Source of the DNA: an uncultured virus (IMG/VR IMGVR_UViG_3300026522_000616)
Taxonomy: Duplodnaviria > Heunggongvirae > Uroviricota > Caudoviricetes
Direction: 5' to 3' (one strand)
Length of the DNA stretch: 64,000 bases
IMG/VR virus record: IMGVR_UViG_3300026522_000616
Both the position numbers and the translations under genes were made by a program. Of this stretch, positions 1 through 64,000 are shown in pieces. How positions within the stretch are numbered: position 1 is the stretch's first letter; every line of letters starts with the position of its first letter. The notes under the pieces are model-generated. The model was not told the DNA's origin. It worked only from the letters and a program-made list of their open reading frames with translations, and did no database searches.

Positions 1-234
1 AAAGGGTTGGCGTAAACCTTGCCCTTATCAATTTTTCCTTTTATCAAAGGGGTATACATTATGTATGCTAACGGAACGAGCCTTAATTAAGGTAAGCCCG
101 TGGGAAATAAAAACCTGTACAGACTATAGGGGTTGTTCCCTAGTAGGATAACTATTGATACGTTATCCGAAACAGTAGATAGCTATATGAGCTAAAGAGA
201 TAGTCGGTGCGTATAGTGATATACGGTAATCATG
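1..234 (+). ncRNA. Group I intron in gyrB (3' portion; 5' end lies outside the window)
   Basis: R-like CCTGTACAGACTA (~114-126) and S-like AAGAGATAGTC (~195-205) give the P7 pairing GACUA/UAGUC. Ends in G234, after which TA-GGT-GAA-ATG-AAT-CCT restores the GyrB motif (KG)LGEMNP if the upstream exon ends in U. Confidence 0.85.
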
Positions 235-425
235 TAGGTGAAATGAATCCTGAACAATTAAAAGAAACAACAATGGATATTCATAATAGAACATTACGTA
301 GAATTACACTTGAAGATGCCAAAGAAGTAGCAGAACTTTTTGAGACATTGATGGGTAAAGATGTAACAAAACGCAAACAATTTATCGAAGCAAATTCTGA
401 TATGGTGGATTTGGAAGCACTATAA
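235..425 (+). CDS. gyrB: Type IIA topoisomerase B subunit (GyrB/ParE), last exon
   Basis: GEMNPEQLKETTMD..NRTLRRITLEDA..AELFETLMGKDV..RKQFIE is the typical GyrB C-terminus. The ORF-track start at 207 lies inside the intron. Confidence 0.9.
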
Positions 426-428
426 AAC

Positions 429-463
429 TAAGGATAAGAGTAAAAATTACTCTTATCCTTTTT
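429..463 (+). terminator. Intrinsic terminator after gyrB
   Basis: AAGGATAAGAGTAA-AAA-TTACTCTTATCCTT followed by a T run. Confidence 0.8.
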
Positions 464-541
464 ATACAATAAATTAAGTATTATTTTAAGATGTTTTAAT
501 TATTTTATATATAGAATAATAAATAAGGACGGTAGTAACAA

Positions 542-1075
542 ATGGCTGAATTATGGATTTCTATGGATATAGATGATGAAATGGCAAAAAATCAGTTAGC
601 ATATTATCAAACAGTCTTAAAAGGTTATACTCATGGTGATTGGTGTGACCCTAATGATTTTCATATTACATTAGATTATATTGGTGAAAACGAAGATGAT
701 TTTGAAAAAGTAGTAGATGCTATGAAAATCTATGAAAAAGAAACGGATTTATATAATCAATATGTATTTGCAAATAAAGTAGGTCGGTTTGATAAAGGTG
801 CTATGTGGATAGGCGTAGATGATAGTTTTAAATTGTATCAAATTCATTATCGTATGGAAGAACTATTAGAACAAGTTGGTTATCAAAAAGCACCTAGTAG
901 TTTCCCAAATTATACACCACATATTACTATGGCATTTAATACACCTAAAATGGATTTTACAGTTAAAATGAGTAAAGTACCTATTCCTGTAACGAATATT
1001 ACATTATGGAATTCATTTAAAGTAAATGGACAATATGTAGATAATTTCTTATATAAAATTAATTTGATTAAATGA
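542..1075 (+). CDS. thpR: 2H phosphoesterase (RNA 2',3'-cyclic phosphodiesterase / LigT-like)
   Basis: Two HxT motifs (FHITLDYIG, YTPHITMA), 177 aa. Confidence 0.85.
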   Translation: MAELWISMDIDDEMAKNQLAYYQTVLKGYTHGDWCDPNDFHITLDYIGENEDDFEKVVDAMKIYEKETDLYNQYVFANKVGRFDKGAMWIGVDDSFKLYQIHYRMEELLEQVGYQKAPSSFPNYTPHITMAFNTPKMDFTVKMSKVPIPVTNITLWNSFKVNGQYVDNFLYKINLIK

Positions 1076-1088
1076 AAGAAGGTTTATC

Positions 1089-1289
1089 ATGAATCAAGAA
1101 TTAACTAGAAGTAAACATAAGCATGAGTATAGTAACGCAGGATTATACAATTGTCCTAATTGTCAACATATGTTTGAAGGAGAACAAGCATTACAAGATA
1201 TTTGTGCTAATTGTATGGGTGGAGACAAATATTTGGAGAAACCATTAACGGATTTTGAAAAATTATTTAATCATGTACAACGGAATTAA
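1089..1289 (+). CDS. Small zinc-finger-like hypothetical protein
   Basis: CPNC...CANC; RBS GAAGG; followed by a hairpin terminator. Confidence 0.6.
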   Translation: MNQELTRSKHKHEYSNAGLYNCPNCQHMFEGEQALQDICANCMGGDKYLEKPLTDFEKLFNHVQRN

Positions 1290-1332
1290 AAGGAAGTTAT
1301 AGCACTTCCTTTTTTTCACAAATAATTTTTAG

Positions 1333-1362
1333 TTGACGATTTTATTCTTTTTGTGCTACAAT
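1333..1362 (+). promoter_or_regulatory. sigmaA-like promoter for gyrA
   Basis: TTGACG-N18-TACAAT with extended TG. Confidence 0.6.
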
Positions 1363-1396
1363 ATTGCTAAACAAAGAATGGAGGATAATATAGATT

Positions 1397-3781
1397 ATGG
1401 CAAAAAAACAAAAAGAAGATATAGAATCTTTAGTTGCAGAAGAAAATATCGTAGACTGTGATTTGAGAGATGAATTGCCACGCTCATATATGGATTATAC
1501 TATGTTGTCTATTATTGGACGTGCTTTGCCTGATGTTCGTGATGGATTAAAGCCTGTACAACGTAGAATTTTATATTGTTGCAAAGAAAAAGGCTATGAT
1601 AGCAATAAACCATATATTAAGAACGCTAAGATTAGTGGTGACGTAATGGGTAATTATCATCCGCATAGTTCTTGTTATGGCACGATTGCTAATATGGCTC
1701 AACCGTGGGTATATCGTTATCCACTTATTGATTTTCATGGTAACGTTGGTTCAATTGATGGAGATTCACAGGCAAGCGAGAGGTACACGGAAGGACGTTT
1801 AGCTAAAATTTCTTATGCTATTTTGGAAGATGTTTTAGATAAACATTGTGTAGAATTTCGTGATAATTATTCTGAAACGTTAAAAGAACCGATTGTATTA
1901 CCAGGTCTATTTCCTAATTTTCTAGCAAATGGATGTCCTAACGCTATTGCAGTTGGTTATACATCTTGTGTCCCTTCACATAACTTAAATGAAGTTTGTG
2001 ACGGAATTATTTATGCCATTAAGCATGATGATTTTACACTAGATGATATAATGAAAATTATTAAAGGACCAGACTTCCCTTATGGTTCGCAAATGCTTAA
2101 AAAAGGCATTAAATCACTTTATGAAACAGGGGAAGGCTCATTATCTTTTAGAGCGAATTATATCATTGAAAATAATTCTGAAAATGGTAATCCACAAATT
2201 GTATTTACGGATATGCCACCATTTTCAGATAAACCAAAACTTATTGAAAAAATCCATGATATGATAATGGAGAAAACTTTACCTAGAACAATTAGTGTTC
2301 GTGATGAATCAAAAGGTTTAGATATTCGTATTGTTATTGAATGTCAAAAAACGGCAAATATTCCATTACTCATTAAAGATTTATACGATAAAACAAAATT
2401 ACAAGCAAATGCTTCTTTCCATATGCGTGGGGTACTTGATAAAGAACTTAAATTGGTTACTTTGGTTGATTATATTCATACGTATATTTCTTTTAGAAAA
2501 GAAGTGTTAAATAATCGCTATTCTTATTTGGTAGAAGCAGATAGTAAAAAATTAAATATTCAAAAAGGTTTGGCTAAAGTAATTGATGATATTAAAACGG
2601 CAGTTAATATCATTATTGATAGCGAAACAGTTGATGATGCTAAAAAGAAATTGGTATCTAAATATGATTTGAATGAAGAACAAGTAAATTATATTTTAGA
2701 CCAAAAAACACGTTCATTAGTACATAAAGATAGAGAAGTTATTTTTAAGAAAATTAAAGAACTTGAAGATAATTTAAAACAGTATAATACATATCTTACT
2801 GATGATAATGCTATGAAGCAACTCATGATAGACCAGTTAAATGGGCTTAAAAAAGAGTTTGGTGACAAACGCAGGACTACTATTGTATCTGACTTTGAAA
2901 GCGGTTCTACGTCCTCACAGGAAGTTTCAGAAGATGTTTACGCAGTACTTTATGCGAATGGAAAAATAAATGTTTATGAAGAAGATGAATATCAGAAATT
3001 CATTGACGATAAATCGTATAAAGATAGAACAAATTTGTTTATTCAAGCAAATAAAGTAAAACGTTCTGATGATTTGCTCATTATTCGTAAAACAGGTATG
3101 GTCGAAAGAGTACCAATGAATAGTTTGCAGTATAATAATATGAAATTTGAAGATGCTATTAATTTCATTGTATTTAATACTGAATCTAAAAAAGTCTTAA
3201 TTTCTGTACTGAAAAATGGTATGGTAAAGAAAACTTTAGTTAATAAAATGAAATTCCGTATTAATAATCCAACACAGATTATTAAAGATATGGAATCGGA
3301 AATCATTATTAACAAGTTAGTAGATGATGTAAAAGATGAAACAATTACATTAGCTACAAATAATGGTTGTATTGGTAGATTTAGTGTTAATTCATTTGTT
3401 GCTACTGCTAGCGGTGCGAAAGCTATGCCTACTTGTAAATTAGAAGAAAATGATTTTATTGTTGATTGTAAAATCAGTAATGCAAGTGAAGATGACGTAA
3501 ACAAAATTCTTACAATCTTTGAATGGAATGATGGTTCATTAGGATATAAAGTAATGAAACTTTCTGACATTCTTGTAAAAGGTAGAACGGCAAGAGCACT
3601 TAATTATATTCCTAGCAAAAAGTTTAAGAACTTACTTCATATTTATATTGCAAAAGACAATTTTGTTTTGTTGAATAACAAAAATAAAGAATACATATTT
3701 GATACATATGAAGTATTTAAACGTACTGAAAAAGGTGCAGGTTTTAATAAAACAATTACTCCTACAAATTTTAATAATTAA
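1397..3781 (+). CDS. gyrA: Type IIA topoisomerase A subunit (GyrA/ParC)
   Basis: RALPDVRDGLKPVQRRIL, YHPHS, active-site ASERYTE, GPDFP; divergent beta-pinwheel CTD. Confidence 0.95.
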   Translation: MAKKQKEDIESLVAEENIVDCDLRDELPRSYMDYTMLSIIGRALPDVRDGLKPVQRRILYCCKEKGYDSNKPYIKNAKISGDVMGNYHPHSSCYGTIANMAQPWVYRYPLIDFHGNVGSIDGDSQASERYTEGRLAKISYAILEDVLDKHCVEFRDNYSETLKEPIVLPGLFPNFLANGCPNAIAVGYTSCVPSHNLNEVCDGIIYAIKHDDFTLDDIMKIIKGPDFPYGSQMLKKGIKSLYETGEGSLSFRANYIIENNSENGNPQIVFTDMPPFSDKPKLIEKIHDMIMEKTLPRTISVRDESKGLDIRIVIECQKTANIPLLIKDLYDKTKLQANASFHMRGVLDKELKLVTLVDYIHTYISFRKEVLNNRYSYLVEADSKKLNIQKGLAKVIDDIKTAVNIIIDSETVDDAKKKLVSKYDLNEEQVNYILDQKTRSLVHKDREVIFKKIKELEDNLKQYNTYLTDDNAMKQLMIDQLNGLKKEFGDKRRTTIVSDFESGSTSSQEVSEDVYAVLYANGKINVYEEDEYQKFIDDKSYKDRTNLFIQANKVKRSDDLLIIRKTGMVERVPMNSLQYNNMKFEDAINFIVFNTESKKVLISVLKNGMVKKTLVNKMKFRINNPTQIIKDMESEIIINKLVDDVKDETITLATNNGCIGRFSVNSFVATASGAKAMPTCKLEENDFIVDCKISNASEDDVNKILTIFEWNDGSLGYKVMKLSDILVKGRTARALNYIPSKKFKNLLHIYIAKDNFVLLNNKNKEYIFDTYEVFKRTEKGAGFNKTITPTNFNN

Positions 3782-3840
3782 ATAAAATATACCGTGCTTT
3801 ATAATTACATAAAATTTTGGCACGGTATATTTTTTTACAG

Positions 3841-3869
3841 TTGACTTGAATAGTAAATTAACATATAAT
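3841..3869 (+). promoter_or_regulatory. sigmaA-like promoter for clpX
   Basis: TTGACT-N17-TATAAT. Confidence 0.7.
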
Positions 3870-3936
3870 ATGATATATGGAGTGGTATTTTTTAGATAGA
3901 GATACCAATAATATAGAATAGGTAGGTGCTTAATAT

Positions 3937-5139
3937 ATGATAGATGAAGAAACTGTACAAGAGAAACCAAAAGTAAAATGCAAATTTTGTGGTCAAGAAG
4001 TAGATGAAGAAAAAATCGTTTATGGCAAAACTAAACGTATGACAATTTGCGAAGATTGTTTAGATATTTGTCAACATATTATTGAAGATAGAAAAGTATC
4101 TGATACACCTACTATGGAAAACGTTCTTAGACCAAAAGAACTAAAAGAAAAATTGGATGAATATATTATTGGACAGGATAACGCAAAAAAAATTATTTCT
4201 GTAGCAGTATATAACCATTATAAACGTGTATTTAAATTAAAAAATTCAAATATTCAAAAATCAAATATTTGTCTTATCGGTTCATCTGGTAGCGGAAAAA
4301 CATTAATTGCAAAAACAATTGCAAAATTGTTAGATGTTCCTATTACAATTGCTGATGCAACAACACTTACCTCAACTGGATATGTTGGTCGTAATGTTGA
4401 AGATTGTCTTGCTTCGCTTGTAAAAGAAGCAGATGGTGATATTAAAAGAGCCGAATACGGGATTGTATTTATTGATGAAATAGATAAATTGGCTAGTAAA
4501 GCCGGAGAAAATGCGCGTGATGTTGGTGGAGAAGGTGTACAACAAGCACTTTTGAAAATGATTGAAGGTACTACAGTTTTTCTCCCTAAAAGTAAAGAAA
4601 ACTTATTTGGTGACGGAGAAGAACAAAAAACAATTGACACAACAAACATTTTATTTATTGTAAGCGGAGCATTTAGTGGCATTGAACGTATTATTTCTGC
4701 TAAATCAGAAAAACATGGTATCGGATTTGGAGCAGAAGCGCACACTATTACAGACAAAGAACGTGATAACGCTATTGATAAGGTAAAACAGGAAGATTTA
4801 ATTGCTTATGGAATGATACCTGAATTCGTTGGTCGTATTCAAACAATAGCAGTATTGCATAAATTAGATGAAGAAGCTATGGTAAGAATTTTAAAAGAAC
4901 CAAAAGGTGCTTTGATTAAACAATATCAGGAACTTCTTCATGTAGATGGAATTGATTTGAATTTTGAAGATAAAGCAGTAAGAAAAATTGCTAAAATTGC
5001 AATCAAACAAAAAACAGGCGCAAGAAGTTTAAAATCTATCTTGGAAAATACAATGTTAGATATTATGTATCAAGCACCTTCTAGTAATAAAAAAGAAATT
5101 ACAATTACAGAACAAGATATTAAAGCAGAAAATGTATAA
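3937..5139 (+). CDS. clpX: ATP-dependent Clp protease ATP-binding subunit ClpX
   Basis: N-terminal CxxC...CxxC zinc domain, Walker A GSSGSGKT, GYVG pore loop, Walker B FIDEIDK, GEGVQQALLK, IGF loop, TGAR. Confidence 0.95.
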   Translation: MIDEETVQEKPKVKCKFCGQEVDEEKIVYGKTKRMTICEDCLDICQHIIEDRKVSDTPTMENVLRPKELKEKLDEYIIGQDNAKKIISVAVYNHYKRVFKLKNSNIQKSNICLIGSSGSGKTLIAKTIAKLLDVPITIADATTLTSTGYVGRNVEDCLASLVKEADGDIKRAEYGIVFIDEIDKLASKAGENARDVGGEGVQQALLKMIEGTTVFLPKSKENLFGDGEEQKTIDTTNILFIVSGAFSGIERIISAKSEKHGIGFGAEAHTITDKERDNAIDKVKQEDLIAYGMIPEFVGRIQTIAVLHKLDEEAMVRILKEPKGALIKQYQELLHVDGIDLNFEDKAVRKIAKIAIKQKTGARSLKSILENTMLDIMYQAPSSNKKEITITEQDIKAENV

Positions 5140-5170
5140 AAAAAAGAGAAGTTTAAAACTTCTCTTTTTT
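5139..5170. terminator. Bidirectional terminator
   Basis: AAAAAAAGAGAAGTTT-AAAACTTCTCTTTTTT between convergent genes. Confidence 0.8.
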
Positions 5171-5174
5171 ATAA

Positions 5175-7715
5175 TTAAAATACTGTTGTAAATGTTGATG
5201 TATCATGTGCTACTTGTAAATTCATAAATGCACCATCATTTCTACAATTTTTAAACGAATTTAAATCTATCTTATATGGAATATTTACAATTTTACATTC
5301 AGTAATATTACTATAATCAAACATGCTATTTGGGGCTCCAATTAATCCTGAACCGTCTAATATTAAAGTAGTATTTATATTGCGTATTTCTGTACCATAA
5401 AACATATTTTCTGCTATTTTTAAAATAAAATGTTCATTTGTTGGATTTTTCATATCAAAGCCAATTTTATCTTGTATAGATGACATTGTTTCAATTTTAC
5501 ACCATGCAAACATCCCTGATGAAGCTATAATTTTTGAATATGATAAATCTGGCAAATTAGAAAATACGTTATTAATAGATGCATAATAAGAAGTATCATC
5601 TTTTGGATGATAATATCCAAACATTTCTGTTGCAATAATCCCATTAACACTACTACAATCTATTGTGCCATTAAATGTAATTGGATTTAATGATGCATTT
5701 TCTCCACATCTAGTAAACATATGATATGCTGAAATAATATCACCAACAACTTTTAATCCATCTAATGTAATGGAAGTTAAACATTGATTTACAAACATAT
5801 TTGATAAATTATTAACAGTTCCAAATGTAAAATCAGATGTGATTGTATCTAATTCTGCAATACCAAAACTCTCTTTTAAACTATAATTATCACCACTAAT
5901 ATTAATTTTATTATCAACAGGAGTACCATCAATAGTAACATCAGTACCTACACTATATTTTGAAAAATATCGTTTATATTTATCATCTACATTTGTGAAA
6001 TTGACTGATGTTATTCCTGAACCTTTAAATGTATTCATAAAAGGAAATTCATTTAGAGAATAACTAAATGAATCTACTATCCTAATAGTTTCTATGTTTA
6101 TTTTCGTTATATCTTCGATATTTGAGCAATCAATATTATATGGGAATGCACCAACAAGATTTTTGCAATTTGAAAAAGCATATCTCATTCGTTTTATTTT
6201 ATTGATGTTATTATTAGTGAATTTTGGCATTCCTTTTAGTGTCATTGACGTACAATTTTTAAATGCACTTGCCATATCTTCCACGTCACTATTTATTGTA
6301 ATTGAACTAAAATCAGATATTTGAGAAGAACCATCAAATAATTGTGACATATTTTTTACTTTAGGTAAATTAATTTTAGGAATAGAAACTAATTTTGATG
6401 AGAAAGCAAATAAACATGTTACATCTTCTGCATATTGTAAATCAATGGTTGATGTTCCTAATGATGTTAAATTTTGTCTATTGTCCAATCCTAATGCACA
6501 ATAATATGTTTTTGATTTTGTATTCCATATATAATCAGGAATTGTAGTAACTTTAGTTCCATATAAGAAATTTTTCATATTAGTTATATTTGTTAAATCT
6601 AATTTATCAGGCAATTTAGATAAATTTTCGCAACCATTAAACATTTCTTCTGCGGTTGTTAATTTAGATGTATCTAATTTATCAGGAACTTCTGTCATTG
6701 TCTGATAACGAGCAGGATATAAATCTTGCATTTTATATCTATCATCTGTTAATTCAATTGCTTCAATAACAACTTCATCTAAGAAATTAACTATATGATA
6801 AGTATTCGTTGTTGTTCCATCAGAAAAAAGTCCTGTAACATCAATTAAATCTTTTTCGTTTCCTTTAAATTTTGTAGGAACATTAATTAATGTAAATTTC
6901 CATCCACCAGCAGAATCAAGACCCAATTCTTTTACATTAATACATGGTGTTTTACCAAAAGTATCAATGTTTGTGCAGTCTATTGTCAGATTCCTAAGAT
7001 TATTTTGAACGGAAAAATGATATAATGCATCTCCTGCACTCATATTTTGATTTCTAAAATTAAATCCTAATAACTTTTTCATATTTGCACAACCATTAAA
7101 AGGTGCATTATTCATAATATTAGCTTTTGGTTCTGTAAAATTGATAAAATGTATTTCTTCTAAATTACCGCAACCTTGTGCAGAAAAAGATGTCAAATTT
7201 TGTCCATTAATAATAGGGATATGATATGCACCACAATGTCTAAATGAAATGCTTTTTCCCTTAAAACCAAACATACCGTTAATTGATTTTAATTTAGTAC
7301 AATCATCAAAAAATCCATCTGCATTAACTACATTACTCCAATCAGCAAATGCAATTTCTTGTGGTAATTCTGTCATTTTATCAAAACTATCAGGATAATT
7401 TTGTTTCATATAATTAGAACTGTCAGGTGGTAAAGATAAACGACCGTCTGAAGCCTGATAAGATGCTATTGTTATACGTTTACCGCTTTTTGTTTTAAAC
7501 CCTGTATATGTAACTTTATCATATTTTGGGTTATAACTATTTGGACGATTATAAGTTTTCTTTGTTTTTATAACATTTCCACTAGCATCAAAATAACTTG
7601 CTGATACTGCATATAAATTATCTCCAATTCTAATAACAAAACGAGGATATGCAGATACATCATTTACATCTAATACTTCAAAAGTATCTCCACCAATATT
7701 TATTGTTTTTGACAT
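5175..7715 (-). CDS. BspA/DUF285-like leucine-rich repeat surface or virion protein
   Basis: Repeated xxMxxMFxxCxxLxxxP units (EMFNGCENLSKLP, MASAFKNCTSM, MRYAFSNCKNL). Confidence 0.75.
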   Translation of the reverse strand: MSKTINIGGDTFEVLDVNDVSAYPRFVIRIGDNLYAVSASYFDASGNVIKTKKTYNRPNSYNPKYDKVTYTGFKTKSGKRITIASYQASDGRLSLPPDSSNYMKQNYPDSFDKMTELPQEIAFADWSNVVNADGFFDDCTKLKSINGMFGFKGKSISFRHCGAYHIPIINGQNLTSFSAQGCGNLEEIHFINFTEPKANIMNNAPFNGCANMKKLLGFNFRNQNMSAGDALYHFSVQNNLRNLTIDCTNIDTFGKTPCINVKELGLDSAGGWKFTLINVPTKFKGNEKDLIDVTGLFSDGTTTNTYHIVNFLDEVVIEAIELTDDRYKMQDLYPARYQTMTEVPDKLDTSKLTTAEEMFNGCENLSKLPDKLDLTNITNMKNFLYGTKVTTIPDYIWNTKSKTYYCALGLDNRQNLTSLGTSTIDLQYAEDVTCLFAFSSKLVSIPKINLPKVKNMSQLFDGSSQISDFSSITINSDVEDMASAFKNCTSMTLKGMPKFTNNNINKIKRMRYAFSNCKNLVGAFPYNIDCSNIEDITKINIETIRIVDSFSYSLNEFPFMNTFKGSGITSVNFTNVDDKYKRYFSKYSVGTDVTIDGTPVDNKINISGDNYSLKESFGIAELDTITSDFTFGTVNNLSNMFVNQCLTSITLDGLKVVGDIISAYHMFTRCGENASLNPITFNGTIDCSSVNGIIATEMFGYYHPKDDTSYYASINNVFSNLPDLSYSKIIASSGMFAWCKIETMSSIQDKIGFDMKNPTNEHFILKIAENMFYGTEIRNINTTLILDGSGLIGAPNSMFDYSNITECKIVNIPYKIDLNSFKNCRNDGAFMNLQVAHDTSTFTTVF

Positions 7716-7756
7716 ATTATATTTTCACCTCTACTTTATTAAATATTGGTTAGTAA

Positions 7757-8347
7757 TTAATCAGCAGATGAAGAATCTTCTACTTTAAGAACATTAGCAA
7801 AATCTGTAATACCGATAGGAATCCATGTACCTGGTGTTCCACTCTTTGTACAAATCCAACCAATATTAGAGCCTGTTGTTGGAGCTAATTTAATAATCAT
7901 GTCACCTGTAGTATAAGCACCTGTTGTTGGTAAACTATCCATACGTAACATTTTTACAGTAGAATCGTTTTCTAATAATACTCCTGTATAATATTTTGCA
8001 GTTATATGGTCTGCTAAATCTTTATCAATATCAAATCCACCATTTGCATTATCAAATGTCCATGTTAATGTTTTAGCTGGACGTGCAACTGTAAAAGCAT
8101 CATCTTCTTCATAAATAATACCATTAATATTTAATTCTACTTTTTGTGCATTTGGTTCATTGGCTAATGTAAAATTAACTTCAGAAGCGGTTAATTTTGT
8201 TAAATCAATTGAGTCTTTAACAGAAAATACAGTATTTTGGAGGGCAGTAATTCTACTATTTACATCACCAAGTTTGCTAACTAAATCATTAACTTGTGAT
8301 AATAGAGCTTGACCACCATCAATTTGACGTAAATTAATCAATTTCAT
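7757..8347 (-). CDS. Putative virion structural protein
   Basis: Shares N-terminal LINLxQIxGGxAL and an INGIxYxE..LTWxF domain with 33835..35301; C-terminal PTTG..GD..GWICT.SGTPGTW motif typical of tail fibres. Confidence 0.6.
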   Translation of the reverse strand: MKLINLRQIDGGQALLSQVNDLVSKLGDVNSRITALQNTVFSVKDSIDLTKLTASEVNFTLANEPNAQKVELNINGIIYEEDDAFTVARPAKTLTWTFDNANGGFDIDKDLADHITAKYYTGVLLENDSTVKMLRMDSLPTTGAYTTGDMIIKLAPTTGSNIGWICTKSGTPGTWIPIGITDFANVLKVEDSSSAD

Positions 8348-8487
8348 ATTATAATCACCACTTTATAATTTGTTTATATAGGTACTAATTCCTAATCTCT
8401 ATTATAGATATAATGATTTTTTTATGAATTAATTGTATCTTGAAAATCTAATATAATAGAATATATAAATAAAAGGGGGAGAATTTT

Positions 8488-10140
8488 TTGGAATACCAAT
8501 GGAATATACAATATGAATATAATAACAATATATTGGAATTGATAAGAAAATCTAAAAATATGACGAAAAAAGAATTTGACCAATTTTTAGATATAAAATC
8601 AAGTAAATTTCGTAATCCAAATCTTTTACCTAATATAGAGAAAGCAGTAGAACGTACAAAACAAGCTATCAAAAATAAAGAAAAAATAATGATAGCTGGC
8701 GATTATGATTGTGATGGAGTTACATCGACATCAATTATGGTATTGGGTTTATCTACATTAACTCCTTATGTTAGTTGGACAATTCCTTTACGTTCTGATG
8801 GATATGGCTTGAGTAATAAAATCGTAGATAAGGCGATTGAAGATAATATTGATTTAATTATTACCGTTGACAATGGCATATCTGCAAAATCTGTTATTGA
8901 ATACGCAAATCAAAACAATATAGATGTCATTGTTACAGACCATCATCAATTATTGCAAGATTTACCAACAGATATTTGTGTAGACCCATGTATTACAGAT
9001 AATTATCCTTTTCAATCAATTTGTGGATGTATGGTAGCATATAAATTTTTACGTATGCTTATTCCTGATTTACATAAACAAAAAATACACGATGAAATAG
9101 CAGTACTTACAGCTTTTGGTACAATTGGTGATATGATGTTATTAATTGATGAAAATAGAAAATTTGTGTCCAAAGCATTAAGTATTTTAAATAAAAAAGA
9201 ACATATTAGCTATGGAATTGATGCATTAGTAAATCATACAAAATTAAAAAAAGGTAATATTACATCTAGTGATATAGCTTTTTATATTTCTCCTAGCATA
9301 AATGCATTAGGAAGATTGGAAGATGCGTCAATAGGCGTACAATTGTTTTTATCTGATGATGAAGTGTTAGCCAACACATTAGCAGAAAAAACTGTACATT
9401 TAAACAACAAACGAAAAACCATTCAGCAAGAAGTTGTAAATGATATAAAAATTAACGAAGAAGAACCGTTTATTATTAAAGTTTTAGATAATATACCAGC
9501 AGGATTATTAGGTGTTGTTGCAGGTAAATTCGTCACAAAATATCAAAAACCATGTTTTTTGCTACATAGCAATAAAAATAATACTTTAAGTGGTTCAGGA
9601 AGAAGTTATTTAGATTATGACATAAGTAAATGTATTTCCGAAAATTTTGATATTTGTAATGGCGGTGGACATAAAGCGTCATGTGGATTATCTTTGAATA
9701 AAGATAATTTTAATGAATTTAAAAAACGTTGTTATGCTAATTATAATAATTGGCTAAAAACTTCTTCTGATGGTAATAAAACAACTCCTACATTACAATT
9801 CCTATGTGAATTAGATAGTAGTGCAATTAACGACCATACAATGAGTTATATTAAACAGTTAGAACCATTTGGAACAGGAAATAGTGTACCACAATTTTGT
9901 ATGAAAGATGTTCGAGTAGTAGATTATCGTGTATTAGGAGAAAATAAAAATACTATTAAATTTGCTTTTTATAAAGATGGGAATTCTTTTGAAGGAATTT
10001 GTTTTAATGAAACAAAAGAAAAATATGAAGTGTTACATGAGCCAAATATCGTTGATATAGGATTTGAATTGCAATATAACTATTGGAATGGGAACAAAAC
10101 GATTCAATTGTTAATTAAAGATATAAGAAATTCAATATAG
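8488..10140 (+). CDS. recJ: Single-stranded DNA exonuclease RecJ
   Basis: GDYDCDG, ITVDNG, TDHH, GTIGDM, NALGR, GSGRS, GGH, LEPFGTGN. Confidence 0.95.
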   Translation: MEYQWNIQYEYNNNILELIRKSKNMTKKEFDQFLDIKSSKFRNPNLLPNIEKAVERTKQAIKNKEKIMIAGDYDCDGVTSTSIMVLGLSTLTPYVSWTIPLRSDGYGLSNKIVDKAIEDNIDLIITVDNGISAKSVIEYANQNNIDVIVTDHHQLLQDLPTDICVDPCITDNYPFQSICGCMVAYKFLRMLIPDLHKQKIHDEIAVLTAFGTIGDMMLLIDENRKFVSKALSILNKKEHISYGIDALVNHTKLKKGNITSSDIAFYISPSINALGRLEDASIGVQLFLSDDEVLANTLAEKTVHLNNKRKTIQQEVVNDIKINEEEPFIIKVLDNIPAGLLGVVAGKFVTKYQKPCFLLHSNKNNTLSGSGRSYLDYDISKCISENFDICNGGGHKASCGLSLNKDNFNEFKKRCYANYNNWLKTSSDGNKTTPTLQFLCELDSSAINDHTMSYIKQLEPFGTGNSVPQFCMKDVRVVDYRVLGENKNTIKFAFYKDGNSFEGICFNETKEKYEVLHEPNIVDIGFELQYNYWNGNKTIQLLIKDIRNSI

Positions 10141-10300
10141 TAAACGCATAATAAAATTTTTAACAAAGGGGGGAATAAAGTCCTCCCTTTTTTTAGTGCA
10201 ACTACAATTGAATATAGTGCATTTTAATAATTATTATTAAAATGTAAGAGTTGAATAACAGAACATCAATAACGAAAATGTATTATGGAGTGTTAAAACA

Positions 10301-11284
10301 ATGGACGAACAACAAGAAATAATACAATCTATTATTGATGTAAATAATATAGCAATAGTTATGCATGATAATCCTGATTCAGATGCTATTGGTTCTGCAA
10401 TTGCTTTAGAAAATGCTTTAAAACAAATGAATAAGCAAGTAACAATTATAACACAAAATAAAATAAAGAAAAAATATTTAGATGTTTTTGGTAAAAATAG
10501 AGTTAATAAAATTAATATTCCAAATGATTTTTTTGATATTTTATTCGTATTAGATTGTTCTGAAGAATGTAGAATTAATTTAGATATAAGGGATTATAGT
10601 AATAAAATTATTGTTATAGACCATCATAGTGGATTTGAACCATATGGAGATATTTATTGGTGTGAAGATGTTATAGCTAATTCAATGTTAATCTATAAAT
10701 TAATTAAAATGATGATGGATGTTGGATTAAATGTATTATTAAATAGTAAAATAGCTACTGCATTATATATGGGAATTAGAAGTGATAGTTTTAATTTCAG
10801 AAATCCAAATGTTACCCCTGAAACACATGAAATATGTTCGGAATTATTAAAATATAGTGCAGATACGGAATATATTAATGAACTAGAGAAATATTCAAGA
10901 GGAATATTAAAGCTAGAAATATTTGCTTTTAATAGTTTGTTATACGATGAACATTATAAAATTATTTATACTATAATAACAAAAGATATGATTGATAGCA
11001 CACATTCTACATTTGAAGATGCTTCTCAAATTATAGATGTTTTAAAACTAATTAAAAATGTGGACGTTGCTTTATTATTTATATCAGCAAAAGGGAAAAT
11101 ATATATAAAAGCTAGAAGTACAAAATATAATGTATCTAAGGTAATGAAACAGTTCGGCGGTGGAGGACACAAACTTGCAGCAGGTGCAGTTTGCTGTTCC
11201 GATTCAAGTTATTCATTAATGAATTCTGTTGTTAAAGCTATGAGATTAGAAATAGAAAATAAAAAGGTAGGTAAGAAAAAATGA
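10301..11284 (+). CDS. DHH/DHHA1 phosphoesterase (NrnA/Pde2-like)
   Basis: HDNPDSDAIGS, LDC, IDHH, LYMGIRSD, GGGGHKLAAG. Confidence 0.9.
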   Translation: MDEQQEIIQSIIDVNNIAIVMHDNPDSDAIGSAIALENALKQMNKQVTIITQNKIKKKYLDVFGKNRVNKINIPNDFFDILFVLDCSEECRINLDIRDYSNKIIVIDHHSGFEPYGDIYWCEDVIANSMLIYKLIKMMMDVGLNVLLNSKIATALYMGIRSDSFNFRNPNVTPETHEICSELLKYSADTEYINELEKYSRGILKLEIFAFNSLLYDEHYKIIYTIITKDMIDSTHSTFEDASQIIDVLKLIKNVDVALLFISAKGKIYIKARSTKYNVSKVMKQFGGGGHKLAAGAVCCSDSSYSLMNSVVKAMRLEIENKKVGKKK

Positions 11285-11521
11285 AATTGCCTATCTTTTT
11301 TCGTTATAAAGGTTTATAAATATTTTATTAATGAGTTAGAGGGATAGATAACAGTTTAAAAGAGTAATGTAAGTATTTTTTGAATGCTATTTATATAAAT
11401 TATATCAATGTACATAAGTATAATTTATCAATGATTAGACTAGATGATTAATACAAAAAGTTACACAGTATTTTCTGCTCATTTATACCCTCTTAATTAT
11501 TAGAAGGACTTGTGATTGCCA

Positions 11522-12286
11522 ATGAAAAAATATGCTGAATTAAATCAGGTAAAATTAGATGATAGTGCAATTCAATATATAACAGATTCTATGGCTAATA
11601 GTATGTTAATACAAATTAACTACGAAGGGTCAGGATGGAGAACAGTACAACCATATTCATTTACAACATCAAAAGATAATAATTTATTGGTAATGTGTTA
11701 TAAACAAGATGGCTCTGTACGTTCTTATCGTTTTGATAGAATTAATGATTTATATGTTGATGATTCATTAATACAAGCAGAAACAGGAGCTACTTTTGAA
11801 GATAGTGCAGATAATACACATAACAATCCTAGCGATTTTGAAATACCATATTTACCTGAATATGATGAAATATTAGAAGAATCTGAAAACGAACCGCCTG
11901 AACCTTTTTCTGAAGCTATTGATTCAATTGAACAAGGAGAAAATTTTGAACCAGTAGAATTTGATGAAAATAACAAACCGCTTTCAGAAGAAGAAAAACA
12001 AAAACGTGATGAAGAACATTTAGAAGAACAAGAAAAAAATGAAGAAACAGATTTTGATTTAGATAATCAAGATAATGAACAAAATAATGCGGAAGAAACA
12101 GATTTTGATTTAGATAATAACAATAAAGATAATCAATTAGATATTGATAATAATATAGATAATAAAAATTCAGAAAATAATACAAATATTTCTGAACCAA
12201 CCTTTACATCTACAGATATAGGAGATAATACGAATGGACAACAAGAAACGGTCGAATCCGACGAACAATCCAATACAAATCAGTAA
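11522..12286 (+). CDS. WYL-domain protein with long acidic C-terminal tail
   Basis: IQINY...RTVQPY...LLVMC....VRSYRFDRI is a WYL-domain pattern; D/E/N-rich tail with EETDFDLDN twice. Confidence 0.75.
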   Translation: MKKYAELNQVKLDDSAIQYITDSMANSMLIQINYEGSGWRTVQPYSFTTSKDNNLLVMCYKQDGSVRSYRFDRINDLYVDDSLIQAETGATFEDSADNTHNNPSDFEIPYLPEYDEILEESENEPPEPFSEAIDSIEQGENFEPVEFDENNKPLSEEEKQKRDEEHLEEQEKNEETDFDLDNQDNEQNNAEETDFDLDNNNKDNQLDIDNNIDNKNSENNTNISEPTFTSTDIGDNTNGQQETVESDEQSNTNQ

Positions 12287-12416
12287 TGCTTTTGAGCATT
12301 ATGGTTTAAATGAAAAATCACAACATAGAGATAAAGTTCCTGCGTGGATGGAAGATGTAATTACAAAAAGGAAAGAACCGCCAAAAGCATCTGATTTTAA
12401 AGGAATCTGGCCTTAA
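12234..12416 (+). CDS. Hypothetical protein
   Basis: RBS AGGAG upstream; overlaps end of the WYL gene. Confidence 0.5.
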   Translation: MDNKKRSNPTNNPIQISNAFEHYGLNEKSQHRDKVPAWMEDVITKRKEPPKASDFKGIWP

Positions 12417-12449
12417 AAATATTTCTTTACGTATATTGTAAAATGTGCT

Positions 12450-12655
12450 ATAACGTCAAAATTATATATAAATAAGAATATATATGTATAATTTTGTTTA
12501 GAATTCTAAATTCAAAGCATCGTTAATGTGCTCACCTTAATCTTTTTAGGATACGGTATTTTAACAAATGTCATTCAACATTTGCGTATATATTTGTTTG
12601 AATTCTTCATGTTTTATGCCAATAGGAATAAATTTATTTGGTTCAATTTCTTGAT
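12450..12655 (-). ncRNA. Predicted TnpB omega-RNA (reRNA) scaffold overlapping tnpB 3' end and right end
   Basis: Position typical of TnpB guide scaffolds; hairpin at ~12515-12533 covaries with the copy at 44532-44737. Confidence 0.7.
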
Positions 12656-13862
12656 GACAGGATTTTCTCAAAACGTTTGAGAAAATCCTGTTTTTTATAT
12701 TTATAGATGCATTTAAATCTGCATTTAATTCAAATCCACAATTTTCACAACGGAAATGTTCTTGTGTTTGTCTATTCTTTTTGGAAATGTGATGACAACA
12801 ACTACATTCTTGACTTGTATATTCAGGATTTGTTAAGGAAATTGTTATTCCATATTTTTTTCCAATTCGTTCTGCAATATTTTTAATATCTACTAGTCTA
12901 ACTGCGTACATTAAACGTTTGTAATTAATATCAAATTCTTTGTTTGTAATTTTTAAATGACCTGTGAATTTGCCCAAATCTTCAAAAACTAAATGGTCAA
13001 TATTTTGCATATTACAATGTTTAAACAATTTAACTAAGCATTGTTCGACCATTGAAACGCTTCTTCTAGTGTTTTTTAAACTTTGTTGATGTTGTTTTTC
13101 AGTCATTGTGTGAGAAATATTTCTTTTCATTTTTGTGGAAACAATCTTATCATATTTTATTCTTTGTTTAATGATTTTTCTAACAAGTTTTCTATCGTAG
13201 TCAACAGAAAAACCATCTGAACATTGAAGAAGATTATGTTTTACATTTACATCAACTCCTTCAATATGATTAATAGAAGTAGAATATACTCTATTATCAT
13301 CTTCAGCAATGGTAATTTTTAATTTATTTTTACCTAATAAAGTACAAGTATATTGTTTTTGAAATTGAGATTTATTTGCACCTGTCATGGAATAAGAAAT
13401 ATTCTGTAAATCTCCATGATATTTTTCAGAATACCTAAAAGGAATACAAATTATACCTTGTTTAGGAATGTTGAAGTTGATAATTCCGTTAGTATATGTA
13501 TTTTTGCTTTCTTCTATGAAGATTTTTGTTGAAAGATTGATGCCTACAAAAGATAATTTTTTGAAAACAATTCGCTGTTTTGGTGGTTTTTTCTTTTCAT
13601 ATCTTTCATATACCTGTTTACAAATTTGTTGAAAAAATGAAGAAGAAAAATCTTTATCACGATAAATTTTCATTTCTGTGATAAATTTACTGCAAGTGAT
13701 TTTTTGTTTTTGAAAATAGTTGTTATAATAGATTTCAGAAATGAAGTTTTGATATACTTGAATTTGTTTAGCCAATTCTTCAATCTTTTTATATTTTTCC
13801 TTATTTAAACCATAAGAATAGAAAGAAATTGCTTTTTTTTGAATATTTGTGCTTAATTTCAT
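12561..13862 (-). CDS. tnpB: RNA-guided endonuclease TnpB
   Basis: RuvC-I GVDVN, RuvC-II VFEDL, YTSQECSCC..FRCENCG zinc finger, RuvC-III NADLNASINI; D-E-D triad intact. Confidence 0.95.
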   Translation of the reverse strand: MKLSTNIQKKAISFYSYGLNKEKYKKIEELAKQIQVYQNFISEIYYNNYFQKQKITCSKFITEMKIYRDKDFSSSFFQQICKQVYERYEKKKPPKQRIVFKKLSFVGINLSTKIFIEESKNTYTNGIINFNIPKQGIICIPFRYSEKYHGDLQNISYSMTGANKSQFQKQYTCTLLGKNKLKITIAEDDNRVYSTSINHIEGVDVNVKHNLLQCSDGFSVDYDRKLVRKIIKQRIKYDKIVSTKMKRNISHTMTEKQHQQSLKNTRRSVSMVEQCLVKLFKHCNMQNIDHLVFEDLGKFTGHLKITNKEFDINYKRLMYAVRLVDIKNIAERIGKKYGITISLTNPEYTSQECSCCHHISKKNRQTQEHFRCENCGFELNADLNASINIKNRIFSNVLRKSCHQEIEPNKFIPIGIKHEEFKQIYTQMLNDIC

Positions 13863-13897
13863 AATGTTTCACTTCCTTTCTTATAAAAATGTTTGAT

Positions 13898-14521
13898 TTA
13901 AGAATTTATGATTTTTTGAGCTTCTTTTAACTTTTTTCGTCTATTGCTATATAATTTCATTGAAAAATGATGAATCATAGCAATTATATCTTCTGTCAAT
14001 TCTTGTTCAAAATTTTCTTCATTAATTTTGTTGTTTAATGTTGTGATTTTGCAATCGAATTTTTTAAATATATTTTCAAAATATTTAAATCCAAATCTAC
14101 TCAATCTATCTTTATATGTGATAAAAACATTGGCAACCTCATGATTTAGAATCGAATCAACCATTTTGTTAAATTCCACTCTATTTTCATTCATACCACT
14201 AGCAATTTCACAATAAATATGGTCAATAATAAAACCATTGGAATTGCAAAAATCAAGAAGAATTTGCTTTTGTTTTAGCAAATCTTGTTTTTGTTTTTGA
14301 TTTGATACTCGACAATAAATAACGTTTTTCTTGTTTGTGGAAGAAGGTTTACTTTCATAATCAAGAAGTTTTTCAATATCTTGTTTTTTGTAAATGAATT
14401 TTCTTTCCCCAATATTTTTGTATTGAATAATTCCTTTTTTTCTCCAACGATGTAAAGTTTGTCTATTAATTCCAAATAGTTTAATAATTTCTTTTGTTGT
14501 GTAAAATTCTTTATCTAGCAT
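13898..14521 (-). CDS. tnpA: IS607 serine recombinase/transposase TnpA
   Basis: N-terminal MerR-like HTH, IYCRVS catalytic motif, EIASG, YKDRLSRFG. Read on the minus strand (ATG is the complement of 14519-14521) although the ORF track labels it +. Confidence 0.95.
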   Translation of the reverse strand: MLDKEFYTTKEIIKLFGINRQTLHRWRKKGIIQYKNIGERKFIYKKQDIEKLLDYESKPSSTNKKNVIYCRVSNQKQKQDLLKQKQILLDFCNSNGFIIDHIYCEIASGMNENRVEFNKMVDSILNHEVANVFITYKDRLSRFGFKYFENIFKKFDCKITTLNNKINEENFEQELTEDIIAMIHHFSMKLYSNRRKKLKEAQKIINS

Positions 14522-14587
14522 ATAATCATTCCTTTTTGTAACAAAAATATACTAAATAAAATATTTTATAACTGTTATCTACGAGAT

Positions 14588-14617
14588 TTGACAAAATACT
14601 TACTTGTATGCTATAAT
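14588..14617 (+). promoter_or_regulatory. sigmaA-like promoter for sigma-factor gene
   Basis: TTGACA-N18-TATAAT with extended TG. Confidence 0.75.
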
Positions 14618-14667
14618 AACTTCATAGGTTGTCATTCTATTATATAAAATATAAAAGGAGAATTACA

Positions 14668-15459
14668 TTGGATAATGAAACGTGTATAACTTATCATAAT
14701 GTTTGTATAGTAGATGGTATCGTTCCAATTGAAGATAAATATAAATTTAATCCAAATACTTGTATTTTATATCAAGAAAATAAAATTGTAAAATTAACAG
14801 AACAAGAAAAGCAAAATAGATTAAAAAATAAAAATAAAAAACGAAAAAAGCCAACCATAGAAGAAGCAGTAAGCGATTATCGAAATGGTTGTCAAGAAGC
14901 ATTTGAATATGTATATAACCATTATAAATCTAAAATAAAATATATGGCAAGTGTTAAAGCCGAAAAAGGTCATGAGGAAGAACTTTTTTCAGATATTACA
15001 ATGCAATTGTTTCAATGCATGAAAAAATATAAATTCGGTTCAGTTAAATTTAATACATTTTTTTGGCGTTGTGCTCAAAATGTAGTTGGTGTACATTTTA
15101 CTGCAAAAACAACTCAAAAAAGAAATAACATATATGGTTTTATTCCTATTGATTCAAAAGTAAATTCTGCAAAAAATGATGGTTCTATTTTGCAAGATAT
15201 TATTGAAGATAAAAGTACAGATGATTTATTTAACCAAATAGATTTTAATTGCACTTTAGAAGAATATATATTACCTTGTTTATCAGATAATAAGGACAGA
15301 ATGATTCTAAAATTGTTATCTCATGGATATATTGTTAAAGATATATGCAAAACCATTCATATGACACCAGCAGGTGTTTATTTACGATTAAAGAAAATTA
15401 GAGAAAATATAAATAATAAAATTACATATAAAGAATTACAAAAATTATTGAAACCATAA
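14668..15459 (+). CDS. Phage sigma-70-family RNA polymerase sigma factor
   Basis: Region 2-like G.QEAFE.VY..Y...EELFS.....F..M.KY...KFNTF and C-terminal HTH (GY..KDI...I.MT...VY.RL); probable TTG start after AAGGAG. Confidence 0.8.
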   Translation: MDNETCITYHNVCIVDGIVPIEDKYKFNPNTCILYQENKIVKLTEQEKQNRLKNKNKKRKKPTIEEAVSDYRNGCQEAFEYVYNHYKSKIKYMASVKAEKGHEEELFSDITMQLFQCMKKYKFGSVKFNTFFWRCAQNVVGVHFTAKTTQKRNNIYGFIPIDSKVNSAKNDGSILQDIIEDKSTDDLFNQIDFNCTLEEYILPCLSDNKDRMILKLLSHGYIVKDICKTIHMTPAGVYLRLKKIRENINNKITYKELQKLLKP

Positions 15460-15492
15460 AAAAAAAGAGGTACTTAATTGTACCTCTTTTTT
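15459..15492. terminator. Bidirectional terminator
   Basis: AAAAAGAGGTAC-TTAATT-GTACCTCTTTTT. Confidence 0.8.
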
Positions 15493-15494
15493 AT

Positions 15495-18482
15495 TTACAA
15501 TAGATATACATACATTTCTTCAGATGGATTACGCGATACGTATATTGTAGTTGCCAAATTATCATAAACAGGAGTCAATGGAATATATAAATCAATTCTT
15601 GTTCCTTTTTCATCACAATCATATTTTATAACATCCAATGTTGTTTCCAAATCGTTATTATAATGGTCTTGAACAACTTCCATATGAATTTTCGTCATAC
15701 GTCTATCTATTTGTTCACTTCTGACTTCTATTGTGGTTGGTAATTTACTTTCATCAGGTAATACAACAAACAAATCAGTTGGTAAATTACTATTTGGATT
15801 TACTTCTAATGTTGTTGGTTTATCTTGCCAATCCACTATATCAGGAGTATGATAATATGTTACTGTTACAGATGGAATTGCTTGTTTTCCTAATTTTGTT
15901 TGTGCAGAAGAAATATTTAAACTATTGTTACTCTTTCTGTTACGAGTATCTATTTCAAGATAATAACTACGTTTTGTAGAATTGAAATCCTCAAAATCTA
16001 ACAGGTCTTTTGTAATATCAATATTAAATCTGCCATTCTTATTAGGTGCTTTAACTTCTGTAATATAAGCTAATTTCTTAACTTTATTAAAGTTGTCATA
16101 ATTAATACTGCTTTCTGACCAATTATCTGCAATAGAATAAACCTTAATTATATCGCCTGTATATATTGGGTTCTCAACATTCAAATGCAATATAGCTTTT
16201 TGAACTATTTGATAACCATAATACTTAGCGTCTTTTTTGCTTCTATCTATATTCAGGTCTGCAAAATCAAATCCGATAAGAGCGCTCATAATATCATAAG
16301 ACTTAGTATTGCCAATATGCATATTGGTTCTATAACCAAAGTTCATTAATCTCTTTGAATTATAGATATACGAATCTTTTATAGCATAAACGGTCTTTTC
16401 TGCAATTTGTGGTGCGCCTAATTTAGATGGAGCTTTTAATAATGGAGCAAAATTTTCTGTGGATACGTACATTGTTGTCTTTAACTGTTCTTTAATAGGA
16501 ATAGCCAAGAAAGTCTTTAAATTATTGTTAATTTTGTTTGTAATTGTAATATCGCTTTCAAAAGAAGCTCTACTATTAACAAACATTGTCGTTTGCAATT
16601 CAGACTGTCTTGTATAGACAACTTCCATATCTATATACCAACCAGTTTCAATTTTATGTGTAAATGCACTTGTTGCTTTTAATGGAGCAAATGATTTTAC
16701 AATATTTAATTTGGTTGGTAAATTATCGTTCTTATAGTTCTTAACTTCTAATGTTGTTTTTATTCTAGGAGCTTTACCTTCTATAGCAAATAGTTCTACA
16801 GTAGATTCAAAAAATCCATAATCTTGTTTAACAACATTGAAATTAATCGGTAATTCATCATGGTTATTTCTGATTACAGTTAATTCAGTAGGTATACGAA
16901 CTTTATCAGGATGTTTATATTTGATAAAGTAATTTGTTGTTTGTAATTGTGCTTTTTTATTAACAACAAATGTAATTGGAATTTTGTTAATATCATTTCT
17001 AACAACACTTAATGTTGTATTGATTGCACTTTTATCATTGACTGTTTTTGTGTCGCAAATAGTTTCAATAACAGGTCTACTATCGACAATAATGGTTGTA
17101 TATAGATTATTTTTGTTATTACGAACAACTGATAATGTGGTTAATTTATCATTTACATCTGTATTAATAATATTTGATACGCTCTCAAAATGATATTTAT
17201 TTACAATATACATTTGTGTAAATAATTGTTTTGTTAATGGATTAAATACATTTATACTAATTGGTAATTTATGACTATCATCATAAATATTTGGTTTATT
17301 AAAGTTTGCAATTTGTTCAAAATTATTTCCTTTATACTCTACATTTATGAATGTTGGTAAACCAATATTTGTATTTTTAACTACACTTAATCCAATCGGT
17401 AACTGTTTATCTTCTTGTGATATTTGTGGAATGTTAAGTGTAGTCGGTAATGTATTTCTATCCCATGCTAATACATCCATCGTTGTTAATAATGGACTAC
17501 TATCTTTTTGATTAACAATTAATTCAATTTTAGCACTTTTTATATCATTTGTACGTTTAACAATAATATTAACAGGTAGATAAGATTTAATTACACGACA
17601 TACATGAACGTCTGTTTTTAATTTTTCATTATCTACAACAACTGCAACAGTTAAATCTGTTGGAATTTTATTTTCACGATATACAACCATATTAATAGGA
17701 ATATTATTATGTTTATATCGTTTAACAATAAGATTTGTTGGAATACCTGGTGATTCTGTTCTTTTTACAATTAAATCCGTTGGTATTGAAGTTTTATCTT
17801 TGCGTTGAACAATGAAATCAATCTTCGTTGCTTTCTCATCATTAACAACAGATAAATTCGTTGGTATTTGAGATTTATAATAAACTTCCATATTAATAGG
17901 AATTTCTATTTTATCATGTCTAACAACTATTATATTTGTTGAAATACCTGTTACATTATATTGTTGTACTAAAACTGTTGTTGGTAGGTTGCTCTTATTA
18001 ACTGTAGGAACAAAGAAGCTAATATTTGTACCAATATTATATCCCATATGAATTTCTTTATTATTAGGATAATTATCTATTGTTAAACCGTTAATAGCGT
18101 TTATTCTATGATTTTTGATTGTATACGCAAAATTTTTATATTTATCATATAAATAAAAATAATAGTTATAATCTCCATCAGGAACATTTGTGTTGATTTT
18201 TAATCCTTTTCTAACATCAGTATCACTACTCATACTCTGTGTTACATCTAAAGGAAAATCATCAGGATACAAAGGGTCATTTTTGATGGATTTCCAATAT
18301 CCTAGTGAAGCGAACCAAGTTATTTCTGTGGCTTCTGAAGGTTTATATTCTGAACCCATATCAATGAAAACTGTATTTTCATCGGTTTGAGTAAATGTAT
18401 AAAAATTCATATAATCAGAATTTTCATATAACATTAACCTATAGCCCTTATATTGCAAAGAGAGTGCGTTCATATAACGCAT
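15495..18482 (-). CDS. Repeat-rich structural protein with DNRLRE-like domain
   Basis: Many ~15-aa LPTxLxV repeats; C-terminal AIKDSYI..NFG..ALIGFD..W.ESSINY module. Confidence 0.6.
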   Translation of the reverse strand: MRYMNALSLQYKGYRLMLYENSDYMNFYTFTQTDENTVFIDMGSEYKPSEATEITWFASLGYWKSIKNDPLYPDDFPLDVTQSMSSDTDVRKGLKINTNVPDGDYNYYFYLYDKYKNFAYTIKNHRINAINGLTIDNYPNNKEIHMGYNIGTNISFFVPTVNKSNLPTTVLVQQYNVTGISTNIIVVRHDKIEIPINMEVYYKSQIPTNLSVVNDEKATKIDFIVQRKDKTSIPTDLIVKRTESPGIPTNLIVKRYKHNNIPINMVVYRENKIPTDLTVAVVVDNEKLKTDVHVCRVIKSYLPVNIIVKRTNDIKSAKIELIVNQKDSSPLLTTMDVLAWDRNTLPTTLNIPQISQEDKQLPIGLSVVKNTNIGLPTFINVEYKGNNFEQIANFNKPNIYDDSHKLPISINVFNPLTKQLFTQMYIVNKYHFESVSNIINTDVNDKLTTLSVVRNNKNNLYTTIIVDSRPVIETICDTKTVNDKSAINTTLSVVRNDINKIPITFVVNKKAQLQTTNYFIKYKHPDKVRIPTELTVIRNNHDELPINFNVVKQDYGFFESTVELFAIEGKAPRIKTTLEVKNYKNDNLPTKLNIVKSFAPLKATSAFTHKIETGWYIDMEVVYTRQSELQTTMFVNSRASFESDITITNKINNNLKTFLAIPIKEQLKTTMYVSTENFAPLLKAPSKLGAPQIAEKTVYAIKDSYIYNSKRLMNFGYRTNMHIGNTKSYDIMSALIGFDFADLNIDRSKKDAKYYGYQIVQKAILHLNVENPIYTGDIIKVYSIADNWSESSINYDNFNKVKKLAYITEVKAPNKNGRFNIDITKDLLDFEDFNSTKRSYYLEIDTRNRKSNNSLNISSAQTKLGKQAIPSVTVTYYHTPDIVDWQDKPTTLEVNPNSNLPTDLFVVLPDESKLPTTIEVRSEQIDRRMTKIHMEVVQDHYNNDLETTLDVIKYDCDEKGTRIDLYIPLTPVYDNLATTIYVSRNPSEEMYVYLL

Positions 18483-18562
18483 ATATAAACGGTTATATTC
18501 GGCACTCTCTTTATCTATATCTGTTAGTGCAATATAAGCATCAGAACGTAATTGGTCGAGTA

Positions 18563-20329
18563 TTAGATACTGATTTTTTTTCTGATATTATTTAAGAAAT
18601 TGTCAGCCGCTTTTTCATAAATAGCAAGTTTTGCTTCTGCATAGGATTCGCCTGAAACAACTTTGCTATCATATGTCTTTGTAGCTTCATTTAATTCAGT
18701 TAAAGCATCATCTAATTTTTTAACATCGGCATCGTAAGCGTCTTTGTTATCGTAGTTTTCTACATCATTAACGCTATCCATTGTTGCTTTTGCTTTTGCA
18801 ATAGCTGCTTTATATGTGTCGATATTTTCTTGTGTTGTCTGTCCGATTTCTTCACCAACAGTAGCACTTTCAACTTTTGTTGTAGCGTCTGTAATGGCTT
18901 TTGCAAGGTTTTCTTTATTTGGATGATAATCCACAATAGCATCTGTAAATGTCTGCGTTGCAGAAGTTAATGCAGTAACTGCACCTGTTACATCAGCTTC
19001 TTGTGCATCGTCATCATCATAAACTGTTTGCGCAGAAGTAATGGATTTCTTAAAGTTATCCAAAGTTTCTTGTGAAACTTGACCTACTTCTGTACCAACG
19101 GCATGGTCTTTTACTAACTGATTAGCATTATCAAGAAGTCCTTTGAGGTTGTCTTTATTAACGCCTTTGCCTGGTGCAGTAAATGACTTACCTTGTTCAT
19201 CAATACCTGTTACATCTATATCATCAACTTTTGTAATGACTTTATTACTTACCGTTACGATTGTACGATAATAATCATCATCACCAAATTTGTAAATATA
19301 GATATATTCACCATCATTTAATGATGTTTGGTTGAATAAGATACGGTCAGAAGAAGGTGTTAAATCGGCAACGGTATGTTGTTCGTTGCTATTTGGTACA
19401 TAATAGAATACTTCTTTAGCAGAACCAACCAATTTTGCTTTATCGAATACGATAGCGAAAGGAACATTACCACCAACATTCTTTACTTTATACAATTCTA
19501 AATGTTTTTCTTTAGATTTGTATAAGTAATAGAGTTTATAACCTTCATTCTGTTTGTCGTATGCAGAAGTATAACGTGCATTTAATTCTGTCTTTTTATC
19601 GGATTCTGTTAAAGCATCAATCGCATTTTTAGCAGTTTGACGAGCTTTTTCCAAATCATCTTTTTCTGTTTCTAATGCGCTAAGGTCAGAATCGGAAATA
19701 TTGCTAACCAATGTTTCATAATCAATTAACGCTTCTTCAACGGTAACAAATTTCATTGATAATTCTTTCGTACCAATTGTGCTTGTTCCATCTGCTACAG
19801 TAATTACAAATTTATAATCACCATGAGCAGTATTTAGAGCGTCAAAATTAATCGTAATAGCGTCCGAAGCATTATCTTCACGAGCCAAATCATTAATTAA
19901 AACAACAGAATTTCCTGTTAAATCTGATGGTGTAATCGTATCAGAACCAACATTAACGCTTAATTTTGAGAAAATAGTTTCAAAATTTACATCTGTACCT
20001 GTTGCATTTACTAATTTTAATGTAGATGTAACTTTTTTATCACCAAAATCTTTATATGCTTCATTTAAAGCTATACTAAGATTTTCATTACCTTGTACAA
20101 AAGTTTGTTTGTTTGTTGATACTTCTGTGAAAGCAACGGAAGGATTTTTTACTTCTGTAGAACCACCATCATGTGTTTCTGTACCTGTATCAGAACTTCC
20201 TTTTGGAGTTTCTTCTGTAGGCGTTGTTCCACCTTCTGAACCTGTACCTGTTCCTTCTGATGGAGTTGTTTCAGGTGTTCCTGATTCTATTCCATCAGTA
20301 TTTGTTTTTGTTTCATCTGTATCAGCCAT
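18563..20329 (-). CDS. FIVAR-like repeat protein with acidic S/T/P/G-rich N-terminus
   Basis: VNKDNL..L...A...AI..AQ.V...DA.Q..V..A..AL..A repeats (2x); ATG 20329 follows AAGGAG. Confidence 0.65.
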   Translation of the reverse strand: MADTDETKTNTDGIESGTPETTPSEGTGTGSEGGTTPTEETPKGSSDTGTETHDGGSTEVKNPSVAFTEVSTNKQTFVQGNENLSIALNEAYKDFGDKKVTSTLKLVNATGTDVNFETIFSKLSVNVGSDTITPSDLTGNSVVLINDLAREDNASDAITINFDALNTAHGDYKFVITVADGTSTIGTKELSMKFVTVEEALIDYETLVSNISDSDLSALETEKDDLEKARQTAKNAIDALTESDKKTELNARYTSAYDKQNEGYKLYYLYKSKEKHLELYKVKNVGGNVPFAIVFDKAKLVGSAKEVFYYVPNSNEQHTVADLTPSSDRILFNQTSLNDGEYIYIYKFGDDDYYRTIVTVSNKVITKVDDIDVTGIDEQGKSFTAPGKGVNKDNLKGLLDNANQLVKDHAVGTEVGQVSQETLDNFKKSITSAQTVYDDDDAQEADVTGAVTALTSATQTFTDAIVDYHPNKENLAKAITDATTKVESATVGEEIGQTTQENIDTYKAAIAKAKATMDSVNDVENYDNKDAYDADVKKLDDALTELNEATKTYDSKVVSGESYAEAKLAIYEKAADNFLNNIRKKISI

Positions 20330-20530
20330 AATATTATCACACTCCTTAAATTGACATTGTATTGTTATTTTTAGGATAAAATTCAAATTTTGTTATTACC
20401 TCATTGTATTGTGATAAAACGTAATTTGAAAGATATTTTATATATCAAATTTATCCTGTTATTTGTAAATTGTATTTTGCACTAACAGAAATTTTGAATA
20501 TATAAATTAGGTTGTACACCTCATAAAAAA

Positions 20531-20562
20531 AATATGAGATTGACAATTTTCAATCTCATATT
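20531..20562. terminator. Hairpin terminator
   Basis: AATATGAGATTGA-CAATTT-TCAATCTCATATT with adjacent A run. Confidence 0.7.
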
Positions 20563-20602
20563 GATATTCATAGAAAATAATTAGATAGGAATTTCATTTT
20601 AA

Positions 20603-23600
20603 TTATTTTTGTACTATTTTACGATTTAATGTAAATGAGATGTTTGGATTGTTTGCATTATCTTTTAACCATGCAATATGTCCGTCATAATATTCGTTTT
20701 CTCTTAATCTACGTGTATAAGATACATTTCCTTTATTAACTAAATTAGATAATGTATCGCCATAATATTGTGTGAATAATGTATCTAACCATGAAACAGA
20801 GAAAATGGAATAATTACTATTATTTGTAGAATATTCTGTGATATTAGCTTTCTTTGTGGCTATATCAATTGGGTTTTTCATAAATTCTTCTTCTGTAATA
20901 CGTCCATTATCCCACGTATATACATAATCACCAATTACAAAAATACTTTTACCATTTAATCCACAAGTATCAGGAATATCTTTAATTTGTAATTCAAATA
21001 ATCCTTCGCCCTCTTTTTCATAAAGGCTATCTAATAATCTTGAATTATTATATTTTGTCGCGTATTCATTTGCAGGTAAATTAATTGTTACTAATGTAGT
21101 ATCAATTGGAGTACCTGTTGCTAATACACGGAATATTTTATGGCGATAAGAAGGTACATCTTGTGTAGATTCAATTCTTACATGGAATTTATAAGTATCA
21201 TTATTATCTAATACATAAGGAACTTTAATTGCATTATCATAAACTTTTGGTGAGCCAATTTCTGTACCTAAAGAATTATAATTATGAATTGTGAAAGATT
21301 CAGAGGAAGAAATAAACCCTTCTGTAGAATCTGTTCCTGTATGAGACAATTTAATCTTAGCTTTATCTTCTTGTGTATCAGAGTCTGGGAAGATAATTAT
21401 ATCGTTCATAGATAAACCTGTCTTGTTTTCCAGTGTAACAGTATAATCATCTGTATTAATACCACCAATAACTGTACCGAAGTCGAGTTGTTGTAACACT
21501 TCTCCTGTATCTGTTGAATAATAGAAATTGTTTTCATCTTTGAACAAGAGTGCTTTATATTCACCAATTATATTAAATGTAGCGAATGTTTCTGTTTGCA
21601 TTTCATCTTGTACAAGAATTTGAATTTCATTAGGCAATCCATTTAACACATCAGAAGTATTCCATGTATAATCAAATGTAAATGGTTCAACTGTTTCATG
21701 CCATTCTGACCATTGTCCTTCTGTATATGGAGCTTTTTGTGTTCCATTAATAAGAATTTTGAAACGAACCTTCTTATTCATTGTATGAGACAATGTAATA
21801 TTAGCATAGAATTGATTATTAGAATTAATCTTAATTTCAGGAGCACCTTCAATTAAGGTCATATCAATGGTTTTTTCTGATATTTCGCCACGAGTATCTT
21901 TTGTGACTAATTTAATCATATTAGAACCATTTCTAAATTTGGATAACGGGATTTTAAATTCAAATTCCTTTTCGTTCTTAGATTGTAACCAACCACCATC
22001 AGACGTAGGATAAATCTGACGATAATCTGTTTCTATTTGTGACTTCGTTAATAAGCGATAGAACAAATCATCATTTTCTTTATCTATGAATTTGCCTGTT
22101 ATAACTACATAATCGTTTTTCTTTTTAGATAAGAAGTTTTCCACGTCTGGTCCGTTATTTGGTTCAAATTCAATATTTAACCCTTTGATATTATAACTAT
22201 CATTAAATGCTTCAACGGAAATTGCAGAAGCAATTTTAATTTTAGATTTGTAATTTGTAGGTAAAGCGTTCATAATGGTACGAGAAGCTAAATCTTTTAA
22301 TGTTACGCCATCATTAATGATATTTTTAAGTTCTTTTTTAACCCATGTATTGTTAGAACTCTTATAACTAAGCCAATCTTTACCATTATTAACAGAAATC
22401 AAATAACGAGATTTATTTTCTCCATGTGCTTCAACGTGAATACCGCGTTTTTCATTAACAATTGTATTGTATAATGTATAGGTGATATTTGTTTTAACAG
22501 ATTGTTTTTCAATTCTTGTATCGAATTTAACTTGTGGTTTTAATTTTGATTTATCCCAATCGACTGTTTTGTTAAATTCTACTTTTGTCGTTTGTTCAAA
22601 ATCTTTTACTTCTGCGTGACCATTTCCTTCTACCTGAATAGTACGTGTATCTTGGAATCCACTACCTTTTGCTGAAGAAGAATTACCATCATCATTATTA
22701 TACTGTGTTTTTAAAGTAAACGGATTTGTATTAGCACTTGTTTTACTAGAACGTACATAGACTTTTTTATTTAATTCTTCATTACGTTCATTTTCCCATT
22801 CACTATAAACAATTAATGGAAATTCTGTAGCTTCTGTTTTCTTAATTGTTTCATAATCCATTTTCATAGTAATAGGATTACAATCTTTTTCTATTGTTCT
22901 TTGACTATGTGTAGTTAATCCAATTGTTAAATTAGATGTAGGTTCATCTGTTAAAATTTCTAATTTGTTATTATTATTATTATTATTATTATACTCGCGT
23001 AATACTAATAATTTAAGATTCTGTTTATCTTCTTTTAAAACCTTTTTTAATGTAGGAGTTGGGATATCTGAAATATCTTTTACGCCATTTTCAAAGAAAA
23101 ATTCATATGTTAATTTACTAGGAGTATCTAATTTAACAAATTCTTTTGTACTATCATCATATTTATATAATTCATTATTAATACTAAATAATATAAATTT
23201 ATGATTTTGAAAACACATAGTAGGATAATTCCCATTGGAAAAAGTAAAGGTATATTGTTTATGTGGATAATAATCATCTAATATAGTAGAGGTTGCAAAG
23301 TTTGGAAAATTTTCTACTGTATAGAAAAATTCTTTTGATTTACCAATACCTGTTGTATCAGGATAATCTACTGCAATTTTATCTTTGTCGTAATATAAAT
23401 CTTCGTATAAGGCATTTGTATCACGAATACCAAAAGTAGGATTTGTAGAAGGTGCATCTACACCTTCTACTGAATTAAAGAAGAAAGCACGTTGAAATTT
23501 ACTACGTGTTTTTTCATCATCTGAATAAGACGTAAATTCTCCTGCTAATCCACCTACACTAATATTTCCTGTTACCTTTACATCAGAAATTATATCATGA

Positions 23601-24064
23601 ATATATGTTGTACTACGTGAACGAGATATGCCAATCAATCCACCAATATAATCATGACCTGTAAGTTCACCCTGCACAGAAATATTATATACTTCTACAT
23701 TATCAGAATCAATTTTACCTGCTAATCCACCAATTCTATCATTACCATTAATTTTTACATTAATTAAACCTAAATTATATATTCGCGCATTTGTTTGCAG
23801 ATTAGCAAATAATCCTAAATCATCTGCACTTGTATCATTGATTGTTAAATTGGTAATGGTTTTTGCATTACCATCAAATACACCGTGGAAATTTTCTATA
23901 GGTTTCCAATCAACGTCTTTTAGATTTAAATGACAATTTAATTTGTAATAATAGGTGCGTGAATTAGTTTGGTGAGAACGAATAGCGGAAAGGTCTTGGA
24001 CATCTTCAATAATAAATGGATTGTTCTGTCCACCATTTCCTATACCGAAAGCTCCATTTGCCAT
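20603..24064 (-). CDS. GLUG-like beta-helix tail/receptor-binding-like protein (paralogue 6, long)
   Basis: G.G...NPF.I....DL..IR start, F.G.FDGN...I.NL.I, IGGLAG repeats; Ig-like C-terminal extension. Confidence 0.7.
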   Translation of the reverse strand: MANGAFGIGNGGQNNPFIIEDVQDLSAIRSHQTNSRTYYYKLNCHLNLKDVDWKPIENFHGVFDGNAKTITNLTINDTSADDLGLFANLQTNARIYNLGLINVKINGNDRIGGLAGKIDSDNVEVYNISVQGELTGHDYIGGLIGISRSRSTTYIHDIISDVKVTGNISVGGLAGEFTSYSDDEKTRSKFQRAFFFNSVEGVDAPSTNPTFGIRDTNALYEDLYYDKDKIAVDYPDTTGIGKSKEFFYTVENFPNFATSTILDDYYPHKQYTFTFSNGNYPTMCFQNHKFILFSINNELYKYDDSTKEFVKLDTPSKLTYEFFFENGVKDISDIPTPTLKKVLKEDKQNLKLLVLREYNNNNNNNNKLEILTDEPTSNLTIGLTTHSQRTIEKDCNPITMKMDYETIKKTEATEFPLIVYSEWENERNEELNKKVYVRSSKTSANTNPFTLKTQYNNDDGNSSSAKGSGFQDTRTIQVEGNGHAEVKDFEQTTKVEFNKTVDWDKSKLKPQVKFDTRIEKQSVKTNITYTLYNTIVNEKRGIHVEAHGENKSRYLISVNNGKDWLSYKSSNNTWVKKELKNIINDGVTLKDLASRTIMNALPTNYKSKIKIASAISVEAFNDSYNIKGLNIEFEPNNGPDVENFLSKKKNDYVVITGKFIDKENDDLFYRLLTKSQIETDYRQIYPTSDGGWLQSKNEKEFEFKIPLSKFRNGSNMIKLVTKDTRGEISEKTIDMTLIEGAPEIKINSNNQFYANITLSHTMNKKVRFKILINGTQKAPYTEGQWSEWHETVEPFTFDYTWNTSDVLNGLPNEIQILVQDEMQTETFATFNIIGEYKALLFKDENNFYYSTDTGEVLQQLDFGTVIGGINTDDYTVTLENKTGLSMNDIIIFPDSDTQEDKAKIKLSHTGTDSTEGFISSSESFTIHNYNSLGTEIGSPKVYDNAIKVPYVLDNNDTYKFHVRIESTQDVPSYRHKIFRVLATGTPIDTTLVTINLPANEYATKYNNSRLLDSLYEKEGEGLFELQIKDIPDTCGLNGKSIFVIGDYVYTWDNGRITEEEFMKNPIDIATKKANITEYSTNNSNYSIFSVSWLDTLFTQYYGDTLSNLVNKGNVSYTRRLRENEYYDGHIAWLKDNANNPNISFTLNRKIVQK
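22968..22991. repeat. (TTA)8 microsatellite encoding poly-Asn
   Basis: Perfect trinucleotide run inside 20603..24064. Confidence 0.9.
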
Positions 24065-24082
24065 AATTCATTCACCACCTAA

Positions 24083-25294
24083 TTACTGTAAAATTTTAAT
24101 CTGATTAATAGAATCTCCATATGAAGCAAAGTCAATTTCTGTACTTAACACAATTGCATCCGTTAATTCTTGTTCTTTCGTCATGTCTTGTGTTTTAATT
24201 GTACGATTAACTACATATTTATCTGTAGAAGCTAATAGTTCAAATTCATCTGTTAATTCTCTTAATTGATTCCATTCAAGACGTGAAATGGCAGTCAAAT
24301 CATTATCTGTCATGCCATATAATTCAAATTCACTGGCGGTTGGGAAGTCACCTGTAACTTTATCTTTAGATAATTGTAACCATTTACGTTTGTTATTATC
24401 TTCTTTATCTTCACCTAAATAATAAAATCCTGTTTTACCATTAGATTCAAAAGAAACAATATATTTTGTGGTTAATTCAAAGAACAATTTAGGATATCGA
24501 CCTTCTGTTAAACTCCAAACTGGTTTATCTGCGTTATAATATTCATCTAACCAATTAGAAAAATTAGATTTTGTTTTCATTTCATCATCGGTATATCCAC
24601 CATTATGTGTTCCCTGTGGATTGTTTGTTTTGTTATAATGGTTATATAAATTGGCATCTTCTATATGCCCGCCATTATTAGTTACCACATATGGTTGTGG
24701 ATTCGTTGCAATTAATTTACCATTAAAAGCGCTCTTGCTTATTCTGCATTGGTCGGTTTTCATTGCATAAACAAAACCTACGCCAGTACTAGAAGATGTA
24801 TTAGTGCAATTAACTGTTACATTAGAATAACAATTCTTAATTGTACCGCCATTCATCGTTCCTACTAAACCGCTACAATTTGTATCAGCAAATACACTAC
24901 CTGTTACAAAAACATTTTTCAGTACATCATCATAGGAAGTCATATTGGAAATTACAGGAGCGCAATTGACTGAATTACCTGTAATACTTACATCAATTAA
25001 ACCGAAATTCATAATCGTTGCACCACGAGTAGTAGCAAATAAAGCCTGATTGTCTTTATTACGATTAATGAATAAATTACGAATCATAAATCCATTACCA
25101 TCTAAAGTACCTGAAAAATTCGTAATTGGTGTCCAACCTGTACCGTCTGAATCGTTACATACTTCTGTTAAATCAATAGAACGGTCTAATTGGAAATAAG
25201 CCGTTGGGTCTAATTGAATTTCTGCTAACTGTTTGCCTGTAGTAACGATATATGGTTTTTCTTCTGTTCCTGAACCTGACATTGTAATAGCCAT
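24083..25294 (-). CDS. GLUG-like paralogue 5
   Basis: GSGTEEKPYIV, FSGTLDGNG..I.NLFI. Confidence 0.7.
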   Translation of the reverse strand: MAITMSGSGTEEKPYIVTTGKQLAEIQLDPTAYFQLDRSIDLTEVCNDSDGTGWTPITNFSGTLDGNGFMIRNLFINRNKDNQALFATTRGATIMNFGLIDVSITGNSVNCAPVISNMTSYDDVLKNVFVTGSVFADTNCSGLVGTMNGGTIKNCYSNVTVNCTNTSSSTGVGFVYAMKTDQCRISKSAFNGKLIATNPQPYVVTNNGGHIEDANLYNHYNKTNNPQGTHNGGYTDDEMKTKSNFSNWLDEYYNADKPVWSLTEGRYPKLFFELTTKYIVSFESNGKTGFYYLGEDKEDNNKRKWLQLSKDKVTGDFPTASEFELYGMTDNDLTAISRLEWNQLRELTDEFELLASTDKYVVNRTIKTQDMTKEQELTDAIVLSTEIDFASYGDSINQIKILQ

Positions 25295-25315
25295 TAAAAA
25301 TCACCTCAAAATTAT

Positions 25316-26632
25316 TTATTGAATTGGTCTATGTTCAATCTTAAAAATACTATCTCCATACTTTAATGTACCATCATCATTTAAATCTTTAAATGAAATT
25401 TTATATGAAAATACTTTTGTTGGTTCGTCATTTTTACGTTTTAATTGTGTTTCTGTTTGTTTAATAGTACTGACACTCATATTTTCTATAATATTTTTAT
25501 TTGTCGTGCCATTTGTATCTTCGTATAAAGTAACTAAATAACATTTTTCTCCTGATGGAACGATATTGTCGTGTAAATCTGCCCATTCACTAAATGTTAT
25601 ATTTTCTATTCCTGTCATAGCTTTTTCCATAGCTACTTTATTTGTAATGATTTTATCTAGTGCTTTTTCCCACTTGTGATTTGTAAAATTAAATACATAA
25701 TATCCTTTAGAACATTTAACAAAATGTTTTGTTTTTAAGAATAATGATAATTCAGGTAATCTTTCTTCTTTTTTGAAATTCCAAATCATTTCTCCATTAG
25801 AATTGATTTGCTTATCAAAATCAGTTAAATTATCACGATATGTTAATGTTTTAAAATCTTTACCACCTGTACCATTACCATATACCCATGTTTCTTTGTT
25901 ATAGAAAGCATTTGTTAAATTATGACGTGTACTAAAGAAATTAGGATTTAAATCTGTTTCTATACCATTTGAAAAACGGTTAAATGTTACATCCCCGATT
26001 ACATAATCTAATGTAATATTTTGTTTCCAACTAGCATTACCACCACCAATAATACCACCATAACTAGTTTGTTTTGTTAATGCGTGTTCTGTACCTTTTA
26101 CATATAAATGTTTAACGGCAGTACATGGTGTGCTAATAGATGTAGCCCAATTAATATAGCCAATTGCCATACCTAAATTATCATTACCATCAACTGTTCC
26201 TGTTACTTTACAATTTAAAATAAATGGTTCAGTTTGAATTTTAGTAGATGCATTCATAGTAATATTACCAAAAACGATACCTACTTGTTTATTACCAACG
26301 ATATGAGCGTCCTGAATATATAAATTTTTTACTTGTAAAGTAATATTCGTATTTTCATAACAATTACCAAATAAACCTACGTTATTTTGGTATTCTCTCG
26401 TAATTTTTAAACCAATAATTTTATGTCCATCACCATCAAGTGTTCCATAAAAATTGTCTATTGGTAGCCAACCTTTTTCATTGTTATATGGATATACACC
26501 CAAATTAATTGTGTTGGCTAATTTGAAATTCGAGCTTGGATTAAAACGTATAGCGTTTAAATCATCTGCATCTTCAATTAAATATGGGGATTCTAAAGTT
26601 CCTAATCCACCACCAAATTTTCCTTCAGCCAA
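25316..26632 (-). CDS. GLUG-like paralogue 4
   Basis: FGGGLGT..SPYLIEDADDL, FYGTLDGDG, NVGLFG. Confidence 0.7.
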   Translation of the reverse strand: MAEGKFGGGLGTLESPYLIEDADDLNAIRFNPSSNFKLANTINLGVYPYNNEKGWLPIDNFYGTLDGDGHKIIGLKITREYQNNVGLFGNCYENTNITLQVKNLYIQDAHIVGNKQVGIVFGNITMNASTKIQTEPFILNCKVTGTVDGNDNLGMAIGYINWATSISTPCTAVKHLYVKGTEHALTKQTSYGGIIGGGNASWKQNITLDYVIGDVTFNRFSNGIETDLNPNFFSTRHNLTNAFYNKETWVYGNGTGGKDFKTLTYRDNLTDFDKQINSNGEMIWNFKKEERLPELSLFLKTKHFVKCSKGYYVFNFTNHKWEKALDKIITNKVAMEKAMTGIENITFSEWADLHDNIVPSGEKCYLVTLYEDTNGTTNKNIIENMSVSTIKQTETQLKRKNDEPTKVFSYKISFKDLNDDGTLKYGDSIFKIEHRPIQ

Positions 26633-26646
26633 AACAAATCACCTCT

Positions 26647-27954
26647 TTATGATTTATCATTTGAAGCATTTCTCATAGAAAAAATAGGGTTATCTAGTTC
26701 AGAAAATTTGAACGTTGTTCTAAAAGCATATCGACTACCATAGTCATTTGCAGTATCCCTAGTTAGAGAAATTTTCTTTTCTTTATCTAATTTAATTCCA
26801 TTTGCTTTGTCTACAATAGATACAATTTTAATATTCGATGTGAATTGTTCTATTGCTTTTTTTATAATATTGCCATTAAATTCAATATTATTGACCTCTT
26901 TAAAATGTGTAAAATCATATCCTGTTACGTCAACAAAATTGCCATCTTTATAGGTATAATATTTTTTTGTGGCAGGTACATAAATCAAATTTACATTTTT
27001 CTTTAATTCGACCAATTCAGGGGCATGGTTATACCAAAATCTCCATTTGTTTTTATTTTCATCTATTAATCCTTCATAGAAAAATGAATTTAAATTAGCT
27101 TTTGTTATATGTTCTGTATCTAAATGGTGTACGTCACTAAATTCATATTCTTCACCATTCCACGTATCTTTGTTTACAATTACGTTTAACGTTTGATATT
27201 TGTGTGAATTATCTAAATTTTTACCACTATAGTTGTATAAAACATTTTGTTGATTTGCCATAGGTGTAATACGTGAACTATCCATATTAGAATCTATATA
27301 ACAATCACGAATTAAAACGGTTGTAGCCATATAATCTCTAGTGTTGTTTTCCAAATAACCAACAAAAGCTGAATTATATGTAGTATTTGTCATTGGTACT
27401 AACGTTACGTGTAATTGAATATTTTGTGCAAACGTATTATTGTAATTATTGCTTTGGAAATATAATCTACCGATTAATCCACCTGTGTTTGTATTACTTT
27501 TTACTGTGCCTGATACATAGATATTATCTAAATACGTCATAAAATTATGATTATTATTATTATATCTATACGTTAAATTACCAATCAATATACCAACATT
27601 TTTATTACCAATAACATTAGCGTTTTCAATCACTAGATTTTTAATGTATGGTGCTACATCTTTTGTGGCATATGAACTGGTATAAAAATCAATAGATTGA
27701 AATAAACCTACATCATCATTTTTTGGCTGGTTAATATAAATATTTAACAATTTATATCCATTACCGTCTAATTGTCCTGTAAAATTTGGTATAGGCAAAA
27801 ACCCTTTATCAAATGGAGGTGTACTAAAATCTATATTATTATTTAATTTATAACTTTTTGTCGGATAAAGGCGTATGTTATTAAAATCATATATATCTTC
27901 TATGATATATGGATTATCATACGTTCCTTTACCGCCTGAAAATTTACCGTTCAA
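26647..27954 (-). CDS. GLUG-like paralogue 3
   Basis: FSGGKGT..NPYIIED, FTGQLDGNG, VGLF. Confidence 0.7.
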   Translation of the reverse strand: MNGKFSGGKGTYDNPYIIEDIYDFNNIRLYPTKSYKLNNNIDFSTPPFDKGFLPIPNFTGQLDGNGYKLLNIYINQPKNDDVGLFQSIDFYTSSYATKDVAPYIKNLVIENANVIGNKNVGILIGNLTYRYNNNNHNFMTYLDNIYVSGTVKSNTNTGGLIGRLYFQSNNYNNTFAQNIQLHVTLVPMTNTTYNSAFVGYLENNTRDYMATTVLIRDCYIDSNMDSSRITPMANQQNVLYNYSGKNLDNSHKYQTLNVIVNKDTWNGEEYEFSDVHHLDTEHITKANLNSFFYEGLIDENKNKWRFWYNHAPELVELKKNVNLIYVPATKKYYTYKDGNFVDVTGYDFTHFKEVNNIEFNGNIIKKAIEQFTSNIKIVSIVDKANGIKLDKEKKISLTRDTANDYGSRYAFRTTFKFSELDNPIFSMRNASNDKS

Positions 27955-27971
27955 TGATTGTCACCTCGTTA

Positions 27972-29294
27972 TTAACTGATTTTTTGTACATTAATAATTT
28001 TATCGTTAAAATCTTTAAAACTAAAGTGTTTCTTTAAATAACGATGACTATCATCTGTACTATCTGTATATTCGTTCATATTAAATTGTTTTGTGGTATA
28101 AACAATTTTATCGTGTGCATAAATGCAATCAATAATTTTAATTTTTCCGTATTTCTTTAATTCTTCTAATGCACTTGTTGGTATTTCACGTAATTTATGT
28201 CTATCCATACCATCTTGAATGATTTTTATGGAATTTTTATTATTGAATTGTGAATATTTTAAATCCCATTTTTTGTTTGTAAAATCGTATACGTAATATC
28301 CATTATTAAAATTGAAGTAAATTGAATCGTTATTTAGATTATTAGGTTTTACAGATTTTTGTGGTTCTGATAAGAAATAATTTTTCGTTAAAGAAGGAAG
28401 AATATTTGTAGAATATTTTACATTATGCAAATCTGCATATTGTGTTCCTCCCCAGATTAATGGTGATACTTCTGTATTATCTACATAACAATTTTGATAT
28501 GTACAATCTGATTTATCACAAATGCCATAATAAGTTGTTATAGATGAATCTTCGTGCAATAGTGCAACACAGTTTATAAATTGTGTTGCACTATTGCCAT
28601 TGCAATGGCAATTGCAATCGCAACGGCAATCGTAATCGCAACGGCAATTGCAATTTGCAAACGATGAACCTGCATAATAATATTGATAGATGTTGTTCGT
28701 GTATCCCCCTACTACACGATTCCTCCCTATACCATATGCTTTTTTATCATTTGACTGAATAGTTACATCAACATATAAATTGTAATACAACATAGATTTT
28801 AATAACGAATCAGTATAATTGAACATTCCTGAAACATTAGCATTTCCTTTAATAAAAGAATTAACAACATAAATATTGTTTATAGATGTACTGCCTTGTG
28901 CATTATAACTTGTTATGCTATTTTTAGCAAAAGGAATAATCATTCGAGCTACAATAGCTATATCATTATGTCCTATGACATTAGCATCAACGAAAAACAC
29001 ACGTTGTATATTAGCGTTTAAAACACTACCAAAAAACGCTACATAATCTTGCGTTGGTTGATTGATATATAAATTAACGATTTTATGCCAATTGCCATCA
29101 AATGACCCTGAAAATTCATTAATAGGATTCCAACCTTGACCAATATTGTATTTACCATCTGCCAAATTAATATCGTTGACCATTTTAAAACACATATTGG
29201 ATTTAAAACGAATGGCATTTAAATCGTCTGCGTCCTCTATTAAGTATGGATTAGTACTTGTACCATCTCCACCACCAAATTTTCCATTTGCCAT
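27972..29294 (-). CDS. GLUG-like paralogue 2 with internal (Cx)n repeat
   Basis: FGGGDGT..NPYLIEDADDL; internal CNCRCDYDCRCDCNCHCN. Confidence 0.7.
   Translation of the reverse strand: MANGKFGGGDGTSTNPYLIEDADDLNAIRFKSNMCFKMVNDINLADGKYNIGQGWNPINEFSGSFDGNWHKIVNLYINQPTQDYVAFFGSVLNANIQRVFFVDANVIGHNDIAIVARMIIPFAKNSITSYNAQGSTSINNIYVVNSFIKGNANVSGMFNYTDSLLKSMLYYNLYVDVTIQSNDKKAYGIGRNRVVGGYTNNIYQYYYAGSSFANCNCRCDYDCRCDCNCHCNGNSATQFINCVALLHEDSSITTYYGICDKSDCTYQNCYVDNTEVSPLIWGGTQYADLHNVKYSTNILPSLTKNYFLSEPQKSVKPNNLNNDSIYFNFNNGYYVYDFTNKKWDLKYSQFNNKNSIKIIQDGMDRHKLREIPTSALEELKKYGKIKIIDCIYAHDKIVYTTKQFNMNEYTDSTDDSHRYLKKHFSFKDFNDKIINVQKIS
28593..28655 (-). repeat. Degenerate hexamer tandem repeat (TGC NNT)x10
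   Basis: tgc aat tgc cgt tgc gat tac gat tgc cgt tgc gat tgc aat tgc cat tgc aat ggc aat. Confidence 0.85.
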
Positions 29295-29301
29295 ATATTT
29301 T

Positions 29302-30615
29302 TCACCATCCCTTTATACTCGTTAAAATACCGAATACACTATTTGTATTTAATGTTTTATGTACAAACATCTTATTTGGATTATCACTTTGTTTACCACT
29401 TTCCATAATAGGTTCTAATAAGCTATCATTAACTGCTACTGTATGTTGGAAAGTAGTATTTGTTTTATCTATACCATCGTATAAATTAACTGTAGTAAAA
29501 TTATTGTTTTGGAAATATTTCCATTTTTCTTGTGGTATATCATGTAAAGTACGAATACCATAAGTAATAGTTTGTTCTCTACTAGGTACTTTTTTATTCT
29601 TATTTAATGTTAATTCGTCCCATGAATTAGTTGTAAAATTATAATAGAAGAAATGTTCATCTGCTTTTACAAAAATATAGTCTGGTACCATAATTGTTAA
29701 TTGTGGATATTGTTTATCATATAAGCTCCACTTATGAGTTTTATCTGCATTTAACACTTTATCAAAAGCGGTCTGATTTTCTATATTTTTAATTACAGAA
29801 GAATCAACAATTTGTAATCCTGTATTTGGATTATTAAAATCACTTGTTTGCCATAAAGAAGAATCTAAGAAACAATCCTCAAATCTATCTCTAGCGTTTA
29901 AATCATAAGAAAAGTTACCAGGCTCGATTAATTTTCTTGAAGCATTACTTACTTGTGCTAAACCTATAGTACGTAAATACTTTGGATATTCTCTGTTTTG
30001 CGGTAATCCACTAGAAGAATCTGTAAATACGCCAACTACTTGTCCAATATATTTTGTATCTGCGTTTGTTAAACCTAATTGTGTGTTAATTAAGCAATCC
30101 TGTGTCAAAATAAATGTTTGATTATCGTTACTGATTTGCAATTCTACATTACCAACTAATGAACCAACGCTATTATTGCCTTCCACTACACCATTAACAT
30201 ATACATTATTAAATACAGGACTAGGAGCTGTTGTATTAACAACTAATTTTAATTTACCAACAATAGCACCTACATTATCTTTCCCTCTAATACTAACATT
30301 TTCAAAAGAAACATTACTAATGGGAGCAATAGTATTAACAGTATAATCTGCAAATAATCCTACATTATCTGTATCATTACGAACAATAGTTAAATTGTAG
30401 ATGCGTTTATTATTACCGTCTATTTGACCTTTAAAACCTTCGATTGGTTGCCATCCAAAATCTTTGTTATAAGGTGGTTCACCCAAATTAATATTTGAAA
30501 CTAATTTAAAATAAGAAGTTAAATGATTTTTTACTTGAAATAAATCAGCACCATCTGAAATTAAAAATGGGTCTTTTTGTGTACCTGTACCACCATCAAA
30601 TAATCCATTTGCCAT
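29302..30615 (-). CDS. GLUG-like paralogue 1
   Basis: FDGGTGT..DPFLI, FKGQIDGN...IYNLTI, NVGLFA. Confidence 0.7.
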   Translation of the reverse strand: MANGLFDGGTGTQKDPFLISDGADLFQVKNHLTSYFKLVSNINLGEPPYNKDFGWQPIEGFKGQIDGNNKRIYNLTIVRNDTDNVGLFADYTVNTIAPISNVSFENVSIRGKDNVGAIVGKLKLVVNTTAPSPVFNNVYVNGVVEGNNSVGSLVGNVELQISNDNQTFILTQDCLINTQLGLTNADTKYIGQVVGVFTDSSSGLPQNREYPKYLRTIGLAQVSNASRKLIEPGNFSYDLNARDRFEDCFLDSSLWQTSDFNNPNTGLQIVDSSVIKNIENQTAFDKVLNADKTHKWSLYDKQYPQLTIMVPDYIFVKADEHFFYYNFTTNSWDELTLNKNKKVPSREQTITYGIRTLHDIPQEKWKYFQNNNFTTVNLYDGIDKTNTTFQHTVAVNDSLLEPIMESGKQSDNPNKMFVHKTLNTNSVFGILTSIKGW

Positions 30616-30630
30616 TTATTTACTCACCTC

Positions 30631-31407
30631 TTATTTTAATAAATTAGCATTAATAGCTTGTACTTTATCTATAGATGTAAAACTTAATACTTCAGTAAAT
30701 GGAATCGTTTGCGCGATATAATCTCCTTCATCTTCTTGCATGGTTGTAATTATATCTTTTTGACATTCACCTGATGTATCTTCAGTAGCATCTACTGTAA
30801 TTGTACGAATAGTAGCTCTACCATCCATTTCAATTGGTTGTTTTGGAACTATCATAGAATTTAGAATGCCATTTGATGTTTTAACCATAAAACCATCTTT
30901 ATTTGTGATAGAACCTGAACCTGAAATTAAATATTCAGATTTATAAGAATATTTTCTTTCTATTTTAAAACGATTACGATTTTCTACTGTAATTACATAA
31001 TCATATATGCTTTTACCTGTAGTACCTTCTTTTGGTGTTTCATCATTAATTTCGATTCTTAATGTATTGATACCATTTGGACTGTTTTTAAATAATTCAT
31101 TATTTAATTCAAATGTTAATTTTGTATTTTTAATAATTGTATCCTGTTTTATATCTTCAGAAGAATTAAATGGGTTTTTAATAACAGGACTAATTTTAGT
31201 AAATGTATCATCTTCTACTAAAGCATTTTTAAAAGAAAGATGAATAGAATATCTATAACCACTAGGCACATCTAAATCGACTGTAACAGTACAATCATTA
31301 ATATTACTAGCCCAAAATGTTGATTGAGTAATATCTACGTTTGATATGGTAACAATAGATTTATCTTCTAATGTAGATTCTGCATCTTTTGTCTCTGTTT
31401 CGCTCAT
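30631..31407 (-). CDS. Hypothetical (probable structural) protein
   Basis: 258-aa ORF, RBS GAGGTG, heads the GLUG array. Confidence 0.6.
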   Translation of the reverse strand: MSETETKDAESTLEDKSIVTISNVDITQSTFWASNINDCTVTVDLDVPSGYRYSIHLSFKNALVEDDTFTKISPVIKNPFNSSEDIKQDTIIKNTKLTFELNNELFKNSPNGINTLRIEINDETPKEGTTGKSIYDYVITVENRNRFKIERKYSYKSEYLISGSGSITNKDGFMVKTSNGILNSMIVPKQPIEMDGRATIRTITVDATEDTSGECQKDIITTMQEDEGDYIAQTIPFTEVLSFTSIDKVQAINANLLK

Positions 31408-31733
31408 TTCGTTATCACCTCTTTATTTCGGTCAATCAATATTATTATACATCTATTTCATTTTATTTATTTGCCCATTTTCATTTATTCATTTTTATCT
31501 ATTTCATTTTACTAATATTCAAACTCTGCTTATATTCAATTAATATTATTATGCGATTATATCAATTGTTGTAATAACGGTTTTAAATTTATATGATTAT
31601 ATCAATTGTAATTTATCTTATAAAGACAACAAATTTATATAATCTATTTAATCCTTGTACAATCTGATTTAGATTAATTATACAAAAATATCAATTTAAC
31701 TAATATACATTGTTATTTATACAAGAAAATCGT

Positions 31734-32351
31734 TTATATAACATTCCAATGTATTTTAGAAGTAATATTAGATTTTAAAGAAATAGGATAAGAAAAATGT
31801 TTACTATCGTTTTTAATAAAATCAATCGTACCTGAAAAATCCTTATCACAAGAAATAGATAAGATAATCTGTAATGGTTGACCTTCTGTAATAGAAATAA
31901 TTGGTTTAATGAAAAATTTCATATCTTTGATAGTCAATTGAGTTTTATAGCCGAAATAGTAGCCTTTAATTTTTGGGGCAGTATCCAAATTAGAGCCATT
32001 GATATTCATAATAGCTTCTGCCTTTTTATAGGTAATAATGTCATTTACAAAATGAGATAAAGGATTAAGTGGATAATTCATATTATCAATAGAAATAGCG
32101 AATTGATAAGTATTACCTAAAAGACGAAAGATACCACCATTAGAATTAAAGAACAATTTAGCACCATTGCCAATTAAACCAAAGCGTTTTACTTTAGATT
32201 TATCAATAAATTGGAAAGGATTAGGTTCTTGTGTATTCAAATCGAATTCAGTTAAGCCATCACCTAAAAAATACTCAACCATCCAAATGAAAGGTTGAGT
32301 ATTAATTGGGGAAAATGGTTTAACTTCCTGAAAAGTTAATTTATTTTCCAT
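31734..32351 (-). CDS. Hypothetical protein
   Basis: 205-aa ORF with RBS. Confidence 0.6.
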   Translation of the reverse strand: MENKLTFQEVKPFSPINTQPFIWMVEYFLGDGLTEFDLNTQEPNPFQFIDKSKVKRFGLIGNGAKLFFNSNGGIFRLLGNTYQFAISIDNMNYPLNPLSHFVNDIITYKKAEAIMNINGSNLDTAPKIKGYYFGYKTQLTIKDMKFFIKPIISITEGQPLQIILSISCDKDFSGTIDFIKNDSKHFSYPISLKSNITSKIHWNVI

Positions 32352-32438
32352 TATTATATTTTCCCTTCATTTCATTGTATTGAAACTATGTTTTGTATTG
32401 AAACTTAATTTTATACATAAAAATCTTTTTTATAAAGA

Positions 32439-33002
32439 TTAGGTGTAGTAATAAATAATACGTGTCCATAAGGAGCGCGGACCAGCAGGGGCATTAGGAG
32501 GAACGGTGCATTTCAATTTAAATTTAGCGAAATTAGACACATCTGCTGAAATACTACCAGAATTAAATTTACCGCTAATGCAACCCTTATCCATACCTTG
32601 TGCAGAAAGCGGCCAGTTAGTAGAACCACCGATAGGGGTAAAATCTGTTTCAGGAGCTAAATCTTGACCTTCGGAATCTTTACCAATAGATTCACATTGA
32701 ACTTGAATCCAAGTATCCTTAACAACGTCACAGGATTCATCATCAGAAGTAGTAGTAATTTGAACGTCCTGCATATCAGAAACGGTATTATTTAAAACAT
32801 ATTTAGCCTTATCTTCATCTGTAGTTAATGCGAGGTATTCTGCATCTTTTGTAGGGTCTTTACCATTGAAGTTATTCCATAAATAAACTTCTTGTGTTTC
32901 AGATTCGTCTCCTGCGTTGATTTTACCAATATTCCAAGCATTGAATTTAACCATGTTACCACCATCTGCGTGATACCATGACACTTCAGGAGCTTTACTC
33001 AT
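32439..33002 (-). CDS. Hypothetical (probable structural) protein
   Basis: 187-aa beta-rich ORF, RBS GGTG. Confidence 0.6.
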   Translation of the reverse strand: MSKAPEVSWYHADGGNMVKFNAWNIGKINAGDESETQEVYLWNNFNGKDPTKDAEYLALTTDEDKAKYVLNNTVSDMQDVQITTTSDDESCDVVKDTWIQVQCESIGKDSEGQDLAPETDFTPIGGSTNWPLSAQGMDKGCISGKFNSGSISADVSNFAKFKLKCTVPPNAPAGPRSLWTRIIYYYT

Positions 33003-33023
33003 ATATAATCACCATCCATAAAT

Positions 33024-33632
33024 TTAATAATTATCGTTAGTTTGAATAACGATTTGAATTGTTAAATTATAAGTCATTTTATTTAATAATTTTTTATCTT
33101 CAGGGGTACAAGAAATGAAATTGATACGGAATAAATCATTTTCATTTACAATATCATTTTTAATGTGATATGAATTATCCTGAAAATTTTGAGAATTAGG
33201 AATTATTACATTTTTATCTAAAATATTTTGCCAATAAGAGATAGAAAACTCTATAGGAATAATATTAGAAGTAACAATATTTTTTCCTTCATTTACTTCA
33301 GAAGAAGAAGTAGGAATTTGAGTAGAAGGAGGAGAAAAAGATTTTTTAAAATCTTTTTCCGAACATTTTTCTACGGAAAAAATTGTATCTACAATAGATG
33401 AATTTGTACAATAAGCATCTATGCGTTTAATAATTCCATTAAAAGGGAACTTATAAAAAGAACCAATTCTACCTTCAGTAATTGAGGGGTAAATGAATGT
33501 GATGATTTTTTCTGTGCGCTTATTTAAATCGAAAGCGTGTTCAATACTATCCTTATCTATTTGGTTCACATGGATTAATTTAGGAGATTGAGCCATATTA
33601 ATATCACATCCGTATACATTAAAATTTTTCAT
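33024..33632 (-). CDS. Hypothetical protein
   Basis: 202-aa ORF; PKLIHVNQID resembles the LINLxQI motif. Confidence 0.5.
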   Translation of the reverse strand: MKNFNVYGCDINMAQSPKLIHVNQIDKDSIEHAFDLNKRTEKIITFIYPSITEGRIGSFYKFPFNGIIKRIDAYCTNSSIVDTIFSVEKCSEKDFKKSFSPPSTQIPTSSSEVNEGKNIVTSNIIPIEFSISYWQNILDKNVIIPNSQNFQDNSYHIKNDIVNENDLFRINFISCTPEDKKLLNKMTYNLTIQIVIQTNDNY

Positions 33633-33650
33633 ATCTAAAGTATAAATAAT

Positions 33651-33794
33651 TTACAAGTTAGATTTAATTATCATATAGATATGATTGATTTTTTTAACTA
33701 TATCAAAAGCATCTTGTGAAAATAAGAAAATTCCTAAAATAATTAATATAAATACAATTTCTACGGAAGAAATGACGAATAGTAAATCAAGCAT
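33651..33794 (-). CDS. Possible small membrane protein (47 aa, below ORF-track cutoff)
   Basis: MLDLLFVISSVEIVFILIILGIFLFSQ...; fills the gap between co-directional genes, weak RBS. Confidence 0.3.
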   Translation of the reverse strand: MLDLLFVISSVEIVFILIILGIFLFSQDAFDIVKKINHIYMIIKSNL

Positions 33795-33834
33795 AATAAC
33801 ATCACAGTTTTTTAAACTTTAATTAAGATTCGAT

Positions 33835-35301
33835 TTATGTATTGGAGCTTTCTTCTGTAGATGGAGTAGTTGGAGGGATATAAACAGTTTTAGAAGAATC
33901 TGCTAAATATTCACAAACCACTTCAAAATTGTCATCTAAATCAAAACCATTGTTTGCCTGTGTAAATTTCCACGTTAAAGTAGGTTGATAACCTAAATTA
34001 CCATCTACTGCTTTTGTAGTTCTATCTATGTCAAAATAAGTAGATTCAAAATAACGAATACCATTAATATAGCAAGCTACTTTTTTATCTGTAGGAACGT
34101 TAGAAAGATTAAAAACAGTTTGGTTTGCAGTTGGAGTAAATTCATCTGTAATATAGGAAGTAGAAGTATTTAATTTTTCTTCAACTGCTTTTAATCTACT
34201 TTCTAAATCTTCTGTAATGCTTTCTAATGCTTGTTGAATAGAAGCATCAGCGACCATAGCGACGATTTGAGATTGTAAATCTTCATCTTTTGCTACATTT
34301 TTAGATAATTCATAAATAGCATTTGTATTAGCTATATTTGTCATTTCTGAATTATCTATTAAGTAATCTTCATTTAATTCACCAATGGTAGTTGTTTCGA
34401 TAGGATAGAACTTATAAAAACAACTTTTAGCACTAGTTGAATCTGTGGCAGGTACGAAAGGTTGTGATGGTAATGGAGTAGATACTTCTGTATAAGACGT
34501 ATAAGAATAATCTGCCGTATAAGTAGCAGCTACATCTTGTTCTTGACGGAAGATAACTTTACCTGCGATAGCTTTTAAATAATAATTTTTATTTGGAATA
34601 ATATTACCATTTAAATCTTTTAAAACAAAGCCTGTAGAAGAAATATATCTATTAGATAAGGTTAAAGTTTTCTTGTCTGATTCAATAGTAACAGATTCAC
34701 CTGTAACGGTATCAACAGTTTTCTTTTCTTTGAATGAGCAAGGAACATCGGATAGTTCATAAGTAATCTTATTTGTTGCTGAGTCTTTAGAAAAAGAAAT
34801 TGTAATATTCTGTTTAAAAGAATTTAAAACGGGTTGATTGTTACAAGTATATACAGGATACTCTTTGTTTAAAGTAATTTTCTTTAATTCATCATTAGAT
34901 AATTTAATGTTTTCTAAATCATTATCTAAATTAGATATAGTACTTGTAGAGATTAATTCATCGGATTGTTGATTTGTTAATTTAATTAAAGTAATGTCTG
35001 ATTTAGAATTATAACCTGCAATCCATAATCTTACATAGTCTTGAACAGGTTTATCTGTGATAGTTTTGACTGCGTTTTTAATGCGGTCGTTAATAGAACC
35101 TTCTCCACCATCACCATTTAACTTATCCATATCAGATTTCAATTCTGCAAGTAGTTCTTGTGCTGTGTAGGTATCTGTACTAGCTTTTTTATTGATAGTA
35201 GTAGTTACTTTATCAGCAGGATAAGATTTTTGGATGGTTTCAATGGCTTGTTGGAGAGCTTTACCACCTTTAATTTGAGAAAGGTTAATCAAGTTAGCCA
35301 T
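33835..35301 (-). CDS. Putative virion structural protein
   Basis: LINLSQIKGGKAL N-terminus, coiled-coil stretches, C-terminal F.L...P....V..YINGIRY domain. Confidence 0.6.
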   Translation of the reverse strand: MANLINLSQIKGGKALQQAIETIQKSYPADKVTTTINKKASTDTYTAQELLAELKSDMDKLNGDGGEGSINDRIKNAVKTITDKPVQDYVRLWIAGYNSKSDITLIKLTNQQSDELISTSTISNLDNDLENIKLSNDELKKITLNKEYPVYTCNNQPVLNSFKQNITISFSKDSATNKITYELSDVPCSFKEKKTVDTVTGESVTIESDKKTLTLSNRYISSTGFVLKDLNGNIIPNKNYYLKAIAGKVIFRQEQDVAATYTADYSYTSYTEVSTPLPSQPFVPATDSTSAKSCFYKFYPIETTTIGELNEDYLIDNSEMTNIANTNAIYELSKNVAKDEDLQSQIVAMVADASIQQALESITEDLESRLKAVEEKLNTSTSYITDEFTPTANQTVFNLSNVPTDKKVACYINGIRYFESTYFDIDRTTKAVDGNLGYQPTLTWKFTQANNGFDLDDNFEVVCEYLADSSKTVYIPPTTPSTEESSNT

Positions 35302-35468
35302 ATAATTTCACCTCTTTCTATTTATTTAAATACTTATCTCATTTGAAATATAATGTAATTATTGTGTTTTATAAACCTTTTTCTGATGTATAATATAATT
35401 AGGAATAAAAAATTCAGATAAAATTTTTAGTACGAAAGAACCATTGTTAAAAGGATGGTGTAATATAT

Positions 35469-36083
35469 TTGAAACGTTTAATTAAATTCGCAAAGCCGAG
35501 ACGGTCAAGAAAATCTATTATTTTGACTATGAAATATACATTAAAAATAAAAGAAACAGATGCAGATAAAATCAAAAAAATAAGAGAAATGTTTATTTCA
35601 TGGATGAGAGATAAATTTAGTACATGGGACGATACAGTTTTACAATATTTCCTTTATGATACACATACAGAACAAAATGATAAAGATGATAGGCTTGAAT
35701 TAGAAGGTCATTTAGATAAAATTTTACAAGATGAAGAAGATATATATAAGCCAATTGTAATCACAATGAAATATGTTTTAGATATTCATGAAGATAACGA
35801 TGAAGAAAATAAACGTATAGGAAAGAAATTTATTGCATGGATGAGAGATAAATTCAGTAAGTGGAATCAAACAATTTTGGATTATTGCTTTTATGATAAT
35901 AATTTGAGATATGAAGAAGATAAAGAAGATTTGGTATTAACAAGTCATTTAAATACAATTTTAAAAGACGATTGTACACATATGGAAAATCGTGAAATAG
36001 AAGAAATGAATTTGAATAATGATAACAAAGATACTTCTTCTAGTGAAAGTACTGCTACGCCTGAAATAAGTGAGGAATTATAA
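35469..36083 (+). CDS. Hypothetical protein with internal ~75-aa tandem duplication
   Basis: TMKY.L.I.E...FI.WMRDKFS.W..T.L.Y..YD...L.L..HL..IL.D occurs twice. Confidence 0.7.
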   Translation: MKRLIKFAKPRRSRKSIILTMKYTLKIKETDADKIKKIREMFISWMRDKFSTWDDTVLQYFLYDTHTEQNDKDDRLELEGHLDKILQDEEDIYKPIVITMKYVLDIHEDNDEENKRIGKKFIAWMRDKFSKWNQTILDYCFYDNNLRYEEDKEDLVLTSHLNTILKDDCTHMENREIEEMNLNNDNKDTSSSESTATPEISEEL

Positions 36084-36361
36084 TGAGTGGAATAGCGATT
36101 GTTTTTAATACAATAATACATTTTGATGTATTTTTCGGTGATTGTGTGATGTATCTCATGTTACCATTTATATCTTTCTTTATTTTTTTTGATAAAGAAA
36201 TGGGAGTATTTAGGACATCAGTAAAAAATATTACCTTATTATTATGTGCAGATAAACATTTTGAATTAGGGGTAAAAACTAATAAAGGTAATATTTATAT
36301 TATGATTGGATTTGTAGGAGTATATATTTTACATAATTTAAATTTAAATATAAAACAATAA
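36083..36361 (+). CDS. Small hydrophobic hypothetical protein
   Basis: TAATG coupling to upstream gene; hydrophobic segments. Confidence 0.45.
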   Translation: MSGIAIVFNTIIHFDVFFGDCVMYLMLPFISFFIFFDKEMGVFRTSVKNITLLLCADKHFELGVKTNKGNIYIMIGFVGVYILHNLNLNIKQ

Positions 36362-36377
36362 AAGTTAGGTGATATAA

Positions 36378-38603
36378 ATGGCGCAAGAGTTATCCTTATT
36401 AGGACTTTTTAATAAATTAGCACAACAACAAACAATATATGGAGAAAAAATAGAATTTTTATATGACTTATTTAATTCTAATTTTCAAATACCTAGTGGC
36501 GTAAGTAATACAAATGATTCGCCTGGTTTGTGGCCAGATACAGGATTAAATGTTTATATGATTTTACCTGAATATAATTTAGCAGAAAATCTTTGTACAT
36601 CAGGTATTTTGTTTAATATTGGTAAAGGAAGATATAAATATCAATTCATGGTTGTACAAAACGATGAATTGAAACCAATTAAAAACGGTAAATTATATTA
36701 TCGTTATGCAAAACCATCTAGTAATGTATGGTCAGGGTGGAAACGTTGGTTATATTCTTATGAATTAACAGGCGGTAAGGATGAAAACGGTAATCGCTAT
36801 ACAGATGATTTTGGAAAAGGATTAACAGATACAGAAGATATGAATCCTGATGATAATCCAAATAATATTTATGGAATATTAAAAACAATTAAAATTCATG
36901 CTTCGTATCAAGCAGATAAATTAGCTACACCAAGAAAAATTAAATTAACAGGTTTTGTTGATGGTGAAGAATATTTTGATGGTTCAAGAGATATTCAAAT
37001 TGATACAACAACAAAATTTGGTAAAGATTTCGTTCCAATTAATGTACAGATTAATGCAGGATATAGAACAACGAATGAATATCATTTAATCGCCACATTA
37101 CCACAATCTACATCAGAAACATATGATTATATTATGATTGTTGGTCATATAGGCGGTTGGGAAACAAATCAAGGTAAAGCATGGTTTACTTGTGATATGA
37201 GTAATCGTACAGATTTTGTGGCTAATGGTTTAGTTGTCGGTACATTGGGTGAAAATACAATTGTTGCTTATAAAACAAGTACAGGTAAAGTAAATGTTTA
37301 TTTAAAACTTCATGCATGGGCAGATGATATTAAATTATCTGTTTATGGTAGTGACCAAGTAATAAAATCGGATACAATTGGTGCGCCTGATTCAACAGAG
37401 ACATTAATTTGGGATTTAAAAAATAAAAATGTACGTGTAGCAGATGGTGTAGTGTATGGTTATCTAAAAGGTACGGCAGATAAAGCATTAGATTCTGATA
37501 CATCAACAAATGTTAAAATACAGAATAATGCTTTGGGATATATTATTTATCCAACAGGCATTAATAAAGGTGATATAAGCAAAACACATCCTGATTTGTT
37601 GTATAACGCAAATGTATATATTGATGCTTCAGGTACACTTCATGCAAAAAATATAGAAGCAAATGTTACAGGTAATATTACTTCATCTAATATGTCTGAT
37701 AAATCACATTTGGTTGAAGTAATAAATAATAATAGTAAAATCCATCCATTAGGTGTATTACCTTCTGAAACGGTTTGGTCTAAACCAAATTTTAATACAA
37801 CATTTTATTATATGGGTTCTTATTTTAAATCGGATACAGGTAATATTGAATGTGTGAATATCACTTCTAATGGTACATTAAAAGTAAATAATTTATTAGA
37901 TTTTGCAGATGGTAAAGGTATTACATTAAAGGAACATAATTTCCTCCATTGTGAAAATTGTGATGATGTTAAATTTAGAAAAATTACCATGACAAGTGTT
38001 GGTACTGCACCTGAAATTGATATGGGTTATAAAGGAATGATTCGATTTACTTCTTCACAGGGAGCACATAATTCTGTTATTTTAGGTTATGGTGAAAATA
38101 CTTATACTTATCCTGATAATTTAAGGTCTGATTTGGCTTGTTTGCCAATTACAGGTTCTTTAAAACCAAATCGTGTATATAATGCAGTTTATAATGACTT
38201 TGCAGAATTGTTCCCATGTGATGTAGAAAAAGTAAAATGCGTTCCTGGTGATGTATTAATGTTAGATATATCATCAGATAAAGAAACTTATATTAAATCT
38301 ACAGAAAATGCAAAATGTGTAGCTGGTGTTGTATCAGATACCTATGGTTATTTAATGGGAGGAGACGATACATTACCCCCTGAAGAACAAGCAAAAAGAT
38401 TTATTCCTATTGGGTTGGCAGGACGTGTTAATGTAAATGTAATAGGTCGTGTACAAAAAGGTGATAAATTAGTGGCTACAGATGATGGTTGTGCTAGGGT
38501 TTATCGTCAAGGAATAGATGATGTATCTGATATAATTGGTTATTTACTTGAATCAGATGATAAAGTGAATAAACGTAGATTAAAGATGAAAATACGTTCC
38601 TAA
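36378..38603 (+). CDS. Tail fibre/spike with C-terminal peptidase_G2/IMC-like chaperone domain
   Basis: ADKLATPRKI.L.G...G...FDGS.DI.I motif; C-terminal YNDFAELF...AGVVS...PIGLAGRV.V...G.V.KGD.L. Confidence 0.75.
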   Translation: MAQELSLLGLFNKLAQQQTIYGEKIEFLYDLFNSNFQIPSGVSNTNDSPGLWPDTGLNVYMILPEYNLAENLCTSGILFNIGKGRYKYQFMVVQNDELKPIKNGKLYYRYAKPSSNVWSGWKRWLYSYELTGGKDENGNRYTDDFGKGLTDTEDMNPDDNPNNIYGILKTIKIHASYQADKLATPRKIKLTGFVDGEEYFDGSRDIQIDTTTKFGKDFVPINVQINAGYRTTNEYHLIATLPQSTSETYDYIMIVGHIGGWETNQGKAWFTCDMSNRTDFVANGLVVGTLGENTIVAYKTSTGKVNVYLKLHAWADDIKLSVYGSDQVIKSDTIGAPDSTETLIWDLKNKNVRVADGVVYGYLKGTADKALDSDTSTNVKIQNNALGYIIYPTGINKGDISKTHPDLLYNANVYIDASGTLHAKNIEANVTGNITSSNMSDKSHLVEVINNNSKIHPLGVLPSETVWSKPNFNTTFYYMGSYFKSDTGNIECVNITSNGTLKVNNLLDFADGKGITLKEHNFLHCENCDDVKFRKITMTSVGTAPEIDMGYKGMIRFTSSQGAHNSVILGYGENTYTYPDNLRSDLACLPITGSLKPNRVYNAVYNDFAELFPCDVEKVKCVPGDVLMLDISSDKETYIKSTENAKCVAGVVSDTYGYLMGGDDTLPPEEQAKRFIPIGLAGRVNVNVIGRVQKGDKLVATDDGCARVYRQGIDDVSDIIGYLLESDDKVNKRRLKMKIRS

Positions 38604-38609
38604 TAAATG

Positions 38610-38642
38610 AAAAGATACTACTAAAATGTAGTATCTTTTTTT
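38610..38642 (+). terminator. Intrinsic terminator
   Basis: AAAAGATACTAC-TAAAAT-GTAGTATCTTTT TT. Confidence 0.8.
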
Positions 38643-38779
38643 ATATGAAAATAGTCTGAAAATAGTCTAATTATATTTTACAGTATCAATAATGTTATGT
38701 TTATCAGTTTCAATACTATTATTTTTTGTATATTTTTAGATATTCATATAGTGTAAGACATTTGCGAGGTGATATTAAT

Positions 38780-39463
38780 ATGTCAGAAATTTCTACAATA
38801 ACAAGCGTTTCAAAACAATATGAATCTAGTGGAGACTGTTCAACGGTTTCTACAGGTTCAGGTGATTTAGGTGGTATTAGCTATGGTAGTTATCAATTAT
38901 CAAGTAATGCAGGTTCAGTAGATAGTTTTTTAGATTTTGCGCAAAATTATCCGGATGATGCATTGGCTAATTATGGTAGAACTTTAGCTCAATATGAAGT
39001 TAATTCACAAGAATTTATAAATACATGGGAAGAAATAGGACAAGCTGACCCTGATGGTTTTGGAGAACTTCAAGATGCTTATGCTATGGAGGTTTATTAC
39101 AATCCATCTTGTATAAAATTACAAGCAAATTATTATAATGTTAGTACAAAAAGTATTGCTATGAAAGCCTGTGTGTTTTCTCGTGCTATTCAATATGGTT
39201 CAGGGAATATGGTAGAATTATTCAATAATGCTTGTCAACGTTTAGGATATGATAATTTATCTTATGTAGACGATGCTAGATTTGATTATAATATGATTGC
39301 AAGTGTCTATGATTTCTTAATTGATGAATGTGACAATTCTTATCAAACATCTAATGGATTATATCATTCTCCTAATGATTGGTGTAATGGAAGTTGGGAT
39401 GTAATTTGTGGATTAAGAAATCGTTTCATAAATGAAAAGTCTCAATTATTGAATATGTTATGA
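38780..39463 (+). CDS. Lysozyme-like peptidoglycan hydrolase (VgrG3 C-terminal-like), candidate endolysin
   Basis: SKQYES.G...VSTG.GD.GG.SYGSYQL motif, later S.A.QYG and GL.NRF..E; ATG 38780 follows GAGGTG. Confidence 0.7.
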   Translation: MSEISTITSVSKQYESSGDCSTVSTGSGDLGGISYGSYQLSSNAGSVDSFLDFAQNYPDDALANYGRTLAQYEVNSQEFINTWEEIGQADPDGFGELQDAYAMEVYYNPSCIKLQANYYNVSTKSIAMKACVFSRAIQYGSGNMVELFNNACQRLGYDNLSYVDDARFDYNMIASVYDFLIDECDNSYQTSNGLYHSPNDWCNGSWDVICGLRNRFINEKSQLLNML

Positions 39464-39768
39464 TTTCATATTGTAATTTGAAGCTATTGGTAGTTTTGAA
39501 TTGCCAATAGCTTTTTTGTTTGATTTGAGACTAGAAATGTGGTATAATATGTACAAGGATAACAATATCTGATTGCACATATTGGTTGAATTAAATACAT
39601 TGATTGTATTTTTATATTTCTTCGTGATAGTCTTATTGTTTGAAGCACATATTAATAAGTCTGCTTTATTTGAGATAATAAAGCAAGGTATTAATAATAA
39701 TAAGATGATATATAAAAGTAATGTGTCCTTTCAATTGTATTTGATTTGTATACGAACGGAGGACGAGA

Positions 39769-40395
39769 ATGATTAGTACAGATAGTAGATTAACAAAGAA
39801 AATTGTCAACGGAATTAAAAATTACAAACTGCTTTATGTAGTGGGTGCATTTGGATTGTGTGGATTATCTTATTCAGGATATTCTTTACATAATGTAGCA
39901 GAAGCGCAGATTGCTAATGAACAAATGATTCAAATGCAAAATGAACAACTAGAACAAAGTAATCAGCAAATGGCAGACATTCGTACACAAGTTCAACAAA
40001 TTTCCCAAGATGTTGAAATTGAAAAAGCAAACGCAGAAAACCTAGAACTAGAAGAACAGAAAGCGAAAGAAGCAGAATTAAAAAAAGTTCAATCATCTAT
40101 TCCTTATAATTCTTCTAATAGTGGGAATGTATATACAGTAGAAGTTACGTATTATACAACCGCAGGTGATGAAGGTAGTGGAACAGGAATTACTGCAAGT
40201 GGCGCATATGCTACAGTAGGTCGTACAGTGGCTTGTAATTTTTTGCCGTTAGGTACACGGGTTAGAATCGACGGGGAAATATTCGTTGTAGAGGACAGAG
40301 GTGGCATGGGCTACGGGGTAGTTGATATTCTCGTTGGTAGTAAATCAGAAGCCTTTGCTCGTGGTAGACATTCTGCAACTATGACAGTACTTTGA
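39769..40395 (+). CDS. Membrane-anchored 3D-domain cell-wall protein
   Basis: N-terminal TM helix, coiled coil, VTYY..G.TASG..GRTVA...P.GT.V.I...VEDRGG...DI. Confidence 0.85.
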   Translation: MISTDSRLTKKIVNGIKNYKLLYVVGAFGLCGLSYSGYSLHNVAEAQIANEQMIQMQNEQLEQSNQQMADIRTQVQQISQDVEIEKANAENLELEEQKAKEAELKKVQSSIPYNSSNSGNVYTVEVTYYTTAGDEGSGTGITASGAYATVGRTVACNFLPLGTRVRIDGEIFVVEDRGGMGYGVVDILVGSKSEAFARGRHSATMTVL

Positions 40396-40432
40396 TTAAA
40401 ATGGAAGGTAATTATACCTTCCATTTTTTTAT

Positions 40433-40461
40433 TAGACAATATACTATTTTTTTGATATAAT
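40433..40461 (+). promoter_or_regulatory. sigmaA-like promoter for dnaE N-half
   Basis: TAGACA-N17-TATAAT with extended TG. Confidence 0.7.
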
Positions 40462-40501
40462 AGATTCAAAATAAGTTAAAGTATAAAGAGAGGTATATAT
40501 A

Positions 40502-42133
40502 ATGTCTGATGGGTTTGTAAATCTTCATGTACATAGCGAATATTCTTTATTGGATGGCATGATTAAAGTAGATGATTTAGTTAAAAAAACATTAGAATTT
40601 AATCAAATAGCCAGCGTGATTACAGACCATGGCAATGCCTACACAATTCCTGACCATTTTAAAGAAGCAAAGAAACAAGGACAACACGCGATTGCAGGTG
40701 TTGAATTATATACGGTAAAAGACCATACGCTAAAAGGTAAAGATGAAGGAGAAACAGAAAATGGTGCAAAACGAAACCATTTTCTTCTTTTAGCGAAAAA
40801 TAAAACAGGTTATCAAAAAATGTGTCGTATTCTTTCTAAAGGATATACGGAAGGATTTTATTATCGTCCTCGCGTAGATAATGGAATTATGGAAGAATAT
40901 TTAGACCCTGATGGAAAAGAATCAGATGTTATTGGTAGTTCAGCTTGCCTGGCCGGAATTCTGGCACAATCTATTTTAAAAGGCGATATAGAAACCGCTG
41001 AAAAATTTGCCAAATATTATTATAAATTATTTGGTGGAAATTTTTATTTGGAAATTCAACCAACACAAACATATGAACAGTATGTTGTCAATAAGGAATT
41101 ACTTGATATGTCAAAAAGATTAAATATTCCTCTAATTGCCACAACAGATGCACATTATCTGAAAAAAGAAGATAAGAAAACACATGATGTATTACTTTGT
41201 CTACAAAGTCATAGTTTGATTTCAGACCCAAATCGTTGGAGTTTCCCAGGTAATACATATTATATTATGAATAAAGAAGAACTTTGTTCATATTTTAAAC
41301 GCGAATATCAGTATAAATTGATTAAGAAAAAGAATACTAAGAAAAATGCCACATCTGAATTTACATATGAATATGTACATGATTATGATGGTATTAAATT
41401 TAGTGACCCTGAAAAAACAATCAATAATTTTGTTTCTGTAGAAAAAGAAGGACATTTTAGCTATGCAGATTTGAATCAAGAACAGATTGAAGAAGCAATT
41501 GCAGAAACAGAAAATATAGCAAATCAATGTACGTATGATATGGAATTTGGTAAACATTATTTACCAAAAATTCATATTCCTGTTGAGGACGTTAATTTTA
41601 GTAAATGGCGTTCAAAATTGAAACATCAAGGAAAACCGAATGAAGATTATTTAAAATATCTTTGTATTTTAGGATTAAAAGAACGTGGATTAACGGATAA
41701 AGTATATCGTAAAAGATTAAATTATGAATTGGGAATTATTAATGATATGGACTTTCCCGACTACTTTTTAATTTATTATGATATTGCTAAATTCTGTCAT
41801 GATAATAATATTCCATTCGGACCAGGTCGTGGTTGCTTTATTCCGAATGAATTAGTAAAAACAAATAATACAATTAAAAACATTCAAGATATTCAAATTG
41901 GAGATAAAGTATATTGCCATGATGAATTATTACATGATGTAATGGCAAAACATGAATATGACGTAGATGAAGATTTAATATCATTATCATGTAATAACGA
42001 AAAAATTGATGGTGTAACAAAAGACCATAAAATTTATGCTATTAAAAAAGATGATTTTGATAAAGGTATACGAGAACCAAAATGGTATTCTGCCAATGAA
42101 TTAGATATTGGTGATTATATTTGTAAATTATAA
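40502..42133 (+). CDS. dnaE: DNA polymerase III alpha, N-terminal half (PHP + start of palm) fused to split intein N-fragment
   Basis: FVNLHVHSEYSLLDG, ITDHG, GVELY, YYRPRVD, ATTDAHY, RLNYEL..I..MDFPDYFLI, GPGRG then intein. Confidence 0.95.
   Translation: MSDGFVNLHVHSEYSLLDGMIKVDDLVKKTLEFNQIASVITDHGNAYTIPDHFKEAKKQGQHAIAGVELYTVKDHTLKGKDEGETENGAKRNHFLLLAKNKTGYQKMCRILSKGYTEGFYYRPRVDNGIMEEYLDPDGKESDVIGSSACLAGILAQSILKGDIETAEKFAKYYYKLFGGNFYLEIQPTQTYEQYVVNKELLDMSKRLNIPLIATTDAHYLKKEDKKTHDVLLCLQSHSLISDPNRWSFPGNTYYIMNKEELCSYFKREYQYKLIKKKNTKKNATSEFTYEYVHDYDGIKFSDPEKTINNFVSVEKEGHFSYADLNQEQIEEAIAETENIANQCTYDMEFGKHYLPKIHIPVEDVNFSKWRSKLKHQGKPNEDYLKYLCILGLKERGLTDKVYRKRLNYELGIINDMDFPDYFLIYYDIAKFCHDNNIPFGPGRGCFIPNELVKTNNTIKNIQDIQIGDKVYCHDELLHDVMAKHEYDVDEDLISLSCNNEKIDGVTKDHKIYAIKKDDFDKGIREPKWYSANELDIGDYICKL
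41834..42130 (+). other. Split intein N-fragment (99 aa)
   Basis: Starts CFIPNELV.T....K.IQDIQIGD.V (block A); VTKDHKIY (block B TxxH); W..A.EL.IGD.I then stop. Confidence 0.92.
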
Positions 42134-42139
42134 AAAATT

Positions 42140-42172
42140 AAATGGATGTGCTTATTAAAGCACATCCATTTT
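42140..42172. terminator. Terminator after dnaE N-half
   Basis: AAATGGATGTGCTT-ATTA-AAGCACATCCATTT. Confidence 0.85.
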
Positions 42173-42651
42173 TAAATATATTCCATAATTGTATTATGAA
42201 TTTCTGTTAGTGCATAGTTCTGTTTTTCATATGGAAGATTAATAAATACAATATCACAGTTGTATTCTTTCGTGTTTGTATCTTGCCAATCAATGTTTTT
42301 GTTGTTAATTGTCGTATTTTCAATATATTCAAAAGATATATTGTGGTCGTTGTTTACTAATAGTACAAAAAATACCATTTTACCATTGTTCATATACTGT
42401 AGCCAATTTTTATTAGTATTTGAATTAAATGGAATATAGTGAAATTTTTCTTTCTGTTCTAATGCCATTAAACTAAATTTATTGTTTAATTGTGGTGCAT
42501 TTGGATACTCCATAAGATAAATATTTGTGTTATTATCATACATTTTGTTTAGAATGTCCGTAAATTCTTTATGAATAAGTTTAATTTCTTCTTTAGATAA
42601 TTGTGAATCGTTAATGAGATTTGTTTTTTTATGTTTTGTAAAAGAAAACAT
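42172..42651 (-). CDS. Hypothetical protein (paralogue of 43956..44459)
   Basis: Shared L(S/T)KEE.K..H.....L...Y.N....Y(L/I)M(E/D)Y...FV...N..H...Y.C....N.P.EK....IH. Confidence 0.7.
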   Translation of the reverse strand: MFSFTKHKKTNLINDSQLSKEEIKLIHKEFTDILNKMYDNNTNIYLMEYPNAPQLNNKFSLMALEQKEKFHYIPFNSNTNKNWLQYMNNGKMVFFVLLVNNDHNISFEYIENTTINNKNIDWQDTNTKEYNCDIVFINLPYEKQNYALTEIHNTIMEYI

Positions 42652-42713
42652 GATGAAAACCTCCGAATTATATTATATATATTATATATGAACTTTTTTT
42701 CTTCTTTGATTAT

Positions 42714-42742
42714 ATAGTAACATATTTTTTGAAAATTGTCAA
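42714..42742 (-). promoter_or_regulatory. sigmaA-like promoter for 42172..42651
   Basis: TTGACA-N17-TACTAT with extended TG on the minus strand. Confidence 0.7.
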
Positions 42743-42773
42743 CACTATTTTGAAAAAGGTTGTGAAAAATTTT

Positions 42774-43925
42774 ATGAAACGATTATCAAAATCATATCAA
42801 ACGGATGGATTTAATATTAATACAGATACAGAATTGAAAGCAATACAGGCAAAATATCCTGAATGTAGTAAAGATAAACTTGTTGATTTTGAAAAAAGTG
42901 GAATGAGCGGGTTTGGAGAAGTTGGATATAAATTTAATGAACATAATAATGATTTATCTGTTTATGTAATTGAATCTTTTGTATTTATGGATGTAGATAA
43001 AAGTCAAGGTCAACAAATAAATAAATTAGTATATATAGCTCAAAAATTAGATGTTAGCAATGAAAATATTGATAATGAACCAATGTATGTAAGTGATGCA
43101 TTTGTAAATGAAGGTAAAAATACATTTAATTTACAAGCAAGAAAACGTTATTTAGCGAAATTCCAAACCAATTTAAATATTAAACCATTAAAGAATGAAT
43201 GTAAAAATTATCAAGATTTAAAAACAGAATTAATTAAAGAACTTGGTAAAGAAAAGGTAGAACAAGGATTAGCTTATGAACAAGGAAGGACGTTAGAAGA
43301 TGCACATAAAGAATTTAATAAATTGTCATCATTTAAACGTTTAGTTAAATCTACTTTATTTGATGGTCAACCAATGAATGAAAAAGATTTAGAAGAAGAA
43401 TTAAAAATAAAAAAATTAAAGTCAATAAAAGTACAAATTAATACAGAACTACAATTACAATTTAGTGAACCTTTATTTGGAAATGTTTCTGATGAAGAAT
43501 ATAAAGATGTTAATAATGCTATTGACATAATTGGATTAAATAATATAGAAGATAAATGTTCAGAAATATCAAGTGAAATTTTGTTTGGGTCTAAATGTTC
43601 ATTTACTATTCAACGTAGTATGAATAATAGTGTTGAATTATTGGTTAGTATTTTTAGTGGAAAATATGTTGATTTTGATAAAAAATGGATAAAAGCTACT
43701 CCTACACAATTTAAATCATTAGTTCGCAAATGGTATAAACAATGTATGCCTTTAATAAAGGAAGCAAAAGATGATATTTATAATTCTATAGAAAATAAAA
43801 ATGATATAATTGAAAATGAAGATATTCCAATAAATGAAGTGGAAAATTCATTGATAATAAAGCATAGAAGAATTTCCAAATATGAATTTATAAAACAATA
43901 TGGCAATGGTGAACTAAATATATAA
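42774..43925 (+). CDS. Hypothetical protein (MKRL start)
   Basis: Long ORF; probable ATG 42774; internal KRLVKS. Confidence 0.65.
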   Translation: MKRLSKSYQTDGFNINTDTELKAIQAKYPECSKDKLVDFEKSGMSGFGEVGYKFNEHNNDLSVYVIESFVFMDVDKSQGQQINKLVYIAQKLDVSNENIDNEPMYVSDAFVNEGKNTFNLQARKRYLAKFQTNLNIKPLKNECKNYQDLKTELIKELGKEKVEQGLAYEQGRTLEDAHKEFNKLSSFKRLVKSTLFDGQPMNEKDLEEELKIKKLKSIKVQINTELQLQFSEPLFGNVSDEEYKDVNNAIDIIGLNNIEDKCSEISSEILFGSKCSFTIQRSMNNSVELLVSIFSGKYVDFDKKWIKATPTQFKSLVRKWYKQCMPLIKEAKDDIYNSIENKNDIIENEDIPINEVENSLIIKHRRISKYEFIKQYGNGELNI

Positions 43926-43955
43926 AAAAAATAGAGGATGCATCCTCTATTTTTT

Positions 43956-44459
43956 TTATATATTTTTGTCTACAAATTCAAAAAGTGCTTCGTGAATACT
44001 TCCCATAGTATCATGAAGTTTTTCAATTGGTGCATTTACTTGAAACAGATTGCATGAATAATATTTATTTTCATCACTATTATATAGGTTCGTATTCTTT
44101 ACATAAGAAATATTTAACTGATGATTGTAGTTAATTCCAAATACGAAAATTGTAATTTCACCATTTTTATACATTTTGAGAAAATGATAAAAAAATAATT
44201 GTCTATCTAATCTTTTATATTCTGTATTCGGTAATTCTTCTAATACATATAAATTTGCACCATCGGAAAATTTTGTAAAAGATGTATAATCCATAATGTA
44301 TTTATGGATTTTTTTATTTTTATAAATATTTTTTAATGCAAATGAAGTTTTATCATGTACATATTTTTTTTCTTCTTTTGTAAGGTGTGTTGGTGCGAAA
44401 ATGATTTTATTATCATTTGCATTATTGTTTGATTTTTTACTAAAAAATGGAATATGCAT
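43956..44459 (-). CDS. Hypothetical protein (paralogue of 42172..42651)
   Basis: Alignable by eye over most of its length. Confidence 0.7.
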   Translation of the reverse strand: MHIPFFSKKSNNNANDNKIIFAPTHLTKEEKKYVHDKTSFALKNIYKNKKIHKYIMDYTSFTKFSDGANLYVLEELPNTEYKRLDRQLFFYHFLKMYKNGEITIFVFGINYNHQLNISYVKNTNLYNSDENKYYSCNLFQVNAPIEKLHDTMGSIHEALFEFVDKNI

Positions 44460-44531
44460 GATGTAATTACCTCTTATTGTAACTTTATATAATATATAGA
44501 GATTTCTTTTTTTTAGTTTAATTATATTATG

Positions 44532-44737
44532 ATAACGTCAAAATTACATATAAATAAGAATAAATATGTATATTTTTGTTTAGAATTCTAAATTCAAGGT
44601 ATCGTTAATATACCTACCTTAATCTTTTTAGGATGCGGTATTTTGACGAATGTTATTTAACATTTGTGCATATATTTGTTTGAATTCTTCATGTTTTATG
44701 CCAATAGGAATGAATTTATTTGATTCAATTTCTTGAT
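44532..44737 (-). mobile_element. Non-autonomous IS607 derivative consisting only of the omega-RNA/right-end region
   Basis: Colinear, closely similar copy of 12450-12655; TGATAA at both junctions (44530-44535, 44734-44739). Confidence 0.9.
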
Positions 44738-44788
44738 AATATAATTTTGTCAACAATTTTAAAAAAATTTTAAGGGGCGGTAATAAAA

Positions 44789-44970
44789 ATGAAACGACTT
44801 GTAGCCATTGCTGTAAATACAGAAGAGCTTGGTATTTCAACAGAAGAAGAATTGAAATGGATTCAAAATGATAAAATGTATTTAACTAAAGATAATATAC
44901 ATAATTATGAAAAAAAATAATAATAAAGGTGGTTACGGTTTGTATATGAAAATGGTGGTAATCCATTAGA
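44789..44970 (+). pseudogene. Truncated/frameshifted paralogue of 42774..43925
   Basis: MKRLVAIAVNTEELGISTEEELKWIQ..TKD aligns with MKRLSKSYQTDGFNINTDTELKAIQ..SKD; stop at 44918-44920 right after an A8 run. Confidence 0.55.
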
Positions 44971-44997
44971 AGAAATTCCCGTATAAAGGAGTATATT

Positions 44998-45708
44998 ATG
45001 AATCGAATTTATTGTTTACATGATAATATATTAGACTTATTAAAGAAGAAAATAGATAATACAGATATACTTACATTTGATGATGGGCATTACTCTGTTT
45101 ATAAATATAGATATATATTAGATGATATAGATTGCAAAAAAATATTGTTTGTAACACCTAGTTATATATCTATGGATAGACGAGAAGAAGAACCAGATAT
45201 GTCTATATATTATCAATGGTATTATCGTGTTATGAATAAATCTCCTTGGTTAAATATTTATGAAATAGAAGATTTAATTAAAAATCATAATATAGAATTA
45301 GGGATGCATTCTTACTATCATGATTTTGTATATGTAAAAGGACAGAATGATGAAGATAGAATGTGGAGAATGTATAAAATATCTAAAGATATAAATAAAA
45401 TGAAAATTTTAAATCGTATGTACAGTATACATTCTAGTTTATCTGTTAAAGGTATAGATGTGTTAAATGGTTGTTTATATCATAGAAACGATATTCAATT
45501 TGAAGAATTTATTAAATCAGATACATTTATGTGTGTAGATTGGTTTAAAAAATATTTTGGAGTTCCTAAAAAATATGCTTATCCATTTTTTGAAGGTTCT
45601 CCTACTTTAGATTTTGAATTATTTAAATATGGCATTAAAAAAGAAAATATATATGGTAAACGAGAAAATATTAAAAATGCTATTGACAAAAACGATAAAA
45701 TAAGATAG
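44998..45708 (+). CDS. Polysaccharide deacetylase (NodB-like) family protein
   Basis: LTFDDG, ELGMHSYYH, YAYPF. Confidence 0.8.
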   Translation: MNRIYCLHDNILDLLKKKIDNTDILTFDDGHYSVYKYRYILDDIDCKKILFVTPSYISMDRREEEPDMSIYYQWYYRVMNKSPWLNIYEIEDLIKNHNIELGMHSYYHDFVYVKGQNDEDRMWRMYKISKDINKMKILNRMYSIHSSLSVKGIDVLNGCLYHRNDIQFEEFIKSDTFMCVDWFKKYFGVPKKYAYPFFEGSPTLDFELFKYGIKKENIYGKRENIKNAIDKNDKIR

Positions 45709-45711
45709 AAT
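45683..45711 (+). promoter_or_regulatory. sigmaA-like promoter
   Basis: TTGACA-N17-TAGAAT. Confidence 0.65.
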
Positions 45712-45735
45712 TATATAAAAAAGGAGGTGATTTTC

Positions 45736-46035
45736 ATGAGCTTGCTTTTTGGTGGTTCATCTTATACGGATTTAATTAAAGATAATAATCGTGATTTGTG
45801 GTCAACTACGCCAATTATTTTTCCAACGGTCACACAATTAAAATCAATGGACGAATGGATTAGTTGTGTGAATAAGATTATGTATTTGGTTTTTGATGCT
45901 TTTTATTCTTGCCAATCATCAGTTGAATGTAAAGTACCTGTTGAATATAAAAAAGATATTATTCAATATTTAAAAAATTCAGGATATGATTGTTACGAGA
46001 AAGATGAAAACATTCTCTTGATTAGTGGGTGGTAA
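45736..46035 (+). CDS. Hypothetical protein
   Basis: Strong RBS AGGAGGTG. Confidence 0.65.
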   Translation: MSLLFGGSSYTDLIKDNNRDLWSTTPIIFPTVTQLKSMDEWISCVNKIMYLVFDAFYSCQSSVECKVPVEYKKDIIQYLKNSGYDCYEKDENILLISGW

Positions 46036-46036
46036 T

Positions 46037-46258
46037 ATGGCTAAGAAACGTTTGGTAAAACGTACTGTTAATTCTCCATATCATGCGTTTTATGGATATG
46101 GTTATTATCCGTGGTATTGGGGAACAGGTTATGGATATGACGATGTAGATTATGATTTAGATAATTCTCCTTACGACAATTCATCTTTTGATGGTTATTC
46201 CACAGATGTATTTGACGGTGGATTTGATGGAGGTTTTGATGGTGGGTGTGATATATGA
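46037..46258 (+). CDS. Small Tyr/Gly/Asp-rich low-complexity protein
   Basis: KKRLVKR basic start, YGYGYYPWYWG, (FDGG)3. Confidence 0.65.
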   Translation: MAKKRLVKRTVNSPYHAFYGYGYYPWYWGTGYGYDDVDYDLDNSPYDNSSFDGYSTDVFDGGFDGGFDGGCDI

Positions 46259-47019
46259 ATATAGTAAAAGCTAAATTAATTCAATTGGCAGAAGAAGAAC
46301 AAAAGCAGGAAGAAAATAAAGAATATACATTTGACGAATTAAACAAACTTTGTCAAGATAAATATGGAGAAGATTTGCAACAAATAGATACTCCTGAACA
46401 AGAGCAGGAAATATTTGGTGAAGAAAAAGAAGGACACACAGGTTATCCATATTTTGTATGTGGAGACAAAGTTTATAATAATTTAGATGATGTAAAATCA
46501 GATGTAGTAGAAGAACAAAAAACTACACAGGAGTTTAATTCCGCAGGTACTTCCTTAAATCAAATTCCTGCACTACATAAAAAACTTGTAAATAAAAATA
46601 TGTTGAATGGAGTCAATTTTGATAATGGTGCAGGTAAATTTGATAAAGCTACAAATTTCCTAGCAGATAATGATATTCAAAATGTAAGATATGACCCATA
46701 TAATCTTCCTGAAGAAGTTAATAAACAGGCAGATAATTATGTAGGACAATGTGATACATCTACGTGTGCGAATGTACTAAATGTTATTAAAGAAGATTCT
46801 GCAAAAATTGATGTATTAAAACGTTCTTATGATATGTTAAAACCTGGTGGCACATTATATATTTCTGTTTATGAAGGAAATCGTAGTGGTATTGGAAAAG
46901 AAAGTAAACCTGGTTGTTGGCAAGAGAATAAGAAATTAAAAGATTATGTTCCAATTGTTGAAAAAGTATTTCCAAAAGTAACTATTTCTAATGGCATGAT
47001 TGAAGCTACAAAGGAGTAA
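46255..47019 (+). CDS. Class I SAM-dependent methyltransferase
   Basis: NFDNGAGK motif I, YDPYN, NVLNVI, LKPGGTLYISVY. Confidence 0.8.
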   Translation: MNIVKAKLIQLAEEEQKQEENKEYTFDELNKLCQDKYGEDLQQIDTPEQEQEIFGEEKEGHTGYPYFVCGDKVYNNLDDVKSDVVEEQKTTQEFNSAGTSLNQIPALHKKLVNKNMLNGVNFDNGAGKFDKATNFLADNDIQNVRYDPYNLPEEVNKQADNYVGQCDTSTCANVLNVIKEDSAKIDVLKRSYDMLKPGGTLYISVYEGNRSGIGKESKPGCWQENKKLKDYVPIVEKVFPKVTISNGMIEATKE

Positions 47020-47021
47020 AA

Positions 47022-47339
47022 ATGGTTATTGAACGAAAAGTATTAAATAAGATTGCAGGGATTATTTGTGCTATTTTTATAACAATTACTTTAATTTCTG
47101 TTGTTTTAATGTTATCTCCAAACGTATTAACAAAACATTACGGTGGGGAATATACAATTGATTTACCGCAAGGAAGAAAATTAGTTCCTTATACAGTTCA
47201 ATGGGAACAAAAAAGTTCAAATATTTGGTATTTAACTGAGCCAATGAACGAAACAGATGAACCTAAAGAATATCAATTTCATGAATCTTCTAATTTAGGT
47301 ATTCTTCAAGGAACAATTACTTTTAAAGAACATAAATAA
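47022..47339 (+). CDS. Membrane-anchored hypothetical protein
   Basis: N-terminal TM; K.YGG...I.LP.G.KL....W....IWYLT.PM. Confidence 0.65.
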   Translation: MVIERKVLNKIAGIICAIFITITLISVVLMLSPNVLTKHYGGEYTIDLPQGRKLVPYTVQWEQKSSNIWYLTEPMNETDEPKEYQFHESSNLGILQGTITFKEHK

Positions 47340-47399
47340 TATAATAAATAGACAAGGCAAAAACCTTGTCTATTTTACTATATCGGTAGGTGATATATA

Positions 47400-47597
47400 A
47401 TGAATTTGCAAGAAGCGTATGATTTTATAGTACAGTATTGTAAAAAGAATAATTGTGATAATTGCCCTTTTTATGAAACAAATAAAACTTATCCTGAAGA
47501 AGTTTGTTTGTTAGCCATAGGTGTAGCACCGTGTTTTTGGGATGATATAAAAAATGAAAAAAATAAAAAACAATATCTTAGAAATAGATATTATTGA
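47400..47597 (+). CDS. Small Cys-rich hypothetical protein
   Basis: C....C..CPF....C.L....PC.W. Confidence 0.6.
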   Translation: MNLQEAYDFIVQYCKKNNCDNCPFYETNKTYPEEVCLLAIGVAPCFWDDIKNEKNKKQYLRNRYY

Positions 47598-48447
47598 TGG
47601 TTGTAATGCGAAATGTGTTTGTTGCCCTCGTGGATTAGGATTATTAGGTAATTCCATGACTAAAATGGACTATGAACTATATAAAAAAGTTATAGATAAA
47701 GCCCATAATATAGGAATTAATGAAATTGTTTTGTTTAGTTGGAGTGAACCTTTTTTACATCCGCAATTATTTAATTTTTGTAAATACGCAAAACAATATC
47801 ATATGAAAGTAGATTTGTCAACAAATTTATCATTAAAAAATATAGATTTTGAAAATATATTGCCTTATGTAGATAGTTTGATTATTTCTGTTAGTGGTTT
47901 TTATCAATCAATATATGAAATTAATCATAAAAATTGTAATGTAGATTTAGTAAAAGAAAATATATTGAAAATTGGAAATGTGAATATTCCAACATATATT
48001 CAATTGAGATATTTTGTCTATGATTATAATCAAGAAGAAATTCAACTATGGAAAGATTTTTTGCCAAAAAATATTCATTTTTGGAAATGTGAAGGTAATG
48101 ATAATCCATTACAAAGTATAGAAGCGATGAAACAAAATCAATTGCCTGAAGAATATTTTGGAAAAATAGAGTATGGTAAAAACGAATATAGAGACAATAT
48201 TAGAATGGATTATTGTGATTTAACTAGAATGATTACGTTAGATTGGAAAGCAGATGAATATTTGTGTTGTGAAAAAATATATGATAAATCTATTAAAATA
48301 GGTAATTTCTTAAAAGATGATATATATGAAATGCAAAAGAAAAAATTAATGCATAAAGAATGTGATATATGTCATAGAAAAAAATCATATCTATCTTTTT
48401 TATCTAAAAGCGATTTTAATCGAATAAAAGAAAAAACCTTCTTGTAA
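47554..48447 (+). CDS. Radical SAM protein with C-terminal SPASM/twitch-like cysteines
   Basis: CNAKCVCCP (CxxxCxxC), WSEPFLHP, STN; C-terminal C...YLCC...IGN...C..C. Confidence 0.88.
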   Translation: MKKIKNNILEIDIIDGCNAKCVCCPRGLGLLGNSMTKMDYELYKKVIDKAHNIGINEIVLFSWSEPFLHPQLFNFCKYAKQYHMKVDLSTNLSLKNIDFENILPYVDSLIISVSGFYQSIYEINHKNCNVDLVKENILKIGNVNIPTYIQLRYFVYDYNQEEIQLWKDFLPKNIHFWKCEGNDNPLQSIEAMKQNQLPEEYFGKIEYGKNEYRDNIRMDYCDLTRMITLDWKADEYLCCEKIYDKSIKIGNFLKDDIYEMQKKKLMHKECDICHRKKSYLSFLSKSDFNRIKEKTFL

Positions 48448-48470
48448 TAGTTTTGAAAAAATGATATACT
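48442..48470 (+). promoter_or_regulatory. sigmaA-like promoter for dnaE C-half
   Basis: TTGTAA-N17-TATACT with extended TG; RBS GAAGGGAG downstream. Confidence 0.65.
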
Positions 48471-48489
48471 AACTCTAAGAAGGGAGTGA

Positions 48490-48690
48490 GTGCCTATGCA
48501 CTTTAAGCAGATAACAGATAAGTCAACTTATCATTATCAAGGAAAAGTGTATGATTTAACTGTTGATGGAGCACACTCATATAATGTCAATAATTTTATT
48601 GTACATAATAGTGGTGCAGGTTCATTAGTTAATCATGCGCTAGGTATTACACAGATTAATCCATTGGATTATGACCTTATCTTTGAGCGT
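48490..48690 (+). CDS. dnaE: dnaE C-half exon 1: split intein C-fragment (48490-48609) + SGAGSLV..ALGIT..NPL.Y.L.FER
   Basis: VYDLTVDGAHSY.VNNFIVHN|S (intein blocks F/G, Ser+1) followed by conserved DnaE sequence. Confidence 0.92.
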
Positions 48691-49042
48691 AAACAAATGT
48701 TTTGTCAGGTAACAAATTGCGCTCGTAAAATCTATTGAATTGCTGGAAAGTTCTAAAGCCTATATAACTACAACGTGATTCGTGAGAATGAGCGTGAATG
48801 TTACGAAAGTAGAAAAAATATATAGGATTACCCATGCTGAAATAATAACATACGGTGACGTAGTGCTAAAGGTGAATAAATGGATAATCAGCATCTAAGT
48901 ATCTTAGTGATAAGATAAAAGTTCAACGACTAAAGAAAGTATACTTATAAAATATAAGCAGAAATCTTATTAGCGGTAGACATGTTTACAACAAACATGG
49001 TGATATAGTCTAATTTTTGCATAAAAGTGCAAATTTTTAATG
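48691..49042 (+). ncRNA. Group I intron (ORF-less, 352 nt) in dnaE
   Basis: Exon ends GAGCGU and pairs with IGS GCGCUC (48719-48724, U-G wobble); P AATTGCTGGAAA, Q AATCAGCA, R GTTCAACGACTA, S GATATAGTC; terminal G; splicing gives FER|FLNPDR. Confidence 0.93.
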
Positions 49043-50125
49043 TTTTTGAACCCTGACCGGGGACATTTGCCCGATATTGACAGTGATTTTGGTCCTACTC
49101 GTGGTTCAGAAGTATTTGAACATCTGAATAAATTGTATGGAAAAGAAAATTGTTGTAATATCGTAACATTTTCTAATCTCCAAACAAAAGCAATTATCAA
49201 AGATGTTTGTAGAGCTTTTGAAGTACCACTTGCGGAAGTAAATGCAATTACGAAATTAGTTCCTAAAGATGCAAAAGAGTTTAAAGACTTGTTGGAAGTA
49301 GATGAAATAAAACAATTCTTTAATAAACATCAAGGAATCTATCAACATTGTGAAAAACTATGTGGCTCACCGAGACATCATTCACAACATCCTGCGGGGA
49401 TTTGTGTATTGCCATTTCCTGTAACAGATATTCTTCCTGTAGAAAATGCAGTACCAACAGTTAATAATTTTGTTGGGTTAATGTCTCAATATGGTAAAGA
49501 GAACGTTGAAGCAGTCGGAGCTGTCAAGTTAGATGTGTTACGTTTAATCAACATTGAATCCCTATATAATCAAGTGGATTTAGTAAAAAAAGAATATGGA
49601 ATAGATTTAAAACTTGCTGATATTCCATTGGATGATAAAAATGCATGGGATTTAATTGATTCATGTGATACAATGGGTATTTTCCAAATGGAAGGTGCTA
49701 TTGGCAAAGACATAATCAAACAAATTAATCCTAGAAATATTGAGGAACTTTCAGCAGTCAATGCATTTGTGCGACCAGGTACAAGTGGATTAGAGAATTA
49801 CTGTGAAGCCAAAAAAGACCCATCTAAAATTACAAAATATCATCCAAAATTAGATAAATGGCTTGCTCCTACATACGGGTCCATCGTGTATCAAGAGGAG
49901 ATTCTTGGTCTAATTTCAGAAATAATGGGGGTTTCTTTTGGTAGAGCAGATATTTATCGTAGAGCACTTGAAAAACCAAATAAAAAAGGTAACAAAGAAC
50001 TTTTTGAAGATTTCTTGAATAATGGTGTGCAACGTGGCATTGAAAATGGTATACCAAAAGAAGCAGGAGAAAGAATACAGAAAGCAATTATAGATAATGC
50101 AGGTTATCTCTTTAATAAAAGCCAT
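49043..50125 (+). CDS. dnaE: dnaE C-half exon 2 (catalytic palm/fingers)
   Basis: FLNPDRGHLPDIDSDF, HPAGI, KLDVL, GIFQME, RPG, YQEEI, YLFNKSH. Confidence 0.95.
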
Positions 50126-50443
50126 TAACAAAAATGTTGGGTGGCACGGTAGTGTGAATTGCCGTTAAAAATCTATGAAATTGCGGGGACACCTTAAAGC
50201 TATATTGACTACAACGGAATTTGTAAAAATAAACGTGATAGTTGCGAAAGCAGAAAAAATAATATGGATGATATATGGTTAAATCCTAAGTATTGTTGTA
50301 ATAGGCAATCCGCATCCAAATATCCATTTATATGGATAGAGGTTCAGAGAGTATAATATAGACATCTTTATTATAAAGATGATTGTGTACTCCAAACCAT
50401 AACACATAAATTTTGTGGTCTGTGAAAGCAGATGTGGTAAAAG
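50126..50443 (+). ncRNA. Group I intron (ORF-less, 318 nt) in dnaE
   Basis: Exon ends GCCAU and pairs with GUGGC (50141-50145); P AATTGCGGGGA, Q AATCCGCA, R GTTCAGAGAGTA pairing with TACTC; terminal G; splicing gives FNKSH|SIAYSYISYWTAYIKANFP. Confidence 0.93.
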
Positions 50444-51607
50444 TCAATTGCATATAGTTATATCTCATATTGGACTGCGTATATTAAAGCCAATTTCCCA
50501 TTGGTATTTTATATTTCATTATTTAATACTGAACCTGTTTCTAAATTGCAAGACTGTATTCAAGAAGCAAAAAAACATGGAATTAAAATTGAACCGCCTG
50601 ATATGTCAAAATCTAAATTTGAATCTACCATTGAAGATAAAGAAAACATGGTAATTCGTATGGGATTGAATTGTGTAAAAGGTATTGGTGATAAAGCCGT
50701 TGAAGAAATTACACCAAACCAACCTTATACAGATTTCCATGATTATTTTGAACGTGCAGGTAAAGGTGCAGGTAAAGGTGTAGTTGAAGCAGGAATTAAA
50801 ATTGGTGCTTTTGAATTTATGCCATTGATTGTTGATAAATCTTTAATTAAAGATAATCATTTAACAATTGAAGAAAATGATGAAAATACGGTTAAAGTAT
50901 ATATGAATCGTTCTCAACAAATGGTATGGTATCAATCGTATTTAGATAATAAGTCTAAAAAATCTGTTCCTAATTATGCAATACCAAAAGATATTTTGAG
51001 TGGAGAAATTCAAATGAAATTCGCAGATGATTTTGAGAATGAAAATGTAATTATTGAAAAAGATAATACAATTATTATTCCTGAAAATCATTTGGAAGAA
51101 TTTGAATTAAAATTAAATAATGTGGAACAATATAAAACTAGGAAGAAACCTAAAGGAAAATTCAAGGTTCAAAAAGATACTAGAAAGATTTTACCTGAAG
51201 AAAAAGCCTTTGAAAAATCATATGATGATATTTGTCATGTAAAAGAAAATAAAATTCAACAATACCTAGATGATATGGATAATTTTGAATTATCATTTAT
51301 TCCACATCCCTTTGAAAAAGCAAACCATTTAATTCCTTTATTGGAAAACGTGGAAGATGGTAAAAAAGTTAGAACGGCAGGAATTGTTGTAGATATTATT
51401 ACAAGACAGACAAAAAAAGGAAAGCCTTTTTATAATGTTGTTCTACAAACACCTAGAGAAAAACAAAGATTGACTGTATGGAGTAATATATTTATTCAAA
51501 ATAAAGAATTGCTTCAAAAAAATTCTTTGGTAAAAGTAATTGGTACAAAAGGATTTGGTGGATTAACTGCTGAAGCATTTGTTCCTTCAAAACAGAATAA
51601 ACATTAA
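50444..51607 (+). CDS. dnaE: dnaE C-half exon 3 (HhH and OB-fold region)
   Basis: SIAY..ISY.TAY.KAN.P, PPD.SKS, IRMGLNCVKGIG, C-terminal OB fold. Confidence 0.92.
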   Translation, partial: SIAYSYISYWTAYIKANFPLVFYISLFNTEPVSKLQDCIQEAKKHGIKIEPPDMSKSKFESTIEDKENMVIRMGLNCVKGIGDKAVEEITPNQPYTDFHDYFERAGKGAGKGVVEAGIKIGAFEFMPLIVDKSLIKDNHLTIEENDENTVKVYMNRSQQMVWYQSYLDNKSKKSVPNYAIPKDILSGEIQMKFADDFENENVIIEKDNTIIIPENHLEEFELKLNNVEQYKTRKKPKGKFKVQKDTRKILPEEKAFEKSYDDICHVKENKIQQYLDDMDNFELSFIPHPFEKANHLIPLLENVEDGKKVRTAGIVVDIITRQTKKGKPFYNVVLQTPREKQRLTVWSNIFIQNKELLQKNSLVKVIGTKGFGGLTAEAFVPSKQNKH

Positions 51608-51752
51608 AAATATAAAGACTAGATTACAATCTAGTCTTTTTTATTTATAAAAGATAATGAAATAAGAAACAAGGAATATATTATTTAAATTTTAGAAAAC
51701 AAATATGAAATATTTTTCATTTTATATACACTAAAATGAGGTGAATACATAT

Positions 51753-54700
51753 ATGAATAAGCCAATTAAAGGTGATGGATTCCGTAGAGGACAATACGCA
51801 CACGTTATGTTCCAAGCTAGTGCAAATGATGTTCCTGATATGCGAATCAAAGTTAATGAAGGTTCATTTTGGGTAAACAACAAACAATTAGTGGAATTTA
51901 GTGGCGGACAAAGCCCTGTTATTGAAGCTCCATTAAGCGGTGCAAAATGGGTTTTAGTCGCTATTAATAAATTAGGAAAGATTGTTCTTTATAATGGACA
52001 CGCCGTACCAAATAACCCTGATGCTCCATATATTGATAAAAACGTTTTGCCAATTGCTTTTGTTTATATTAAATCTTCAACAAAAGTAATTACAAACGAT
52101 ATGATTTATGATGCTCGTCCGCTTTATGCAGCAGGTGGTTATCCTGAACAACATAATTTACTTGATGGGCGTGATGCAGAAGATTGCCATCCAATTCAAG
52201 CTATTACAGGATTACAAGAAGCATTAGATAATCGTCTTACATTAGAAGATGCTGACCAACGTTTCTATCAGAAAGCAGATAGTGATGGTACAACAGAAGC
52301 TAATTTTGTTTTAAATAAAGATGATAATGGTACACCTGTTGAATATTGTGGTATTCGTGTCAATCGTGGTGCTCAGCCACAAGTAGGTTTACGTTATAAT
52401 GAAGATGTAGACCAATGGCAGTATACAAATGATGGTACAACATGGCATCCATTTGGTAACGACGTTGATTTATCTGACCTTGCTACACAATATTCCGCAG
52501 GTATTACACAACTTTCTGTTGACCCTGTAGACGCTAAACATCCAATTGCCGTTGGTGATAATGACCCACGTTTAGCAGAAATTAATAAGAAAGTAAGTAA
52601 AGATGAATTAAAGAATACTGTATATACAAAAACTGAAACGGATAAACTCTTAAAAGGAAAAGCTAATGTAACAGATGTATATAACAAAGAAGATGCAGAA
52701 AACATCTTTATGACGAAAGCTGATTTTTCAACATATGGTGGATATACAAAAGACCAATTAAACAGCTTCTTTAATGCAAAAGCAAATGCTTCTTCAGTAT
52801 ATACAAAATCAGAAGTAGTAGATTTGCTTTCAAAATATTATACTAAAGATGAAGTAGAAAAAGCACTTAATGACCATAAATGCAATTGTTGTGGTGGAGG
52901 TTCAGGTAGTGGTAGTTCTTCAGGTGGTTCAACAACTCCTGCTCCTAGTGTTGACCTTTCAAAATACTATACTTCTGACCAAGTAAATGACTTAATTGAT
53001 AAACTTGAAAAACAAGTATATAAATCAGATGTATTAGATACGAAATTTAATACAATTACAACAAATATTTCTACTTTACAAAGTTCTATCAATAATAAAG
53101 CAAATGCAACAGATGTATATAATAAGTCTGTCATTGATGCTAAATTTAGTGCTTTACCAAAGCCAACAACAGTTGATATGACTTCTTATTATACTAAGAG
53201 TGATGTAAATCTTTTATTAGCAGATAAAGCAGATATTAATCATGGACATACTGCTTCTCAAATTTCACAAGATTCTAATCATCGTTTTGTTACAGATGAT
53301 GAAATTACTGCATGGAATAATAAGGCAGATGCATTGGGTTATACTGCTGAAAATACTGCCAATAAGGGTGTAGCTAACGGCTATGCTTCATTAGGTGCAG
53401 ATGGTAAAGTCCCACAATCACAATTACCTCCCCTTACTGCTGGTGTTGGTAGCGGTGGCGTTGAATATTTAGGTTCATTCGCTGCTTTAAATGCTATTGC
53501 CAAACCAGATGTAAATAAGATTTATGTTGTATTGGACGCTTCTGATGGAGATAGTACAGTTCAAAGTGGTTGGGCAGAATATGTATATCATGATTCTTCA
53601 TGGTTAAAGATTGCAGAAAAAGAATCAATGGATGTTGTTGTTGATTGGACAGATGTTCAAAATAAACCAACTAATATTGTATATAAAGATGACACTATTA
53701 TGTCAAATCTTGCTCATACAGGAACAACAGGAGATGTATATACAAAAACAGAAGTTGATAATAAATTAGCAGGTAAATCTGATACAACACATACACACGA
53801 TGGCATTTATGTAAAACCTTCTGCTTTAGCTAATTATGTTAAAACAGATGATAGCCGTTTAGGACAAATTCATGCTGCAACTACATTAGGTACAAAAACT
53901 GTTGATGAAACAGGAATGAAGGATGGATACGTATTAACATATAGCCTTGCAGAAGATAAACTAGTATATAAGAAAACCACGTCTGCTAGTGCAACAACAG
54001 GTGGAAATTCAAACGATAATGTGTTGGGTTCAAAAGAAATCGAAGAACCAACAACAATTACTGATGGTGCTTCTATTGTATATGATAAAACGAAAGATAA
54101 ACTTGTTTATAAGAAACTTCATGAATCTAATCAATTAGGTAATGCTACTGTTGATGAAACAGATATTGGTAAAGATAAATATCTTGCCCATGATGGTAAA
54201 AATAAACTTGTTTATAAGAGTTTACCAACTAATTTATTAGATATTGATAATACAGATATTGCAGATGGTAAAGTACTTGCATATGATTCTGCTAATCAAA
54301 AATTAAAATATGTTGCACTTCCTTCTAATAGTGGAAGTAGTAGTTCAGGTACGTCAACAGGCTCTTCTGTAAAAACATATGACCTTAAATTCCAAGGTGA
54401 TACTAAAGTTGTTGGTAAATATCGTGCAGGTAAAGAAAATGCAGTCAAAGTAACAAAAGTTGATGTAAACAATTATACATTATTAATTGATAGAGATGCA
54501 GATTTGCGTATGTTACAATTTGTTACTGATACATTAACTAGTACAACATTACATTTCAAGTATGAATATACAGATGGAACAAAACCAGATGTTAATAATA
54601 TTCAAGAATATCCTGTTGCACTAGTATCTTATATAGAATTAACTTCTAATTTGTTGCAAAGAACAACAAGTTCTAGTTTCGATGATAGTGCTGATATGAC

Positions 54701-54761
54701 AACATATAAAATTACTGCTCTACACAGTGCTTATCCTGTTCTTGTTAAATTTGTTTATTAA
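51753..54761 (+). CDS. Large tail-fibre-like structural protein
   Basis: HPI.AITGL..ALD, repeated VYTK.E.D..L..KA, H.H, KGVANGYASL...GKVP.SQLP motifs. Confidence 0.65.
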   Translation: MNKPIKGDGFRRGQYAHVMFQASANDVPDMRIKVNEGSFWVNNKQLVEFSGGQSPVIEAPLSGAKWVLVAINKLGKIVLYNGHAVPNNPDAPYIDKNVLPIAFVYIKSSTKVITNDMIYDARPLYAAGGYPEQHNLLDGRDAEDCHPIQAITGLQEALDNRLTLEDADQRFYQKADSDGTTEANFVLNKDDNGTPVEYCGIRVNRGAQPQVGLRYNEDVDQWQYTNDGTTWHPFGNDVDLSDLATQYSAGITQLSVDPVDAKHPIAVGDNDPRLAEINKKVSKDELKNTVYTKTETDKLLKGKANVTDVYNKEDAENIFMTKADFSTYGGYTKDQLNSFFNAKANASSVYTKSEVVDLLSKYYTKDEVEKALNDHKCNCCGGGSGSGSSSGGSTTPAPSVDLSKYYTSDQVNDLIDKLEKQVYKSDVLDTKFNTITTNISTLQSSINNKANATDVYNKSVIDAKFSALPKPTTVDMTSYYTKSDVNLLLADKADINHGHTASQISQDSNHRFVTDDEITAWNNKADALGYTAENTANKGVANGYASLGADGKVPQSQLPPLTAGVGSGGVEYLGSFAALNAIAKPDVNKIYVVLDASDGDSTVQSGWAEYVYHDSSWLKIAEKESMDVVVDWTDVQNKPTNIVYKDDTIMSNLAHTGTTGDVYTKTEVDNKLAGKSDTTHTHDGIYVKPSALANYVKTDDSRLGQIHAATTLGTKTVDETGMKDGYVLTYSLAEDKLVYKKTTSASATTGGNSNDNVLGSKEIEEPTTITDGASIVYDKTKDKLVYKKLHESNQLGNATVDETDIGKDKYLAHDGKNKLVYKSLPTNLLDIDNTDIADGKVLAYDSANQKLKYVALPSNSGSSSSGTSTGSSVKTYDLKFQGDTKVVGKYRAGKENAVKVTKVDVNNYTLLIDRDADLRMLQFVTDTLTSTTLHFKYEYTDGTKPDVNNIQEYPVALVSYIELTSNLLQRTTSSSFDDSADMTTYKITALHSAYPVLVKFVY

Positions 54762-54790
54762 CGAATTGTTGTGAGAGGTGAATTTTAATA

Positions 54791-57310
54791 ATGCAAAGTT
54801 TTAATGGTAAATTAAAAATTTTTAATGTGACTGCCATTGATAGTACAAATCCACAACAATGGACAGTTGAAGTAGCTTTTCAAAGTGCAGATGGTTTTCT
54901 TGATTCTAATATTAAAGCGAATGATATTGTGCTTTTGAATGGCTATAGTGAAGATAATGATGTATGGCAATTTTGCAAATATAATGTTGTATCTGTTTCA
55001 AATTCTTCAACAATAGGTCATAAAACATTAGTTTTACAATTTAATGATACAAGTACTGATGTATATGCTCCTTCCAATGCTGAACCAAATGATATTGCAT
55101 TGATTGGACGTTTGACTTCTGATGCTGGATTTATTATGTTACCAACAGTTGCAGATGGTGTTGATAACGCTAATATTCAAAAAGCACGTAATATTGATTT
55201 AAGTAATCGTGATGTTAATTTTACAAATTATGTAAAACAATTAGTGAAAGATAGTATACCTTCTGATATTGGTGGTACAGACGATACGAAATTACCAATT
55301 GCAGGTGGTACTATTACAGGAAATTTAAAAGTTAATGGTTCTACGGATGTGGCTCAATTTACTGCTACATCAGGCAAAAATTCAGTTTTATTAAATACAA
55401 ATGGATTAACTACCACTATTGAATCAGATTTTGTTACAGATAAGAAAACTGTATTATCTAGTGGAGACGTTAGTGCTTCTGTATCTCGCGTATCAACAAA
55501 TGGTGTATCAAATTTTACAGATAGAGTAAATGGTACTGTTGCAAAGCGTGTAGAAGAAACATCAGCTTCTAACGGTGTTACAAATGAAGTAGATGTAAAA
55601 TCTTCTAACGGAACATCAACGTATGTTGTAAATACAACAGGTAATGACACGAATGTACAATTAAATTCACAATCTACAAGTGGTGTTTCCAAATTAAATT
55701 TAACTGCTTCAAGTGAAACTTCAACAAGTGAAATTAATTTAACTGCACAAAAAATCAATTTAAATGGTTCATCAGTAGTTAATGGTGGCTTAAACGTTAG
55801 CGGAGATATTAGTACAAATAATGGTACTATTACTGCTAAAAAATATTTATCTAGTTCAACAGAAATCACGCCTGATGATAATCAGTTAATTACTAGTGCT
55901 TATTTAAAAGATTATGTATCTAAAAATGGTGGTAGTAATGTTGATACATCACAATTTATCACAGAATCAGGATTATCAAGTACACTTGCAGATTATGCTA
56001 AAATATCTACACTTCAAGACAAAGTAGATACATCTGTTAATTTAAAATTTGCTGAAATTGGAAATTTGGATAATATTGAAGATGGTAAAACCAATCACTT
56101 TGTTACAGCGGGCGAAAAAACATATTGGAATGAAAAACAAGATGCAATTGATACTAGTGTTTTTGAACAAACTATTAAAAAAGGTGTTGCTAATGGCTAT
56201 GCACCATTAAATAATGATAAAGTTGTTCCTAGACAATTTTTGGATTTACCAGATATGAGTGCCATTGAAACACCCGTAGCAACAATGTCAGAAGCTATGT
56301 TTATACAGAAATATAATTATGAAGTAGATGCTTCTAAATTAGATTCATATACTTATACAAAATCAGATAATACGAAAAAAACAATTACTGCTACAGAACA
56401 TGGTTTAAGTGGAAATATTCGTATGGGTAATCTCCAAGGAACATTATTCTTAGTAGCAAGTAATCCACCAAAGATAAAATTAGATACAACATCTGCAAAA
56501 GCTACTGTTGGACAAGATAATGTTGGTACAATTATAAATGAATGGCGTTTTGTATATGTCTACAAAGCATCTCCAGATGATTGTTTTGAAGATTGTAAAA
56601 CATTTTCAGGTAAAGTTGCTCAATGGCCAGGACAACAAATAGCACTTGAATTAGGAATTTATGATTCTACAAATCGTACAATTGTTTCATGGAGCAATTT
56701 AAAGACTGATACATTACCGCAAGTTGTTAAAGATTTAGTTGCTAAAGTAAGCGGCTCTGCTTTTGTTAATGATAATTTGAAAGATATGTTATCAGGAACA
56801 ACAACAATTAACGGTATTGAATTTGATAAAAAAGGACGTGCTACAGGTAATTTCTCCGAAGGTGGTTCAGGTAGCGGTTCTAGTTCAAGTTTTAAATGGT
56901 TAAAAGATGATAGCAAAGGACTTCAAGTTTATTCAGATGCTAAAGATTTAAGTGAATTTACACGTACAACTAAAGGAGCAGATAATGTTTCTTATGTAGT
57001 TCCAAATGGTGTAAACGTAAAATCAATGATAATTAAGATTGATAATTCTGTATTCTCGGCAGATGGAACACAATCACAAAAATTAGTATTTGATGCTAAT
57101 GGAGTAATTTGCGGTTCTGATGTAACACGTTTCCCTGCTTTTGCTTGCTATATTGATGAAAACGGTTTTGATACAGTACAACATGAATATGGTTTAGCAC
57201 AAAATGGTACATTGTCTACAACATCTATACAATGGGATGGAAATATGGATGAGAAATTGAGTTCAATCGTTTCAGGCGATGCTATTGTTTATGTAAGATT
57301 AGATTTTTAA
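54791..57310 (+). CDS. Tail-fibre-like structural protein
   Basis: KLPIAGGTITGNL.V, HFVT..EK..WN.KQ, KGVANGYAPL shared with upstream gene. Confidence 0.65.
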   Translation: MQSFNGKLKIFNVTAIDSTNPQQWTVEVAFQSADGFLDSNIKANDIVLLNGYSEDNDVWQFCKYNVVSVSNSSTIGHKTLVLQFNDTSTDVYAPSNAEPNDIALIGRLTSDAGFIMLPTVADGVDNANIQKARNIDLSNRDVNFTNYVKQLVKDSIPSDIGGTDDTKLPIAGGTITGNLKVNGSTDVAQFTATSGKNSVLLNTNGLTTTIESDFVTDKKTVLSSGDVSASVSRVSTNGVSNFTDRVNGTVAKRVEETSASNGVTNEVDVKSSNGTSTYVVNTTGNDTNVQLNSQSTSGVSKLNLTASSETSTSEINLTAQKINLNGSSVVNGGLNVSGDISTNNGTITAKKYLSSSTEITPDDNQLITSAYLKDYVSKNGGSNVDTSQFITESGLSSTLADYAKISTLQDKVDTSVNLKFAEIGNLDNIEDGKTNHFVTAGEKTYWNEKQDAIDTSVFEQTIKKGVANGYAPLNNDKVVPRQFLDLPDMSAIETPVATMSEAMFIQKYNYEVDASKLDSYTYTKSDNTKKTITATEHGLSGNIRMGNLQGTLFLVASNPPKIKLDTTSAKATVGQDNVGTIINEWRFVYVYKASPDDCFEDCKTFSGKVAQWPGQQIALELGIYDSTNRTIVSWSNLKTDTLPQVVKDLVAKVSGSAFVNDNLKDMLSGTTTINGIEFDKKGRATGNFSEGGSGSGSSSSFKWLKDDSKGLQVYSDAKDLSEFTRTTKGADNVSYVVPNGVNVKSMIIKIDNSVFSADGTQSQKLVFDANGVICGSDVTRFPAFACYIDENGFDTVQHEYGLAQNGTLSTTSIQWDGNMDEKLSSIVSGDAIVYVRLDF

Positions 57311-57379
57311 TCTAAAATAAAAAGGGAACTTATTAAACCAAGTTCCTTTTTTATTATTCATTAAGGAGGTGTATATATT

Positions 57380-58060
57380 TTGAATATTACATGGCAATCA
57401 TATGGTACATATACTGCTAATGCAGATAAAACACAAACATATTCCGCTTGTTTATTTAAAGATTCTATTAATAATGGTAAATATAACCGTTCTAGTGTTA
57501 ATGTGGGGCAAAAAGTATATGGCTATTATAAACAAAGTATGAAAAAAACATTTGGCGTATGGGAAATAGTAAAAAAAGAAAATACAGGCGGTAAAACAAA
57601 TATTACATTACAATGTATTCATCCTGATAACGGAGTACATAAAATAGAAACGTCTTATTTGCCTGTATTTATTTGTGATACTGATAACTTTATAGATGAT
57701 ATTCCAAATGGTTCTGTTGGTGGATTTTCACCTGCATTAACAGACCAAGCAAGAACATATAATTTATTACATCAGCCAAAATCATTTGTTGATGAAATTG
57801 ATGTTAATGATATTATAACAGATACATCAATTGAAGATACAACAAAACAACATTATGCAGAATTAAAGCATACACCACTTGTAAATGATGTTGTTTACAT
57901 GGGAATTAATGGTGTAAATTATTATGAGAATGCAGATGATATGGAAATTGATAGAAAAAATAAACGTATCTATTTTGATACACAAAAAGACGATTTTTCT
58001 TTTGATGATTTAGCTCAATCTGCAACAAAAATAAGAGTGTTTTACCATTATATAGACTAA
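57380..58060 (+). CDS. Putative structural protein
   Basis: C-terminal L...P....V...INGV.Y.E....I.R module as in 7757 and 33835 genes; RBS AGGAGGTG. Confidence 0.55.
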   Translation: MNITWQSYGTYTANADKTQTYSACLFKDSINNGKYNRSSVNVGQKVYGYYKQSMKKTFGVWEIVKKENTGGKTNITLQCIHPDNGVHKIETSYLPVFICDTDNFIDDIPNGSVGGFSPALTDQARTYNLLHQPKSFVDEIDVNDIITDTSIEDTTKQHYAELKHTPLVNDVVYMGINGVNYYENADDMEIDRKNKRIYFDTQKDDFSFDDLAQSATKIRVFYHYID

Positions 58061-58150
58061 ATTATTCTTAATATCAAGAAGGAGATATAAATTTATATCT
58101 CCTTTTATTATTTCCATGATAAAATCATATTATATAATGGTGATTATGAA

Positions 58151-58729
58151 ATGCTTATAGATGGAGAATTAATTTTAGGTTTAGATATTTCAACCAAAAA
58201 CACAGGTTGGAGTATTATAAAACATAATGATAATAAAAATCAATTATTAGATTATGGTTTCATCCCTCGTGGGAAAATGAATATATCTGAAGTTTTAGTG
58301 AATTTTGAAAAAGAATTATTAAAAATTATTGACGAATGGAAACCTGATAAAATTTCAGCAGAAGCACCTTTTGTTGGGAGTAATCGTCAAACCATAGAAA
58401 AACTTTGCTATGTGCATGGGATAATGTTGCTAATAGCTCAAAAAGAACATATACCTGTTACATATTATTCTGTTATGACTTTGAAATCTAGAGTATTAGG
58501 TGGAATTAAATCTAAAAATACAGATGGTTCAAAGAAAACAGGCAAAGAAATGAAACAAGAAGTTCAAGATAAAGTGATTGAAATTTTTGGTAAAGAAAAT
58601 TTCATAAAAGAATATAATGATGATGTTACAGATAGTATTTCTGCAGCTTATACATATATTTTAATGGACGGAAATCCTGTAGAAAAACAGAAAAAAAAGA
58701 GAAAGAAACGTGAAACAACTAAAAAATAA
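58151..58729 (+). CDS. ruvC: RuvC-like Holliday junction resolvase
   Basis: ILGLDIST..TGW, ISAEAPF, K..V.G, DD.TDSI.AA. Confidence 0.88.
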   Translation: MLIDGELILGLDISTKNTGWSIIKHNDNKNQLLDYGFIPRGKMNISEVLVNFEKELLKIIDEWKPDKISAEAPFVGSNRQTIEKLCYVHGIMLLIAQKEHIPVTYYSVMTLKSRVLGGIKSKNTDGSKKTGKEMKQEVQDKVIEIFGKENFIKEYNDDVTDSISAAYTYILMDGNPVEKQKKKRKKRETTKK

Positions 58730-58893
58730 TGATTTTATCAGATTATTTATTCTTGTGTTAAAATTTGCAGGATTAGAAATATTATGTAATATATCATTAA
58801 TTCTTTTATTAATATTTATCTAAGGAAGTTTATACTTCCTTTTTTATTTTATCTGTGGTATAATAGGAAAGAGTATATAAGGGGGAATATAAA

Positions 58894-60027
58894 TTGAAAT
58901 TAATTTGTTTTGCTGATACACACGCAGGTGTTAAAAATTATGGTCGATTAGATAAAAATAGTGGATTGAACGAAAGAGAAATTCAAACGCTAGGACTGTT
59001 GAATGAAGTTGTCGAATATGCAATTAATAATTCCGCAGATGGTGTTGTATTTGCAGGAGATATGTATCATAAGAATATGCCATCACCTACTTTGGTGAAT
59101 AAAGTAAATGAAATTATGGTAAAATTGTCTCAAAACAAAATTAAAACATTTGTGTTAGATGGTAATCATGATGTGTCAAAAATGGAGACAACAAATTCAG
59201 GATTAACGCAATTTGCTACATTAAATATTCCGTTTTTTACACATAGTAGGTTTTACAAGGAAGAAATTTTTGAATGTGATAATCAAAAATATAAATTTGT
59301 ATTTTTGCCAACATATCATACAAAAGAAGAAATACAAGAATATATAAACAAATTAGATACAAAATATCCAACAATTATTATTTTTCATGGTTCTATTAAA
59401 GACGCAGAATTAAATGATTGGAACAAGATGGAATCAAGTACTGCTATTGAAGCGGATACGTTTAATAAAAAAAATATAGTGTCTGTTATTATGGGTCATT
59501 TCCACAAACATCAAATCATTAAAGAAAAGCCATTAATTTTTTATACAGGTTCTACAAATAGAATTGATTTTTCAGAAGAAAAACAAGAGAAGGGATTTGT
59601 GGAATTAAATATTAATGGAACAGACATTGAAGATTTTAAATTTATTAAGTTAAACAATGCACAAAAATTTAAAACCATATATATTAACGCTAAAAATATG
59701 TCTACTTCAAATGAAATTGAACAATCTATAATTGATAAGTTAGATAGTAGTATAAAAAATTCTATCGTAAGAATAAAATTGGATTTAAATGAAAATATCA
59801 TTATTAACGAGAAAAAAATTATTGAATATGCGTATAACAATGGTGTATATTATTTGTTAAAGATACAAAAAATATTACCTGATGTAAAAACAATTATTGA
59901 AGATGGTATAAGTAATATTTTAAGTGTTCAAGATTCATTAAAAAAATATTACAAAGGACAAAAAAGAGAAAAGGAAAGAATTTTATTAGGTTCAAAAATT
60001 GTTCAGATGGTAGAAGGTGATGAATAA
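58894..60027 (+). CDS. sbcD: SbcD/Mre11-like nuclease
   Basis: ADTHAG, FAGDMY, GNHD, FHG, MGHFH, YTGS..RIDFSE. Confidence 0.92.
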   Translation: MKLICFADTHAGVKNYGRLDKNSGLNEREIQTLGLLNEVVEYAINNSADGVVFAGDMYHKNMPSPTLVNKVNEIMVKLSQNKIKTFVLDGNHDVSKMETTNSGLTQFATLNIPFFTHSRFYKEEIFECDNQKYKFVFLPTYHTKEEIQEYINKLDTKYPTIIIFHGSIKDAELNDWNKMESSTAIEADTFNKKNIVSVIMGHFHKHQIIKEKPLIFYTGSTNRIDFSEEKQEKGFVELNINGTDIEDFKFIKLNNAQKFKTIYINAKNMSTSNEIEQSIIDKLDSSIKNSIVRIKLDLNENIIINEKKIIEYAYNNGVYYLLKIQKILPDVKTIIEDGISNILSVQDSLKKYYKGQKREKERILLGSKIVQMVEGDE

Positions 60028-60434
60028 TGTTTCTAAGACCTGTACAATGTGATGCATATATCTTTTTTGGAATTTATACACATATTGGTGAATTGAGTCG
60101 TGTATTAGGACGTAATCATATGGATATGGATGCGTTTAAAACATATTTGGCTAATAAAGATATAACTCTTTTTAAAATTGGTGACAATGAAAGAGCAAAA
60201 GAATTTGTTATTGGGAAACAAATAGATTATTACAAAAATTTTATTGCTACTGAAATTTTGTTTAATCCTGATAATTCCATTCAATGTTTAAGACATATGA
60301 ATGGTGAAATGCCAAAAATTAAATTACCTAAAGAAAAAGAATTGGAGATTAATAGAAATTTACTTCAATTGGGATTTTTTGCAAATGCTCGATATTATTT
60401 CTTTCATTCATATAGTACGCATTTAATAAAATAA
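60027..60434 (+). CDS. Hypothetical protein
   Basis: Translationally coupled between sbcD and sbcC. Confidence 0.65.
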   Translation: MFLRPVQCDAYIFFGIYTHIGELSRVLGRNHMDMDAFKTYLANKDITLFKIGDNERAKEFVIGKQIDYYKNFIATEILFNPDNSIQCLRHMNGEMPKIKLPKEKELEINRNLLQLGFFANARYYFFHSYSTHLIK

Positions 60435-60444
60435 GGAGTATTCT

Positions 60445-62505
60445 ATGTTACCAAAATATCTAAAAGTAAAAGGTTTTCGTAGTTATATAGATACAGAAAT
60501 TAATTTTGAAAGTTTTGGAAATACATTTGTTGTTTTAGGTGAAAATGGAGCAGGTAAAAGTTCAATTATTGAAATGATTACAACTGCTTTGTATTGGGTT
60601 AATTCTTGTACTGATAGTAAAGGTGCAGGAATGGATAATTGTATTAATTCTGATTGTGACCATTTTGAAATCGAATTTTGTTTTGTAATGAACGGAATTA
60701 CATACATTATAAAAACAATCAAATATCGAAATGAAGCTAGGGAACTAGAATTTTATATTGATGGTGTAAATCAATCAGAAAAAGTTACTGAAACTCAACA
60801 AAAAATCAATGATGTGTTAAAAATGAATTATGATACTTTTCTTGATACGGTTTGTATTGGACAAGGTAAATCTAGTAGATTTATGAGTAAAAAACCTGCT
60901 GAAAGAAAAGAAACATTAATGCAAATTTTGGATGTTCAAAAATATGAAAAATATGAACGAATTGCAAAAGAAAAAAAGAAAGAAATTAAAAATCAAATAG
61001 ATGATTTTGAAAAGAAAATTGAATTTATTTCTTCTACTGAAGATGGGAGAACAGAAAAAGAATTGTTGGAAGAAATAAAAGAGTATCAAAATCAAATTGA
61101 TATTATTTCAAATAATAATAAAATATTAAATATAGAGTTAGATAAAATTAAAAAAGAAAAGCTAGAGTATTTTACAAAAAAACAACAATATGATAATATT
61201 GAAAAAAATTATTTTTTAACAAAACGGAATTATGATACGTTAAAAAATAAATTAGAAGATTTAGACATACAGATTAAAAATAATAAGTATGAAAATGTCA
61301 ATTTTGATGATAAAATTGATAATTTGCGAAATCAATTAAATGATAAAAGAGAAGAAATTTCTAAATTAAAAGATGCTATATCTGATGAAAAATCTAAGAT
61401 AGCAGTATTACAATCGAAAAATGATGATATATTAGAACAGTATAATCGTTTAAAAAATTATGATAAAAGTATATGTGAATTATGTGGAAATGAAATTACT
61501 TTTGCGCATAAAAAAGAGCATTTACACAAATTAAAAAATATTTATGATGATAATGATAAAAAAATTGAATTAATTAATTCAAATATTCACAAATACAATC
61601 AAAATGGAAAAGAGATTGCTTCACAAGGGAAAGAATTAAATTCCGATTTAAAAATGATTCAACAGAAACAAAAAATGAATTTGCAATATAAATCAGAATT
61701 AGATTATTTAAATAAATCTAAAAATGATATAAAGGAACAAATTGTTTCATCAAAAGAACAATTTGAAATGGCAAATAAAATGTATTTATCAATAGAACAT
61801 TTAGAAGAAAAAAGTTTTAATGATGAAGAAATAGAAGAAAAAATAAATAATAATAATAATTTAATTTCTGATTATAATGCTAAAATTTCTTATGATAAAA
61901 CTATCATTGAAAATAAAAAGAAAAATAAAGATACTATAAAAAAATATAAAGAACAAATAAAGCAGTTAAAATTAGTTCATACAGATTATGGTAGTTTAGC
62001 TACTGCATTTGGAAAAACAGGAATACCTGCTTCTATTATTGCGCATGATATTCCTGAAATGGAAATAGAAACAAATAAAATTTTAAAAATTTTATCAAAT
62101 GATACAATGTCTATACAGTTTATTACTTCAAAGAAAACTGCCATAACTAAGAAAACAGTTGATACATTAGAAATTGTTGTTAATGATATGAATGGTTCTC
62201 GTTCATATGAAACATATAGTGGTGGCGAAAAATTCCGTATAGATTTTGCTTGTCATATTGGTATGGCTAAATTTTTAACTAAACGTGCAGGTGCAAGTAT
62301 AGATTTTCTTATTGTAGATGAAGGTTTGGGAAGTCAAGATGATTTTGCTAAACAAAAATTTATTGAGAGCATCCATAGTCTACAAGGGTTGTTTAAACAA
62401 ATTATGGTGATTACTCATATACAAGATTTGCAAAATGCTTTTGATAACCGTGTATTAATTGAGAAAACACCTATAAATGGTTCTACGGTTCAATTACTCA
62501 ATTAA
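60445..62505 (+). CDS. sbcC: SbcC/Rad50-like SMC ATPase
   Basis: GENGAGKSS, IGQG Q-loop, coiled coil with CELCG zinc hook, YSGGE, VDEGLG, ITH. Confidence 0.93.
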   Translation: MLPKYLKVKGFRSYIDTEINFESFGNTFVVLGENGAGKSSIIEMITTALYWVNSCTDSKGAGMDNCINSDCDHFEIEFCFVMNGITYIIKTIKYRNEARELEFYIDGVNQSEKVTETQQKINDVLKMNYDTFLDTVCIGQGKSSRFMSKKPAERKETLMQILDVQKYEKYERIAKEKKKEIKNQIDDFEKKIEFISSTEDGRTEKELLEEIKEYQNQIDIISNNNKILNIELDKIKKEKLEYFTKKQQYDNIEKNYFLTKRNYDTLKNKLEDLDIQIKNNKYENVNFDDKIDNLRNQLNDKREEISKLKDAISDEKSKIAVLQSKNDDILEQYNRLKNYDKSICELCGNEITFAHKKEHLHKLKNIYDDNDKKIELINSNIHKYNQNGKEIASQGKELNSDLKMIQQKQKMNLQYKSELDYLNKSKNDIKEQIVSSKEQFEMANKMYLSIEHLEEKSFNDEEIEEKINNNNNLISDYNAKISYDKTIIENKKKNKDTIKKYKEQIKQLKLVHTDYGSLATAFGKTGIPASIIAHDIPEMEIETNKILKILSNDTMSIQFITSKKTAITKKTVDTLEIVVNDMNGSRSYETYSGGEKFRIDFACHIGMAKFLTKRAGASIDFLIVDEGLGSQDDFAKQKFIESIHSLQGLFKQIMVITHIQDLQNAFDNRVLIEKTPINGSTVQLLN

Positions 62506-62510
62506 AAGCA

Positions 62511-62539
62511 TTGACAGATATAACAAAATATGATATTAT
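62511..62539 (+). promoter_or_regulatory. sigmaA-like promoter
   Basis: TTGACA-N17-TATTAT with extended TG. Confidence 0.65.
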
Positions 62540-62565
62540 GGTATAAAATGAAAGGAGTAGATAAA

Positions 62566-63258
62566 ATGGAATTGAAAGATGAAGATTTAGAATTTATGTC
62601 TTTTGACGAAGATAAGCCAAAGAAAAAAATAAAACACAAAACGTCTACAGATGATTCATTTAATGAAACGTTGGACAAATTAGATGAAGAATATGGAGAT
62701 AAGAATTGTAGTTTTGTTGATGTAGAAAATATTGGTAAGACAATGCTTTCTGTATTACCTAAATTAGATTTTGAAAAGTATCGAAAAGAAATGAATAAAA
62801 TGCACGTAGATGTATATGAAAATCCAACAACTTTTCAGATTACAGAATCTATGGCAAAAGTACAACAGTATAAAAATCGTTTATCTGAAATTATGATTAT
62901 GGTAGAACACGAATATATGACAAGAAAACGTGTTAATGATATTTTGTTTGATGCTAATCAAGCGGTTTCTAAACAGAGTTCTGCTGATAAACGACGTGGT
63001 GAAGCTACATTACGTTTTCCTGTATTACTTTTGAAATTGAGTAATATTGAATCGTTTCGATATGAAGTAACAAATGTAATGAATAATATGAGAAGTATTG
63101 GTGATACTATTTCACGACAGGCTTCTGTTATGCAAATGCAGATTACATTGGGCGAATATCGTAAAAAAATGCCCAGTGAATTTAACAAGACTTCCGAAGG
63201 AGAAGAACCATTGGATTATAAATCTGGTGCTCCTGAATTAACGTGGGAAAATGTATAA
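62566..63258 (+). CDS. Hypothetical coiled-coil protein
   Basis: ATG after AAGGAG; helical sequence. Confidence 0.65.
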   Translation: MELKDEDLEFMSFDEDKPKKKIKHKTSTDDSFNETLDKLDEEYGDKNCSFVDVENIGKTMLSVLPKLDFEKYRKEMNKMHVDVYENPTTFQITESMAKVQQYKNRLSEIMIMVEHEYMTRKRVNDILFDANQAVSKQSSADKRRGEATLRFPVLLLKLSNIESFRYEVTNVMNNMRSIGDTISRQASVMQMQITLGEYRKKMPSEFNKTSEGEEPLDYKSGAPELTWENV

Positions 63259-63334
63259 ATTTTAATATAATTTTAATGCCATATTATACCAATGTGGCAT
63301 TTTTTATGTTATAATATAAAAAGGTAGGTGATAA

Positions 63335-64000
63335 ATGATGGCAAAAAAGCAGATTACCATAAAGGATTTTATGGAAAGTAGATTTTTATATGATGCTATG
63401 ACAAAAGCCATTGCTCGTGCTAAAGGTTATCGTCTTAGTGCAACAGAATATTACCCATTGTCTGCTGAATTATATAAATTATCCGAGGATTACAAAACAA
63501 AAAAGGATTTAATTATTGCTTCTCAAACCACAAATGTTGTTGATTTGGGAAATGGTTGGATTGGGTTGCTTTATAAAAAAGGTAAAAAAACAGACATTTG
63601 TATTAATCCATTAACAACAAATGGTATTGAAGATATTACTATTGACTTTGTAACAGATAGATTGCAAGAAAAGGATGAATATGACCAATTTATCCATGAC
63701 CATTTCAACCAAGAAGTTCTTGCAAAATATAAAAATGATGTGTTACGTAAAGCAGATGAATATCTTTTTCAATTTTTTCAATATGATGATAAAATCAACA
63801 AAAATGGAACACAGTATTTTTTGACATTACATTGTATTACTCGTTGGGATGAACGAATTAATAATGGTAATGGAAAAATTGATGCTAATAAACGTAAGGA
63901 CATTGTTAAAGATATTGTAAAATCTTTCGTCCAATCAAAATTAGTTTATTATAAAGAAGAAACAGGTAGTTATTATTATCTGAATTATGAAGATTTAATT
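63335..64000 (+). CDS. Hypothetical protein, runs off window end
   Basis: Open from ATG 63335 (MMAKKQITIKDFMESRFLYDAM...) to the end; RBS AGGTAGGTG. Confidence 0.7.
   Translation, partial: MMAKKQITIKDFMESRFLYDAMTKAIARAKGYRLSATEYYPLSAELYKLSEDYKTKKDLIIASQTTNVVDLGNGWIGLLYKKGKKTDICINPLTTNGIEDITIDFVTDRLQEKDEYDQFIHDHFNQEVLAKYKNDVLRKADEYLFQFFQYDDKINKNGTQYFLTLHCITRWDERINNGNGKIDANKRKDIVKDIVKSFVQSKLVYYKEETGSYYYLNYEDLI

Follow-up and report, generated by a model that had tools for sequence, protein, structure and literature searches.

A phage DnaE gene in four pieces, with two group I introns spliced in RNA contigs and a predicted split intein

The replicative polymerase of a large, low-GC cattle-gut phage, a DnaE of the Pol III alpha type, is very probably broken by three selfish self-splicing elements that have accumulated in its gene and do not constitute a gate. 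The gene lies in a metagenomic stretch of 64,000 nucleotides (IMG/VR IMGVR_UViG_3300026522_000616; hereafter the window), as two halves on the same strand 6.4 kb apart. A sequence-only reading of this DNA had proposed four dnaE pieces that join in frame to about 1219 aa across one split intein and two group I introns. Scripted joining of 40502-41833, 48610-48690, 49043-50125 and 50444-51604 gave 3657 nt and 1219 aa with 0 stops (computed mass 139.5 kDa), and both the coordinates and the structural reading proved right throughout. The features are, in order:

40502..41833, + strand: N-extein of DnaE, 444 aa (PHP and first part of palm, ending GPGRG); Pfam PHP 7.6e-40, DNA_pol3_alpha 2-84; N-terminus MSDGFVNLHVHS common to relatives
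41834..42133, + strand: predicted IntN, 99 aa (CFIPNE...TKDH...YICKL) plus TAA stop; Cys1 and T506/H509 invariant; Pfam Hint 16.0 bits, below cut-off
42140..42171, no strand: terminator-like palindromic hairpin, 14 bp, separating the N-half from the convergent ORF 42172-42651
42172..48447, no strand: spacer between halves, 6.3 kb, 11 ORFs outside dnaE, three on the opposite strand (ORF list)
44998-45708: deacetylase-like protein in spacer
46255-47019: methyltransferase-like protein in spacer
47554-48447: radical SAM protein in spacer
48490..48609, + strand: predicted IntC, 40 aa from GTG 48490, ending ...FIVHN; Pfam Intein_splicing 120-155, E 2.8e-5, below cut-off; H39, N40 and S41 invariant
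48610..48690, + strand: exon 2, C-extein residues 1-27 (SGAGS...LIFER); Pfam DNA_pol3_alpha 66-92, E. coli Pol III alpha alignment at 364-390
48691..49042, + strand: group I intron 1, 352 nt, no ORF; Rfam Intron_gpI 44.3 bits, E 1.9e-9, model positions 1-253
49043..50125, + strand: exon 3, 361 aa (FLNPDRGHLPDIDSDF ... VKLD ... FNKSH; palm catalytic residues and fingers); Pfam DNA_pol3_alpha 93-259 and DNA_pol3_finger, T. aquaticus and E. coli alignments
50126..50443, + strand: group I intron 2, 318 nt, no ORF; Rfam Intron_gpI 23.8 bits, E 0.0026
50444..51607, + strand: exon 4, 387 aa plus TAA (SIAYSYISYW..., HhH domain, C-terminal region); Pfam HHH_6 7.4e-15; joined directly to exon 3 in relatives
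51614..51639, no strand: terminator-like hairpin immediately after the dnaE-C stop

The ORF at 40502-42133 (543 aa) reads ...PFGPGRG/CFIPNE...YICKL and stops. That at 48490-48738 reads ...NNFIVHN/SGAGS...LIFER before entering intron sequence, that at 49040-50128 begins FLNPDRGHLPDIDSDF and finishes at ...LFNKSH, and the frame from 50444 runs from SIAYSYISYW to a stop at 51605-51607. Pfam domains follow the order of the pieces: PHP and DNA_pol3_alpha in piece 1, DNA_pol3_alpha to profile position 92 in piece 2 and onward from 93 in piece 3, ahead of the finger domain, and HHH_6 in piece 4. In alignments with solved Pol III alpha chains, piece 2 covers E. coli residues 363-390 and piece 3 picks up at the very next residue, spanning E. 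coli 391-760 (and T. aquaticus 453-817); the catalytic motifs of the joined protein are intact. Judged by these alignments, which the earlier reading had suggested as a check, the four pieces are colinear with Pol III alpha over all three junctions. This anatomy is beyond chance, since uninterrupted sequence in relatives and joints in RNA contigs both fall exactly at these junctions.

Both RNA splicing events are directly supported by RNA contigs. The joints 48690>49043 (skipping 352 nt) and 50125>50444 (skipping 318 nt), for which an RNA check had likewise been proposed, were found exactly in 3/3 cattle-gut metatranscriptome runs (X4, X7 and X8, from three studies), each in one contig per run; they were read from assembled contigs, not raw reads, and RNA libraries may contain DNA. 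Both joints lie together, without a mismatch, on a single X8 contig of 1862 nt (record 27). Neither joint appeared in the one DNA run (X1, 0/1), a different sample from the RNA runs, where contigs cross both introns and every exon-intron border. Unspliced contigs were found too in 3/3 RNA runs. An intron-less DNA variant in the RNA samples is unlikely, because the exons of the RNA contigs are identical to the window whereas known intron-less relatives differ from its DnaE by at least 14% in protein. One X7 RNA contig fuses both introns at homologous regions (48820>50267) and is probably an assembler chimera.

Both introns match Rfam Intron_gpI along the full model length, with scores (44.3 and 23.8) under the Rfam gathering score of 50, and a gathering-mode scan gave no match. 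Each is preceded by an exon ending in T (the U paired with G in P1) and ends in G. In P1 of intron 1, exon GAGCGU (48685-48690) pairs with GCGCUC (48719-48724) at 6/6 positions, with U.G at the splice site; in that of intron 2, exon GCCAU (50121-50125) pairs with GUGGC (50141-50145) at 5/5. The introns are mutually related (nhmmer E 5.6e-10) and would be expected to splice without protein help. Intron 1 sits 10 codons upstream of the PDID aspartates and intron 2 directly after FNKSH. Empty sites are found for both: FERFLNPDR is contiguous in four relatives (L005, P0040, P0042 and P0043), and FNKSHSIAYS in five (L003, L004, L005, P0042 and P0043). Relative L003 carries an intron at the intron 1 site that scores 54.9 bits, above the Rfam cut-off. 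Among three close relatives, intron 2 is missing in 3/3 and intron 1 in one, and elsewhere in dnaE relatives bear introns or a second split intein. By this comparison the introns are sporadic.

The split itself behaves otherwise. The same architecture is kept in 49 loci. The N-half ORF stops 89-139 aa past Cys1 in 38 of 40 classifiable IMG/VR loci, IntC follows downstream, on the same strand, in 31 of these 38, and an HN/S junction is present in 33/33 loci with an IntC match. By these counts the split intein at GPGRG/S is fixed in the clade. In distant relatives the gap between the halves is 80-2289 nt, and 14 of 17 gap ORFs match nuclease families at E<=0.001 (12 PD-(D/E)xK-like, 2 GIY-YIG), 6 of the 14 reaching Pfam's own cut-off. 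The window's lineage has halves 4.9-9 kb or more than 10 kb apart, and among the 11 ORFs of the 6.3-kb spacer (42172..48447) there is no recognisable homing endonuclease. Antisense genes and terminator-like hairpins intervene between the dnaE halves, which belong to different transcription units; positions 40000-52000 hold 10 terminator-like sites, against 2.6 +/- 1.8 in shuffles. RNA contigs stop at 51593-51608 where the DNA contig continues, a weak hint of a terminator after dnaE-C.

These observations bear on the functional readings, three in number, that had been offered for the arrangement. A regulatory gate, in which three splicing events or two separately transcribed halves time or limit replicase assembly, would fit a split that is fixed over a wide clade (38/40 loci) and halves that lie 4.9-9 kb or more than 10 kb apart in this lineage, in transcription units separated by antisense genes and terminator-like hairpins. 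But both introns are dispensable in near relatives, and fixation of the split intein is expected without benefit in the model of Dassa et al. 2009 (PMC2677866), because loss of the intein is irreversible once the halves have separated. A dedicated gate is neither needed nor supported, and we regard it as quite unlikely, though the fixed split intein could conceivably act as one. The comparison favours accumulated parasites, since close relatives vary in whether they have either intron and are interrupted at different sites.

For the protein element, we infer trans-splicing on good grounds from Cys1, TxxH, His-Asn/Ser, clade-wide conservation and a model of the IntN/IntC complex. G440-C445, T506 and H509 do not vary across 18 aligned sequences with identities down to 29%, nor do H39, N40 and S41 in the IntC alignment. 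Pfam scores lie under the curated cut-offs (Hint 16.0 vs 29.7; Intein_splicing 24.4 vs 35.8), and a sequence search of IntN against solved inteins gave no significant match. The likelier start of IntC is ATG 48496, 9 nt past AGGGAG, which gives 38 aa. The predicted IntN/IntC complex scored 0.77 and the best of 3 controls 0.00; the mark for this score was reached by 116/157 solved complexes and 2/215 mismatched pairs, counts that are only rough here, where our own alignments were used. The model runs share at least 91% of contacts, with partner pLDDT of at least 73, and the model may draw on memory of solved split inteins. The split site GPGRG/S, in the GS motif, corresponds to E. coli G363/S364. 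Intron-free C-halves in relatives are 820 and 816 aa long, vs 813-815 aa predicted for the window. The ligated polymerase would presumably be active.

The halves could instead work as a non-covalent two-chain polymerase whose intein parts merely hold together and splice no longer, and a split minimal Pol III alpha is described in other jumbo phages (Iyer et al. 2021, PMC7824862). Yet all class-1 splicing residues (Cys1, T..H, HN and Ser+1) are invariant down to 29% identity, which would not be expected were binding alone selected, and we consider this account very unlikely. Still less credible is decay into a pseudogene, with another polymerase serving the phage: automated gene calling yields four fragments and the genome beyond the window may hold a second polymerase, but the 1219 aa contain no stops or frameshifts and retain the catalytic motifs, precise RNA splicing is seen in three studies, and 49 loci share the conserved architecture. 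An assembly artefact or chimera, conceivable in a metagenomic assembly and given the X7 contig joined at 48820>50267, can practically be dismissed, as each of 20 runs from 13 studies contains half or more of the words sampled from the stretch, X1 DNA contigs span every exon-intron border, and the independent contigs L003 and L005 carry the same split, L003 with intron 1.

With three accumulated selfish elements as the preferred reading, expression of DnaE would proceed as follows. The gene, split at the GS motif into two genes, would yield an N-half translated as N-extein plus IntN (543 aa, 63 kDa), and a C-half transcript from which two ORF-less group I introns excise themselves to leave an mRNA that encodes IntC fused to the C-extein (about 813-815 aa). 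Next, IntN and IntC would come together as a HINT fold, and their class-1 protein trans-splicing (Cys1, TxxH, His-Asn, Ser+1) would ligate the exteins to produce a 1219-aa, 139.5-kDa polymerase. The cell would have to remove all three elements before the enzyme can form. The split intein is probably old and goes back to a 'fractured gene' whose halves flanked a homing-endonuclease gene; this lineage would have lost the nuclease, and unrelated genes would now occupy the gap. The two introns probably invaded recently and sporadically, from an intron family that is very common in phages.

Each element is of a known kind, and the window offers a clean, RNA-verified example, not a new principle; fractured dnaE genes, the intron-interrupted DnaE of Bacillus phage G and intron- and intein-rich huge gut phages are already in print. 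The fractured genes of marine metagenomes, three dnaE loci among them, are described by Dassa et al. 2009 (PMC2677866). Like the window, they have a replication gene broken into two ORFs, each with a split-intein half, at one locus on one strand. The window's distant relatives are laid out exactly so, a nuclease gene lying between the halves. The second split intein found in relatives at FNK/SH resembles, by eye, Dassa's DnaE-3 IntC. The window differs in having 6.4 kb with 11 unrelated ORFs and no recognisable homing endonuclease, which corresponds to step IV ('uncoupling') of the Dassa model, and in the two group I introns added to its C-half. The IntC of IMPDH-1 from the GOS metagenome (Dassa 2009 supplementary file 1, PMC2677866) is identical to that of the window at 23/41 positions in a by-eye count, including ...DLTV...HSYNV...VHN/S. 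IntN of IMPDH-1 and of the window share CF.P..LV..., IGDKV and T..H, and both inteins have Cys1 and Ser+1, although the host protein of the former is IMP dehydrogenase. The IMPDH-1 split intein reportedly splices fast, in work attributed to Carvajal-Vallejos et al. 2012. Cyanobacterial split DnaE (Ssp/Npu; Wu et al. 1998 as cited in Dassa 2009, PMC2677866) likewise produces Pol III alpha from two genes via protein trans-splicing. It differs in insertion point, a difference that Dassa 2009 (PMC2677866) notes for the metagenomic dnaE sites, and in intein lineage, cellular host, halves at distant loci and absence of introns.

Introns and inteins abound in huge gut phages and crAss-like phages (Jug phages, PMC12880540). 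These gut phages of 360-402 kb, with low GC (27-30%) and code 11, average 18.5 group I introns per genome and also carry inteins, with splicing validated by metatranscriptomes, and their DNA polymerase genes are split by intervening endonuclease sequences. The main text of that report has no 'DnaE', 'polymerase III', 'split intein' or 'trans-splicing'. Self-splicing introns in the polymerase gene of Bacillus phage G are mentioned by Iyer et al. 2021 (PMC7824862). DnaE of this phage (gp329, gp331 and gp339; NC_023719) has the same intein at the same site, GPGRG/C...VHN/SAAGS in gp329; further breaks leave the gene in at least three ORFs, accompanied by the homing endonuclease gene gp330. Unlike the window's split intein, that of phage G is contiguous and so would splice in cis. 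The phage G gene is broken elsewhere, after FLNPTRGKLP and ahead of VKFDILGL; FNKSH is uninterrupted, and the first gap of the gene gave no group I match in Rfam.

Classical phage group I introns are ORF-less or bear homing endonuclease genes and occupy conserved sites of replication and nucleotide-metabolism genes. Twort orf142 reportedly has three in one gene, SPbeta bnrdE is said to combine an intron with an intein, and the SPO1 DNA polymerase gene reportedly carries an intron. The intein in such cases is contiguous, whereas in the window the protein element is split, so that RNA cis-splicing and protein trans-splicing would both be needed.

The dnaE locus lies in phage-like DNA of low GC content (about 24-35% per kb in the window) between tail-fibre-like and lysis-like genes. 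Its coding sequence is spread over four reading frames, listed here with a slash marking each junction:

40502-42133, dnaE-N ORF, ending ...IPFGPGRG/CFIPNE...GDYICKL and a stop
48490-48738, ORF of the C-terminal intein half (IntC) and exon 2, MPMHFKQ...NNFIVHN/SGAGSLVNHALGITQINPLDYDLIFER, then 15 unrelated codons and a stop
49040-50128, exon 3 ORF, starting (M)FLNPDRGHLPDIDSDF and ending ...GYLFNKSH and a stop
from 50444, exon 4 frame, SIAYSYISYWTAYIKANFPLVF..., as far as the TAA at 51605

The sequence-only reading had assembled the gene from pieces 40502-41833, 48610-48690, 49043-50125 and 50444-51604, and the ORF list and sequence agree exactly with this structure. Joined by script, the pieces gave 3657 nt encoding 1219 aa (139.5 kDa) with 0 stops. 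Comparison of this protein with DnaE, the check proposed with that reading, confirmed its identity. Pfam assigned PHP and DNA_pol3_alpha 2-84 to piece 1, DNA_pol3_alpha 66-92 to piece 2, DNA_pol3_alpha 93-259 and the finger domain to piece 3, and HHH_6 to piece 4, such that the PHP, pol3_alpha, finger and HhH domains follow in order, above Pfam cut-offs. In the alignment, PDIDSDF and VKLD of the window fall on PDID and K.D, the motifs with the catalytic aspartates D401/D403/D555. Against the structures 2hnh and 2hpi, residues 363-390 of E. coli Pol III alpha correspond to piece 2 and residues 391-760 (453-817 in T. aquaticus) to piece 3, colinear across 390/391. Domain order, colinearity with solved structures and catalytic aspartates thus place the protein in the DnaE class. 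In E. coli numbering, the intein falls between G363 and S364, intron 1 between R390 and F391, and intron 2 directly after H760. By megablast the locus had no match among GenBank phages, and dnaE is absent from the nearest phage record, G001. The window has no tRNA genes. The interval directly upstream of dnaE-N, 38726-40395, encodes two proteins, one whose C-terminal domain is VgrG3-like (PF21277, 6.4e-34) and one that is peptidase-like (phrog_6631, phrog_20590); both may have cell-wall-degrading functions.

Public runs containing the segment 48480-50700 numbered 20, came from 13 studies and carried the label bovine gut metagenome; 6 of them are recorded as RNA. We compared 48300-51700 with contigs from three RNA runs of three studies (X4, X7 and X8) and from the best DNA run (X1). 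The joint 48690>49043 (352 nt skipped, ends AA..TG) was carried by one contig in each of the three RNA runs, as was the joint 50125>50444 (318 nt skipped). In X8, a single 1862-nt contig consisted of 48496-48690, 49043-50125 and 50444-51006 and no other letter. Neither joint occurred in X1, where contigs 48300-48726, 48697-49493 and 49464-51700 cross both introns. Unspliced contigs were also found in RNA runs, such as 48661-49055 and 50097-50473 in X4. Precise excision and exon ligation were therefore evident in contigs for both introns. The two RNA splicing events claimed from sequence are supported by joints in 3/3 RNA runs and 0/1 DNA run, exact across 48690/49043 and 50125/50444 at the level of assembled contigs, from RNA libraries that may contain DNA and with a DNA control from another sample; contig depth cannot show expression or splicing efficiency. 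The spliced joints might instead derive from an intron-less DNA variant in the RNA samples. This is unlikely because the exons are identical over 1841 nt, while known intron-less relatives differ by at least 14% in protein. Recoding or frameshifting at the breaks was rejected, as the stops are TAA and the intervening stretches span 318-352 nt and are absent from spliced RNA. Two other sets of joints, 48756>48917 in X7 and those from 48350 in X1, have short sides (20-26 nt) and were read as repeat or assembler artefacts. A further X7 contig joint with a short side, 48820>50267 (1446 nt skipped, 5 extra letters), links the homologous P5 regions of introns 1 and 2. It is probably an assembler chimera via shared words; recombination between the introns may also account for it.

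Both intervening sequences resemble group I introns. With a 2.3-kb input in E-value mode, Rfam model RF00028 (Intron_gpI) matched intron 1 (48691-49042) at 48661-49033 (44.3 bits, E 1.9e-9) and intron 2 (50126-50443) at 50141-50385 (23.8 bits, E 0.0026), each over model positions 1-253 and neither reaching the gathering score of 50 bits. Given the whole window, gathering mode matched nothing, and E-value mode missed both introns, its filters being stricter for long input, which makes that search uninformative on further introns. A search by nhmmer with four introns as queries found no further copies in the window. Each intron has a catalytic core of P3-P9. The cmscan alignment of intron 1 spans P3, P4-P6, P8 and P9, and that of intron 2 covers P3-P8; P7, assigned by eye, reads GACUA/UAGUC in intron 1 versus GAGUA/UACUC in intron 2, and P9 was likewise assigned by eye. 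P1 pairs at 6/6 positions in intron 1 (GAGCGU/GCGCUC) and at 5/5 in intron 2 (GCCAU/GUGGC). Both 5' exons end in a U that forms a U.G pair with the internal guide in P1, and the terminal intron G lies at 49042 and 50443, respectively. The introns contain no ORFs. From these features we infer that introns 1 and 2 are group I, for which guanosine-dependent, protein-free self-splicing is predicted. By nhmmer, intron 2 is a relative of intron 1 (E 5.6e-10), and both have a further relative in a third intron, that of contig L005 (E 7.4e-9). Among IMG/VR viral contigs, a 38-letter motif from P4-P5 of these introns was counted in at least 104 stretches, which places them in a phage intron family that is very common. 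An exact 47-nt piece of intron 2 had no IMG/VR match. Separately, G001 has a weak Intron_gpI match at G001:C1:78286-78482 (locus L008; 28.3 bits, E 1.2e-6).

Close relatives on IMG/VR contigs L003, L004 and L005 (whole-protein identity to the window of 84-86%, 83% and 67-82%, respectively) differ in which sites are occupied. L005 is contiguous at both window intron sites (...LIFERFLNPDRGHLPDIDSDF... and ...FNKSHSIAYSIISYW...). L003 has an intron at the FER/F site of intron 1 (6807-7165; 54.9 bits, above the Rfam cut-off) whose similarity to window intron 1 is confined to its first ~64 nt (the P1 region); the remainder has diverged, which suggests intron replacement or recombination at this site. 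Intron 2 is absent from L003 and L004. Neither intron interrupts the database proteins P0042 (820 aa) and P0043 (816 aa), complete halves of IntC plus C-extein; the window C-half is predicted at 813-815 aa after splicing. Conversely, L005 is interrupted at ...VG/VKLD, four codons before the third catalytic aspartate, by a 2059-nt intron (7975-10033) with an Rfam group I match above the cut-off (60.6 bits, 7950-8300). Between its ribozyme core and 3' splice site, on the opposite strand, lies an ORF of 537 aa that is homing-endonuclease-like (8345-9958; phrog_9084 and phrog_559). An extra contiguous mini-intein, SSA/C...SAHN/CLAG, is inserted in the PHP domain of L005 (~150-610) and of database proteins P0005-P0010, at a site that is contiguous in the window (SSACLAG), and several database N-halves of 700-930 aa have intein and Hom_end domains there. 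Database protein P0041, a C-half fragment of 164 aa, diverges after ...AEVNSITKLIP, a sign that exon 3 may contain a fourth interruption site in another relative. Distant relatives (for example loci L015, L021, L039, L041 and L045) have a second split intein at FNK/SH, two codons from window intron 2, where the N-terminal intein half (IntN) follows GFNK and IntC ends ...LTSN/SHA. The DnaE of those relatives is therefore made from three proteins, and one conserved motif hosts different parasites, an intron in the window and a split intein elsewhere. Given that window sites are empty and other sites occupied in relatives, the introns are sporadic and mobile and not a conserved feature.

In contrast to the introns, the intein is widespread in this family, and its halves have the residues expected for splicing. 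IntN is 99 aa, with Cys1 directly after GPGRG and TKDH in block B (T-x-x-H), as in class 1 inteins. IntC is 40 aa from a GTG at 48490, or 38 aa from a better-placed ATG at 48496, and ends in VHN followed by Ser +1, thereby providing the C-terminal His-Asn and the nucleophile. Pfam curated cut-offs were not reached (Hint 16.0 versus 29.7 bits; Intein_splicing 24.4 versus 35.8 bits), and IntN had chance-level matches only among PDB sequences. An IntN search returned 91 candidates, among them 39 protein clusters at E<=0.001. Nearly all of these are N-halves with PHP plus pol3_alpha, 470-550 aa long; a few, about 600-930 aa long, have extra intein-family domains. When the window was aligned with 17 of these N-halves, at identities down to 29%, GPGRGC (C445 = Cys1), T506 and H509 were invariant, and all 18 sequences terminated at most a few residues away from where IntN ends. 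H39, N40 and S41 were invariant in the IntC alignment. The 49 loci obtained by a pattern scan of IMG/VR comprised 9 without a usable N-extein end and 40 that were classified. In 38 of the 40, the N-half ORF stops 89-139 aa past Cys1; the other two, L025 and L026, have a contiguous intein. Of the 38 split loci, 31 have a same-strand IntC downstream, and the HN/S junction is present in 33/33 IntC matches. The seven split loci lacking IntC comprise 2 that end at a contig edge and 5 with 10 kb of downstream DNA, some of the latter on 416-kb and 504-kb contigs.

In the window the halves are on separate ORFs, with a stop at 42131 and the IntC start at 48490/48496. A complex model of IntN (residues 438-543, 18 rows) with IntC (1-50, 6 rows) scored 0.77 versus 0.00 for the best of 3 controls, with contact agreement between runs of at least 91% and a partner pLDDT of at least 73. 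The mark it passed is reached by 116/157 solved complexes and 2/215 mismatched pairs, counts that are only rough here because our own alignments were used. Split-intein complexes have already been solved structurally; the pass may thus show likeness and not binding, and association of IntN with IntC is a model prediction. Collectively, conserved residues and paired loci make protein trans-splicing of the two DnaE halves a strong inference.

The two halves lie farther apart in the window clade than in distant relatives. From the N-half stop to IntC, the distance is 6.4 kb in the window, 4.9 kb in L009 (on the L003 contig), 5.5 kb in L010 (on the L005 contig) and 9.0 kb in L012, versus 80-2289 nt in distant relatives. 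Among 17 gap ORFs from 16 distant-relative loci, 14 matched nuclease families in Pfam, 6 of these at Pfam's own cut-off; 12 were PD-(D/E)xK-type families (Tn7_TnsA-like_N, Phage_endo_I, DUF7487), 2 were GIY-YIG, and 3 of the 17 had no match. None of the window's 11 spacer ORFs matched a nuclease family in Pfam or PHROGs, so this spacer has no recognisable nuclease gene of the fractured-gene type. The spacer includes two paralogous antisense ORFs, 42172-42651 (-) and 43956-44459 (-), of 159 and 167 aa, with no Pfam or PHROG family, and the L005 spacer holds similar small ORFs (4010-4453, 4836-5243). Three terminator-like hairpins bear on transcription:

42140-42171, terminator-like hairpin directly after the N-half
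43918-43963, terminator-like hairpin inside the spacer
51614-51639, terminator-like hairpin directly after the C-half

Terminator-like sites numbered 10 in 12 kb versus 2.6 +/- 1.8 in shuffles, and promoter-like matches were not above chance (77 versus 89 +/- 10). With these hairpins and 3 antisense ORFs in the spacer, the dnaE halves most likely occupy separate transcription units, as judged from sequence.

The best supported interpretation of this arrangement is that selfish elements have accumulated: a split intein, old and fixed, and two recent introns. Among the functional options raised by the sequence-only reading, accumulated parasites gained most from the sporadic distribution of introns among relatives, and a regulatory gate is not favored. 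Protection of the occupied sites belongs to an improbable reading: FNKSH (an intron here, a second split intein in relatives) and VG/VKLD (the L005 intron, a phage G break) are recurrent targets, and on that reading occupancy may provide immunity against homing endonucleases of co-infecting phages. The same improbable reading holds that the GPGRG/S split is more than a frozen accident and now serves replication as a two-key control, with the ORF-less introns adding an RNA-level delay. Under such control, because the halves lie 5 to >10 kb apart in different transcription units, the replicase would form only with both units on, and the repeated targeting of the same motifs would mean that site occupancy may be selected. 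The arrangement would leave one essential enzyme dependent on RNA cis-splicing twice and protein trans-splicing once, the RNA step being supported by public metatranscriptomes. In automated gene calls this replicase will appear fragmented or as a pseudogene, distorting function and completeness estimates for huge gut phages. CheckV completeness of related contigs is inconsistent (8% for 39 kb, 33% for 61 kb, 50% for 89 kb), and we therefore draw no genome-size claim from it; some contigs encoding proteins of relatives are 404-504 kb long. The IMPDH-1 split intein (Cys1/Ser+1), which reportedly splices fast, is a relative of the window intein, whose dozens of natural variants may serve as orthogonal ligation tools.

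The components and close analogues of this system are already in print, including fractured dnaE genes, cyanobacterial split DnaE, phage G and intron- and intein-rich huge gut phages. We found no published description, in a search covering few subscription journals, of a phage dnaE needing both group I splicing and trans-splicing, and the combination may thus be undescribed. One study describes huge gut phages rich in introns and inteins with metatranscriptome-validated splicing (PMC12880540), and Iyer et al. 2021 (PMC7824862) mention self-splicing introns in phage G dnaE. Bacillus phage G (cultured, 498 kb) has a contiguous intein at the window's site (gp329, GPGRG/CFVPGQ...LAVHN/SAAGS), and its dnaE is annotated as three ORFs, gp329, gp331 and gp339 (L058:7687-11659, L059:289-2109). 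The first break follows FLNPTRGKLP and adjoins homing endonuclease gp330, with no group I match to Rfam in the gap. The second, between gp331 (...VEALGL) and gp339 (VKFDILGL), is a 5-kb gap with 7 unrelated genes (gp332-338), including a NUDIX hydrolase. Dassa et al. 2009 (PMC2677866) report three fractured dnaE loci and propose that loss of the nuclease gene leaves the halves uncoupled. By eye, window IntC is identical to the IMPDH-1 IntC of their supplementary file 1 at 23/41 positions, and the FNK/SH IntC of distant relatives resembles their DnaE-3 IntC as it appears there. Distant relatives with a nuclease gene between the intein halves have their fractured gene layout. One intein family thus shows the full gene-breaking series, contiguous in phage G, fractured with a nuclease gene at most loci and uncoupled in the window clade, so that a single intein allele suffices for testing the model of Dassa et al.

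Follow-up and report, generated by a model that had tools for sequence, protein, structure and literature searches.

For one member of the IS607 family, homing by TnpB at donor joints that bear no scar has been demonstrated experimentally (10.1101/2023.11.20.567912). Gene-less derivatives of IS200/IS605 elements (PATE-like) carry omega-RNAs for which TnpB must be supplied in trans, as set out in the accessible text of Meers et al. (PMC10055086). In a survey of RAGATH-18 RNAs, 10,258 of 16,029 adjoined TnpB and stand-alone copies (about a third) were common; the same source, in its accessible sections, gives strict 5-nt TAMs, AGGAG or GAGGG, for IS607 TnpBs with RAGATH-18-derived reRNAs (PMC11061315). 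The solo vrRNAs of phage VIPR systems, the function of which was tested, act in mobile-element conflicts according to the available portion of that report (10.64898/2026.10.15.759431). TnpB homing, gene-less omega-RNA elements and the presence of many IS607-type guide RNAs away from TnpB have all been described previously. In the literature that we searched on TnpB in jumbo, huge and mega-phages and on IS607 MITEs we found no phage omega-RNA consisting of a right end (RE) only, and the main text of a paper on 360-402-kb gut phages, as distinct from its supplements, mentions neither TnpB nor transposons.

Here we describe such an RE-only copy, the solo copy, in the window, by which we mean the whole stretch of 64,000 nucleotides analysed from an uncultured virus (IMG/VR record IMGVR_UViG_3300026522_000616). 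The original prediction for this DNA held that the solo copy is a stand-alone omega-RNA copy with a new flank, lying between the −35 and −10 boxes of a promoter, that an allele lacking it should exist, and that it serves as a second TnpB guide in trans. The anatomy stood up to analysis and the predicted empty allele was found; the second guide in trans fared less well, and we consider it somewhat unlikely. With modest confidence, we lean towards the view that the solo copy is an RE-only remnant of an IS607-family element that disrupts a promoter in a large cattle-gut phage. The locus adds to the described systems a clean natural pair of alleles, occupied and empty, in one phage lineage. The nuclease gene lies at another place in that genome, and sibling copies show how such remnants arise.

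A complete IS607-type element in the window

The element to which the solo copy is related has the following features.

12450..14618, minus strand: complete IS607-type element, 2169 bp, with ends ATAACGTC...TATAATA (window plus orientation)
12561..13862, minus strand: tnpB, 433 aa; D204, E294, D382 and four Cys invariant in 16 homologues
13898..14521, minus strand: tnpA, 207 aa, serine recombinase with N-terminal HTH
12450..12705, minus strand: omega-RNA region of the full IS, including a 17-bp 5′ hairpin (12656-12692)
14588..14617, plus strand: outward promoter-like site in the left end (LE), TTGACA-18-TATAAT, 12 of 12 positions, with TG before the −10; not in the solo copy

Both proteins place it in the IS607 family. 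TnpA is a serine recombinase with an N-terminal MerR-like HTH (Pfam Resolvase, 1.2e-20; HTH_17, 3e-9) and scored 176.6 bits, relative to a cutoff of 110, with the NCBIfam IS607 family transposase model NF033518. Downstream of tnpA lies a TnpB with RuvC and zinc ribbon, which matched Pfam Cas12f1-like_TNB (4.4e-17), aligned over its C-terminal part to solved Cas12f/TnpB structures, and reached 95.3 bits with NCBIfam guided_TnpB, just below the cutoff of 100. The invariant cysteines in the 16-sequence alignment are C353, C356, C372 and C375; by the known motifs, we take D204, E294 and D382 to be the RuvC triad and the four cysteines to be the zinc ribbon. Judged by these residues, the resident TnpB looks catalytically intact. 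Rfam gave no match anywhere in the window at the gathering score, and the group I intron that marks the left end of an IStron was among the families covered.

Comparison of the copies described below fixed the ends of the element. In every copy the RE opened with ATAACGTCAAAA, although the DNA beyond it differed (seven distinct flanks), and the LE likewise closed with TATAATA against four distinct flanks; locus L034 has another LE-like end, which was read by eye. ATA is present at both ends of the element. Neither a target-site duplication nor terminal inverted repeats were apparent. The promoter-like site in the LE directly precedes a sigma-factor-like gene in the window (14629..15459; PHROG 1740, E 9e-13), and in mini-element L014 (2780-2811) it lies 19 bp upstream of a 169-aa gene; the IS may act as a mobile promoter. 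The 17-bp hairpin at 12656-12692, in the 3′ end of tnpB, is followed on the plus strand by a T run and is thus terminator-like for transcription entering from the RE; the same hairpin serves as helix 1 in the predicted fold of the omega-RNA region.

The TnpB family is common, with 183 proteins at E <= 1e-5, many of them at about 65% identity on contigs of 350-405 kb. A viral TnpB profile scan yielded two further loci at 43-45% identity, which were left out of the comparisons. Among 185,579 species genomes there was no match to a 24-mer from the RE, and there was no TnpB relative among 53 candidate stretches.

A solo right end with a new flank

The original prediction placed a copy of the tnpB tail and the IS607 right end at 44532-44737, and the alignment agreed: this stretch and 12450-12655 aligned without gaps and were identical at 188 of 206 bases (blastn E 1e-83).

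44532..44737, minus strand: solo RE copy of the IS607-type element, 206 nt homologous to 12450-12655
44532..44645, minus strand: non-coding omega-RNA core of the solo copy, the counterpart of 12450-12563, spanning the tnpB stop and everything up to the RE tip
44646..44737, minus strand: tnpB 3′-end remnant (about 31 codons), reading ...QEIESNKFIPIGIKHEEFKQIYAQMLNNIRQNTAS and then a stop, with four substitutions unique to the solo copy
44512..44531, minus strand: would-be guide flank (CATAATATAATTAAAC...), overlapping the −10 box
44530..44535: left TGATAA direct repeat, containing the ATA with which every RE opens
44734..44739: right TGATAA direct repeat, located at the inner junction, CTTGAT/AA

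The solo copy thus combines 114 nt of non-coding sequence from beyond the tnpB stop with 92 nt, or about 31 codons, from the 3′ end of tnpB, and the LE is absent from it. The DNA inserted at the locus amounts to 204 bp in any register within the 6-bp repeat. No substitution in the non-coding core was unique to the solo copy, and with an nhmmer profile of the core it scored 103.3 bits versus 100.7 for the resident IS. Beyond the RE boundary, the 31 bases at the solo copy and at the full IS were unrelated (11 of 31 matches, chance level); the guide-equivalent flank, which the original prediction described as differing between the copies, is AGCACATTTTACAATA at the full IS versus CATAATATAATTAAAC at the solo copy. 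The only exact match to the 44512..44531 flank within the window was the flank itself, and a search of the window for a second guide target gave near-matches at the chance level (10 versus 10.4 expected). No further RE copies were found within the window by blastn (word size 7) or with the nhmmer core profile.

The insert splits a promoter, and a relative carries the empty site

The solo insert separates a TTGACA −35 box from a TATAAT −10 box on the minus strand.

44748..44753, minus strand: −35 box TTGACA of the split promoter, native phage DNA, also in the empty allele
44521..44526, minus strand: −10 box TATAAT of the split promoter
43956..44459, minus strand: 167-aa gene downstream of the split promoter, ORF intact
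42714..42742, minus strand: promoter of the paralogous cassette 42172..42651 (159 aa), intact TTGACA-17-TACTAT

When the 204 bp were removed in silico, the minus strand read TTGACA (44753-44748), a 17-nt spacer aaattatattatcataa and TATAAT (44526-44521). The prediction that removal would restore such a promoter was thus borne out by the sequence itself, and also by an allele found in nature. Among contigs from four public runs that we aligned to window positions 43400-45400 (X6, X8, X11, and X16), a 901-nt DNA contig from a landfill metagenome (X11, record 3) covered 43927-44531 and 44736-45034, directly joined. It skips exactly 204 bases between 44531 and 44736, where four letters fit either side, and it carries ATTATATTATGATAATATAAT, in which the minus-strand TTGACA-17-TATAAT is intact. 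Its flanks differed from the window by 15 letters and five gaps over 605 nt and by four letters over 299 nt, a divergence of about 1-3%. An insert-free arrangement was also seen in L011, where a homologue of the 167-aa gene (64% identical) is preceded at the equivalent place by TTGACA-17-TACACT and which shares the divergent intergenic region and a conserved leader with the window locus. A search of relatives for the empty allele had been suggested with the original prediction, and it therefore succeeded in both a close and a more distant relative. Since both of these are empty, comparison of the alleles indicates that the 204-bp solo insert is a real insertion and the derived state relative to an ancestral uninterrupted promoter. 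To the right of 44737 the DNA is native: the empty allele contains it, and it shows synteny with L011.

The occupied allele was also found in other DNA. A 2900-nt contig from pig gut (X16, record 11) begins within the insert and crosses the inner junction, so that the occupied allele is common to strains about 1.5% apart in the flanks; of the 13 differences in this record, eight were listed and none of these eight falls in the insert. The 5-kb stretch around the locus matched 20 runs among the matches listed, from 14 studies, mostly of bovine gut. A blastn search of window positions 43900-45400 against 50,697 phage records gave no match.

The restored promoter had further been said to match that of the paralogous cassette at 42714-42742. 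The intact TTGACA and the 17-nt spacing of that promoter agreed with the claim; its −10, TACTAT rather than TATAAT, did not. The two cassette proteins are paralogues (27% identity, E 5e-14).

Because the insert parts the −35 from the −10, the 167-aa gene is left without its consensus promoter. The remaining −35 (44748..44753) now faces AATTGA at the right spacing. Five promoter-like sites were found near the insert versus 7.0 ± 2.7 in shuffles, none of them above chance, and the best candidate on the minus strand was TTTAAA-16-TATTAT (9 of 12 positions). We considered whether the insert has been kept because it rewires expression, by silencing or retiming the 167-aa gene or by providing signals to the divergent plus-strand genes, and has no role as an RNA guide. 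A split consensus promoter above an ORF that is nonetheless intact in the window, and an insert shared by strains about 1.5% apart, would fit such a role, as would the promoter-like sites in IS ends and the state of the adjoining plus-strand gene at 44789..44920, which is already a 43-aa stump, so that the divergent unit is being remodelled. However, the absence of any substitute promoter above chance near the insert argues against rewiring, the 167-aa gene had no match in Pfam or PHROGs, and the data are as compatible with drift as with selection; we regard this explanation as very improbable. If the insert is inert, as we are inclined to think, the solo copy is an IS scar of the ordinary sort, by which a promoter was inactivated.

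Several other properties of the region were observed. The empty site (44521-44531 joined to 44736-44746) is a perfect 21-bp palindrome, ATTATATTAT-G-ATAATATAAT, which presents a TATAAT facing each way between the divergent genes. The X11 contig lacks one base at 44442, in a homopolymer region near the 5′ end of the 167-aa gene, and three at 43956; the gene may be frameshifted in that strain, or the contig may be in error. The 43-aa ORF (44789..44920, plus strand), divergent from the split promoter, is all that remains here of a 179-aa gene, of which L011 has an intact version (2326..2865, minus strand); the neighbourhood is decaying. The solo locus lies within a gene island of about 6.3 kb that splits the phage dnaE (Pol III alpha; window 40502-51607). 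The N-terminal part of dnaE, 40502..42133 (PHP and the start of the NTPase domain), ends GPGRG/CFIPNELV..., like the N half of an intein; an intein C end and extein (...FIVHN/SGAGSLVNHALGITQ...) resume in the open frame 48490..48738. The extein is then interrupted again, for about 330 bp, and its next parts lie at 49040..50128 and 50501..51607.

A decay series of right-end-bearing loci

When metagenome contigs were scanned with a 20-mer, 14 loci were returned, namely eight true copies and six chance hits without RE context. Two of the eight true copies were on the window's own contig and one was in IMG/VR genome G002, in which we found a second, more diverged copy; the independent RE-bearing loci then number eight in total. 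A viral scan with an RE-tip pattern gave eight loci, five of them chance hits. Because the search pattern lies in the RE, all copies necessarily retain it, and RE retention carries no weight. The eight loci are as follows.

12450..14618, minus strand: the complete element of the window
L024: intact tnpB and LE, without tnpA
L026: internal tnpB deletion
L014, 2455-2811, 357 bp: gene-less mini-element with both ends
L023, 2455-2805 (the same as L007, 2958-3308), 351 bp: gene-less mini-element with both ends
L034, minus strand from 1587: gene-less mini-element with both ends
Solo copy (206 nt) and L015 (about 660 nt): the two RE-anchored loci without LE

The three gene-less mini-elements (351-395 bp) lie in other phage contigs. 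They retain both ends, as non-autonomous elements of the MITE or PATE type do, whereas the solo copy does not. G002, a 98% complete phage genome, carries two of these mini-elements but no TnpB or TnpA of this IS family. The search for further omega-RNA-only copies that the original prediction also called for yielded one more RE-anchored copy without an LE, L015, of a different length. In L015, positions 1908-2453 form an open 181-aa C-terminal half of TnpB that starts from an internal Met exactly at the junction.

Origin of the remnant and of its inner junction

The solo copy and the resident RE are 91% identical, while the flanks differ by only 1-3% between strains. The solo tnpB tail runs past the position of the resident stop to end ...RQNTAS, as compared with ...KQNTVS in the intact TnpB of L024 and ...NDIC in the resident. 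The degree of identity and the different tail argue that the solo copy was not derived from the resident IS; we infer from them that the remnant came from a different IS variant.

At the inner junction, CTTGAT/AA, the copy shares four to six bases (TGAT/TGATAA) with the target, and the likeness continues into the native DNA beyond it.

44738..44768: native flank resembling the IS interior at 12656-12686, 21 of 31 matches in register

Among random pairs of 31-mers from the window, 4 of 200,000 had at least 21 matches, and when the flank was compared with all window positions, at least 21 matches occurred at 10 of 63,969. This homeology is not of IS origin, since the flank is present in the empty allele. 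It probably set the position of the inner junction. About 0.35 such homeology sites would be expected along a 2169-bp IS, so that the break point can be explained without selection for the guide RNA alone. At the L015 junction no homeology was found (8 of 31), indicating that homeology is not a general rule for these remnants; the internal deletion of L014 also lies at a short shared stretch.

An IS607-family element with a serine TnpA and a TnpB thus inserted at ATA in the spacer of a sigma-70-like promoter, and what is left is 204 bp comprising the omega-RNA core and 31 tnpB codons, the LE, tnpA and most of tnpB having been lost. We propose that the inner junction arose by joining guided by homeology or microhomology, and two routes may be envisaged. 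In one, the full element would insert and a deletion would then occur between the IS interior and the similar native flank; in the other, the element would be copied from the RE inward, copying would stop early, and the product would anneal at the similar flank. By either route the truncation point would be an accident rather than a position selected to preserve a guide RNA, and the remnant would be mostly inert.

TnpA itself could instead have made the remnant, if the RE (or LE) recombined with an internal pseudo-site, CTTG-AT-GACAGG, so that tnpB, tnpA and LE were deleted as a circle or a 204-bp mini-circle integrated at TG-AT-AA. Strand exchange by IS607 TnpA takes place at a 2-bp core and leaves no duplication, as described in the accessible portion of the study (10.1101/2023.11.20.567912), and an AT or ATA is common to the RE tip, the internal site and the target; the intact state of the native DNA right up to the point of insertion would also fit. 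However, the sequence just inside the junction does not evidently resemble the end of the LE (local alignment score 20), and the 21/31 flank homeology is superfluous to a TnpA model but expected for annealing-based joining. The short shared stretch at the internal deletion of L014 is a further point against. We therefore think an origin by TnpA improbable and prefer accidental, annealing-based joining.

RNA structure, constraint and a possible guide in trans

If transcribed, the solo RNA could be loaded by the resident TnpB, since the scaffold core is still complete. The further step taken by the original prediction was that the solo copy is a trans-acting second guide which would direct the phage TnpB to the promoter-intact allele, for example in a co-infecting relative. 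On this reading it would be a working orphan omega-RNA, a minus-strand transcript loaded in trans by the resident TnpB (the gene for which lies about 32 kb away), and would lead to cleavage of that allele; recombinational repair would then transfer the inserted DNA to the empty allele by homing, or damage to the rival would result. We rate this as possible, with the balance of the following evidence against it.

An RNAalifold consensus of the eight copies contained six helices, with 97.7% of cells paired versus 33-52% in slid controls, which also gave lower covariation scores. Two pairs in helix 5 had changes on both sides (AU/GC 4:4 and UA/CG 6:2). For these eight related sequences only, the covariation score was 0.087 versus 0.065 in shuffles and was reached by none of 500; such covariation supports, without proving, a structured RNA. 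For a guide in trans it is favourable that the solo non-coding core is complete, with all predicted pairs intact and co-variation in helix 5, and that the IS607 TnpBs characterised so far have reRNAs with no overlap with the coding sequence (PMC11061315). The fold of the solo region as a whole points the other way. While the omega-RNA region of the full IS folded well beyond shuffles (z −5.6), the solo region alone did no better than shuffles (z −1.66, 11 of 200), because the 17-bp 5′ hairpin (12656-12692; helix 1), which L014 and L023 keep, is missing. With E values of up to 1 admitted, neither the L014 RE nor the L024 RE matched an Rfam family, RAGATH-18 included.

Substitution counts provided a measure of constraint. 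In the gene-less copies, copy-specific changes numbered 14/258 in the coding tail versus 1/345 in the non-coding core (Fisher p 5e-5), whereas in the tnpB-bearing copies the rates in tail and core were equal (3/267 versus 4/345). These counts show the non-coding core to matter to the IS family. For the solo copy alone, the figures were 4/92 in the tail and 0/114 in the core (Fisher p 0.038); as the changes may predate truncation, this is weak evidence for constraint in place on the core of a copy that does not transpose. A core free of copy-specific changes speaks for a guide and, like the slightly higher profile score of that core, fits continued constraint and youth equally well. Against a guide, 11 of the 114 core positions are not the same in the solo and resident scaffolds, and, as described above, the solo copy did not come from the resident IS; in favour of one, the catalytic and zinc residues of the resident TnpB are invariant.

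Promoter scores near the insert were not above chance, the best being 9 of 12, which counts against a guide. RNA-library contigs identical to the window crossed 44682-44737 in two studies (X6, record 16; X8, record 25), but such contigs carry neither strand, start nor level, and DNA carry-over is possible. We rejected as RNA evidence both a gap in X6 cover at 43936-44270 and contig breaks at 44682; the breaks occur there because of words shared with the full IS, into the sequence of which records 17 and 26 run.

The target side of the proposal was examined at the empty allele, which exists in nature and matches the would-be guide: X11 carries a perfectly matching candidate target, and none of its listed differences from the window falls in the would-be guide stretch, 44507-44531. 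Next to the solo target stands TAT, the same as at all five sites of LE-bearing elements, which is a point in favour. Those five sites share the motif A-N-N-T-A-T and the solo site departs from it, since six bases before the guide (by eye) there is A at five of five LE-bearing sites, T at the solo site and C at the RE tip; cleavage would need a TAM that admits TATATTAT, and the T is a point against it. The RE tip itself ends in GTTAT; with a short TAM of the TAT type, the occupied locus would accordingly be exposed as well. If the A six bases before the guide belongs to the TAM, the occupied locus is spared and the solo target is spared too; if it does not, a TAT-only TAM would expose occupied loci themselves. 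Two further points weigh against a guide in trans, namely that the position of the inner junction appears to have been set by chance homeology and not by an omega-RNA boundary, and that another RE-anchored remnant, L015, has a different length. There is precedent in its favour: experiments on a different element have demonstrated that an IS607 TnpB can cause homing at donor joints (10.1101/2023.11.20.567912), and the available text on gene-less IS200/605 omega-RNA elements has them needing TnpB in trans (PMC10055086).

In the fullest form of the proposal, an active TnpB of the phage and its orphan guide would target the intact promoter allele of relatives, cutting it and then converting or crippling the rival in mixed infections. 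We consider this doubtful. If it is true, a 204-bp passenger with its linked markers would be driven through the phage population, and a transposon nuclease would have been re-used for phage-against-phage competition, with both alleles occurring in nature. An active solo copy would provide a first example of a TnpB guide that serves in phage competition while detached from its transposon, and would show how stand-alone guides can arise by accident. The reading that we favour remains that of an RE-only remnant which disrupts a promoter.

Comparison with known systems

P-element deletion derivatives are internally deleted transposon copies that arise from interrupted gap repair. The loci described here resemble them in forming a series of copies with intact ends, in which the internal break points vary and coincide with short homologies; the parallel is confined to mechanism. 

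The comparisons with RNA-guided systems that follow draw on the accessible parts of each report. Like the solo vrRNAs of VIPR systems (10.64898/2026.10.15.759431), which are found on phages or satellites, the solo copy would encode a guide RNA apart from its effector; unlike them, it is known from sequence alone, and effector and RNA are unrelated to those of VIPR. As in RAGATH-18 reRNAs (PMC11061315), the guide scaffold lies in a non-coding stretch after tnpB. The RE here, however, matches neither the Rfam RAGATH-18 model nor any other Rfam family, and, in contrast to the strict-TAM RAGATH-18 TnpBs, the sites share only TAT and an A three bases upstream. 

There is also a likeness to IS607-family elements such as the CboIStron studied by Zedaveinyte et al. 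(10.1101/2023.11.20.567912): the resident element has an IS607-type TnpA and a TnpB and defined ends, and its structured RNA region runs to the RE tip, with the solo copy homologous to it and next to a different flank. It departs from them in that ATA instead of GG is common to its ends, that the window gave no match to a group I intron, and that its host is a large phage; the solo copy, for its part, is without TnpB, TnpA and LE. With PATEs, in the available description (PMC10055086), the solo copy shares a guide-RNA module that stands apart from the nuclease gene, the nuclease being encoded elsewhere in the same genome. It differs in having only the RE, where PATEs keep both ends and can be mobilised, and in belonging to a serine rather than a Y1 transposase family. 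On that description, the true analogues of PATEs and MITEs among the loci studied here are the gene-less mini-elements L014, L023, and L034.
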